Below are positions 1-64,000 of a stretch of 64,000 bases of DNA, in pieces. The stretch is taken from assembly GCA_965637545.1 (NCBI GenBank), contig OZ281494.1:11532001-11596000 (forward strand), read 5' to 3'. Position numbers and translations under genes: made by a program. Each line of letters opens with the position of its first letter. The first letter of the stretch is position 1. Below the pieces are notes generated by a model that was given only the letters and a program-made list of their open reading frames with translations, ran no database searches and was not told where the DNA came from. The stretch is from Phallusia mammillata (taxonomy: Eukaryota).

Positions 1-409
1 TACATTACTAAAATTATTCTGCAACAACATGTAAGATTGATTTAACCAAGGTTTACAAGACACATACAAATCCAAAGGCCATTTGTTACATCACAGACAA
101 GACTGAAACCATCAATGACTTTGCTGTTGTGCGCGAATAAAAGCCTTTCCTTTGTTGATTGTGATGCAATAAATGACTAATGCAAGCATAGCAGACTCTT
201 CAGTATTCCAAAAAGTTTAATCTCTCACAGTAGCACTATTTAAACTAAATAAGATTGCAGTATACCGTTAGGGTTCAGACCAAAGCGCTCCACAAATTTA
301 TTTCATTTAAAGAATATTTTTTTGTTAACGTAGGGCACAAAACATGTTTATAAAAATAACAGAGGGGGAAATTCGAAGTTGGTGATTGACTTTAGTGGGA
401 AACCACACC

Positions 410-490
410 AAAAAGGTTAAGAACCACTGGTTTATTCTATGGCAGTGGTTCTCAACTCGTTTCGGGCCATGGACCACCGGCCCAGTAAAA
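410..490. mobile_element. Two back-to-back hAT (Buster-type) MITE termini, degraded
   Basis: Minus-strand CAGTGGTTCTTAACCTTTTT ends at 429 and plus-strand CAGTGGTTCTCAAC starts at 443, followed by GGGCC/GGACC subterminal motifs. Partner ends and TSDs were not found. Confidence 0.45.
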
Positions 491-726
491 ATAACATCGT
501 GGACCATTTCTATTTGGAGCAAGATTAAAGTACGCATACGAAACAACCATTTGGGCTTGAAACATAATTCTTTAAAACCGATTTTAAAGAAGTGAGATAC
601 AATTATGAACGGCTTAAATTTTGATACACTTCAAAATCAAACACTTGAGTCGACACTTCAAAAACTTTATGTACAAATTATTCAGTCTCAAATGCTTCGT
701 TAGGCTTTATGTAAAACAAATCATAC

Positions 727-3700
727 CTGCAGGTCAAAGTTCTTTCTGGTGGATGCGGGAGTGCTTGGTAAATTCGATTTGAATGGAGTTAATGAAACCC
801 GGGATGGGCGCTTTGTGCGCTCTGCCGGGGTTTTGGTTATTGCCACTTTCGTTGGCGTCTTGGCAACTGTAAAACGAGCGATGTTAAAACAAAATCGTTG
901 CGGAAGATGGTAAAGTTAAAGTCCCAAAACACAGCTGTATATTAAAGTTGTGTGTCGTTATGGGTCAATTTAAGCATAAATAAACTATAAGAGCAGCACG
1001 TTCAACCGAGCTTTAGAAAACATAATGTTATGCGTTATACTTTCACAGTAACCAGTAATTTTCTGAAATCTCCGATTGTATAGATTGGTAACTGTCACGC
1101 ACCGAGGAAATAGGCCCTGACGAAATTAGTTGGATATCAAAACAACTGAATATTACATAAATAACGTCTGCGCTGACGTCACACAAGGTCAGCTAGATTC
1201 GAACCAGGCATGAACTACAACTTTATTACTTGTCTCGTGGTTTATATTTAGATATTTATGGGAATACAATTGTCAAAAAGGCAATTCAAAACCATTACTG
1301 ACATGTTACTGCAACTTTCTTTGGTGTGACGAGTTTCGAAGATTTGCGGCCAAAGTTAGTGTTGATTCCCATTGATAAATTGACAGTTGGTTTAAGCGTG
1401 GACGATTTTCTGTGCAAAAAACATCAGGTATTCAATATTGAACAAACATCAATACACAACAAAGATGGTTTAGGGGGTTTACGACAAAACTACATCTAAC
1501 ACTTACCCACAACATAATCTATAGATTACCTTGGACAAGTTTTTCTAATATTTGTAAATCACATGAGTTGTACAAGAAGATTTCTAACCTGTTTTGAGTC
1601 ACTTTTCTGTTGTTTACTGGAGTAAGAATGTTGGGTCTTACAATCTTTGTATTTGGTGTCTAGAAAAACAAGGATTAAATTATTGTGTTTTTTTAGGCAA
1701 AGCTGTTAGGTTAGAAATGATCAAACTCCACCCCAAAAGCACAGTTCCTCTTATGCTCATGTATAGCTTACCTTCACACATTTTGCATTAAAAGGCAATT
1801 GTTATCTTGTTTAGAGGCACTTAATTTACTGAGCTTTGTAAAAAAAATAACATATACCTTGGGTTTTGATAGTCGACTGAGAACATCCCTCTTTCTTCCA
1901 GACCCCAACAACATTTCCGCCCTCTCAGTTTTTCTCTTTTGATAATCATCAATTGACTCTAGTTTTCCAAATCCCCTAACAAATAACATTTACATAACGA
2001 ATATTCCCTGGTCAATTTGTCTTGATCTTATTTACTCACTTTTTGTGTGTTTTTGTAAACATTCCTTTGGTAGCAGAGCTTTGTATTTTTCCAACCGATA
2101 CACCTTTGGCAGCGAACATGACAGTTGAGTTGCTGGCTGACTTGCGTAGTTGTGATGGACGACCCACTAAAGCAAATAAATGAAGTTAGAACAATTCCAC
2201 TAGGGCTTTACCAAATTTAAACCAGAACTGGCATTACACTGGAGCTACGAATAAGGTCAGTGGAGAATACTTAAAAATGGCTTTTCAATACTTGGGGTAC
2301 TGAAGTATTGGGTAAAATAATAATGCATAGTCATAACCATTAAGCACAATGGACTTACACTTTTGTTCAACAGATGACAGAACAGCATCCTTCATATCCT
2401 TTTTCCACTTGGCTGAATCCCTTGTCTTTTTGGCCTAAAATAAAATACTTAGCATTTCAGAGCTGAATTGCAAATAATGTATCTTACTTAAACTGGATAA
2501 AATAGTTGATTTAGTAGATAAAAAATACATTATACAGTACCTGGGTAACATTAGCTTTTTCACTAGATCGCCTTTTCATTACAGCAGATACTCTGGAATT
2601 TTCCTTGTTTTCAATTTTAGCTGTTGTCCGTTTTTTGGGAATACTGAATGTTTTTCCTCCATTCACCTGAGCAGCAGACACAAAAGTCATATTTTGGGTG
2701 AATACTTCTATAAACAGATTGTGGCATGCAGACACTTAAAGCGGAGATTTTCAAAATCTATGCCACAGCACAACAGATTTCTAAATATATTTGCATGTAT
2801 GTAAATATTTGAATGCAACTCCAATTTCTGTGGGTGTGCATGACAGTACAAAAGGCTTATTTTAAACTTATTGAACAAAGTCTTATCTAGCACATTTCAG
2901 TTGCAATTGAATTTTTTAAAGAAGTGTCTTAGCCTGCAAAGTGTACCACTAGTCCACAACATTAAAATGATCTACCTTAGTTTTAGTTACTTTGGTGGTT
3001 TTGTACAACCTTGTCCTATTTATATCTTTCAAACCTGTTTAGTGTCTTTGGGTGTGGTAATATTTGCCACTGGCTTAGTTTCCTGGACTTTTGGTGTGGA
3101 ATCTGCAAGGCATAACTTTGCAAATAAGATACAGCACAACAAAATAAATCCTAAACATATGTTAACAAATTCATATGGTAAATTGATTAGCCCAGGTTAT
3201 TGCAAAAAAGCTTTCCAAGTTAATAGTGTGATTCTCAGTAACCAAATACCAATATATATATATACTGCTAACCTTGACGATTTCTTGATGAACTTCTTGT
3301 TCTTACGTTTCCTTTTGCATGATTGGTATCCCTACCCTGCCTTGTGTCTGTTCCAGATGCACTTTCATTTGACAGGTCCTGTTTAACACACAGTACATTA
3401 TTAAACCTACAAAGCATAAAATTTGCCAACACAGTGAAAATGAGCAGCAATTAAACAACTTCTGAGAAAACTGGGAACTTCATCACATAAAAGAATTATC
3501 AAACACAATACCATTAAATCATTGCAATCCAGTTCATTCCATTTTGGGCTGATAGAAATAATGGAACTGGTATTTTTGCTAACATCTGTCGAGTAAATAT
3601 CTGACATCAATGAATCTTCCATACCCTGAAAAAAATAGACATTCTCAGATTCATGGTGTCTACTTGGGTTCCTTCCCGGTAATGTCTCGACGGGAAATTC

Positions 3701-4992
3701 CCGGGATTTCCCGGCAAAATTACGTTCCCGAATCCCGGGAAATTTGTTTTGAATTCCTGGGAAACAGACAATCAAGCAAAAACGTGTTAATTTTGTGAAA
3801 AAATAACGAAAATGTTCAAATTTCTGCTAGCTGCTACCAAAACATGGCGTTTTGTAATTTTAATGGTAAAGTAAGTAAGCATTTTTGTACGAGATGGTAA
3901 ACTATATTTGCGAAAATGCTCTACCCAGCGGTATTAGAAAAAACAAATTTATTGTTCGTAATTTCTGAATCTTGTTTACATTAAACAAGATTGCAAATAT
4001 AGTCTTAATCGACAAAATCATGGCTAATTAGATGCCTCCAGCGACAATAAACTAATTTTAGCGATTGCAATGATGTAATTATCCACAACAAAATCAGCAC
4101 ATTTTTCGGTCGGGTTCCCGGGAAATGAAAACATTATTTCCCGATTCCCGAGAATTAAAAAATCCGGGAAATAAAGGAACCCTAGTGTCTACTGTGTCAG
4201 TACCATAGACATCAATGCTACAAACCTTTGACAAATTGCTTTCTGCTGATAATGAACAATCACCCCGTTCAGTAGTTTTATTTGTTTTCTTTGGCCTTCC
4301 TCGTTTTGACACCTTTAAAGGTGTTATCTTTACAAACAAAAATTATAAATTGTTGTTAAAGTGTTATTCACACCTTTTTCTGTAATAGGGGATAACTGCA
4401 GCACTTCAAAAATCAAATGTGTCACATAACTTCTTAGTTATCGCTTGGTGTACTATTACACTATAGCAGTGGTGATCACCTAACAATTCATTATATCTAT
4501 GCTTCTCAGAGGACACATTAGTTTTCTTTGTTGTGTTATGCCTTGTGTTTAGTTCTTATTCTTACTTGGGCCAAAATATGCTAAACAATTTAGCTACCTA
4601 CATTAAAGTCCACCACAGGTTTTTCCTGGACAAAAATATCTTGATAGATTTTTGTTGCTTTTCATCCAATTAGTCATGGTATTTTAGGTAATTAACCAAG
4701 TAACTTCTAAAAACATGACATTCTATACAGTATACAGGCTGTTTAATTATCTACCATTTCACAACGTAATGCCATACCTGTTCTTCCTGTAAAAACCCAC
4801 TGTCAGATTTTTGACAGTTAATAACCTCTTCAAGTAGTTTGACCAGCTTTTCATTCTGAAAACACACAAATAATTGATAAAAATTCTTAAAAACGATAAA
4901 AATGTAACAAACTTTACCTTTTGATTTGCTTTGATGCCATGTTTTTTCGCAAGCTTTTGCAATTCTGTCCTTTTAAGTGTGGCTAATTCCAT
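727..4992 (-). CDS. NUSAP1: Nucleolar and spindle-associated protein 1-like, multi-exon, partial (C-terminal exons lie left of the window)
   Basis: Phase-consistent GT-AG exons (minus strand, 5'->3'): 4992-4918, 4855-4778, 4327-4226, 3625-3512, 3378-3273, 3102-3035, 2666-2541, 2434-2359, 2166-2040, 1975-1858, 1659-1589, 1409-1303, 866-727. N-terminal SAP-like segment MELATLKRTELQKLAKKHGIKANQKNEKLVKLLEE; NUSAP-type motif FTKTHKKGFGKLESIDDYQKRK; TP-rich basic region ending TPASTRKNFDLQ. Middle low-complexity exon boundaries are less certain. Confidence 0.8.
3664..4184. mobile_element. Non-autonomous hAT element (Ac-type MITE, ~520 bp) in a NUSAP1 intron
   Basis: 8-bp direct repeat GTGTCTAC at 3656-3663 and 4185-4192. 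Termini TTGGGTTCC...GGAACCCTA (1 mismatch). Many subterminal TTCCCGGGAA-like repeats at both ends. Confidence 0.85.
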
Positions 4993-6516
4993 ATTTCTAG
5001 TTGCCTCAAAATCACTAGACTATACGGTACAAAACTGGAAGCTACAATAAAAATTTTGGTTTAGCCTAGAGACGAATGCAGAGCACAATGCAAATGAATA
5101 TTTGGCCGCTATTACAACAAATACCAGACAATACACTACAGGACTGATTCTTTAGTGATTCATAAACACAACAAAACTTTTAGCTACGCTTGAGCAACTA
5201 TATTGTACTTGTAAGCAACTACAACTGCCAAAGGCATATACGAAAACGGATGAACAAAACATTCTAGTAATTCCCTTGGGCCAAAACAAATACAGCGCCA
5301 TTTCCAGTGGCAAAAACCAACGATTGTGATTGGTTAATTTTCCCTATTGTTTCACACCGGTTCAAGTCGTTAGACAATTATTTGTTTAGTGTTTACGGTA
5401 GATAAATAATAAATATGTCAATTTAACTTATTTCGTGCACAAAAATATATCTAATTTCTTTTGTATTGCAAGAACATAATTTTTTTGTAACTTTCGCACA
5501 TTTTGGGCTGCTTTTGACATCGAGTTGCGGGCTTTTTTCATGAGTTGCGGGTTGCGCCTTTTTGGGAGGTTTTGTGAATGACATTTTCTACCATCTGTCA
5601 AGTAATGATTGCATTATTATTGTGATCTCAAAAACGTTGTAAGTTCAGTTTTGACAAAAGAACTGACGACACTGCCCACAGCGGGGGAGATTTAACATCC
5701 AGCTGAGCAAAAGAATGCTTTCAGTCCACGCAAAGACGCAATGTAGAGTTCATTTTACAAACAAAGAAATTTAATAACGCCTTCCTTGTTACCACGTAAT
5801 AAGAATTGTTTCTTGGCAAAAATTACTGTTTTAAAGGTCATCTTGCTTCCGAAAATTTTTTGTTTAAAGTAGACATTACAAATTAAAAAAAACAGCATGA
5901 AAAGTGGGTAAAAAAAACAGCATGAACAGAGTGTGTTTAATACAGTGTTACTGGAAACAGCTCATATTCAATTTTAAAATGCACAAAAATTAAATCTGAA
6001 ACGGAGAAACCTGAATCATGATAACCCTAACAGGTGAAATTAGTGAAAATCAACTGTATTTCAGGTATTCATAAAATTTGGTTCCTTTTGGGCTACCGTA
6101 CTTATGACGGGAAAGCATGATGCATGTCGAATTTTGAACAATCGTCATGCTTGACTTAACGTTCAAATACAAACGGAGAAGTGAAAAGTAAAAACTTTTG
6201 GATTGGATTTTGCTTCTGGGTTGGTATTTATTAGATAACTGCAGAAATTAACGATTAATTTGTATCCAAATAATGTTATTTGATAATCGATCTATTCATC
6301 GACATACCTAAAGTAGCTAACCTCCAACAACAATCAGAAACTTATTACATGACAATTATATGATACAATCATCTGTATGAACCATCAAGAAACAAACACA
6401 TTTTTACATTGGAATTTTTATTTAATTTTAAGGTCATATTTTTAAAATTTGCTTTTTTGTGTCATGTAGTTTAACATTAAGCTGACATGCTGTGTTTATT
6501 TCTTTGAAAAAGTGCA

Positions 6517-7035
6517 ATGAGTTCTGAACAAAATGGAGCAGATTCACCAAATCCATTTCCTGTAAGTCGACCACAATTAGATGGGAGCATTATTTTGATA
6601 AGTCCTTCACCAGATTCGATCCAAAGAAGGACAACATGGTCTAGATCCAATCAACTGGATGTTATAGATCTCACTAATAACAGTAACACTGATATTGTTG
6701 ATTTAACGGAAGCTGAGAGTAACAAACCTAAATGTGATTGCTCTAACCCAAACTGTGGCATTAACAATGGGACTGGCACTGAATGCTCCTCTTTAACTTC
6801 TGGACAACTAGACAATTCATCTGCCTGGTTTTCCACAATGACATGTCCAATATGCTTAGAAACACTGATAACCACAATACAAAAGGGACAAAAAATAAGT
6901 TCTACAATCTGTGGGCACATTTTTTGTGAGGCATGTATTTTAACAGCTATAAAAGTGGGAAAGAGGTGTCCAACATGCAGAAGGTTGCTAGCAGAGCGCC
7001 ATGTGCATCCACTATTTTTGCATTTTTCTACATGA
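6517..7035 (+). CDS. RNF4: RNF4-like SUMO-targeted E3 ubiquitin ligase, 172 aa, single coding exon
   Basis: C-terminal C3HC4 RING CPIC...CGHIFCEAC...CPTCR followed by HVHPLFL, as in RNF4. N-terminal SIM-like motifs SIILIS, DVIDLT, DIVDLT. Splice acceptor ttttaag at 6431-6432 precedes the ATG. Confidence 0.8.
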   Translation: MSSEQNGADSPNPFPVSRPQLDGSIILISPSPDSIQRRTTWSRSNQLDVIDLTNNSNTDIVDLTEAESNKPKCDCSNPNCGINNGTGTECSSLTSGQLDNSSAWFSTMTCPICLETLITTIQKGQKISSTICGHIFCEACILTAIKVGKRCPTCRRLLAERHVHPLFLHFST

Positions 7036-7378
7036 TTAAAATCATGTTTGTTAAATCTCACAACGTTAACAGTGTTACTTTTCCTATTTTTTTCTTTCTG
7101 TTAGGCATTGATGTCACCATCTCCTTTTTCTTGTGGTGCTATTGCGCCTTTTACTTAGCACAATTTTCTCGCTTTTTGCTGCTTAAAAAGTAATAGAAGA
7201 ATTTATGTTGCCGCTATATCCTCATATATGCATGGTCTTTCCAAAATAGTGTCATTAATACCACAAAAACTGCATATCAATCATATTTGTGATTGAGTTT
7301 CTTTCATTCCTTTAGTTTAATACAATATTGTATGTAACATTATGAATGTTAGCTTACATTTTTGTTATTATTATGCAC

Positions 7379-7407
7379 ATTAAATTCCTAATTATGTTCT
7401 GTTGCAG
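7379..7407 (+). promoter_or_regulatory. ATTAAA poly(A)-signal variant directly followed by a strong 3' splice acceptor (RNF4-like/BIVM junction)
   Basis: ATTAAA at 7379-7384; ttatgttctgttgcAG with AG at 7406-7407; BIVM ATG at 7454. Confidence 0.45.
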
Positions 7408-7453
7408 GTTGTAAACTTTGATAGACTTTTAGGGTGTCACTTAATGAGTAGTC

Positions 7454-10400
7454 ATGGGCAATTATGTGTGGAAGGCAAAAGGAAAACCTGCTGACCTGTA
7501 TCTTGCATCAGACTCTGACAACTTTGAACAAAGCGATGAAGAAGAATATGAAAGTTGCTTTGACAGTGAAAGCATACTATCGAGTGAACAACATAGCGCT
7601 CCTGTAGTGAAGTATGAAGGAACCCACAACTTTGAAGCAGAACCAACAGCACACCACATTAGACCCTTTCAATACCAAGAGGTTCTTTTGACAGAAGAAA
7701 AGCTCAGTGAAAAAGTTACTATTGATGAGTTCCTAACTTCCGAGTTTGATGAATATACACAGTCCGATGATATGAGTGAAATTGAAGATGACAACCTTCC
7801 ACCTACTCATAAAAATACTCAAGACGGTTCTCACCATGTAGTGACTGCTACCACCAAAAAGCCATGTTTGACAGACCAAGGGCCAGGTGGGGATGCAACT
7901 CACAAATTAATGTCAGTAAATGAGTTCATAAAATCAGAAAATGCAATAGAGCAAGCAACACAAGGAACATCTTCAATGGCATGGAATATTAGCTTCAATT
8001 CTCAATCACCTGGGATGAATGAACCATCACCTGCTTTGAAAGAGAGACTGCAGACTAAAAAACCTTTGTCAACAAAGAGAAAAGAATTTCAAAGGTATTT
8101 AATTTGGGTGTCAGTGTCCATTACCAGTTTGTCTCAGTGTGAGTTGTACAGCTATTTGCTTTTGTAGTTTTTATATTTGGTGGCTAGATTAGTGTCTGAT
8201 TAGTTACAGAATGGTGCTGACTGATCATTCTTGTCCTAATGCTTTGTTACTTTATGGCAGCAAGCCTAATATTAAAGTGAGATTTTTTTGCTGGGAATTT
8301 GGTATCATTACAAACAAATTCCCACACACAACTTTAAAGTCTTTGTTTGACTTTTGATGTCAATGTACGACATGAATTTAATAGTTTCCTGCCTCGCGTT
8401 CCTAAAGGAATTGTAAAATATTGCTACCAAAGGAATGGGAGGGGGGGTCCAAAGATGCTGGAACAAATTTGGGCAGTTAGGACAGAATACAGATACAAGG
8501 GAAATTTGGTCAAACAAACAAATTCGGTTAGTTGTGTACTATATGCTTGCATAATCCATTTAATTGCATGGAATTGAAATAATCCCAAACATAGCCAGTT
8601 GTTAACAAAATTGTTTTAAACAACTTTTAACTTAAAATTCCCGGGTTGACAAACTGGTGTCAGTGTGAACCTTCATTGTTTTGGGGGGAGTTTTGGCGTT
8701 TTGGCGTTTTTTGAATTAAGAAGCAGTACAGAAAAAAGGTAAAAGTGGTCTAATTAAGCAAGTTAACCTTTCTTGCTAATAGAAAAGGTTTCACGCTTAC
8801 CTGTGGACAGTATGAATTTTGTAGTCATTCCAAAACTTATTCAAGATTGGTGTATTACAGATCAACAAGAAAAAGTATCAGTGTTGATTATGCTAAAGAG
8901 AGAAAAGTCCTGGATTTAAGGAGATGGCACTGTATCTCAAGGCCCCAGTACAAAAAATCCTGTGGAATATCATCAGTTGTATCAGTGTGGAACTACTTAT
9001 TCAGTAACCTTGGCACAGGATCTTTGGATGCAATAACGCAAGTAAATACCCATACCTGCCCATACCCATAAGTATGAAAAAAATTTGTAACATTGTTTTG
9101 TTCCAAGGAAACTGCGCTTGGAATACTGGGCTTTAAGGAACCTTTTGATATCATACGGTTTGGTCCATTTACTGGAAATGCAACATTGATGAGATGGTTT
9201 CGAAAATTGAATGACTTTTTTGGTGTCAGTGGAAAGGCTTTCTACCTGTACAAACCGAAAGGTAGGCATGTGACACAGGCATGCGTCAATTTAGGAATCA
9301 TATTACAAAAATCAACGCCCATCGACACAGAAAAACATGCACTGTTCACAGTATTTTTGTTTTGCAGGCCGAGTTCAAACCAAACTTATGACTGACATAA
9401 TGGCCTTGGAACATTTGAAATCAGGGCTTTGCAGCAATGAAATGGCTTTTATTTACCATTGTTACAACCACTATTTTTGTCCCATTGGTTTTGAATCAAC
9501 ACCACAGGTTTGAATAAAATAATATATATTTCACAAATATTTACTAACATTTTTATCAAAAACTATTGATAAAATGCTACAGAATCCACTGGAAGCATAT
9601 GCTAGCAAGCAATGTATTGAGAATAATCAGGCCAGTCAAAAATGTGCTGATGATCTTCCTACTACACCTGTGTTTAATGAGTGGATTTTTATTGGTGAAC
9701 CAAGTAAAAACCATCCACCAATCCATTGCAAAAGGTCTGTTGCAGCTGAAACACTAAAATATATATTCACATGATTCGGAACAACAGAAGAGCAATCGTA
9801 GTTTTATTTTTACCTGGTTGGCACAAGTAACAATGCTTGTAGAATCATTTTTGGTGTTCTCATTGTAACAGTTGCCATGTTGTTTAAAACAGGGGTGTCA
9901 AACAGCGGGCCGCATGCGGCCCTTTAAGAGTTTTTGTGCGGCCCGAGAAGTCACTTTTAGAAGTTATGTGTTTTACTCAGGCAGAATACCCTGCCAGAGC
10001 AGTGAGTTCATATGATACAATCATTCTCAATTAGTGGTATATATGCAACATGTTAATAGGATGGTCGAAATAACCGATCTTTAAAATCAGCAATTGCGAT
10101 TGTTGCGTCATTGTATGCCATTGTTTTCACACAAAGCAATAAGGCACAGTTGGTTCTTTCACTCTGCTACACTGTATATCTGTTTGTTATTTATTACAAT
10201 ATTTTTTTTAATGTAGTTAATGGCATTAATGAATTAACATTTTACTTTTTAATCATGTAATTTTTTGTTGTTGTCATGTTACACTGTAACAAATTTTCGA
10301 TAGTGCGGCCCTCGGCTTACTTAAAAGTTTGTTTTTGGCCCTCAAAGTTGTTTGAGTTTGACATACCTGGTTTAAAACATCATGTTACTGAGCAGTCTTC

Positions 10401-10751
10401 TTATGGCCTAATTTTTAAATTCTTGATTGTATTGGAGTAACTGCACCAAACAAATATACGACTGTAAGACAAAAAATGGAATTTGGACAGTTTCACTTGA
10501 GGATTAGAATTCGCCAATTGTAGGCAGTGTCATTAAGATCATGCATAATAATTATTTTACAACCCCTTTTCAGATGGGATGATATTCTTCAAGATCTTCA
10601 TATGGAAGGTCCAGAGTATTACAACATAAGGCATCCTGAAAAGGGTATTCAGCATCGACGCACCAAGAAAAAAGGTGGAAACTTGCACTGTATTATAGCA
10701 TTTAAAAAAGTAGCATTCAGAGAACAAGCAAAGCGCCAGAAGAAAGTGTGA
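7454..10751 (+). CDS. BIVM: Basic immunoglobulin-like variable motif-containing protein, 481 aa, 6 exons
   Basis: Exons 7454-8094, 8861-9041, 9108-9261, 9368-9507, 9583-9734, 10574-10751 join in phase (1446 nt). Diagnostic blocks [85 protein letters not shown]. Confidence 0.95.
9890..10369. mobile_element. hAT (Buster-type) MITE, 480 bp, in BIVM intron 5
   Basis: TSD GTTTAAAA at 9882-9889 and 10370-10377. TIR CAGGGGTGTCAAAC / GTTTGACATACCTG. Subterminal GCGGCCC repeats. Confidence 0.9.
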
Positions 10752-11291
10752 ACATTTTCAGTACTGTTATTATTAGTTTCACTGTTATTATTTTTACATT
10801 TCTGTAACATTTTAGTTACACTGTGCCTTCACAATGGTTCTTCAGTATTGTACAAAAGTGGAATTTTAATTGCACTGTATATTGTGTTTTTTATATTAAC
10901 AATTCTGTATTTGCCTATTTATGTGGAAGACAATTTTTATTAACTGTTGGTACTAGCTGGTTTGTAGTTTCATTTTTCAAGGTGTTCTATGAAAGTGCTT
11001 TTGAATACATTCCTCAGTTACACACACATACAAATACATAATGCTTTGTGTCGTTTTAGTGTACAAGTTTTTAAACACAACACATTTATTGCACTTCTCA
11101 GCATGCATTGGATCACAATTTTTTTCAACATTGTTTTGTTGCATATTTGTTCAAAACAGCCCATGATATAAAATATGATTGGTTTTCAGTTCAATAGCAA
11201 AAAGGCATGTGAATATGTATGTGAGTAACTAAAAAAACGCTTTGCTAAGCCACAAGCCATTACTGTTGGCCCTGACACATCTCTCTTGGTG

Positions 11292-12046
11292 TTATGTTGT
11301 TGATGACGAACTTGAATTAGCTTGCTGTGTGTTTTCATTGGAATCAATGGAGTCCTTAGAAATAGTTTGTTTCACAAAGTCATCCCATGCAGTATCTGAT
11401 AAGTCTTTTGCCCAGGCAGGTATATTTGCTTCATCCAAATGAATGTTTTTCATTGCTACTTTGACAAGATCTACATAAAACAGAAAAACAATAAAGAAGA
11501 AAGAGCCCATTTCTTTAAGAGTGTGCCATAGTCAACAGTCACAAAAGTTGTGGCATTGTAACTAGGATGTTTTTCTGGTATGAAGCATTAGCAAATTACC
11601 TGTGTTAACAGAGAGCTCTCTTTGAGGTTGTTCTTCTTGGGAATTTTCTACAATCTCTTCATCTGAGCTAACATGTTCAGCATCATCAACTGCTTCGACC
11701 ATTGACAATGGTTCATACCTAAAACACATCGTAATCAACTGTGATAACATAAAAGTATGTTAAGTCTATTTGCACAACAATGGTCTGATCTGATAGATTG
11801 TCCTGAAGGTAATGAAATTGTAACAAATAAACTATTGATTGATTGTCGACTTTAGAAGACCACCGTACGTTTCTACATTTTGTACCCTGCGTTTTGCAAT
11901 TCGTCATTGTCTTCTTCTTCCTCGCTGCTCGACTCCACAGCAAATTGAAACTGTTGCACATTCACCAATTCGTTCTCATCGTCTTGATTGGCTTTCGGTT
12001 CAGGTTCGGGAACCAATGTACTCTCAACTGGCATGCTAACGTTCAT
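11292..12046 (-). CDS. MEA1: Male-enhanced antigen 1-like, ~152 aa, 3 exons
   Basis: Exons 12046-11886, 11718-11600, 11470-11292 join in phase (459 nt). Acidic N-terminus with GYEPL; C-terminal MEA1 motif LVKVAMKNIHL...IPAWAKDLSDTAWDDFVK. An alternative ATG lies at 12034. Confidence 0.85.
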
Positions 12047-14902
12047 TGAGCACGAGATCCTAAAGAAACTGATAATGGTTAAAAAAAGGGTTAGTTAATT
12101 AAAACAAAATTTCTCCACTGTTGTTGTTTTTATTGCAGAACTTTGTCCACTTAATCCGTACCTCTACAACACACACATAAGATTGCAACTAACTTACGAA
12201 ATTATAACTTTTATTTTAATTTTATCGCCATATACAATCTCCCAAGCAAAATACAGATAAGCGATGTACATTACTTTTATGTTTAAATGTACATTTTTGT
12301 CTTTCAAATTATTTTCATTCTACAGCTGTGGACGCAATTAATGTGGCTTTTGCACTAAGTGGCGCTGTTGGCCTACATTTTAATTTTTTCCGAACATATA
12401 AAGCAGAATTGCTCTGGATGCAGCACATTAGGCGCCGGATGTAGAAAAGTCGATATTTAACACATGTATTTCACTCTGGCGCTAAAGTTTCGGGTTAAAA
12501 TGGAAGTTTCGTTCAGAGGTGGGCTGCGACTGTTCATCTTAGCAACAAATCAATAGTTCTCTGAGTTCAAGTGGATTGCCGATCTTGTGTCCCAGCTAAA
12601 ACACACAAACAGCGTAGGCATTGGCACCAGAAAAAGGGAAGCCAGGGAGGTTGTTGTATTTCGCGTTCTGTGTTGTGTTACTATTGTTCAACAGACAGTG
12701 GTAAAAAGGCCGTCGTTTTGTCAAGCTCGTAACAGAAACCAGGGGCTTGATTACAAAATAAAAACATTAGTTCCAAAACCAAGGGCCGATTTCCTGTCGG
12801 TCAAATCAAATACATATAGTTTTGCAGTTTTAGTTGTGGGCTAAGGTCTGGCTTTGCGCACACTTCTGTTATTTCTGTTGATTTAGAAAGGTGTTTAAAT
12901 TCAAAATTTAGCTGTAGGCTAATAAGTTAAGTAACAAAAATACGCTGATGTTCAATCCAATGCACACCAACTGTTGATTTTCAGTTTGTAGTAAGTGTGA
13001 GTGTTGTCCTGGTGCAGACAAGTGCTTTTAGCATCAGAAAGCGATGACGGAATAGATTAGAAAGAACGGACTGCACAAGGGACGACCTACAAACGATGTT
13101 TGCAGTTCGACCCTTTGTCCAATCGAACTCTCATTGACCGAAACGCAACCTTGGTGTCGCAGATTGGTAACAAGCTAATGGATTATTGATGCATTCCGCA
13201 GGTCAGCAAGAGTGCCAACAGCAAGGTTATGAGAAATTAGCAGTTAACATGTTCCTATCGGAACAGCTAACAATTTAATGAAGACTAATGATTTGTCTTA
13301 CAACCAAACGGTACGTGCATTCCATATACTGTCTTAATAGATACATACTTCAATGGTTGTCGGTAATGTAAGTGCCATGATTTTGAATCAGGTAATTGTC
13401 AGAAAGCTTATGCATCTCAGTGGTGTTAAATAAATACTGAAACGAAACCGTGGCTTAAAAGATAAACCAACTAGAAAACGTTTTTTTAATGCTTAGCGGG
13501 AGGGTGTGCAGACAGTAGTGTTTTGCGTTTTTGCAACTAGGGGATTTGCTGTATCGTTCACTCCTACACCATTTTATATGGTACTAGCTGAAAATCAAAA
13601 CCTTTTCTAATTAGACTTTCCCCAGCGAAACGCATTCGCAGCTGGCTAGTAATTGCACCGTGCGTTTACGTCACGCAGTAGTGCGTCGTTTAATTGCCGT
13701 GCGCTGCACTACGTCGCTATTATGTCATAAACTCTGTTTTCCCCTAGCAAGAGATGACGCAGAATGTTTAAAAGCGGAAACATAGCTTGTCTGCGGAGTT
13801 AGCACGTCGTTTTATTTTCAACCACCCACGGAATAGTAATTTTTGTTGAGTTCGATGCTGTCATTGACAGGGGAAGTGTTATCGACTTCTGTTAGGTGGT
13901 AATCGATAAGATCGTGCAGCGAGCATCACCTTGCCTTCGCTGCTGACAAATGTTAGGTGTTTTTCGTTGGAGCAAGATTAAAAAGCGGTAGCAGAGAAAG
14001 ATTTGAGCTTAACACTTATTGCACGATCTTGTAACTTGCAATACAATAAGATAGATATTAACTAACATGGACGTGGTGGTATAAAATCCTGGATACAATT
14101 GGGACCCTTTTGAAAACATATACAAACGTATATCAGTTGCACGTAAGGTAGATGGTGTATGGATAGCCATGAAATAGGATATAGTATGTGTATATAACAT
14201 GCCAACATTTAGAAAGGCCACCTTAGTGGTTATCAACAAGAGTTATTACAATTTGCATACAGTATGAATAAGCATTTGGGTTTGACATCCTTGGAAATAC
14301 GGTTCATTGCCAATTGCACGACATTAGCTTAATCTGCAGTCGCATACATGCACTTTATTTTTAGCAACACTTTCTAAATGAACGGAGCGACATAAGTTTT
14401 ATAAGCACCCTCAGGGGATCTTGTTGTGTGTAGGTTAACCTGCTTTGCTCTTTGTAAATGAACTAGGTCAAGTAAGGTTCGAGACAAGCTGTAATGTACT
14501 GCCTTATTGTCTTGCATGTATTGCATATGTTCGTTCTTGCTGGTTAGTTTAAGACATAGTTTGTGGATTGGCATTTTTTAATAATGTTGCAAGTCCCACC
14601 GGCGGTTATAATTCTTATCCAGATAATAATATTACGATATTATTGTAATCGCTTTTTTATTATTGTAAAAAAAGAGTTTACACAGAGTAGGGGTATTAAG
14701 AACAGATTTAGTTTGTTATAATTTGTTGCAATCTTATAGCATGGGGCGATCGAAAGCGTTTCTGGAATTTCCTTTATGTTTTACATTGCCGTGTCAATGA
14801 TATCAATTTATAATCTACATCATCTTGTTTCATATTCATTGCAGCTGAAACTGTACAAATGTTAAAGGTGTCTTGCTGTACCTAACAATCCTAGTAAGCA
14901 GC

Positions 14903-16667
14903 ATGTCTGCCCTGACTGCCATAGCTGCAATCTTGTTCATCGTGTTTTTCATTGGAATAATTGGAAATGCCGTTGTGCTGTTTGTGTTGTTACGTCAACG
15001 AAGCTCATGGACCGTCACCACCACCTACCTCTTCAACCTCGCCCTTGCTGATTCCCTTTTCATATGTTTTGTTCCATTCTGGGGGCATTACTACCTTTCT
15101 GCATACGCCTGGTCGTTCGGACTTGGGATGTGCAAACTCACGAGCGTGATAACTTCCGTAAACATGTACGGGAGCGTTTTCTTTCTCACAGCCATGAGCG
15201 TGGACCGATGGATGGCTGTTGTTCATGCAACGTCTGTGAACGCCTTTCGGACCTCAACCGTTGCGCGCTGGGTATGTTTTATTATATGGAGCGCTGCCTT
15301 GCTCCTGTCCTTGCCTCGCATTATATACCAGACGTTGCTGCCATTTAGTCTATCAGGAGGAGACAGCGCATTGGATAGCACTTCGGACAACAGCAATGAA
15401 TCGCTAGCCACAACGGAAGCCACGCAAACTGTCGTAGCCTGCCAGCTCTACATTCCGTCTAACTACACGAACAAAAGCGTGATAATGGGAAGCTTAGAGT
15501 TCATACAGAGCATGGTCGGTTTTGTGATACCCATGACTGTTATATGCATATGCTACGTAAAAATCGTTCTCACCGTGAAAAAGAAGGTGATCAGCAAACG
15601 CGTGCGAAAGGACAGAGTGGCCAAACTGGCTGCGCTCATAATTGCCGCATTCTTCTTCTGTTGGCTTCCATTTCACGTTATGAAGTTGATCTCAGCAACG
15701 CTTGGCTGGTGGGCCGAAGACGTGTACTTCAACGAGGCTCTGTTTATCGCTATCAACCCGTTCACCATATGTCTGGCGTATGCCAACAGCTGTATTAACC
15801 CGATCGTGTACGCTTTCACGACCACTAACTTCCAGGAAAACATCAAGGATATGTGTGGATCAGATGAGACTCGGCCGTACAAGATGACTGTGGGACATCC
15901 GGCTCACGATGAAAAGAAGAATCTCAGCCCGAGGAAGGGCGGAAGTCCGTGTCTTAACGCCAATCCCGATCCCAGGGCAAAGGTTTGGGCAAACAAGGTG
16001 CAGAAACAAACACAAAATGTCCAAGTCCATCCGCCACCGGTAAGAGGAAATGGTGTTCTGTGCAAACTAAAAATTATACCGATGTGTTATAGCAATTTTT
16101 TGGCAACTTTAAATGTGAGAAGTCGCCGGAAGATAAATAGGCTACTAGCAGAACAAACTACTTCCCATTCGTAATAAGTGTGATGGTAGTTTTTTTTCGC
16201 GTTTAAATGATGGTAGTTTTCTCGCATTAGCGCGTTTAAAAGGGTTTGTGTGGTTGCTTAATATCAGGACATTTTATAAATTATTGCTTTGCACAGATTC
16301 TATTAACAGTTTTGCAGTCAAAGTTTACATCACCAATATCACGAAGTAAACAGTTAGTCACCTTGGCGTTAATGCCACGGAGAAACGTCCTAATGTCGTT
16401 CGCACAACCCTTGTGACGTAGGCTTAACTTGTCACGTGCCTGTCGTCATAAAAGTATTTTGCGCCACAGTGTGAAGAGCAGAACACCCTCCGAGCACCCG
16501 ACGGCGAGACGGCAGAAGACGTGAGCTTTTCCTATTACTCGTGCCCGGCAGTTATGCAAGGCCTGGGAAAAGCAAACGAAGTGTGCATGGCAGAGGTGGA
16601 CTCAGCCGCTCCTTACTCGACCCCAGACGCCAATGCTTACAACACATGCGACTCGTGCGAAGCATAA
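14903..16667 (+). CDS. Class A (rhodopsin-like) GPCR of peptide-receptor type (angiotensin/apelin/RXFP3/somatostatin-like neighbourhood)
   Basis: Seven hydrophobic segments with GN (TM1), NLALAD (TM2), C..MYGSVFFLTAMSVDRW (TM3), W (TM4), F..P (TM5), FFFCWLPFH (TM6), NSCINPIVY (TM7). Main exon 14903-16039 ends at a gtaaga donor. In-phase last exon 16470-16667 (CEEQNT...CDSCEA*). The true N-terminus is probably in an upstream exon. Confidence 0.9.
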
Positions 16668-19600
16668 TAAAGAAAATCCATTAGAAAGGACTTAAACGGA
16701 CGGAGCATCGGTTCTGAGCAGTTGATACTGTGTACCGTTTCCGTTTATAAAGATCGCATCCACCGTTAGTGTGGCACAGTTCCATTTGTACAAGTACTGT
16801 GAAATTTAGGGTTTAGTAGGAGGACGTGTTATTTTGGCGTTAAAAAAGCTTAAGAAATTGTTTTTGAAGTTACCGTTTATCATTATCACTTATCATGTTG
16901 CACGCAGCTTGTAAAATGATTTAGCGATTTGTGACTACACGATATGTTTAAGTTTCAAAACCAGCAATGATGATGATGTCTCATGTACTCTAACCCGAAT
17001 ATATACTCACGACAAAATAGACCTACTTTAATACATATTGATTTGTTATTGATCACTCGTTTTCACTGCAACCGGTCACGTGCCATCGTCTCTGGTACCT
17101 GCAAAACATTTTGTTGGAAATAGGCTTACGCGATATAAATCTTAACCTTTGTCATTCCCAATGCATTATTGATTTGTGCTGGGAACTTTGTCTCGTGAAA
17201 AATCTCAAGTTCTTGAAATCTCTGACATAAAATACAAACCCCCATTTACGCTTATGTAGTGCGTTCTGCAGTAAACGTAGACCTGTTTGTGGCAAAAATC
17301 GCAGTAAAGTTTTAACGTTTCTTGAAATAAATGCTGTGTTCTAAATTTCGGCACACACGGTTCCAATTTTGCTGAATATATTCTAGTCTAGAGTCCAGAA
17401 AAAAGAAATCTGTACTGTAATTGGTCACACGAAGATCGCATAAACACTTAGCCATCTCATGCAACAACAGGGTTGTATCATGGGACCTAGAATTAACCTC
17501 ACGTTATAGAATGTTAATTTGACTTCGGAAGAGCTTTCCTGCTAATTTATTTTTTGAGCGAATTTTATGTTGTGGAACGTGCTTTCTGTTCATTGTGTTG
17601 CAAGTTGCAACCGATGGTAGCAAACTTTAATAAACAACCTAGCGTTAGTAAACTGTTTGAAATATTGCTAGAACTTTCAAACACGAAATTCTGATGTTCA
17701 TGTTTCGCAAGGATTTTGTTTTAAAATTGCTTTTCTCAGCTAATTATGTTTCTAACCTTACCCATTTGCTTTTCGGCTATGCATTAGTACTTGGTTAAAA
17801 TCATTATCGGTCTTAGAAGAGAAGCACGGAAGAAACTCCATTATTTTTGATAGATGCGTGAAAGCTAATGCATAATTAATGACGGGGATGATAATACAGC
17901 CGTCCCTTACACCGTACCCTTAAAACATCTTTGCAAGACTTTAAACATAAGAATTCCTCGAAGTCGTAAAAGCGCCATACAACTACAGTATCGGCAATCA
18001 GTTCAGTTGGTTTACAGCAGGGTTCAATCGGGTTCATTGCTGCATAACGATCCATTGTGCTTCAAGCGCTGCTCGCAAATCCCACGATTAAGTTTTAAAA
18101 ATCCTGGCAGCTCAATAACGCACAGCGGTTGGTGCGGGTTTCTCCGGTTAAGAGCATATGCGTGTGATTAAGACCCCACGGCCTTTGTGCCTGTATATGG
18201 ATTGTTTATATAGAGCCGGGAATAGGAAATCGATCATGGGATTGACGTTGCTAGATAGTTTTTCCACTAATAAAGGTTGTAAAGAAAACGTATGTGCTTC
18301 ATTTTCCAATGCGAAGTGATGAGAATCGATTTTACTGCACGCCGAAACGAAATCAACATACCTAACATGCCACAGCTTAAAACATCTGCAATTCTGAAAG
18401 ATGCCCTATCTTTCTGTGCTACAAAAGCATTATTTACCATTTTAGGGTTATATAGTAGCGTTATAATTTGGGTTTGGCTATATTTCACCCTCCAAATGAC
18501 CCTTTATACCACTTTTTAGCATTTTGGAGCGTATAGCTTTCGAGTGGAGACCAAATAAACAGTGTTGGTCGGTCCTTACGCAACAGGTATGTCTTAAACT
18601 TATACCATTCCGTTGTGGCCGGTTTAATCTAGAAGGATTTCGTTTCGTCATAGGAAGTGATCCAAGTTGCCGTTTTGTTGTACATCGAAAATGATATGCT
18701 AGAATTAGGACTGTCAAATCCACCATTCATACACCATTCATTTGTCTTACAGCTTAGGTGTGGGACATGCACATATTTGTGTGTTTTAATGTTGAGCTGA
18801 CGATGATGTTTTACCGACAAAGCTTTAAGGTCCTACACTGTTTTATTACACCGTGAATCACTTTGCGGCGATTTAACATGCATTTTTGTCTCGTGATCCC
18901 TAAAACACGGTGGATTTTAAAATGCAACGGGGAGATGGTTAAGCCTGATCCACCATTATCGGTTTTAAAGCGTTTATCTGAAAACATCACTGTTTTGCGG
19001 CCTGCAAGCAACCCATGCGGCAAGGGCGTAAGCTGACACATGCCCATATAAGGTTTATCCACCTGCTAAGCGTGTTGTTTCGTATTCTGCTTGTCAAATG
19101 TGGGGGTTCAGGACCTTTCGTTAACTCGGCAATTCTGTTGCTGCCAAGCGATATAAATCCAGACGCGATGCTCGGGTGACTGGAGCCAAGGGTAAACACT
19201 GAAGCAACAAGCAATAGGTTTACATTGAAACACGCATTTATTTTTGGATGTCAATCGGTAAGGACACAGTTAATAGAGAAATACCATTTGAGACTGGTTT
19301 GAACCTGGACATAACACAGTGGGACAAAACAGCACAACGTCAATTTACGGACACACCAAATAGTCGTTTATACACAAGAAGTATAATAAACACAAGTCAA
19401 GGCAATGTAAAAGTTAGCTTTTTGTGGACCATGCGCAAAGTGCACGGATATTTAAGGATATTTTTGCCTGTAAAGCACTTTGGAATAGACACAAGTGGCA
19501 TGGGAACTCCTGGACATATTTAGCTTTTGCGGTCGCCAAAAACAGCACGTGTATCGATTTAACTACTTCGATCTGACAGTATATAAAATCCGGTAGACAA

Positions 19601-19869
19601 TTGTTAGAAAATGGTGATTTGGGAAGACTTCCTAGGCCAGAGCTTAAGGTTACCTTGCAATTTAAATTAAATGGCGTTTGTTTAAATATTCCAAAAAGCT
19701 TTTTGACGCGTTTTGATTTATAAACAAAACCAGAAAACTAAACTAACTTGGACTATCGGGTTCAGAAAATTCGTGTAAAAAGTTTTAAAAGGCAATACGT
19801 TCGGCTCTTGGACAAGTTATTCATAAATTCATAAAAATCAAAGTAAGACATGCAAGAAGTTGAATTTCG

Positions 19870-22800
19870 TCACACGTACGAAGATTTCTGTGCTTCCTTA
19901 AGAATCCTCAGCCTGGGACCAAGAGGAATCCCGATGTCGTGAAGTCGCTTTTCGTCCATGTATGGAAGCTCCATCATTCCTATTCGCTCGCATTCAAAGT
20001 TTTTGATGTATTTCTAAACGAAAAACCACAAACTACTCAAATTTTGCATAAAACGTATTTCGGCCACCCTAATTTGACCAAAAAACTAAATTGGACACAA
20101 ATTGTAGGGCTTGTCCCATGTTCAGTTTCATGTTTCATTAAATATAAAACATGTAAGTATATATTACTGGCTTTTGCGTTTCATGTATTCTGACCTTGTT
20201 TTTACCCGTTTTCACAGTATTTAATTAATTCTTTTTTGTATGACATTGTCGTCAAAACTAGTTTCTTTGCCTAGTGCTTTTTAAATTTGCCTTTGTGTGC
20301 TGTTTAAAAACATTCCGCACTTTAAAAACAAACAGTCGTGCATAAAAAAGCCGTTTGGTCACTCTTGACCTTACGTTCGTTGAATTTGCCTGACAAAGTG
20401 ATATTATACCAGTCACGGCAAGCATTTAACATTTTCTAAACTACACAAACCTCACTCACCTCGTAACCAAGTTGTTTGAGGAAAAGATGAAGGAGAGGTG
20501 GTTGGTCACCAAAGAACTTGGCAAGCTTACTGGATAGTTTGGGTTGTTTTCCTTCGCTTTTCAAGATGATCTGTGGTTGCGAGCGTCGGTGTTCAACAGC
20601 GTTCTGCTGTCCGGATTTAATCTAAATGTGAAGTTTACTTAATACGCGCTATCATAGGGTTAGGCTATAAATTGCTTTATAGATAAAATTTGGAAGTTGG
20701 CCGGTATTCATGAAACATAATATTTTCCACCTACACATAAACCTCTCTAAAACTTGTCGTTTCTGGTTAAAGAGCTTGTAAGATGTAACGCGAAACAGAG
20801 TTGTAATTCGGGACAGGTTCGGTTTCTTCAATCAAACGGGCTGGATGAGGGTCTGACTTTACACTCTGTGTCAGTATTTTTTGAATAAATTTAACTAGCT
20901 TAGTAGCCATTTGCTGTACCTGACCTAACGTCAAACAGCTCAAAAACGCCTTGTTTAAGACCAATTGGTCTTTCCTGAAGCTTCTAGACCTGTCAATCAA
21001 ACTTTCGGGCGTAAAAGGGCTTCTCAAAAACAATTCCGGTTCGGGCCGGGTTTCGGGCTTGTATTTTTGGGTTCGGACCGGGTTCGAGCTCCAATTTCAG
21101 GCCAGTTTACAACTCTAACGCGAAACCCAAGCCTTAAGGAGATCATTAATTGTTCAGCAAAACTTGTACATAATTTATTGTGTAACAGAGTGCAATGCAT
21201 ACGAACAAGCACTCAAGCTTACCTCTTGGACTTGCTGACGTAACTGATCGATCTCGCGTGACGTCACGCTCTGGTGACGCAATTCCGATGAGAGTTGAGC
21301 GAGGCTACGAGCCAAGGTGACGACATGGGCTTCCAGCCTGGTAAACCGTTTGTTGACCGACCTGAAATTAATGCACTGTTTAAAATACACAGTGTCACAA
21401 TGTACAGTAAAAGCTAAAATATTGTCCTTAATGTTGTATGTAGTTGAGCATTAACACAGGTTTAACGACGTTTTCCAATCGATTGAAGAAATACGTTACA
21501 CCGCATTGCCATTGGCAGCCATCAAGGAGATTATCTACAAATCGCACAGAAAAAATCGAAGCACGTATTGATTGTGGTCCCAAATGCAATAATGCTGTTG
21601 AAGGCTTACCACATAATGCCAGTGGTACGTTACGTAAGTATATAGAAACCTATCCGAAACGTAAACTTATATGTGGACGGTATAGTTCCCCTAACTTTTA
21701 AAACTAACACTATACTATCAGTTATTATTACCTTAACGGTTTATAACGATATCAATTACACAAAAAGCCAATAAATTCTTGCTATGACACTTGTAAAGTG
21801 TAGACTTCATTTTGCACGTTGTGGTCTAATTGGACATCTCATATATAATTCACGACGCCCTAACGCTAATCTTCCAGTAGCCGTTTAGTGCCCGACTGTT
21901 TAGTTAACCTAAAAGCGACCCAAAATCCCGAACGTGTACTTCGTGTCCATTAGCCACCGCAACGAGGGTTAGATTACAAGACAGCTGTTCAACTAATCGC
22001 ATTTTTAACGCTTTTCTGCCATAATGGGATCTTTTTCACAAACATCGAACGCACCTTATTTCCCGGGAATATCGGTCGCTTCCAGCAAGGCCTTGACGTC
22101 GTCTTCGTGCCGATTTGCGCAACGCTCCGCTACATACACTTGTTGTAGTGATGGAACGAACACTTGAAGTTTCGCCAAGCTCCGATGCATCAATTGTGAC
22201 TGAAGAATGCCTGTGAGATAAGGAACAACTATTTGTGTTTGGTTGTTTGTTTTGTCCCTAGTTGGCGATATAACGCCCACAAAAGCCTTCGATCCGATTT
22301 TTAAACCTTTATGACCATAAGATGAACATAAATTCATAACTGGGATCAGCCCTGAAGCGTCTATGCAGACCAGCGATCACGGCACACTCATATATAAATC
22401 ACAGTACGCCAGGCCCATTGAAGGCGCTATACCGAATCAGCCGGTCACCAAGCATTCACCACCATATGGCAAGGCGTAGGCTAGAAAAATGACCATAAGA
22501 ACACATAAAGTTGTTCAAACATTATTTCCAACTGTATTTGATGCGTGAAACTGCTTTTGGTACCAAACAGATCAAAATATAAGGGGTAGTATGTCACGCG
22601 CAACTGTGTTTTGTCATCTTACATAAGAAAATGACAGTTGTACTTGACAAGACCGAATATTTCGCGGCACGTTTGGGAGTTTATTTTATGGCGCACCCGA
22701 AGTGCTGCGTTTGAGGAAAACCAGCACATATAAACTTTTATTTTTACGATTAGTGGAGCCTAATACATTTGTGTCATTCCATCTCGTTCAGTGTAGCGCA

Positions 22801-25800
22801 ATTGTTGCCCAAAAAAGGCGAAACTCCCAAGGCTGTAAACTAGTTTCGCCCTCTCAGTTCTCAGTTTGTTGATAGAGCTGATGTGGTGTGGTATCTCGAG
22901 GAACAGTGATCGGTTCAATCAATATATTGGTCGATTGAAGCGCCATGAACGATGTGAGTACTACATGTTGATCTGATGGGAGCATGGCTTTGCCGCTCAA
23001 ACGTTGTTATGGAAAAAATTTCATTGTAATACGTGTGTGATATCCTTCAGCTAAGAAACTACTTATAATTACAAATTTACATTGGTGAAACAACCTGCAA
23101 CGTCTCTGAATCTTTATGTTTCACCGTGCCGAGAACGCAAAAACCTGCTTGTGTCAGTTTCGAAAATGCTTTTCATCCTTGGCACTACATTGCTTCATGT
23201 GCATGTAAACAGCAGAAGGGTTCTTGTTTCGTTGTACAAAGTCAATGCAAAACGGATTATTTGAAACAGGATTTGTGGCACTAAGTTAAATTGACGCGAA
23301 TCGGATTACGGGAAAGGCTCAACTCAACTCAACTCATTATACAAACTCAAAGATTAAAACATTTTCCGCGGATTCGAACGCATAACTCTCCCAAGTACGA
23401 ATTCCGATCAGCTTTTCTGTAACTACGTTTGTGCCAAGCCAGACCACTTCAAAAATTTTATCATGAGAAGATAAAATTGTTTTGTGGATAAAAATGTGTG
23501 TAGTAGAGTTGAAGGTCGAGCCAAGCTTTTCGGGCCGTGTTCAGGCTTTTGAAAAAAAAACGGTTTGAAAAGTGAGTTCGGGCCCCAATATTGGCCTGAC
23601 TGCATCTTCAGTCATTTTACAGTATAGAACACAAAGTAACACGAAATAATTAAATCAAGTATACCTGTAGTAAGCGCTCTGGTGTCGATCGGAAATCCTG
23701 TACGTTTCCTGCTGTTGGGACCAGTCGGTGACGTCACTGTCGTCATAGCGACGGCGTTGACGTTGTTTTTTGCTTACACGCGATCTTTCGTCGCCGGAGA
23801 GATTCTTCGGATGGAAACCTCTTCGCACTGTTGAAGCACCGCGTTGAAGTTTACTCGAAAGCACCTAAAAACAACGATGAAAAAGCATCAAATGACCGTT
23901 GGAATAGATAACACAAAACTGTGATAACTCTGAAGTCATCCAACGTTTATTTACGATTTTTATGTTTCTTCTAAGTAATAGGCATTTCCCTTTGTGGGTT
24001 ATTGCCTTTCACGGGTGGAAACCTGTTTATTTCATGCTTGCTTTTCTTAGGACGTCTATTTTAATTTGTCATGGACATGGCAAAACAAGATTGTTTGACT
24101 TTATTTATATAGTCAGCAAAGGCTAGATTTGAAACCCTCTTCTAATTCGTTTAGGCGTCGTTTAGCTTTTCCGTTTAACGTGGATTAAAAAACGAAAGGA
24201 GGGTTGATAGGACCATCCCTTCAACAACCTTTGGCCGGTTGCTGTATCGTTGACATTTAGTCTGTAGGTTTAAATTAATTAGTTTCTTCTCCGCTGATAA
24301 CGGGGGATAGATTAAGTCGATAAGTTGAAAATCAGATAAACTTCATGCGGATTGTGGGTAAGAAAATTGCTTCTGATCCAGTAAAATTGTATGCCAGCGT
24401 TTTTAAGGGGCTGCATACACTTTAGGGATACCATTCTCCATGCTGAAAACACTAAACTAAATATTATACTGGCGATGTAAATGCGAAAAAAGGTTTAAAA
24501 TATACGATATTTTGTAAAAGAAATCCTAAAATCGATGTTTTAGGCATCCGTGTTTAGTAGATTGCAACCTGAATGGATTTCGACAAATTGGCATTTGCAC
24601 GATACCAGATTGATTCACAACGCCAAGGCGAAGCATGAAGAACCCTTTAACTGCGGGGGGCGCATAAATGCTCCCCGACACATGCCTCGTTGTAAACAGC
24701 GATAAAAATCGTATTAGTGCGAATATTTTTTACAACTGGGGTGCGTTTGAAAGCTTATGCATATTGGCTTCAATTTATTCGAAAAAAATGATATGTTAGT
24801 ATTTGAAAAAAATTAATTACACTAAGGAGAAAGTCAAAATTCAGAAAAAACACGTTTTTTTTCTATTTTTTGTTTTACAGCCATTGTTTGTTATTTTTCA
24901 CTTGGTTGATTCACAGACAGCTGTTTGGAGTTTATTTCAGGGCTTTGTAAGCGTGTTGCGGCGATCTTTGTTTACAATTTAGTGTATGTTCAGCTGAATT
25001 GGGCTTGAAAGTGGGTAGTTTGGGGCAGTAAATTTGCCTTGGTTTGCTTGTATATACTACTGTATCAGCCAGTTTAGCTTTACTACTCGTGGTGACAGCA
25101 GTTATTTATCAAGAAAACAACTGTTGTAGAAGCATTTTGCCTTTGGAAGTTTGTGGTTGCTGACCTATATTTTGATTATATCTGGCCCTCAACTGCATTT
25201 ACATTGTCAAATGATAGGAGGATTTGGCCTCATGAATGGACAACAAATACAGAAGAATCAGTGCAAAGTACCTTGGGAATGCTTGGAATTGTGTTTTTTT
25301 CTGCTAACTTCAGTGAACTGTGTTGTCAAACTTGCACATGTTGTGGTGTAATGATACATAATAAACATCCCATGTACAAACACTTGTAAATGAATTATGT
25401 GTGTGCAGGTATTTAGTAAACATTAGAATAAGTCCGTAAATTGTCAAGATTGCCAATAATTGTTATTGAAAACAAGTTTCATACGCTCAAAACATTAATT
25501 TTATCCTTTACTACAGAAAAATAAGAAACTGAAATTGATCATTATGACGTCATGAGCTAATTGATGACGTCATCGAAAAAACACACATCAAGTTTTGTAA
25601 GGAATTGTTTGTAAAACAACTTGGAACTAGAAGAGTGGCTTTCTGATATACTTCCATTTTATATATTCTATACGATATTTACCAATTTACTATACACATC
25701 ATTTGATCTACACATACGATTGTTTTTGTAAACAAAAACTAATGGGTCCCCACACGCATGTTTGTGCGGATTTACGGTAAACAAATGTTGCGGTGATTTT

Positions 25801-28800
25801 TACATTCTTAAGGACAAATTTTTAGAAAGCATTAACCCAACAATAAAAAAAATTGTTCGCATTCTTTTTGCACTATTATTGTCATATAATTACAAAAACT
25901 TTAAAAAAGAACAAAAAAAATAATTTCAATTGATTCTCTTGCTTTGACCCAGATATTGTGGTCCAAGGTCAGGTTTCAAACACATTTTTTTCTAGAAAGC
26001 TGTAACAGTTGTGTTACAGACACTTTAAATTAAAAAGCAATTTGCTACAAGTGTATACATAACAAATTGTTTTTCATTTAACTTTATTTCGCAAAACGAG
26101 TATCATTGACCTGTAGTAACCTCTCAGGGTGCACACGCCAAACGACTGTTTGACCTTTTGACACCGTTTTCAATAGCACGCCGTCATTCGTGTTCAACAA
26201 TACTGTTAAGCCTAATTTATACATGCCTTGAGTATTGATTCCTAAATTGATTGTTAAAAAAACGCTACGTTATGAAGAAAGTTCTGAGCTGTGTTTGTAA
26301 TACCGACTAGTTGACCTTAAGTAACCCGTGATCATGCGGCGGCCAACCCGACAGCGAGCATTTAAAAAACATTTATTTGGCAAAAAAGTCAATTTAATTT
26401 TTTCATCTTAACTTTTATTAACAAAGTTTTTCTTGACATATACAAAACCGAAGCACGGTTATTAGGCTTAAATCACGTCATAGGTGTAAAACCTTCGCCA
26501 AAACTAAAAATGTGAGTGATAACTTAATAAAACGACATAGCATTGCTGTGCAAAACAGCTGATTTCTGATCACTGAAACGATGTCTCGTAAAACGTCTGT
26601 CCGACGTCAAGCTGAGCCCTCCCGCTATCGTAAACCAGTGAGTTACTCTCTTGGTACTTCTGCCTACAGTGTCTTTCTTGACCAAACGAGCGTTAGACAC
26701 ATTTACGTTTCGGGGGCCTGTGGGTGAATCTCTGGGTCATACGGGGTCAAAATTCACATGGACCATCTTTAGACCAATATCTGTAATGTGTGTAAAATTG
26801 AAAAAGTTTGAACCATTCTTTCTTGACCAAAACGTGGGAACAATAGCCGCGCTAAAAATTTCACGTTTTGGGGTGCTGTGGGTGAACCGAGGGATCAAAC
26901 GGGGTCAAAATTCACATGGACCATCTTTAGACCAATACCTATTATGTGTGTAAATTTGAAAAAGTTTGAACCATTCTTTCTTGACCAAAACGTGGGAACA
27001 AATCCGCGCTAAAAATTTCACGTTTTGGGGGGCTGTGGGTGAACCGAGGGATCAAACGGGGTCAAAATTCACATGGACCATCTTTAGACCAATATCTGTA
27101 ATGTGTGTAAATTTGAAAAAGTTTGAACCATTCTTTCTTGACCAAAACGTGGGAACAAATCTGCGTTAGAAAGAAAAAAAGAAAAAAGAAAAAAGAAAAA
27201 AAAAATATAGACAAAAACAATATGTGTCCCCTTCAGGGAAGGGGACCCATAACTAATAATTGTAACGAAAAACACCGATAAACTGCAATTTTATAGAAAA
27301 ATAGAATTGAAATGACGTCATTTCGTAAGTGATGACGTCATCGAAATTTTTTTTATCTTTAAATTGTAGAAAATTTTATACCCAACAACTTTACCAGAGA
27401 AAGTTTTTGCCTATCTTCTATCGATTTTGCATAAAACCCTAAAGAGCAAGAGCATGTCTAAACATTAATCTTTGAATGCGAAAATGGTGATCCAGAAATC
27501 CACCAACGCAAGGTCGTGCCGTGTACAAAATCGACCGTGACCGTAGATTGGTTTGCCTTCGCACAACGCAAAACGATATTTATACTAGATCGAAAAAGAT
27601 TATTATACTAGATCAAACAAATAAGTTTAAACAACTCCAAACTGGTGCTGTTCGTATGTCGCTTTTTTGACTATGTTCAGATATTTGTTTTGATATGCAA
27701 CGTTATTCGTATTTTACAATTTACAAAAAAAACACAATTAAACCCAAGTCAAGAAGTCAGCGAAATTTAAATCAACTTAAATAGATTTCGGCTTTAAATG
27801 TCACAAGAACCACAGGCCGCAGGTGTCCTTGCTCGTTGGCTCGCGTGACCGCAAATCAAGCAAATTTCTGTGAATTATTGATGACTGTTTTGCTGCTAAT
27901 CGTAAATTGGAATTTTTCGAAGTTCTAATTAGTTCCAGTCTATGCAGAAAGCTTCAAAACACGTCAAAGACGAAAATGACGTCAGCCTTGTTTCCGTTTC
28001 ACGTTCACGTGTTTTCGTTGATAACGTGATTTTTCAGTCGTGAACAAGTTTATTGGGAAAAAAGTGTGTTGGGTTGGGATAGTTCAACTTTTGTGTTGGT
28101 ATAGTTCATACGGTTTTGAAAGTATCTTGCACACTTTACTAGGGGTAAAACAAAACGCTTTTGGTGTCAACATTTGTAGGCTTCTATTTGGCTGTACAAA
28201 ACACAAGCTTGGCAACCAATATAGTCGAAAGTTAAACATTTTTTTGATGAGTTCTAATTTGTTAAATGAAGTTTTTCACTTAAGTTTGGTTTCAAATTAG
28301 GTGCAATCTGCATTTGTTGCTAAATAAAGCTATGTTGGTGCCTTAGTCAGGCTATGGTATGGTGTCATTCCAGTCCAACACTCTTTGCACCGTAACCAAC
28401 AAATCAATCGCAATTAACCCAGGTAATGACAATTATTTCAAAATCGATAAACCCAGTTTTGCAGTATCCCGAAGTGGAGGGTCATCCGTAACATTGGCAC
28501 TATCCTTATTACGGCGTCTTTGCACTAATTTAACGGCTAAATGCGTCTCTTGGCACGCGTGGGATCTGTGAAAGTAAATAACTTGCAGAAACAAACCCGC
28601 GGCGATAAAAAATTAATGCAGGACTATCGAGGCAAAGGCATGAATCAAATATTGATGTTGTACACTATGAGCAGAGTCTTTACACCCTGTTTTCTTTTTG
28701 TAATTTTGAAAGCGATTTCGTTAGCTCTTACCATTAACACAAGAAATAGGGCGGCGTCGGTGTATTATGAAATATGCATCAGATAGTGCTCAGGGGAGCA

Positions 28801-31800
28801 TTCAACATGACTTCGGCGTGATGCAGCAGCAAAGATAAGATAAGGCATAGTGGCACGGTTTGTTTATATGTTACTGATTTTTGCGGCTTTTGCCATAGAC
28901 TCGAAAGGTCAACTAATCTGGTGGAGGTCAGCAATGATAGCCATCTCGCAAAGGATGGTTTTGCTTTAAGAAATGGGTTACCGTGAAACGTATTTTGGAG
29001 GCAGTGTAAAGAGTTTTGATATATATGTCAGTTTACATTTTACACCCGTTGCTTTCCTTATACCTCGAACCTAAATGTATGCGTCATATCTGCCCGGAAA
29101 ATTCTTTTCTTTCCAAGGACCCAGAATTACTAAGCGCCACACAAAAACAACGTCGTTTTCATTTTGTATTTTCATTGTCGTTGCCAGGCGACATATTATG
29201 GCTATGTTGTGTGGGTTTGATTTACGGTAGTGACTGCCTGACGCCTGTTAAAATCCGATTCTGATGTATTACAACTGACGTTTAGGCGCTAACCTGTCCA
29301 GACAAGCATCTGCTTTGGTGAAATAAACGAATACAGCAATCGATCCTTACAGAGGTCGTTCGTCATATGAACGATTTAACATCTGTGTCCGTGTCGTATC
29401 AATTGCGGTTATGCTTAAGTGACAGATAATAATATTTGGCTGCTGGAATACCTTTGGTTGAGCTCGTTGCTCCAGTTGCCGCGCTTTAACGTCACTCAAT
29501 GCGCTTTCTGTTGGAGATAGCTCCTCGTTGACACCTAGTGGAGGTGAGAATGCGCCACTCCGAATCGGATGATCTTTGGCTGAACAAAATATGTAACTCA
29601 GCGTATTTTTCCAGACATAATTGATACTACAGAATAAAAATTCTCTTGACATCTTTAGTTTATGTGCTAGCTGATATATCAGTTTAGTCTACGGTAATTT
29701 TAAGTACTATTTTACTCTTCATTTACCTTTGCATTCCGACTTGACTCTGCGCAAGTTAACTTGAGGGTGGTGCTTTACAAAATGTTGTTCAGCAGTCAGT
29801 TTCGCTTTTTCCGCCGCTTCCTCTTTACCAACCACCTGATCATTGTCCTCCTCTCCCTCCTCGGGAAAGGAAAGCGGCGGTAAAAGAGGAGTACTAGACC
29901 TCGACCACGCTTCCTTTGGTGGGGAGAGGCCCGCAGCGATTGGTGATGGGACCTCTGCTTCCTCACTTAAAATTGACGAGTCAAAATCGAAAACTGAAGC
30001 TTCAGGTTCCAGCACAGTCCCGCTGTCTCGGTCGTCGCTTTTTCTTGTATCTCTATCGTCACCATGCGGGAGCTTGTCGCTGTTTGGTGGTGACCGGCTG
30101 GTGTCGCCAGGGGCACAGTGTACTGAATCGCTGCTGACCGAGTGATGAACAGCTCGCCTGAAACTGAAGTTCTGTTGCGGGTAGTGTGTACGCGTGTCGC
30201 CCCGTTTCGGAGAAGTGATGACGTCATTGATGACACGTGACCTCGTAGGTGACATCTTATTGTTAGGAGATTGCGTTGCACTCTCTGGGCGGAAAGACTT
30301 CGTTGGCGAGTGCTGAACATTTTGTGGCTTTCGACCAAGGTAGTCGTGACGCTCTGATACAATGTTTTCGTAGCTTCTAGCCTGGCGGTTCAGTTGGGCG
30401 TTCGGTGTGGAATGATGCTGTGATTGCGGACTTTGCATGTGCTGTTGGTAGGTTGGCGCTACGAGACGCATGGACAGTGCCTGTGATGTCGGATCAGGGT
30501 TAAAGGTCATGTGAGGCTCGGAGGTTTCGTTTTCAAAACACAGTGAACGCCTTAGAGCGGAAGCTGGCCTTGAGTTGTTGCGGTGCTGTGGTTTCCCCGT
30601 AGATTGCGAGGTACGGGATTGTTGTACTTGGGGTTGGTGTGCTTGTGCTTGACTGCTAGGAGAAGGGTTGGGGCTTCGTGGGTCACGGGAAACACCCGGC
30701 GAAGGGGTAGCTCTACTCCTAACTGGAGGCTAAAAACAAAAATACAATGGTTTGAAGATTCTAACTATAGTCACGGCTTTGTCAGGTTGGGTAAGAACGT
30801 ATTTTATGTTTCAACTTATACTGTATAGTGCAGGGGTGTGCAACCCGCGGGCCACAATCCGGCCCGCCAAGCCGTTTAGTGAGGCCCTCAACAACACTCT
30901 GATTCAGGGCAAGTAAAAATGCACATTTTGACAAACAATCCGCGCTAGTTTTCGGAATTTCCTAAGTTGCTACACGTAACAAGAATAAGCTAAACCAACG
31001 CATGGAACTTAATTCACACAGACCTATGGTCTTCTATTTGCACTGGATGCTTGTTGCGTATCTATACCGAATGTGACGTAATAGCCTATACCTCTTTGTC
31101 TAGTAAACAAATACTTTGTTGTGAAAGGCAGTGTTGCGACGAAACTTACTTGTACCTAACATTTTAAAGTTGATTTTAAACGCAAAATAAAACAAAAAGC
31201 AGGAGTGTGGAAATAATATCGACATGACATTATAATGCAAGCCGCACCAACAGGAGTGTAAAAAAACGTGTAAATACGGTACATGAAAAAAAAATGTGTG
31301 GCCCTCGCTTGATGTCCGAAATTGGTTATATGGCCCACCGACGAAAAAGGTTGCACACCCCTGGTATAGTGTACAATACGATTTTCATACCGGCCCAGTG
31401 TAATCGAACAACAGAATGTTTTCCCCGCACTCTGTGTGACAACTATGACTAGCTTTTAAGTAGTGTTATTACTGCCAGTCACTTCATAAGATATATAATT
31501 ACTTTTTCTATGCATGAGACTATTTGCAATGTAGAAAGCATTGGAGTATTAGAAAAAAACGCGCATGGCTATGACTCGCCACCTGTTGGTAAGCGTGATG
31601 TTCTGGGACTTTGTTCCAGTTTTCATCTTGATGCATAAAGCTAGCTGGGACTGCGCTGGTGCAACGTCGAGGTTGTGCCGGACCGGGATTGGTTCGTACG
31701 TTGCTAGGAGACGCGCCAGTGTGCTGAAAAAAAAAATTGAGCCAGTTGTAACTATGGCAACGTTCAGAAACAGCAGTAAATTGTTCTTCGTTTAAGTAAA

Positions 31801-34800
31801 TTTCTTAAACAAAGAATAGAAAAGAGTAATAATCACACTTTTTATAAGGACCTCAAAACATTTTTGTATGTAGTGCACATCAAAACCACTGCTTTAACAA
31901 TGGCATATATTAGTATTTTTCATAAAAAAATCATCATGATAATTCTACAATTATTTGTGTTGTGCCTTACCGCTCTGTTAACAAGCACATAGTCTCCGTT
32001 GGCAGTCCGTTGTACAAGTCGTCCGTTGTGGGGATCTCCCCTACCCATTGGGGTTCGGTTCATGTCTCGCGGCTTTTGCGGTGAAGTGTGACTTGGTGGA
32101 CCTGGCGTATTGCTCCTAAACCAGGTCGGATGATTGGAAGGTTGTGCCTGGTGGAAAATAATTTGTTAAAAATATACAACCTATTTTGTGTTCAGAAATC
32201 AGTAAAGTGAACCATAGGCATTAAAAGTAAACCTTCGCTTTTCTGTTCTGTTTAGCACAAGTCATTCGGCACATTATAGTTTAAAAATGTTTATTCACCA
32301 CAAATTTTGATATCCTTCCTGACCTGATTAAAATAAGCAAAATTGAAATGATTTGTTTGCAGTTTAATTGCGAGGTGTACTTTCATTAAACTTTATAATT
32401 AGGGTCAAAAGTAACGCAGTCACAGCACAACTATTGTACAAGCTACCTGTTTTCTACAGAATGATACACACAACTGCTTTCAGATTGGCCTTTGCCACCT
32501 AAAATATCAATCTCTAACATGCAACACCAATTTTAGATAGACTAATACCTAATCTAAAATAATAATAAATCTTGCGTAAGTTTCTGTTCAAGCTAGGCTT
32601 ATAGCTTTTTGTTTACAAGCCGTTTTGATTATCATCAGTGGTGTGTTGTCTTTGATCAATACAAGTCACACACGGTTTAAATGCCTGTTCCCAGACGATC
32701 AAGTTGCACGCGCAAAACAAAAGGTCAAATGTCATCACAAATGTGGTCGCGTCACAGAAACTGCGCTTTATATCGTTTTACATTTGTGCCACCGTTTGAA
32801 ATATACCCAATGTTAACCGAGGCAGTCATTTTTGGACAACAACCTAGATTTCACTTGAAAATGTTTGGGTGCTGAGGTTAAATGCAGCTTTGATACCAAC
32901 AAAATCGTACCTTATGACCTTTCTTGTCGTCTGGCCCTTCGGTGTCGCTGTTAAGCAGATTACGCAAACGTTCTTCAATAGTCAGGTTTCCAGGATTTTT
33001 CTGCAAAATAGAAGAGAATATAAAAAACAATTGTAGATGTGCCTTGTTTCATGTCTGAATTCAGGCCTAGACCCATAAAGTATATTGTCTTAAATAAATA
33101 CCAATATTTCAGTCAACCACTGAATCAAATCGACAGACGGGTCTCAAACAACGAAACTTTACAGAATGTACGGCTGTGCGCAACAAATAACACTTTGTGG
33201 TCAGGAACAGTTTTGAAAAGAAAGCGAAATTGTGACGCATTTTATGGTAGAGATGAATTCATTCCCATTTGGTCCCAATTTTACTTTTACTTTAGAGTCT
33301 ATAGGTAGATATTTATCCGTTTTTTTCTAGTTAACTGCTGCATTTTGAACTAAAAAATCTTGAACCAAACATCTAAACATAAAATTGTGACTTGCAAACC
33401 GCAACAGTCAAGCATCACGATTTTCTCAATCAATCACCTCTTCCTAAACACACCTGCTTTGGTAGTATCAGTATTATCCGGTTGTAAAACCTGATGTGCT
33501 CTGACTCATCAAGAGATAGTAATACTACATCAGCTTAAGTACCGGATTTAGTTTGACTTTTGGACACACAGCAACTGGAGTGGACGCTAATATGGCAAAT
33601 ACGTGTTGAATGCTGCTGAATGCTTACAATTTGCTAATTTCTTATGACCGTCAACGTCTAAAAGTTCAATAAAATTCCTATATTTAAACATGTGGAATAA
33701 CTTTTGCACATAGAAAACGTTGATCATACCTAAACAACACCATCTCTTCAATTCTAGGGCCCGTGTAAAACTTTCGTAAAATCTAAACTGTCGGTGTATC
33801 TTAACTTAAAGTCTGTCTACAAGGCTGCAACCTTTCAAGTTTGCTATATCGAATAATATCCCTTCTTAACAAATGAACTATCAGCCCAAAACTTTATGCA
33901 CAGTAACTTTGTCTCATCATGCAACTGCGTTTGTCGGAACGATTCTGGTAAAAGGCAACTGTTGGGCTTGGCGAAACTTAAGTGGCCAATTACCTATAAC
34001 AAATGCTTGGAATGTCTCAGATGATTTTCTCTATTGTTATCGGCAGCTATGAAGCGGCAATTAAAATGATTGCTATTGTGACACAACAAGGATCGGATTG
34101 TTTCGAAACAATAGGTGTTCGTTCGGCATTCACGTGTGTAGGTGCAAAATAAAGGGGCCGCGTAATGGCACTTATTTAGTTTACAAATGACCAATAGGTC
34201 GCTGTTTGTTTTAATTTGTTTCCATCGCAAAAGGAACGGCTAATAAGCGATTTACTCTTTTTGCTTTAACTCATAACATTCAACCATCAATGGCAAACTA
34301 ATTCTTTTCCTTGAAAAGCATGCTTTTTTAAGACAATTCGTCCTCTTGAATGTTGTAACTTTTGTAATCAAAGTATAAAGTTTTTCAGGCTTATGCCCAG
34401 GGCGCTTCCAAATATAAAAACTGGACATTTTTTGTCATGTCTGTGATTGGCGAAGCCCTTTAGTATTTTGGATCAGGGGTCGGCAACCTTTTTTACACTG
34501 TGGACCGGTTTGAAACTGAAATTTTTATCTAAATAACACCACAATTTTTAGCACTGAAAACTAATTACGGTTATTACAACTTTGATTCAATTTAAACCTT
34601 GAGCAAGTTTTATGCGGCCCAGTAACGAACCTCTCACGGACCTGCACTGGGCCGTGAACCGGTTGTTGTCGACCACTGTTTTAGATCATGCGGCTAATTT
34701 GGCTAAAAAACTGTTTCTATACCTGGTGAGTCTGTGGCGCCACCTGGTGGTTGACAGCATGGCCGTTGACTTGGTTGGGGCGTGGGGCATGTTGGCTGAG

Positions 34801-35773
34801 CTTCGCTTCTGAAGACGGAGAGGTTGACTGGAAAGCTTTTTCGCGAATAGCCTGAGATAATCCAAATATATGACGTCTACCATCGGGTGTTCGAGTCGGA
34901 TTCGCCCGCCCTGGTTCCTGTTCTGCCACGCCCTGAAATATGAATGACGTCATGTATCTATTGCGGTGTTGATTAGGCTTCAATTACGTAAGGTCTAAGC
35001 GTGGTATGCCCACACAATAAACCGTACACTTTTAAGCCCATCATTTTGTACAAGGTGAATTTTGCACCTTGCTACAATAGGAATGTACTGTACGATGACA
35101 AAGACGACCATACCCGAACCAAACCAAAACGCTTTTTAATGCATTGTAATGGTCACACAAAACTGAAACAATGCTTCATTTGCCGATTTAAATTAAAAGT
35201 ATTGATCGAAATTTCACAATTTATACTTATAGCCCTGATGTTGTTTAACCGTTTTGCAAACTCGGATAAGAGGTTGTGTATACTTTAAAGTGGAAACAGT
35301 TTTTTTTACCGATTAATTTTGTCCGAATTAACTGAAGCGTTTGCGACGATACGCGAAGTCGCACCGTATGTTTTTGACATCACGTAAGTTTTGTGGCTAT
35401 AGCTAAACAATGGGATTATTGAAACAGGATAGCGGTGCTGCACTACGGTCTTAGTTTTGAGGGTTTCATAGTTGCCTCAGACGTTGTCTGCAAACGAATT
35501 ATCAATATTTTGTGGACTATACACAGTAAAACTATAGTGGACTTGATGTTGACCGAATTTTCGTAAATATTACTAATTCGGGCCGAAACCGAAACTTCAC
35601 CAACCGAAACTTCAGGGTATCACTATAGTAAAAACGTCTTAAAAACCTTGACAAAACGTTGTAATTACAAGGAGTGTTTTAGCACACAACGGTTGGTAAT
35701 GATCTTCGTATACCAGCACATAAACAACATGGTGCCCATAATAACTAATTGGGCGTTTTATTACAGAACCCAT
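19870..35773 (-). CDS. Uncharacterised protein, ~869 aa: long disordered region, short coiled coil and C-terminal SAM domain
   Basis: In-phase exons: 35773-35714 (candidate first exon, weak), 34932-34723, 33000-32911, 32147-31971, 31723-31583, 30729-29727, 29579-29452, 23864-23665, 22210-22055, 21361-21223, 20621-20460, 20013-19870 (2610 nt). Motifs: DGRRHIFGLSQAIREK; REIRSVNKRFTRLEAHVVTLARSLAQLSSELR; KLAKFFGDQPP. SAM domain: LHLFLKQLGYEKYIKNFECERIGMMELPYMDEKRLHDIGIPLGPRLRILKEA. Confidence 0.85.
20985..21117. mobile_element. Degraded hAT-like MITE fragment
   Basis: TTCGGG subterminal repeats; right end TTTACAACTCTA (TAGAGTTG on the minus strand). A related TAGAGTTG-headed, TTCGGG-rich piece lies at 23504-~23600. 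No matching TSD. Confidence 0.35.
23318..23445 (-). mobile_element. Possible degenerate tRNA-derived SINE
   Basis: Minus strand: weak A-box-like TGGCACAAACGTAG (23436-23423), B-box GTTCGAATCC (23379-23370), then a (GAGTT)n tail (23335-23318). No cloverleaf could be folded by eye. Confidence 0.35.
25503..25650. repeat. Dispersed repeat copy 1 carrying twin TGACGTCA palindromes
   Basis: TGACGTCA at 25545-25552 and 25565-25572. Flanks (AGAAAAATA, GTCATCGAAA, CAACTT) are shared with the copy at ~27280-27420. Confidence 0.5.
26673..27165 (+). repeat. Tandem repeat, ~157-158 bp unit, about 3 copies
   Basis: TCTTGACCAAAACGTGGGAACA recurs at 26821, 26979 and 27136. Whole units are near-identical (GGGGTCAAAATTCACATGGACCATCTTTAGACCAATA in each). 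The first copy is more diverged. Confidence 0.95.
26673..27260 (+). mobile_element. Non-autonomous Helentron/DINE-like rolling-circle element (putative)
   Basis: Internal tandem array, then an A-rich (GAAAAAA)n tract at ~27170-27205, then a 9-bp-stem hairpin GTCCCCTTC-AGG-GAAGGGGAC (27226-27246) and ATAACTAATAAT. This order matches Helentron-associated elements. The 5' end is undefined. Confidence 0.5.
27280..27420. repeat. Dispersed repeat copy 2 carrying twin TGACGTCA palindromes
   Basis: TGACGTCA at 27313-27320 and 27333-27340, with the same 20-bp spacing and similar flanks as 25503-25650. Confidence 0.5.
30831..31363. mobile_element. hAT (Buster-type) MITE, 533 bp, intronic
   Basis: Perfect 15-bp TIR CAGGGGTGTGCAACC / GGTTGCACACCCCTG. 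TSD GTATAGTG at 30823-30830 and 31364-31371. GGCCC subterminal motifs. Confidence 0.92.
34474..34678. mobile_element. Short hAT (Buster-type) MITE, 205 bp, intronic
   Basis: Ends CAGGGGTCGGCAACC / GTTGTCGACCACTG. Flanks TTTTGGAT (34466-34473) and TTTTAGAT (34679-34686) differ by one base. Confidence 0.75.
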
Positions 35774-38700
35774 GTCGCTTTAGGGCGCCGACCAGCTTGG
35801 TATAACAACTGCGTACGGTACTAACCGCAGACTTTCGGCCGCGTGCACTTGCAACCATGGCGACGCGTCTTGTTTGTGATGTCACAGAGGAATTTCCTTT
35901 ACCAGCCCGTGGGAAGCATAACTCCAATTGATAAGGTCCGACACGAGTCAAATATGTCCAGTGTGGGAATATGAGTATCACTCAACAGTTCAATACAGTT
36001 ACAGTAAATGATGTTGGTACGTAAATATAATATGCGTTGGCTCTGTAAGTTTAATACCTTGTCCTTTGAGAGAAGAGGACATACGGTTAACGTTTACGAT
36101 TATGTAGCAATCCCAAGGACTTAGTTCCCTTAAAAAGTTTTAGACATTGTATTACTATAATGGAGTTGAAAATAAATAACTTTCATTTGGCCTGCATTAT
36201 GTAAAAAAGCGTCTAACCTTGCCGAAACATATAATAGGCTTCAGATGCATGAAAAAACGTAGAAAAAACACCTGCATTTTACATTCACATGAAACAATTT
36301 ACACTGCAAATTTTATTTATCAGCTGTAGTGCAAAAATGAAACTGTTTTTTCTAATGTTTTCTGCACATTTCTTTCTAAACTTTTGTCATTGCATCGTAT
36401 ACTTGTAGGCTTTGCCTGAAACCAAGGTTCATATATGAAATTCATATTGTCTGAGCTGTCACTTCAACATGAGAAAACTGCTCGTACACAAATCTCTATT
36501 ATTAAGCGAAAGAAACGTGAAGGCATCAATAGCTCATGAATTATTAGTGCAGGATATACATGATTATCCAACGATACAATGCCTACTATTTGCTTTGTCG
36601 CTTCAACAACGAAAACCTACGCGAAATGGCGTGCCACGATTTCTGTGTGTACCAACGGCGAGAGCCACGTTAATTTTGCGCGACTGCATAATCGCATTTG
36701 CTATAGTTCCCAGAACAAGCGTTTCATGTGTTCCTAAATCCGGCCCAATGCAAAACAGCTATAATATCCGAGACGGTCGGTCTAACTGTGCGATGGCTTC
36801 TCATCGCAGCTAAGCCTAAAATCCTAGCAAGAGAAAACGCCAATAACCGAGATTAGAGCGTCATTATGGCGTAATAACCGTGCCTGTCAGTCGACCGCAC
36901 AATATGCGCTATGACGCCATATAACAGGGCCTAGCTGTAAGTCTGGATGCGATTTTTTAGGTTCTAAGCCTGTGATTAACCTACGGGCTTGTCCGAACTC
37001 TGCTCTGTCGCAAAACCAACACCCGTTGAAGACTAAGCAACCAACAGAAAGTGGCAAATCACAGTGTTCTGTACAGTACCCCGGATACAACAAGCCCTGT
37101 GCTGAAGTGCTATTGATTTTCGTTGAAGACTTGAGTAAACACATCTTTCGGGGAAAAGTTTAAGCATACAAGTTTGGTACAAACAAGCGGGTATCAATAC
37201 GACATAAGAGCGACCGATCGTGCCAGCTACACTGAACAATATACTCGGCATTTAAAAGCATGATTTCCATTTCTCCTAAAGATGACAATGAAAATAAATT
37301 TGACCTTACAATTAGAAAAGCTGACAATTTTGAGGCACTTTTAAAAAATCAATATTAAGTATTACTTACATACCGATAGACTATATGCACGCATTTTTGG
37401 ATTTTAAACAACGCGCCATCGTTACAAAATGACCCATTGACGTACGTCAACATTCAGCTTTCAACAAAACCATTTTAAAAATGCGACAAAATCATAAGAA
37501 ATGGCAAACTGGACTAATCCAACCAAGTGCTGCACTGTACTCTGTACCCGGTAGTAAGTTATCGCTAACGTGCTTTGAGAAAGTCTACGCTGTATGTACA
37601 ACTTTGTGTGTTTTGCAAATACAAGTACACGATTGAGGCTTAGGCGTAGTTTACGTAAACAATAGAACCGTCGGTAAAAACCTATTTAGGCTTCTAGTTC
37701 TCTCACGCTAAATGAATTTGCATCGAAAAAAAGTAACTAGTCGTTCCAAACGAACAAAAAACGATTTGACATTAAACCATGTTATAAATAAATGTTTAAC
37801 TTGGTTTCAATAATAATATGTGACTTTTGTCCAATTTGAAAAGTTTTTTTTGACAGTAAAAATCGGAATCTATCTTTGCACGCCAAGCAGTCTAACACGT
37901 TTTGACTAAACTTCAAAGTATGGAGCACACGTCTTGTAACTAACAACATCAAACATGTATTCATGATCGCCTGTCAGCTGCGGGGCCTATACTGAATGTA
38001 AGTGCGTTCTATTTGCGCAAAACTTAGCTTCAAAAACAAAGCAATAAGCAAGCTGTAATAAATCGCTCTGAATGTTGGTCTGTCTGTTTCGGCAAACACT
38101 GCTGTTCTCTGTTTAGACAACATTGAATAAGCGCTTATGCCGCGTTTTCGAAAGTTCTAACTGACATTGTGTGGGCTTCGCCGCAACAAACTAAACACAA
38201 CTTGACGTGTACAGACTTTATTCCCAAGACACTCACGTTTTTGTAACTTCATAATTCTCTGCGGTCACATCTACAAACAAAACCGGGTCTATAAATTTGC
38301 TGCTAGTTTCGTCTGACTTTAAATTGCTCTTCGGAGGCATTTATAAAATTGTGAGCCTCCATTGGTCTATTGTCATTCATGCAGTCAGCATACAGAATAT
38401 AAACTGCGATACATAATAGCGTCTGGTGGCCTACTTTCGACGTAACAAACTTAAATAAAACTCAACGGGGGGAGCAGTACGCCCGTCGCCATGGCGGAAA
38501 GCAGCTTGTCCTTGAGGAAAATTCACTTATCACAATAATACTGTCGGTTAATTTGATAAACGGTTTCCAAAACGGTGCTTACGCGTCGCACAAAAGTTCC
38601 TAGAGCCACCAATTTGCCGAGCGCTGCCTTGCATTATACCAGCACAAAGCCGATTTAACGCAAAACGCCTCTGGTGCCCTGGGAGCGTGCCTGGCCGAAA

Positions 38701-41700
38701 GCAACGAAGTGTAAAGCAAATGGGCACTTTCGGCGAGTCAAATAAAGGCGATTGTCACGGACCCCATCCCCGACACCACACATCAAGCTCAGCAATAGAA
38801 TTGTCATTGCGAAACGTGACTTTAAGTTGCCATGCATTTATAATTCATGACGCAAACAGCTGGGAAGGCGCCTGGCTATTTTATTGATAAGAATGCAATG
38901 TGATGTCATTCGTGAAGTCACCAATTGTCACAGTTTCATCGAACATTATCAGAAAAATTCGGTGCTATTCTGTAAGACCTGCACTTTTCTGTAATATGTT
39001 AATCGACAACTTTCTTGCTAAAAATACACAAGAGTTTTTTAATCCTCATACCGACTGAAAACAAGCTAAAAGCTATCGCAAATTACGAAAGCAAAGAGAC
39101 ATGCACTTCACCTGCACAAGCCACAAGCTACTTTCTACAACCAACTAGGCAACTACAGCCTTATGAAAAACATTGCACCGCGTTCATCCATTCAAACAAC
39201 ATATACGTCGCATCAGCCCTTTTTCGCCACTCTAACTCTCTTCCAGAACTGCTTGAAGATTTGAACGCCACTTGTGGCTTGTCTTCAATTAGTAAACTTC
39301 TTAAAAAACTCGTCGGTCCTTCCACCAGCTTTCAAATAGTCGTTAACTGAAGAAGACAACAGCCGCAATTAACCTATGGGCGCGAGCAAAAGTGCACTCG
39401 GAAAACGCTAAGACCTTCCTTCAGCAAGCATGCTTGAGCGAAAAACAAAGGACCGCAGTCGAATCCAATACCACCATGCACTTGCTCGTGTGTCTCGCCC
39501 TCCGCGGCTTGTATAAGCGATTTGGTCGGCGACCCTGGATTTGAGGATTTTGATCTTTACGCGCATGAGTGGTCATGATGAATAATGCGTCGCGTCAATG
39601 GTGATTGATGTAATTGAATGGTCTTCAACGGTTCTGTTTAATTATCCGTACTAAACGACAGCGGGACGATTCCCATATACATGAGCAGATGTTGTATATT
39701 TATAGTACTTCTACAACATTGTTATTTTTGCCGCAAGTTAATGCTTCTTGCATCTATACGCTTGAAATATTATTTCCAACTATTTTTGCAACTGTATATT
39801 TTTGCAATTTTAACTCACTTATTTTTAATACATTGCGTTTTATACTACTGAAAAACTCATAAACACAATTTAAACAAAGTCTGAATTATGAATTACACCT
39901 GCAGAACGGGAATCTATAGTCTACATAAGACCCTCATGACAACCTATGTGAAAAATATAATAGAGGTCTTTGCTAGCGATTTCTGTATACCAATAAGAAA
40001 GATACCTTTAGTTCTACTGAATGAATTTCATGTTCGCTGTAATTTTTAAATCAACACGCGCATTCCAACGGATTTTCTGGGTTATTTTTACTCAGCAATG
40101 TGCCATTAAATGTCAAAACATACGTCTAAAGCGGATCAATTAGGCGTAAAATATTAACCGAATGACAACAAGCAAGACACGGTCTAAAAGCATTTCAGGC
40201 ACAATTGGTGGTTACAGATTGTTTATTGTCGTGTGGGAAGGACGCTTACCAAACGATTAGTAGGTTCATACTAAGTAAACTAATTCCATGTTATTCAGTG
40301 GTAAAATAGCAATTAGTGTGTTGGCGATTGTCGTGTGCCGGATACAATTCCTGATTATGGATTGGTCAAATTTAGAAGGCAGTAATATAGATGCTTTATA
40401 CATGGTATAGTTGACTCAACAAATATTATACATTACAGTTTTTTGACATTTTTTCCTCCTTTTTTACAATTTTGGTGTTTTGTAATCAAAAAACCGATGT
40501 AGACTATCATAGTTTGTGTATTTTGTCAACACGAAATAGCCAAAAAAGCACTATTATATTAAAATACTCTATAATTGTTGGAAGTTGTAATTGGGGTTAG
40601 TGGTCATCAAAGCCAGTAAGGTAGAAAACACATTTAAGCATGCCAAACGTGATAGGTTTCTTCTTTTTGCAAGCCTTGTATAATCTAGCATAGAGCTTTT
40701 TAGAAAATGTTTTTTTACCTTTTCTACAATAGATTTTGGAGCTACCTGTTCCCACGCTATAAGCTCTTGTCAAAAAGTGTGTCATGAAATTTTTGTGTAC
40801 CTTTGCGTTTTTACATTAACATCATGTATTGAATGTGATTATCCGGCTTTAGATTTTCTTGTTATAACGTGAGAATTTTTTACACAAAACTTAAAGAGAA
40901 AGTACCCTTTGTTTGTATGTTTGTCATTGTTACCGCCTTTCTGTTTACACCATTATGACCAATTAACTGTTCCGAAAACAAGATTGTACAAGACATGGTT
41001 GACAAGGCATTGTATTGGTTTTACGGTTGGTTAAACGCTTTTTCGAAGCACCACAAATCTCTCAAACCCAATCACTAAGGATTAGTTTTGGCATTAAACA
41101 ATCGTTCGCTAATTACTATGCAGTGTAAGCAATATTGTACACTACGTGCAGACTGCTTTTGGAATTTTCAATCAATGTTGTATCGGGACTTTATTGCCGC
41201 GGAGAACTGCTACAATGCTGCTTTTTAATTACAAATTTGCTGGCTGAAAGGCGGGATTTAAAGTTAATCATTCTAAAATCAAAGAAAAGGCTGTTTATGA
41301 CGTAAACAAAGCCGCGCGTTTGGTGTTGTTGCCTGTTTCTCGTTAGCTGTAAACAACAGTCATATCGAACAACATACGAGAGATCAGCATATCGCGCCTT
41401 AAATACCCATTGAGCTGAGATTACTGAGGCCATGACCGAGATCATTTACCGTCTCTGTTAGGATTTAAGTAGTTACCACGGGCGTTTACGCAAGTGTTTA
41501 AGTCCCAACTTACAGGCGTAACCTTTAACACAGCTCGTCGCGCCGAATTTAGGTGATAGGGTTAAATTGTAACAAACCATTCTTTTGTGATATAAATTTG
41601 CGCAAATAAATATACAACAAACACAAAATATAAACTATCACAACGAAAGAAAGCAAATGCAAAAGTTTTGTTAAACTACGACGCTTAGCGGATAAGTTAT

Positions 41701-42542
41701 GCATTGTGTGTGTTCGCTAGGTGTCACTGTAATTTTGCTGATGTAGCTTCACACGTGTTCTGTTATCCCAGATTTATTGCTGACGTAGGATGACGAAGTA
41801 AACAAGGCCAATTTTGTGATCCGGTTTTGTCACGCGTTGTCGTAAAAAATGTTTATAGTTCCCACTAGAAAGGCGTATTCGAAGTGTGTGCGAGATTTAT
41901 AAAGCGACTGTCAAACCACAACAATGGAAAGCTTCTTTTTTCTTTGCAGGTAGCTTTTATGGTGGCCGCAATTCCTTTTGTTTTGCATTGTAAGTTGTGA
42001 CCTAAATCAAAGCAAAAATCATACAACTCGGTCTCGCAAATGAAAAAGTATATGTGTAAACTGAAAAATGCAAGCCAAGGTGTTAACCTTGAGAATACAG
42101 TCTTTAATCGTTATTCAGTATTTGGAAGTAGCTTTAGCATGTATGGTGGACATATTATATGTCATTACTTAGCAGTTTTTGATCAGGTTTTGGAGTGCAT
42201 TTGCAGACTCCAAGAGGCCAAAAGCACAATACATCATTATTTCTTCATGCAAAGTGCCAAAAGGAAGTAGAATTTGTAAACATGTTTTATATTCTATTGT
42301 TTAAAAAGCTGAGATGTGACTTATATCTGAACGTTTTTATTTATTTTAGGCATAAATCCAGCTTGTGAAAGCTGAAACTTCAGAGTTTTTTTACCATTGT
42401 CAGTTACAACTTTACAAGTATATTTTTTACCACTACATGATAATAAAACTACTATGTGTTTTCTGTCACAGTTATATATGTTCTTCACTTGTGTATTTGT
42501 ACATATGTGTGTTTAGCCTATATCTGCCAGAAGATTGTTACA

Positions 42543-45500
42543 ATGGCAGATAATTCTGATAATGCAGTGATGCAAAATACCATCAGTACCATGACTACTG
42601 CTTCTAACATACAAATTCCTGAATCTACATCTGCCAAGAGAATGTTTCAGCAACTAATTGCGGGCGGTGGTGCAGGTAAACGGAATGCTTTTAGTTGTCT
42701 GTGTTGTTTAAAGTTACAATGTTATGCCTTAAACCAACGTATTGGTTTTCAATATCTTATGTGTTTGATCAAAGAAATATTTGTCAGCAAACAATTGACA
42801 AAATATACATTTGTGAAGTGTCCATCCATCACTTATTCATGGTAGTTATTTGTGAGCAGTATAAATAATTAAAATACAATTATCAGTTTTTACATGTATA
42901 CATGTATATTTATAAATATGGCAGTAAATATTTTAGCACTTAATGGTGCATCGATTTTATGTATCTAGAATCATTTGCTGTATAATGTAATCCCATTTTT
43001 TATAACAAGTGTAATTTGTAACTTGTACTATAATGGCAGTTCAATGTGTATATTAGACCAAACAGGATTGGGGTAAGATACCCTGATATTTGCTTATCCA
43101 TTGAGCAAAACAGCAAGATGTCAGAAGAGAGCCAATTTTTTGGTCGACCTGAAACTGATTCCATTCAAACCTTTTCATCCATAACCCCCCCGCACACATA
43201 TTGATAAATTATGTTAAGCTGTAGCATACCAAATAAAAAAATCCTTTTGCATTTCTATCACACTGCACTAATATGTATTGAATTTAAAACCCTGTCTGTT
43301 GCATTCAAGTTAAAGCATTTTTTGAAAATAACAGAATTGAGGCCAACTGACTGTTTGCTTTTATGTTATATAATCAAAAATGACTTATTTTGCACATTGT
43401 GTTTAACCAGGTTTGCCATTAGTTTATGATAATAAAGTAAAGCTTATGCTTGATTTTGGGTTGCACCCAGTTTTATTAGCGAGTCACGCAATGTAACCAC
43501 ATACTTACTTGCCATGTTTACCTTCCAAAGAGAAATAATCTCTAGGTTTGACTTGGTTCAAGTGAATGAATTGAACCAAATCCTTATTTTGTACCCGGTC
43601 CTTATTGTCTTGATTTTTCTCTCCCGTCCCATCACTTTAATGTCATATTTAGATCCTCGCTTTCACCAGAATAAATTAATTTTGCCTTTTTACAGGACTT
43701 GTTGAAATCTGCCTCATGCACCCACTTGATGTTGTGAAAACAAGGTACTCAATAGTTTCATCAATTAAATTCTGTTTATATTTCTAACTAACTTTGTGTT
43801 TAGATTCCAGCTCCAGGGCAATGCACCTGGATCAGTTCATTACCGTTCTGTAGCCCACTGTTTTACAACCATGTACCGCGCTGAAGGGTGGGTGGACAAA
43901 TGTTATGTCATGCTGTTTTTATTTTTCTGTAATTGTTTTTAAAATTACAGTTTCCTTTCATTTTACAAGGGAATTCTGCCTCCGATTTTGGCTGAAACTC
44001 CAAAGAGGGCAGTGAAGGTAAATTGTGCCAAACCACACAAAATTGGTTTGTAAAAGTAAACATTATGGTTTGTTTGCATTTCATTAAGCACAGTTGTGTT
44101 TTGTTAAGTAATCCCACTGTACTTGACTTTTGCCCCATTGCTTTTCAGTTTTTTTGCTTTGAAAGATACCAAGACCTGTTTAGTATGGGAGGACCCAAAA
44201 CCCCGTTGGTAAGTAATTAAATCGTAAAAACAATGTCAAACCTCTGCGCAACACCTCGTTTCTATAGCCTGAAGGGAAGTTATAGTTATTGCTGTCAATT
44301 CTCAAACCGCATGTCTGTGAATGCTAGCATCTGCGGCTTTTACCAGAATTCTAATCTAACCGGTTACCTGATTAAATTCCAAAGCACAAGAGAACGTTCT
44401 TGAACATACGCTGTGTTCAGTTCAGTCTATTGCCTTTCCTTTGATTAAGCAGAAAAACTCCAACAATCGAGAAATTGAGGAAAGAAGCGGGTTTCCGCAT
44501 TTAAGCTTATGCCTTTGAAAAAAGAATAATGCTTTCGATAAACAGTAGCATTTAATTGTGGGATCTATACCTGGCTAAAAAGTCTTAAATTGTTATGTTA
44601 ATTTTGCCATTGTAAGGACATCAAAATAATTAAGGTTAACGTAAGTCAATTCGTCGAGTTGTTTTTTTGTGCAAAACCGCAGCGCGAACTTAAATTGAAA
44701 CATGAATAACTGTTGCACAAGATTAGAAGAAACACGGACCAGAGTACTGACTAGTACTAAGTCTCTTAAACATATGGATTTGCAAATACGTTTATTTAAA
44801 AGTTATAAGCCGCTTTTTGTAAACCTATTTGAACTAGATCTAAAAATACGCGAATCTAATACTCTTCGATTTAAATCATCACGCCTGCCAAACATGTGAC
44901 GTCATTGCCCTGGCGCGGCCGGTAAACACTTGGGAATGACAGCAGTTTACACAAATCGCGGCGCTACCGAATCAACACAAGGCCCAATCTTCACATCGAT
45001 TCCCACTGTTGTTTGCAAAAGCGCTTAGTCTCCATTCATCGTCGATAAACGATGGCCCGTCTTACGTCCACCTAGAGCGGACCGCGAGCACCCCGTGCCT
45101 GACGGATTACGCTTAATTCGAGCTGAGATGCCTTTTGTTCGCCGATCGGTGGTGAGTTTTAAATGTTTTGCGTGGAATTCGTGAGATAACATTCGGCAAA
45201 CACGTCCAGTTTGCCGTGGAATTCTTGAAATAATTCAAGGAATTCGCTATGAGGAAAGTACGCCTTGAACAAAAGCTTCCAAATTACCTTATCACGTCTG
45301 ACTAACAGAGTTTTCACGTGACCGCCGACCGAACAATAAGGTTCTTCACAGCTTCGTCCCATTACATACGCTAGGTCGCGTGGATAAATACATGTAGATG
45401 CATCTCAAATGTAGTTAGTTTCATGGTAGGTAAGTTTTAAAGGATTATTTGAACATTTCCATCACTCTAATTTCTCGAAGCTAAGGTTTGGTGCGACCCC

Positions 45501-48500
45501 CAGCGGTAATCCCGATAAACATCGATGTACTTTGAACTTTAGCCACAAACAGCCTAGCCGCACAAAACGGTGTCATGTCAGCACAAGTTATTCAACATCT
45601 GTACTTTGTATTTATGTTCTGGTATGCAAACGTTAAGTTTTCGAATTTGAAATTGGTCCCTTACATATATGTTTGGAATATAGTTTTCCCCCAAAGAACA
45701 GTAATATGGTTCCTATCCTACATGTTTTATGCGTAGATCTACTCTCTAGCTGGCCTTTGTTCAGGTCTCACCGAGGGAATCGTCTGCAACCCGTTCGAGA
45801 GGGTCAAAGTTCAGCTGCAATCGGAAAGAGATGTCAAGCTAAGGGATGTAAGTGACCAACCCAGCCACTAAACAAAACTTTTTGACCATTTAAATAAAGC
45901 CTAATAGTCTTTTTGAAGAACGCACCACTTTTCAGCGCTAACATTTGCTACGAGTTCAAATATACAGCATAATGAAAGGCGGTACATGATTTTGCCAAAT
46001 GATATTGGCTGTATTTGTTGTTCCATGGTACATGAATGAAAAAAATATTGTTTTTTTTTGTAAACCCGAACATTTGTCACGATGGTAAGCTATGCGAAGA
46101 ACTTTTCACTAAAATCTCACGTTGTTGTTTTGAAACTTTTTACCGGGGTGCAAGACGAAGACATTAAGATCTATCATCTCGCATCCCCCTTTTGCGGATT
46201 CCGGACACACCTAGTTCCTAATGTTCGCGTTAACGTTCTGAAAATCTTCACAACAATGCACACCGCTCGCACCGACTCTCAACTGTTTTCAATACGGACC
46301 TTTTCATGTATTGTGTCACCCTTTTTCCTTAACCCCAAGCGCAACCCCTATAACCCTACAAATGTGGGCCTAATGAGCGCCGGCATGGGTGGCCTGGGGC
46401 TGCAGAGGTCCCAGGTCGGTCGGCACACAGCCTTTGCTCTTCGCAACTCGAACAAACCGACATATTTTACATAATTGTCGCCTTTGTATCTGTGACATCA
46501 CAATGAGAGATTGGGGGTAAACCCGGGCGCTGGGCGCGATCTAACAATGCCCTGGGTCCCGAAATACGCTTTTCGGCCCCGGGGTTGTCACGCAATAGTG
46601 GGTGAGTCAAAGGCCCCGGGAGCCCAGGTAGAGAGTCAATAAGCTGGTTTGGTTCCTAATGACAGCGCGCGGGCAAAAGCGATCACAACTGGCAAGTCGT
46701 CGTCATGGAAGGTTGCCAATGATTGGACGAGCGCTGCGCTGCCGAACGACACTGTGTTTTTGCTTTTTTCGGATTTTAGAAGGTCATCAGAAACTTAATA
46801 GTCAATCCTAAGCGATGATCCGACTTGTTTTTGTACTCCCAGTTTATTTGGTTTGCGTCATCTGTTATTACGACTCTTTTCACCCTTTATCTCCTTTGCC
46901 AAGATTGAAGATGACGACAAGCAAAATAATGTCATCATTAATTAAAATTCTTACCTCCCTGTAGCATTTACATGATGTTTTTACGCTTTTACGGGCATGA
47001 ATCAAAATTCCTTTCTTACGCTTTGTGAAATTGTTCGTTCTTCTGGAAAATGTAATGTTGATATTTTGGCCATTTTGTAACAAATGCTGATGTGTTTGCA
47101 CCAAAATCCATTTGTTCTTTATCGGACAAATATCTGTAATGCCAACAGTAAGAATATTTTTTTGTTGCAGCAACAATCGACATTTTCCAAAGCTCGTCAA
47201 ATCATCAGATCTGATGGTTATGGCATGATGGGGATTAACCGGGGTCTAACGGCAACCCTGGGACGACACGGTGTGTGGAACATGGTCTACTTCGGTGTCT
47301 TCCATTCTGCCAAGAAATACATTCCTGAAACTGAGGTTAGGACAAACCTTTTTTATGAATTATATTGATCGCCTTAAGACGAACTATTGACCTAACTTTA
47401 CACATTTGGAAAATATTGTTTTTTTCTGGTACTGTATTTGTTTACCTTTTGAAAGTATTTGTCCGTGTTAAAAATTAATACTGATTTAACAAACTAAATC
47501 CGGTTTCTAATGTCACGAAACATTATACTTTTTTGCATTGTTTCCTAATTTCGTTTGAGTTGTTTATTCCAGTTTATACGTCTGTGGGAGCGTTAGTCGC
47601 ATAGTTCACATATATTTTGTCCCCGCCCGTCACAAAAAACAAGCAACATCGCAAAGTCGATGATTTTTCAACGGGTCACCACCATCCCAGAATCGCACAA
47701 AAGCCTACGACATTCCACATCCGAATTCACTCTATTTCTGCGCCCGCCAAAGTCAAACAACGCCCTTGCTAATCTAATTGGTCGTCCCGTGTTACCATAG
47801 CAAAGCCACTAAAAGCCGTCGGCCCACACCTGTGTCGTTAACTCCGGTGTTTCAAAGCCAGATCGTGAATTGTGCTCTATGTTATGTCAGCCCTGCTTAT
47901 GACACTTGTTTGTTCATGGGTCACTTAGGGCCCCCGGTCCACCTGCTTCGGCCCCACGTGGTCCACCCCGGCCAACGTAAACACGTAACCCGTTTAGCGA
48001 TCATGAAAGGCGTCGTTCCGCTGTGTCCGGTATCTGAACGTGACTTGGGTTTCAACGGGTTTAAAGTGTTTCAAATTCGCCGGGAATGTCGCGAAATGTA
48101 CTGCGAAATAGCAGTGGGTTGAAACGAGGTAAAGTCAAAAAGACGTTGTGGTCAACGAATTTTTGCCCTATACGAGTCATTTTTATTGGGAACATGCTTT
48201 TCCAAACGGTTTATTGACAGATAAACTAAAAAATACAGTTAGAGGTCAGTGATGGACCGCTTTCAAAATGCAACTATAGTTTTAAAATTTGTTTTGACAA
48301 TAATCTTAGAGTTAGAATTATGACTTAAGGATATATTTGTATGACGTCATGCACAATTTTAATTTCTCTCGAGGTCAGCGATGGACGTCTTTCTTCTCTT
48401 TTTTACCTTTACAGAAAACGTTAATTATGTCTCTTTCTAACGCTGCTCTCTTTTTTTGTGTTTATATTTTCAGCATAGCTCGCTCTACTTTTTGTCGCTT

Positions 48501-51500
48501 GTCACGCGACGTGGTTCGTACTTAAAACGCTTTCGCTCGTTTTGCCGCCAACAATGGGTCCATGGGTGCGCGAGTGTTTGAACAAGGCCCCGCGCCCCCA
48601 CACCCCCCATCCCGGACCCCGAAACCGTCTCATTTCCTTTAGCAAAACCCGAATCCCCGACGCTGACAAATTAGCCCCGCATTTTTAGACTCGAGCGTAG
48701 AGCGTGATTTGAACATTGTGTCCACGGGACAATGCGAATTGTATGTACAACTTTTGTGCGTGTTTTCTGCCTTTCCGCAAACCTGGACATGTATAGATTT
48801 ATTCACGCCTAATAACCTACACAATCCAATGCTTGCTTTACTACTGAACCGTCGCTCTTGATTACTCCCCCTACAGAAGTCGTACGGGATTTGATTCGCA
48901 TGGTGGAAGTTAATTTAGCCTGGCACTCCCTATAGTCAGAATGTAACGCTCAATGCACGCAAACAGACCGTCGGCCGGTGGGAAAATGCTCGGCTTATTA
49001 AGAACACCACCAGGGGTCTGTTGTTTCTACGCCAAAGTCAACATTCGATGAAAAGCCTGATTTCCAAAACAAATTGCCGCCGTGCACGCAAGGTCCTGCG
49101 AACCTCGGTGTGCTTAATTTCGATGAAACGCAGTTCTTAAGAATGTTATTGATCGCCTTTTGGAAAATTGAGTGGGGTAGCAATGTTAAAAAGTGGTCGG
49201 TACTAAGGAATTCAGTGCCGTTCGTTTCATCAGATTTTAATACTTGTCTATGCTGTCACTTAACAAAGGCGCTGTGACGAGCAAACACAGTGTTTTGAAT
49301 TGCTTTTGGGTTAAAATTAAAGAACTCGCCATTTACGGGTGGCGTAGGCGTTAAGACTTGCCCCCGGAAATTAGTAAACGCTGTGGAATTTCTCATTCCG
49401 GCAAATTTCTGCGATGCGTCTTGACAAGGTTCGTGTAATTCTTCCGGCAAAAAAACAAAACAAATGGACAATTCAAACTTTTACATTTAATAGGCTGGAT
49501 CGTGCAACAGACCTCACTTATATTAAAATGCGTTTTTTTCGCGATAATAAAGCCAAAAAGCAAATGGGAAAGAAACAAGAACGGGTTTATAGATTTCAGA
49601 AAACTCTTTTGGTAATGATTTTTAACTGGTCATCTTTTGGAAAATTAAACATTTACCATTTTTTTCTGCTAACGGTGATTTTAAAAAGGTATCCTTATCC
49701 TCTGAATAAAGTATATCATTAGGCTGCAAATGCGCTGGTCAAAAATCGCGGATGGACAGCGCGTTCTCATTACTTTAAAACAGCATTCTTAAACAGACGG
49801 AAAAATTCGACACAATGTCACGGCGTTATGCTTATGACCCGCGCGCAAATGCGTGATGATGTAGCTTTGCCTCGATGCAAGCAAGCGCTTTTGAAAGACC
49901 CAAGCGGGCATTCACGCCTCGCAAACTGAATCTGAGAGTTTACGCCATGTGCAAAGCGTTGTCGTTTTGTGAATGGACTCAAGTACTTCGCCTCTTTGGT
50001 TTTTGTGAATGAAGTTGACCACGCTCGCTTGAGAAACGTCTCACGCTTTTTGCATCCGTGACACTACGAGATGGTTGCCCGCTTCGCCGCCTAACACTCA
50101 GATTTTGACACTTTGCTATACTTTTGCTACGTCGTGATCTTGTATTGGTGGATAAAGCGTGAAATAAACGTTTCGCGCTGTGATAATAATAACATGACTG
50201 TTATGCTTTCTAAAGAGTAACCAGCAGCTTGACATTGAATGGCCAAAATGTGGTTCAGGCTTTAAATACTGGATTGGTATTTCGAGTCACCTCAAAAAAA
50301 GTTCTTGAAAGAGCTGAATATTATTATGAAATTAATGATGAATGTGTTAAATTATTCCAAAGTGTCACACTTACCTACCTGAAATTTAAAAATTTGTAAC
50401 CAAATTTGTTCAAACGTAATTTAGTCCTAAAGTGTAGCCTAGTTTAATTTTTTGCAGATCAATATGACACTTGTGATATCCAGGCAAACCCCACGTAGCG
50501 CTTTTAAAAATCGTGTTCAATGTATTTTTGGCTTGCAGTCGAACTTCGCGAAGGTTTCCTACCGACTGAGCTTAGGTCTGGCCGCGGGCACCTTGGCGTC
50601 CATTATTAACATTCCATATGATGTCGCGAAAAGTCGAATCCAAGGTCCACAACCTGTTCCGGGCCAGATCAAGTATTACGGTGCACACAAAGCGATCTAC
50701 ACAATTTTCAAAGAGGAAGGGTAAGTATTAGCTGCACTACTGCAATTTTGTATTACAACAGAAACTAAATCATTTTTTTGAAAGGTTTCTGGCTTTGTAC
50801 AAAGGCTTGGTCCCGAAGTTGATGCGTCTTGGGCCAAGTAAGTGATTTATCCTCATCATAGGCGTAGAGTTTTTGAAAATACTGGGGGTGCGCCGTTTGA
50901 TCTCCCAAAAAAAATGCCTATACCATGTACAGTATCTGTACCCGTATGAGACCAAATAACGACACTTTTTACGTGCTTAAGCATGTAGCTTCTATCACAA
51001 TAATTTGCAAGCCACTTGGCGCAATTTCTTTGTGTTCGATTGGAACGTTTGCTGTGCGTCGGTGCGTCGATTTGCCAAGTCAGCCATTTTAGCAACGATT
51101 AAGTTTAAAGTAACGTGTTACGGCTGGAAATAAAAGTAAAGCAGTTCACGATTTAAATATAGCCGACTATGTATTGTTGACGCTTAAACTTAGGTCACCT
51201 TGGAACAAGTTTAAGCCGTTGCAGAGCTTTGCAAACGGACATTAAACTCGGTTTAGGAATAAATTTATTAAATATTTTTTTTTTTTTTTTTATTGCAGAG
51301 AGTTATTGCGACAAATAATACTAAAACGTTAGTCTATAAGTCATGTTTATGTTACATCAAAATGCTCATTTATTGCGAAACAATTACAATTGTTACGTTT
51401 CAACCGACAATGGCATGAATGCAAGCGCATTTGTTAAGCTGGAAACACGTTTTACCGAACCGACGTAACTTGAACAAAGATGCGATTTTGACTTTATACA

Positions 51501-51678
51501 AAGGTTAAGGCCGGGGTTGCGCGGCACCCCCGCATCCCCGTACTCTACGCCAGTGATCCTCATATATACTTTTTATTTACATGACAAGAAACCAACTGTG
51601 TTTATTTTTGCAGGCGGGGCAATTATGATGATGGTTTATGAGACGATATCCGAGTTCCTTGCCGAAAAGTTTCCTTGA
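42543..51678 (+). CDS. SLC25A21: Mitochondrial 2-oxodicarboxylate (oxoadipate/oxoglutarate) carrier, 322 aa, 10 exons
   Basis: Exons 42543-42675, 43696-43744, 43804-43887, 43951-44017, 44149-44208, 45737-45847, 47171-47335, 50539-50720, 50785-50837, 51614-51678 join in phase (969 nt). Carrier signatures PLDVVKTR, PFERVKVQ, PYDVAKSR. ODC-specific YKGILPPILAETPKRAVKF, LGRHGVWNMVYFG, KSRIQGPQP, LYKGLVPKLMRLGP. Confidence 0.96.
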
Positions 51679-54600
51679 AGGTTGAAACTGTATCTTCCCC
51701 AGCAATCCGAATAATGTAGCAATGACATCGCTATGCAGCCTAATATTACCAAGTTTATGCCTCACATCGTTAACGTGCTGTTTTTTTGCCGTGAGCATTT
51801 CAATCAAAATTTTAGTATTTTTATCCCTGTTTGATTTCAGATTGCTAGCTACACTGATACGCTTCATTTTTTTTGGACACATCATTTCGTATTTTTCTTC
51901 GTGTTTGTGCATGGTCAATGGTACAGTTTTACCGTTTTCTTACGAACTTAATTTATTGACTTACTTCTGTAATTTGAAGTTTTAGTCCGCTGAACCTAGT
52001 GCAATCGTAATCAGCGCCAATCAAAGTTTCGTTCACACGTTGAATTTTTAATATGAATATTTAATTTATTTTTGATACTAATCTGGGTTTTAACTTCTAA
52101 CCAAAAATTCATGTAAATTGTGTTTTAAATTGTTTTAATTTGTTATGCATATTATTAAATTTATTACGTATACTTTTTTCACTTTACTTTCGCACCGTTC
52201 TAAATTCTTGGCCTACCAAGGTTTTGAACAGACGCACATGTACATAGGGTATGCTCGAATTAAAAAGAACCTAACTTAGAATCGGAAACAGTTTACGTTC
52301 AAACATCTGGTGTAGTTGTTAACGTATATCCTCATTCCTTTTTGGGTGATTGCATTTTTTTTCTGTTGTGCAACAAAATTCTCTTTCGCACAAATTACTG
52401 TTGTATACGCACTCAAACCACCTAAAAGTCAGGCTTTTGCCAATGTGTGGAAATCACAGTGGTGAACATTATGTTATAGACCAAATTAGCTCATTTCAAA
52501 AATGTGGCAACAGATAAGTTTTGCTTAGCTGTTGGTATTTTACAATTTTCCTAAATGCCACTGCATTTTTATTTGGCTTGATCTATAAGCGCTTTGCTTG
52601 GCCAAGTATCTTGTGTGCGTCATATATATATATATATTTTTTTTTTGAAGAAATTTTTAGGGAAATGAAAATCGAAACATATATGCTATTTATTTAATTG
52701 ATCATTTTTTGTGCTCTGTACCCGTTGTCTGTTCTTGGGCCAGATTTTTCGAGGCAACATATTTTTTTTAAATCGTTAGTTGCCCAATCGTTGTGCAGAA
52801 TTGCGTTTTTGTGTGTAATTGTGTGTATGGTGCTATTATCCCTTTTTTGGCTAAAAAATATTTCTATATCTTGTTGATCATGTATGTGTAAATTGAAAGA
52901 TCAAAATTTATTACTGGTTGCGCTTTTACTCGTCACGTGATTGTTGTCGAATATAAAAAATGTTTAGTCTTATCAAAGTTTATATTATATGCTGTGTTTA
53001 GTATTATCAAAGTTTATATTACATGTTCTTATATTATAAATTCAGTTTTGTATGAAATCGAAAAATATTTAGGCAAAAAAACAGTAAAGAACACTATTTT
53101 GCAAAAAAAGTTAATGCCACCGAAACGACCCCCACTCCCCTTTTTCCTCAAAAAGACTTGTTCTAAATTGCCCACACCTGAGCACCGCTTGCTTTTCACT
53201 CATCTTTCACCATTTCGACATCAGCTGTCGCAATAAATTACAGAAGCTCTGCTTTTTCCTGAGACCGGCGATGATTCATTTCGCCAAATCAGCAGAGAAA
53301 ACAACTGCACAGCCGCAGAGTCGTAAACTACTTGCTCGCCGAGGGCCGCAACGGTTTCTTATTAAAAACCTACGCTCTGCGATTGGCAGCTCCGGAAATG
53401 TAGGGGTCAGATGTCAAGCGTTCGGTAAAAGACGATGCTGCTCCCGTACAACCGCGTATTATCATCTCAACTGTCAGCGCGAGCTTGGCAAAAGCAGTTT
53501 ATGACGTTGGAAACTTTTGAGATTCATTTAGGCGTGCTGCTGTGGTGGTTGTATGGAGGAAAGGACCGTTTCAACAGGGCTATGACGTACAATACAAAAA
53601 GGCCGATTTTTTGTTGCGCCGCACTTTAAAAAAAAGCCATACATTTTGAGGTATGCCTAAATTGACATAGGGCTAAGTCCTGAAATGCAAAAAAAGGTTT
53701 GCTGCACCGCTCTTCGGAAAATGAGTTTTTTTTGAGATTCGTATCTTTTTACACCTTAACGTTGTTATATCAAAAGGATCTCTCTAAAATTTGGCGCTTA
53801 TGTTAATTTGAAAAATTATCTCGTAAAAAGCCATTCATTTTATGACTTGCAAAATTGACCTTAGATAAAAAAATCAAAATACATCAATCGTTGTGTGGAG
53901 CTCACCAAGCCTCGACCAATCACAACAAAGTCACGATAAGAGAGCCGATGATCCCTCATCAAAATACGCATTACCGGGGGTGACAATGGACGACATGCCT
54001 TTAGTTTCGTGCCTGAATCAGCGGTGGGAGGATTTACAATGCTCAGGCCATCTGCGGTTTATCTGTCGCAGGTAAACAAAACAGACGTCTCTCCTCACAG
54101 AGGTTCTTCATGCCGAAAAGAGTCAAGCACACAATGTCTGATTTTAATGGACCAATTTTTGGCAAATTCCAAGCTGAAAGCATAGCATAATGCCCTTTTA
54201 CACTAATATGTGTTTCTTAACTCTTTAGGTCCGTCAAAAGTTTTTTTTAAACAAATTGCGTATGTATCAGTTTTTAATCACCAAAACGAAAGCGTTTAAC
54301 CAGCTTTTTGACATGTTTATGGTTGTTTTGTAACCTACAAAAAATTTTCTCTTTTGACGGATGATAGTCTGCTCTAACAAAAAAGACCGTTGAAGTTATC
54401 AAATATTTTTTTTTTAATCTTTTGATTTTTTACAAGTTATCGCATGTTAAGTCACCAACTAACTATGATATAGGCCTAACTTGACTGCACCTGTATTACC
54501 ACCAGTCTTAAAATTTAATGGCCTTCCATGCGTATTTTTGAAAGAAGTAACATTCATACAAAATGCGCACAGTATAATTTTTCGCCACCATCTGTCAGAC

Positions 54601-55288
54601 AGAAAACGCAATTCCAAATGCCAGGATAACAAAAGTTCCATTTAAAATTAATTCATGGCGATTGAAGAGTGCACCCAAAAATCACAAAACGATTTAAAAA
54701 GACACATATAAGGCAACAAATAAACGGCAACGACGGGTAAAACAAAAAACGGGCGAAAACAAGTTAGTATAGGCTAACTACAAGGCGATATATATGTATA
54801 TTGGCATATTTGTTAGTGCAATTGGCGAAAGAAAAAAAAACAATACAAAAGAAAGGTAAAAATAGCAACAAACAATTCATGTTGTTATACGTTTGCTTGT
54901 GGTTTGTGTTTTACATATTGTGCAAATCGCAAATTAATTTTATCTGAGACGAGTAAAAGGCAGTTAGACGACATGGCTATTTTCATGTATGAGGTTCTAC
55001 TATTCTACAGGCAGCGAAAACCAATATTGTTTTCTGCATATTTGTAACTATTTTTTGTCGACCTCAACCATATTGAAGCCAGATATCATGGCCAAAATAT
55101 TGTATAACTTTTCAAACAATTGACATTTACAGCGCCGCATTTTTAAAGCCATTCTTTGATATGATTGTTGATTTAAAAAAATATGGCCGGTTACCAGCGG
55201 TTGAGCATTCGTTCGTCACGCATGCGTGAGTACACCGCGGCGAGCATCTGTTGCGAAACAGCAGCCTCCAAGTCAAGAAATTCAAGCT

Positions 55289-58200
55289 TTATGAGGAGGC
55301 ACTTGCATGTGTTTGCCTTGCATCTGAACCAGACTTATTGGTTTCCGAAGAAATCTTTGAATCTGCAGAAACACAGATACGAAACATTACTCACAAGGTA
55401 CCGCTAAAACTTACAGTGTGTTTGTTACAAGAACGAAGTAATTGGCTTATTGCTTACAAGCATACTACGCCTACTTTGAATGCCTTTTTGTGCCTGTTTT
55501 CAACCCTTCAGCCCAGGGACTTCAAAGGCAAGCACGTGCTCACGCGGCAAGCTTTGTCGGCTATTTGTGTGCAATTGCGATCAAGCGAATCAAAACTTAA
55601 ACCTACCGAGCACCCAAAATTGACTGCGCTTGCCATTCTACTGGATATAAATGCGCATGTTGTGTCACGCAATCAAATACCTTGAAAAAATGTGACCTTA
55701 TCAGTAACCGTTATGCTAGGCTTACAAAAATTAATAGTAGTTCAAGGATTTTTAAGCCTAAATTATGCAATGGCCACAAACTTAGACCAATGCAACCCAA
55801 CCTCGTGTTTGTAGTTAAACTTAGTGATTTATTATTACAATTTATTTAAACTACAAAGTTGTTCATCCACGTTGCGACTTACCTGCTTGAGAAGTATGCG
55901 AATGCTTCGGAAAGCCGTTTTGTTGCGCGCCATTTTGTTGCTGGTGTTGGTGTTGCGGGTGACTTTGAACGTGCTGTACGTGTGACATCATAGATTGGTC
56001 TATGCCGTTCATTGCAGCTGTTGGTGGTGGTAGGGGAACGTGCTGTTGTTGCCAAGCTGGGTGGCCGTACGGTGACATGTATGTGGGCGATGGGTAGGCG
56101 CTTACTGGATGCTGCATCATTGGCGCGCTTGTGGCAACGAATGGTTGATTGGAAGGTGCCGCATACACGGAGTTTGACGGCTGATTGGGTGTAGGGCGGT
56201 TCTAAAATTCAGAGAATACTGATTAGTGATGTATGTGGCTTCGTAAACTTTAAACACTTGAAACGGATTTAGTTTAAATTATGTTTTACAAACCAGAGAA
56301 CAAGCATGTGGCTTTGAGGTAATGGTGTTACTAAAACTCAAATATGTTTATACAAACTTTACAATCCCACAATTCTAAATTGCAAAACATAATACAATCC
56401 TACATTACAAAAGATTTTACAATCCTAAATTGCAAAAAAATAAGAAGTACAGAATATAATGTGGTTTTAGTCGTGTGCTAAACGCTCAACTTTATTCCTT
56501 ACCTCTTCGCTGGAAGTGTGAAGTGCAGTGACTTCCCTCGCTTGGGCAGAGTCCTTGTCCACTCCATTTAGCGTTACGGACGTGACTTGCGTTGGCGGTG
56601 GGACACCGTATGCTGTCACATTGTTCCATTCTTCGATCTTTGGTATCATAGCTGGCATGGTTACTGGCACCAGCTGGTGATGTTGATAGTTACCGGCGCT
56701 ACTCGTCACGTGACTGCCTTCGATCATGTGATTGGCATGGCTGCTTGCTGCAAAATGATTTGTTGTTGTTACATTGTGAAATATTGCAATTGGCTAATAT
56801 GATGCAAAACAATTCAGTAAAATGAAGAACAGTTTTTTGGCGTTGGTTGGTTTAGTCTTAAAACGCTGACCGTTAGGTGGCGTACGTTTAGGCTGTATGT
56901 TGTAATAGGCGTTGCTTGCTCGGTTTGAATCACGTGAAAAATTACTTGTTTGAGAGGAATTAATCCAAAATTTAGTTATTCCGTTATTTCTAGTTGTCAA
57001 TGTTTTGGCTTTTGTAGTGTGTGTAAATATAGTAGAATTAAGAACGGTTGACCTGCGGGAAAAATAGAGCCGACTTTCTTAAAAAACACTCTTTGGGGGA
57101 TTTAAAGAACATAATCTCAGGTGATGTTTGTAGTTGGGACCATGACTAAATAGTGCGATGTCAAAATTTTCCCACGTTGTCGCACCTTCACTATTCACGG
57201 GCAAGACGAGGCTTGACGAGAGGCGAGCGGGCGACGCACACTGCCATGGCAGAACGGCCTTAAGAAAACTTTCACTCGCTTCGTTAAGGTTCGGAACGTT
57301 TGCATGCATCTACTACACGTGCGTGTCTTGAGCATGAATCCGAGCAGATAGTTTTCCGGCCCTGGGCGTCAGGCTCTTGCGTTACGCCCGCTGACGGCTT
57401 TCCAAGTGGCCATAGACACGTGTACATGTAGCGATCCCTTGCCACCCCTGTCCGTAGCGCTTCTATGCATAATGCATGACGTGTATGTTGCGTAACGGCG
57501 TTCGCCTAAGCCGGCGAGATTTGAGCGAAAGCTCGGGATGCGAACATCAGCTGGCGTTAAAAACAAAATGGCGATGTCTCGCTTGGCTTAAGCCGCGTGC
57601 GCACAAGGTCGCCCCGCGCCTGTGCATCTCATGTTTTAACATTCAATTAGGTGAATCTGACTGCAGCGAGCCGCAACAATATGCGGACGTCGGGCCGAAT
57701 TAGTCATGCCTATTTGCTGGACAGTAGCCCTTTTCACGTTTAGGAGGTGGACTTGCATACATTTCCCCGCTTTCGCCCGCCATTGATGCGACTCGGTGCA
57801 TGCACAATTCGTATTGTCTCTCACTTTACGGCCAGTGAAAATCCTAGCACCCTCCACTCTGAAGTACGACCCGAACTCGAGGACTGGGAAACGGGATATT
57901 TTTCAGGTGCACGATGGTGTTGAGTTGCTGTTTGCGAGTATTTCGTGCCCAGAAAGGTCGACAACAAGTTTTGTGGGTGACGCCTACGCTCAGTGATAAA
58001 TTTACCTTTGAATTATCTAACAAAATAATAGATAACCTACCCGATAATCTCCGTACAAACATATAAGCTTGCATTCTCAACGCCTATTTCGACTAAAGAA
58101 AACGTAAAGACCTTTTACAAATTTTTGTTTTGTAGCAAGATTATTGTGATATCGAAAAATTTTTTGAAAGTTGGAATTTGTGTATTTGCGGGAAAATATC

Positions 58201-59671
58201 AGCTTTTTGAATTTTTTGAGACGAATGAATTGTCATTTTGCAAATATTGGCGTTTAACCAATATCGCGTGTGTTTCAAGCAGGGGTCGTTGGTGGGGCTG
58301 TGTCGGGCAGCTTCCCTGGGAAAGTCACGCTATTCGCATTTGGGCGTGACGGAAACCTGCTGCGGGACGACTTGTAAGAAAAGTTGGTCGGGCGGTATGC
58401 GCGTCCAGTTACATATTGGGACCTAAAAACTGTAGAAACTTCTGACCCGATTCGGCGCAGACAAGGCAAAAATAGCAACGTGCCCTCGCAGATGTTATCC
58501 CTAGCTCCCGTCGATGTTATATCGCTAATTGAGCGGGAGCAGGCCTTAGCTGCGCACTTACGACCATCGTTGTTGATACAAGAACCTCCTGATGTTCATC
58601 TTGCTAATAACCCATTCACTTATACTGTTTATTATGCAGTGCTGGACATTTTGTCTTTCGGCACGTTTCTATTTCACTGATGCTTGGGACAGTTTAAACT
58701 GACGTAAAAAGGGAAGTGTCTGAATTTTGTGCCTCTCTCTATACAGTTTGTTTATTTGTGCGGATAAAATAACGAGCTTGGTAATTTGATACCACACAAA
58801 GGCAGCTTTGGAAATTCGCACGTCGATTTACCAAATTGACGTAATTTATTTTAAACAAAGCGTAAAAAGTTGCTTTTTCATTCTAAAGTTTTAAGTGGCG
58901 ACGAAAATTATGTGTTTTGTTCTGGCGTTCTAGCATACAGACGTTTTTATTGGAAAAGTAAATATAATTTAGTCCTTAAACTAATTTCAAACAAAGAATA
59001 TTTACCTTGGCTGTGTGGTTGGTCAAATCTTGAAAATCCGAGTATTTCGGTCACAGAATGCGAGTAGAGCGGATGTCCCATCGGGTTTCGCAGACTTGGG
59101 GTTCCGTTGCCAGGTATTGTGGTTTTCGGTACAGACGGTACCATGTAGTGATGGTTATAAATCGGAGAGCTGTACATGCCTGGCCTCATCCCACCCGACT
59201 GTGTTGAAGTGGTGTGCTCCATAGTTGCGGCTGCTGGTACGTAGTTTGGGTTTAAAGGGTTATTCGGGTGCAGCACGTTGCCGATCTTGTTGCGCAGAAT
59301 ACGGCTGATAGAGCTCACCGACGGCACGTTGTATTTATCGCATACAGCGTCACTCAGCAAACGATCTCGGATCTCCCAGGCAAAAATACCCGGATCCCGT
59401 ACCTTGTATTCCTTGATTGCCTGCACCACACCGGGTGTAGTGACTCTAGGTTTGCTACCGCCTATAGCGCCAGGTAGTATAGATCCAGTCTCGTTGTAGC
59501 GGGCTAGTATCTTGCTTACGCATCCGTGAGACACGCGAAGCTGACGGCTGATGTCGCACGGTCGAATTCCGAGTTGGGCGAGCTCGATGATTCTCAACCG
59601 TATAGCGTTTGGAAGGGGTCGCCCATTGACGAACACTCCGCCGAGCTGGTTCACTTCACCAAATGTTTGAT
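55289..59671 (-). CDS. Pax1/9: Paired-box transcription factor Pax1/9 (paired domain plus octapeptide, no homeodomain), ~435 aa; first exon not securely located
   Basis: Exons 59671-59006, 56747-56503, 56201-55883, 55362-55289 join in phase. Paired domain [80 protein letters not shown]...[11 protein letters not shown] is group I type. Octapeptide HSVTEILG. The paired exon starts in phase 1, implying an upstream ATG-G exon. Confidence 0.96.
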
Positions 59672-62600
59672 CTGCAACACAAGTCTGTTGTAAGAATATG
59701 ACAGATATGCGTTAATGCGAACAATATTAGCATCCTATATTTTTGACCAACGTATATTGTTAACATTTGTCATGGTATGCATTATAAGTGAAAACTATTA
59801 TTTAGTTTGATTTTCAAAAAATAAATAGGAATGAAACCAACAATTATTTGCTTTATACCCATAAAACGCTTGCAACTGTATTTAACATTGGATACACTGC
59901 ATACGCGCACATAAATACAAAATGGCGGAACCGCGAGGCACCTTATTGTAAAAGTCATATTTCGCAACCTTTTTTCACTTAGATTTTGTTTGGCACATCC
60001 TACACATAAAGCGTTTGGTTGGTAAATCAACCGCTATAGTAAAGCAGAGAATTCAAGTCTTTAAACAGTTTTTTTATCAACACTGGTAAAAACGCGTTAG
60101 CATGAGAATTTTACCAAAATACTAAAGATACACATATCTGTACAATACTGGTATCTTTGATGACACCATATCGCAAAGTTGCAACAGAAATGATTGCAAA
60201 AACTTCACCTAGCATTTCCTTCTGTTTGGGAGTAAGCTTGCTGATTGATAGACACTCGGGATGTTTGAAAGACGGCGATTCAAGGCCCATACTGGGGCGC
60301 AGACACGAAATCATGATTGAGCTTTTTAAGGCTACCGAGCTTTGGTCTAAGAACTGCGCACTAAGATTTTTTTCCACAACCTTTTCAAGATAATTAGGTG
60401 AATGCAAGTTTCACAAAAAACTCTATGCAGGAAAACAAATTAGTAGAAAATTTCAAAAAAAATCGAAGCACACTTTGCCTCAACTATAAATTAGCTTAAA
60501 AAAGCCATCTAAAAAAGGAATCACAAGAAAACTTTCTGGTGCGTTTTAGGCTTAAATATCTCGTGAAAACGCACATAAATTTCTTTCCCGAGCGGTTGTG
60601 CATTACAGAAATTTTAATCTTGTTTTACGGGGTGCAGAGATTTATTGCTTGCAAATATCGATCATAGCATCTTTTTACTGCAAAACAAACCCGCTGCCTC
60701 TCTTCCATGGCGGACGCGCGTTGTGTGCTTGTTGTGAAAACGGGTGGACACGCGAATGTCCACAAATTCACATCCACTACAAGCTGTCAAATGCGTTTGG
60801 CGCGACCACTACCTGCTTGAACGACAACTGCGACCGCCCATCGCTGTCAAGCGGGGTTTTGTTTGCTTCAATTGCTCGCCTTCCCGACTATTGATACCCT
60901 GCTTTTGTGCAAATCCATTTGACACCGTTTTGAAAACGCGCCGAGCACAATACGGACCGCCCTCCCCCCTGGTCGACTCATTTGAGCTTTTCCAAACAGG
61001 AGCCTTTGTGCCCGGGGATCGCGGTCTTCCAGCCCACCGGTGCTAAAATAATAAAATTCATCGGTGCTCGTCAGCCGAATTTCAGCCTAATCGGACAAAA
61101 ATCTTCGCCGAGATAAGCGTCGTCATCCATTTCGACCCCCCTGTCACTGCGGGATAAATCCCAATCGAAAGGTAGTTTTCGTTGCAGCCGCCGATTTCTC
61201 GGTGTTGAGCCGGGCGGAGGTAGGCAAAGAAAACATGGAGATAAATGTCCGTCGCTCGCATTTGACTGAAAAGTTTGCCCGCAGATTTGCGCAAGCCCCT
61301 TGAGCACGCAAAACTCTACAGTATGCATGAAGTGGCCAAAGCTAGTCACGCATAGGGACGTTAACTGTTGGCCTGGTTGAGACTTTTTAAAGTATTCGCA
61401 AGACTTTTCACTGGGTGGTAAAAAAGATTTACAATTTTAATAAATTTGCGCAAATTGTATATTTATATCTTTTGCATACAATTTCAATTTGTAGTTTGTG
61501 CACTGATAAATTTGTTCATACTTATTGGCCAATTGAATTAAAATGCTTTTTTAAAACTTTAAATTAAAAACCTATCACATTTGTTCAATCAAAGAAAGCT
61601 CTGTTTAGCTGTGGACTGAATGAAGCCTGTTTTAAACTGGATTAGCACCTTATCTGCGTTTCGATATTTTACATAGAATTGTAAATACAACAAAATTCCT
61701 CACGCCCAACGATGAAACGTGTGTGAGAAAACCAACAATATTTGATCGTTCAATCGAACCGGGATAAATGTTTATTCAGTCCTGGCTTGACGCTCGCTTA
61801 TTGAATTGAATTCAGGCGACAGACATGCAGGTATTACTAGATAAACACCCTCGATTGCCCTTTAGTAAACTCTGACTAAAGGTTTTGTCCATGCTCATGA
61901 CCACAATATGGTTACATTTTGAGCCAAGAAATAGTTTTTAAATCTGTTTTACCTGTTTAGTTTGTGTATTTGTTACTAGTTTGTATTTGTAAATATCTAA
62001 TATTATTAATTTTTGTAGGTTTAAGTTTTTGCTATAAATAAACATTATGCGATTATAGTTTAAGTTTGTTCCTTATGTTCAAGACCAAGCAAGCACTTAA
62101 AAATCGAAAATGACACATAGGACAAATATTCATTTGTACTGTCTTCAAACATTCAAATTTATGAAGGAAAATAAAATTGACCCGTGCATTAAGGTTTTAC
62201 TATTTTTTTAATGTTAAAACAAGAAAACAAACTTACTGTTCGAAGTAGGTGGCGACATCATAGACACCATTCCTGAGCTTTGTAGAGGCGGACTAAAAGT
62301 AACTGCTTGGCCCTGGGTTGGAGCGGTTTGCATATTAATCATTGGGACTTCTTTGCGCCTTATGCGCCACAAAAGATCAGCTATGTTGTTGGCCTAATAC
62401 TTCACGGTATATCGCAGTTCTTTTCGAAGTCACTTACGGTTATAGATGATCGCCAATAAATGCCTGCGTATAGGAAACAGCTTGTTACCAGACTACAGAA
62501 ATTCAATGGGCTGAGATGATTTATGAATAAAATTCCTTTTCAGCGACGGATTAATATTTCCCAGTGTTGTATTCTCCCAGCTCATTACGTTCTCTTTGGT

Positions 62601-63001
62601 ATTTATCGTTATATCAAAAAAAGTTACAATGTTTTTTAAAAAGTTACAAGAAACGTTTTGACTTATTATTTATGCTAATCCCAATTTTTTTTATTTCGTT
62701 TTATTTTTAAAAAATTGTACTTGAAAACACACATTCTTTTTTAGCTTTCTAAAAAGTTCAAATATTATTTAAAAAAGCGGTAACAATGTGTGAACCAGAA
62801 ATCCTTTAAGACCGATTTTTAAAACCAGCAATACCACATTATGATAACCTAACAACCGAAAACACGACCCAGCACCAAACTACTGCGAACGATAAATTTT
62901 CTCGTAAACCCGGGTCTCTTTCGACCAAAAACAACAGAGCCAGCTCCATCAGCGATAAGGATAAGGCGACTAAGAGTCTCATTCCACAACAGGGGTAGAA
63001 G

Positions 63002-63009
63002 TATATAAG
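63002..63009 (+). promoter_or_regulatory. TATA-box-like TATATAAG in a GC-richer patch upstream of Pax1/9
   Basis: Perfect TATAWAWR on the plus strand. No downstream coding exon was recognised within the window. Confidence 0.25.
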
Positions 63010-64000
63010 CAAAAGTAACTCGGCGCCTTTTTCGCCCCCAAATCGGGTATGTCACCCGAAACCCTATTAGCTGTCGGCAACCTGCCCCGAAGTCGCTTCC
63101 TTGCCGGTCGTGATAGGGATGCGTCTCCATTCGGCACGTTCGAGCCCAGCGCGGCACTTATGTGGCTCCTGGACCCTTCTCCGCATGGATATTTTTAGCG
63201 CGGGTTTAGTTTTGCTGTTTGTCAGGTTGTGACTGCTCGATGTTAAGAATTGGGGATTCGCACGCACGGTGATGTGGTTCCAGAGAATATTCCTTTCTCC
63301 AACTCATGTATTTTCCGGAGGCAGAATTAAGCTTTAACTGAAAATAAATGTTTTCTACAAAATCAAGTCCTAGTCCTTGTTGGCCAACAAACATTACCAT
63401 ATCCCGTCTTGGATGCGCGACCATCTGATGTCGGTTGCAAACTGCCGGAGACGTGCTGTCATCTTGCGCGGTTCATTGCAAGAGCTGATCCCAAGGTCCA
63501 ACATTGGATTTGATCCCTGTCGACAACTGTTAAGTGCGTGCACCGGTTAAGGTCGCAGAAGAACGATTCCGCTTTTTATCTTGTTGACGGAAAGCTTCCT
63601 CTGATGGCCAGATTGAAGTTTCGTCCTAACTAAGGGGTGATGAGTTTTTCCCTGTGTACATTTCCCGTATTGCTGCAGCAATAAAATGAAAGCTCCTGAT
63701 GTACCAATGTGCTGTGACTGGGAGATTGACAGTCGGTACTTCGTGATCGAACTACGTATGGTCTTGACATGTAGCAGAACCGATATCTTTAACAATATAT
63801 ACGTGTTTTCACAATGTCTCTTCGAGAGTGGGGACATTTTGTCACAAATTGATCCAAAATGGTCTGAAATAAGGACTAAATTGTCTGGATTCCAAATTTA
63901 AAATTTTTTAAATAATACAAAACCAAGTTTTGTGAAACATAACTACGTTGTGAAAGTAGTACAAACTTGTGTATGATTTTACATTGAGAAACATTTTTTT

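Follow-up and report, generated by a model that had tools for sequence, protein, structure and literature searches.

Pax1/9, a gill-slit gene, and SLC25A21 form a textbook pairing of a developmental gene with an unrelated 'bystander', the two supposedly being held together by shared regulatory DNA. The vertebrate locus is too large for full dissection, and in mammals Slc25a21/Pax9 spans hundreds of kilobases. The window analysed here, a stretch of 64,000 nucleotides, contains both genes in a far smaller space, and the question it raises is what keeps them side by side. In deuterostomes the pharyngeal cluster has the order nkx2.1-nkx2.2-pax1/9-slc25A21-mipol1-foxA, and the introns of slc25A21 contain pax1/9 regulatory elements (Simakov et al. 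2015, PMC4729200). In mouse, a cassette inserted in Slc25a21 reduces Pax9 expression (Maguire et al. 2014, PMC3958370). The original prediction for this DNA, which described the pair as an ancient microsynteny already known and ascribed to Pax enhancers within the carrier gene, is in agreement with both of these reports.

Judged from its sequence, the locus is the orthologous Pax1/9 and SLC25A21 pair, and the animal is a phlebobranch sea squirt, either Phallusia mammillata or a species very close to it; a receptor gene in the neighbourhood shows 98% identity to a protein of P. mammillata. The genome searched is a 240 Mb assembly, in which the window sits on contig C1. Protein-level searches were run exon by exon, and the joined frames were checked for reading frame and stop codons only. 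Both genes proved to be real and to lie where the original prediction had put them, as shown by Pfam and by comparison with relatives. SLC25A21 on the forward strand and Pax1/9 on the reverse strand are convergent, tail-to-tail, and the predicted distance of about 3.6 kb between the stop codons was measured as 3,610 bases. The predicted limits of the pair needed correction at one end, since position 42543 is the ATG of the carrier, while 59671 marks only where Pax exon 2 begins on the reverse strand, exon 1 having been missed. With this exon added, the pair spans 19.8 kb from start to start (42543-62342).

The Pax gene has a complete paired domain. The reverse-strand open reading frame at 58947-59654 matches the Pfam PAX domain (PF00292, E 2.9e-64) over profile positions 5-125 of 125, and exon 2 encodes the paired domain together with the octapeptide HSVTEILG. 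No match to the homeodomain (PF00046) was found in the window, the nearest one on contig C1 being 231 kb away. The gene-named matches of this frame are nearly all Pax-1 or Pax-9, from vertebrates, amphioxus and molluscs, and the remaining ones are labelled only 'paired domain-containing', 'hypothetical' or 'unnamed'; on these characters the gene is assigned to the Pax1/9 subfamily. Its exon models were checked for reading frame and splice sites. The RNA joints 56503>56201 and 55883>55362, present in contigs of 3-4 runs, reveal a fifth exon, ending in a TAA stop codon at 55289-55291, and for this reason the end of the open frame of exon 4 (55863-55865), which would have left a 4.2-kb gap, was rejected as the stop. 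The ATG at 62342 belongs to a predicted exon 1, which recurs in conserved form at three further loci of ascidians (L001, L002 and L003); the segment 62211-62460, considered as a non-coding block, was discarded because it consists of this exon and its 5' flank. A poly-A signal scan found ATTAAA at 54519, near the end of the probable 3' UTR.

The carrier gene starts with an ATG at 42543, ends with a TGA at 51676-51678, and has introns with GT..AG splice sites. Exons 7 and 8 each match the Pfam domain Mito_carr on their own, and the aligned exons cover residues 23-287 of Xenopus ODC. With the latter protein as a query, the exons in the window showed 48-64% identity, the only locus of the genome in this range, and every other locus 26-30%. 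All full-length matches of exon 8 that were looked up are named mitochondrial 2-oxodicarboxylate carrier, and by such similarity the gene is classified as the SLC25A21 orthologue. The joint of exons 9 and 10 (50837>51614) is present in RNA contigs from three runs, and the end of exon 8 is carried by a loose RNA-contig end. Altogether, spliced RNA contigs back three junctions across both genes, plus long 3' UTRs. A small RNA contig spans 53075-53241, with AATAAA at 53232 in the poly-A signal scan, and the carrier 3' UTR may extend to about 53241. The 3' UTRs of the two genes come within ~1.3-1.6 kb of each other; no transcripts overlapping between them were seen among the RNA contigs. The coordinates of all features are collected in Table 1.

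Table 1. Features of the Pax1/9-SLC25A21 locus, in positions of the window
Feature	Position	Strand	Details
SLC25A21 (mitochondrial 2-oxodicarboxylate carrier), predicted orthologue	42543-51678	+	10 coding exons, ~322 aa
SLC25A21 coding exons 1-5	42543-42675, 43696-43744, 43804-43887, 43951-44017, 44149-44208	+	
SLC25A21 coding exons 6-10	45737-45847, 47171-47335, 50539-50720, 50785-50837, 51614-51678	+	
Conserved non-coding block, carrier intron 6	46371-46763		~390 bp, candidate enhancer
Carrier 3' UTR	51679-52979	+	at least 1.3 kb; 2,342-nt spliced contig continuing 51614 to 52979
Weakly conserved segment between the 3' ends of the genes	53380-53444		65 bp; nhmmer E ~2e-3; collinear places in L004, L005, L002
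Probable Pax1/9 3' UTR	54567-55288	-	spliced contig to 55129; separate small contigs 54891-55061, 54567-54732
Pax1/9, predicted orthologue	55289-62342	-	5 coding exons, ~469 aa
Pax1/9 coding exons 1-5	62342-62237, 59671-59006, 56747-56503, 56201-55883, 55362-55289	-	
Conserved non-coding block, Pax1/9 intron 2	57296-57494		nhmmer E 1.8e-5; same intron of L002
Weaker block, Pax1/9 intron 1	60197-60322		E 1e-3 to 2.5e-4; L001 and L003 (two more distant ascidians)
Conserved non-coding block, Pax1/9 intron 1	60855-61078		nhmmer E 2.9e-9; L002 5516-5732

Among the adjacencies characteristic of the pharyngeal cluster, that of pax1/9 and slc25A21 is present in this locus, while neither nkx2.1/nkx2.2 lie beside pax1/9 nor foxA beyond slc25A21. 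The only gene with both Forkhead and HNF_C, thus FoxA-like, is located at 15.708 Mb of the same contig, 4.1 Mb from the pair. Just two places in the genome carry the NK2-type motif WFQNHRYK, position 23950781 of contig C2 and position 21159711 of contig C7, and from this motif the two homeobox genes carrying it are presumed to be nkx2.1 and nkx2.2. There is no homeobox within 230 kb of the pair. The expectation that other members of the cluster would be missing from the window was therefore borne out for the FoxA-like and NK2-type genes. The gene at 19.9-35.8 kb, arranged head-to-head with the carrier, has a SAM domain.

Absence of the linkage in close relatives, which the original prediction had named as grounds for its refutation, was observed in part, the pair being kept in one ascidian from JGI data and not seen in three more distant assemblies. 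On a 31.6-kb contig of the former, the carrier gene has its stop at ~11.3 kb, and the opposite strand has Pax exon 4 at 20.1 kb, with Pax exon 2 on the same contig; the pair is kept, with a gap of ~8.8 kb versus 3.6 kb in Phallusia. Its identification as Ciona was rejected, since its receptor is only 51% identical to the Ciona protein. In the three more distant ascidians (ENA assemblies ERZ22157276, ERZ21736675 and ERZ25067590) the 13.6-18 kb of sequence downstream of Pax1/9 contains no carrier; one of the three has it in the middle part of another contig, 574 kb long, so that its pair is split. In published genomes (Blanchoud et al. 2018, Sci Rep 8:5518, PMC5882950), Ciona robusta keeps the pair at a distance of ~3 kb and Botrylloides leachii keeps it as well, the other cluster genes being dispersed in both; Botryllus schlosseri and Molgula oculata are reported to show no clustering. 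Since the pair is split in some ascidians, Pax1/9 can do without the carrier as a neighbour, and the linkage is not obligatory in this group.

If shared regulatory DNA is what holds the genes together, conserved non-coding sequence in or beside the carrier would be its expected trace, and the best candidate is the block of ~390 bp in carrier intron 6. It matches the same intron of another ascidian (L004 6065-6498; nhmmer, E 3e-24), which also keeps the Pax1/9-SLC25A21 pair. Within the block there are invariant cores of 9-14 bases, among them TGACATCACAATGA, TGTCACGCAATAG and GGGTGAGTCAA, which look like clustered transcription-factor sites. The alignment contains indels of 7, 18, 5, 7 and 14 bases, mostly not multiples of three, which argues against coding. 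The block is single copy in the Phallusia genome and corresponds to no Rfam family and no tRNA, and was accordingly rejected as a repeat, tRNA or known RNA. RNAalifold draws helices on the alignment; these are uninformative, an alignment of two sequences being too small for a genuine test of covariation. In the three more distant ENA assemblies, profile and near-exact core searches around Pax1/9 and around the carrier gave nothing convincing; among JGI metagenome contigs, a 22-base core matched just two, both from the ascidian that shares the block, and no other species. In the species with the split pair, carrier intron 6 is 224 bp long and lacks the block, which indicates that the carrier works without it.

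The other conserved stretches are weaker. Further candidate elements are located in Pax introns 1 and 2, and the intergenic DNA between the stop codons shows almost no conservation apart from a single 65-bp match, which is marginal since the three loci sharing it (L004, L005 and L002) are probably one species. In the 5' half of the carrier no conserved non-coding match was found, in a comparison with a single species, one that has lost the linkage.

The preferred explanation, to which about an even chance of being correct is given, is that the ancestral tail-to-tail pair was retained as the last adjoining remnant of the pharyngeal cluster because the carrier gene, or DNA next to it, contains some of the cis-regulatory sequence of Pax1/9. 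Shared regulatory DNA would then keep the genes together, following the model of a genomic regulatory block with a 'bystander gene'. A more specific proposal, that the intron-6 block is a Pax1/9 gill-slit enhancer whose presence has kept SLC25A21 next to Pax1/9 in part of the ascidians, and whose loss or relocation went with the splitting of the pair elsewhere, is tentative and rather doubtful; the block was found in one other species, the nearest relative sampled, so its co-occurrence with the linkage is confounded by relatedness. The gap of 3.6 kb, of which ~1.3 kb is untranscribed, is a small target for breakpoints, and this makes neutral persistence, in which the pair is a leftover that offers little room for rearrangement and is free of regulatory constraint, a real alternative, although one considered somewhat less probable than retention by regulatory DNA. 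It fits the linkage being lost or undetectable in three ascidian assemblies, the published finding of no clustering in Botryllus schlosseri or Molgula oculata (PMC5882950), and intergenic DNA with no more than one marginal match. It fits poorly, however, with the survival of the pair in four ascidian lineages (Phallusia, the JGI species, C. robusta and B. leachii) despite heavy rearrangement in the rest of their genomes, with the conserved block inside the carrier, and with the wider gap of the JGI species, which shows that the distance is not always tiny.

The intron-6 block could just as well act for the carrier itself, whether as an enhancer, as an alternative promoter or exon, or as an unannotated RNA, and be irrelevant to Pax1/9. 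The position of the block within the carrier transcription unit and the helices that can be drawn on two sequences are consistent with such a role, but the indel pattern, the lack of an Rfam family or tRNA, the carrier of the split-pair species with its short intron 6, and the resemblance of the cores, on the present reading, to clustered transcription-factor sites make it improbable. A constraint in the shared 3' region, with the genes made interdependent by their convergent transcription, by termination or by a chromatin boundary in common, would agree with long 3' UTRs that approach each other so closely; with no overlapping transcripts seen among the RNA contigs, a gap that differs more than 2-fold between species and is almost unconserved in sequence, this explanation is regarded as very improbable. 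With the block kept in one other ascidian and the linkage split or not seen in three, regulatory retention of the pair, as a miniature regulatory block, is plausible but unproven, the sequence evidence being only suggestive.

The retention of the pair in tunicates is already published, and the Phallusia locus is a clean and compact example rather than a discovery; as such it bears out earlier publications in a further species and opens no new question. New are the single-copy intron-6 block common to one other pair-keeping ascidian, and the three more distant assemblies in which the carrier is absent from the 13.6-18 kb downstream of Pax1/9, in one case being found on another contig. The splitting of the pair in some ascidians offers a natural experiment on the purpose of the linkage. 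In Phallusia both genes, their UTRs and all introns are contained in 19.8 kb, and the few conserved blocks are directly testable in ascidian embryos and juveniles, the latter expressing Pax1/9 in their pharyngeal gill primordia. If the intron-6 block does act as a Pax1/9 enhancer, a complete block of target and bystander of only ~20 kb would be dissectable base by base in an electroporatable animal.

The closest known systems are Ciona robusta and Botrylloides leachii, where, as in Phallusia, the closeness of Pax1/9 and the carrier is all that has outlasted the dispersal of the cluster; in C. robusta FoxA is likewise far off on the same chromosome (PMC5882950). Compared with these, Phallusia adds RNA-backed exon models, an exact gap length, a candidate intronic element and assemblies with a split pair. 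The cluster described by Simakov et al. has in common with Phallusia the central pax1/9-slc25A21 pairing and the bystander idea, and differs in having the NK2-type and FoxA-like genes adjacent. In mouse, Slc25a21/Pax9 comprises the same two genes with Pax9 located 3' of the carrier, as in Phallusia, and the regulatory linkage there has functional support (PMC3958370), whereas the Phallusia pair is known from sequence and RNA contigs. The position of mipol1 in vertebrates, head-to-head with the carrier, is taken in Phallusia by the SAM-domain gene. While the mammalian locus extends over hundreds of kilobases, the whole Phallusia pair is accommodated in less than 20 kb.

The identities of the two genes and their arrangement are secure. 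The assembly comprises 240 Mb, the window occupies C1:11532001-11596000 and is free of Ns, and homology searches were run exon by exon. A string of short plus-strand exons from 42543 onward matches the Pfam mitochondrial carrier family, with exon 4 ending at 44017 and its donor GT at 44018. For carrier exon 8 (50539-50721), the full-length matches looked up in a representative protein library were all named mitochondrial 2-oxodicarboxylate carrier (SLC25A21), and a word search yielded fragments annotated as 'solute carrier family 25 2-oxodicarboxylate transporter 21'. Residues 23-287 of the Xenopus 2-oxodicarboxylate carrier (ODC) align to the carrier exons of the window, which are 48-64% identical to it in a search of the whole genome, versus 26-30% at all other loci. 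Elsewhere on the contig of the window, on the minus strand at C1:25903046-25910366, two full-length ORFs of the mitochondrial carrier family (310 and 335 aa, ODC identity 26-27%) lack introns and lie about 6 kb apart; they probably represent a retained tandem pair of other SLC25 members.

The minus-strand ORF at 58947-59654 encodes a paired domain that is complete (PF00292, E 2.9e-64), with the octapeptide HSVTEILG after it; among named proteins, it is closest to Pax-1 and Pax-9 of vertebrates, amphioxus and molluscs. Exon 1 of Pax1/9 lies 2.6 kb beyond exon 2 and is kept in three other ascidian loci. The original prediction had delimited the pair as 42543-59671; the former position is the carrier ATG, whereas the latter only marks where Pax exon 2 begins, exon 1 having been missed. 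Measured between the two ATGs, the pair covers 19.8 kb. Another contig (C2:23548837-23554122) carries a second paired-box match, 72% identical at the DNA level to a portion of the Pax1/9 paired box; because a homeobox match lies 5 kb away, this is another Pax gene, with a homeodomain.

Features of the window and of the compared carrier loci
Feature	Position	Strand	Remarks
Intronless rhodopsin-type receptor gene	14873-16174	+	7tm_1, E 1.7e-55
C-terminal SAM domain of head-to-head gene	19873-20013	-	SAM_1, E 1.5e-6
Coiled-coil-like exon of head-to-head gene	21178-21450	-	
Large Ser/Pro-rich exon of head-to-head gene	29722-30729	-	no Pfam match
Carrier, 10 coding exons	ATG 42543, TGA stop 51676-51678	+	GT..AG borders; about 322 aa
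Strong block, carrier intron 6	46371-46763		matches 6065-6498 of L004 (carrier locus of the JGI ascidian), nhmmer E 3e-24
Marginal 65-bp match between 3' ends of pair	53380-53444		nhmmer
Pax1/9, 5 coding exons	62342-62237, 59671-59006, 56747-56503, 56201-55883, 55362-55289	-	about 469 aa
Block, Pax intron 2	57296-57494		nhmmer E 1.8e-5
Weak block, Pax intron 1	60197-60322		nhmmer, matched in two distant species
Block, Pax intron 1	60855-61078		nhmmer E 2.9e-9
Compact carrier gene of split pair	L009 (ERZ21736675, ctg14079l) 4180-10682		6.5 kb vs 9.1 kb in window

Contigs of public RNA runs were placed on 50750-56749 of the window, and are transcripts because they are spliced. They contain the GT..AG joint 50837>51614 of the carrier, with the last bases of its exon 8 present on a loose contig end, and the minus-strand joints 56503>56201 and 55883>55362 of Pax1/9. 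The latter joint exposes an unpredicted fifth exon, so that the Pax1/9 stop is placed within it, at 55289-55291; the distance from the carrier TGA is therefore 3,610 bases, in agreement with the predicted spacing of about 3.6 kb. The carrier transcript extends to at least 52979 and Pax-side contigs reach down to 55129, possibly 54567, and the untranscribed gap between the genes may be only about 1.3-1.6 kb.

The other members of the pharyngeal cluster, described by Simakov et al. 2015 (PMC4729200), were predicted to be absent near the pair, and the FoxA-like and NK2-type genes indeed lie elsewhere. Forkhead and HNF_C domains (FoxA-type) occur together in only one gene of the genome, 4.1 Mb off on the same contig (C1:15.708 Mb), and no homeobox was found less than 230 kb away from the window. 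The NK2-type homeodomain motif WFQNHRYK is present only at C2:23950781 and C7:21159711, in genes that, judging by this motif, may be nkx2.1 and nkx2.2; one of the two lies about 400 kb further along C2 from the second paired box. The place of vertebrate mipol1 is occupied by a multi-exon gene at 19870-35773 (minus strand), head-to-head with the carrier.

The receptor gene at 14873-16174 encodes a product 98% identical to a P. mammillata protein with the UniProt name 'Type-1 angiotensin II receptor A'; its best relatives within Ciona, Clavelina and Styela reach 56%, 51% and 50% identity. By this comparison, the genome belongs to P. mammillata or a very close relative. Paralogues or orthologues of this receptor share the Pax1/9 contig in three ascidian assemblies from ENA and the carrier contig in one; given these shared contigs, a wider receptor-Pax1/9 neighbourhood may be conserved. 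Near the start of the window, a plus-strand ORF (6517-7035) ends in a RING finger (zf-RING_2, E 6e-9); ahead of it stand two short V/I-x-D-L-T stretches that resemble SUMO-interaction motifs, and we take the protein to be similar to RNF4. The acidic product of the following ORF (7454-8167) matches no Pfam family.

Among database sequences, the nearest relative is an ascidian from JGI samples, with 80% identity in Pax exon 2 and 81% in carrier exon 8; its assignment to Ciona was rejected by a check. In this ascidian the pair is retained: a single contig of 31.6 kb contains carrier exons 6-10, up to about 11.3 kb, and, in opposite orientation, Pax exon 4 at 20.1-20.3 kb, together with Pax exon 2. 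The three ENA species are distant (Pax exon 2 74-77%, receptor 46-53% identical). No carrier exon was found downstream of Pax1/9 within 18 kb in ERZ22157276, 13.6 kb in ERZ25067590 or 14.7 kb in ERZ21736675, where Pax1/9 is mid-way along an 803-kb contig. The last assembly has a complete carrier gene mid-way along a different contig of 574 kb, and the 9.5 kb downstream of it contain no Pax exon; assuming that both contigs are from one animal, the pair is split. Intron 6 of this carrier measures 224 bp, versus 1.3 kb in the window, and the compactness of the gene fits, but does not prove, a loss of intron sequence once the genes had separated.

When 40-64 kb of the window was tiled and compared by nhmmer with all fetched loci, the strongest of the tabulated blocks was that in carrier intron 6. 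It is single-copy in the genome, matches no Rfam family and no tRNA, and its alignment shows indels that are not multiples of three and invariant cores of 9-14 bases. In the three ENA species, searches of the loci around Pax1/9 and of the separated carrier gene in ERZ21736675 did not recover it, and when its core was searched against JGI metagenome contigs, only the same JGI ascidian came up.

The mechanism behind the retention of the pair is not secure. A regulatory tie, in which the carrier is kept as a bystander, has about an even chance of being correct. It fits the intron-6 block and the literature: regulatory elements of pax1/9 sit in slc25A21 introns, the pairing being of bilaterian age (Simakov et al. 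2015, PMC4729200), and in the mouse, Pax9 expression falls when Slc25a21 carries a cassette (Maguire et al. 2014, PMC3958370). The predicted miniature regulatory block gained a candidate element, but one common only to the nearest sampled relative, so that its association with the retained synteny cannot be told apart from the effect of relatedness. A serious rival, possible though held with less confidence, is neutral persistence, the pair being a leftover whose convergent ends are separated by only a very short gap. Pax1/9 can do without the carrier as a neighbour, as the ascidians in which the two are split or unlinked show. Minor rivals to the regulatory tie and the neutral leftover jointly take up the remaining, small probability.

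A literature search found no paper treating Phallusia. The central point of the original prediction is not new, since it is already published for other sea squirts in a tunicate survey (Blanchoud et al. 2018, PMC5882950). In that survey, no clustering was found in Botryllus schlosseri and Molgula oculata, the Pax1/9-carrier pairing alone remains in Botrylloides leachii, and in Ciona robusta the two genes, about 3 kb apart, are the sole close members of the cluster, FoxA being on the same chromosome.
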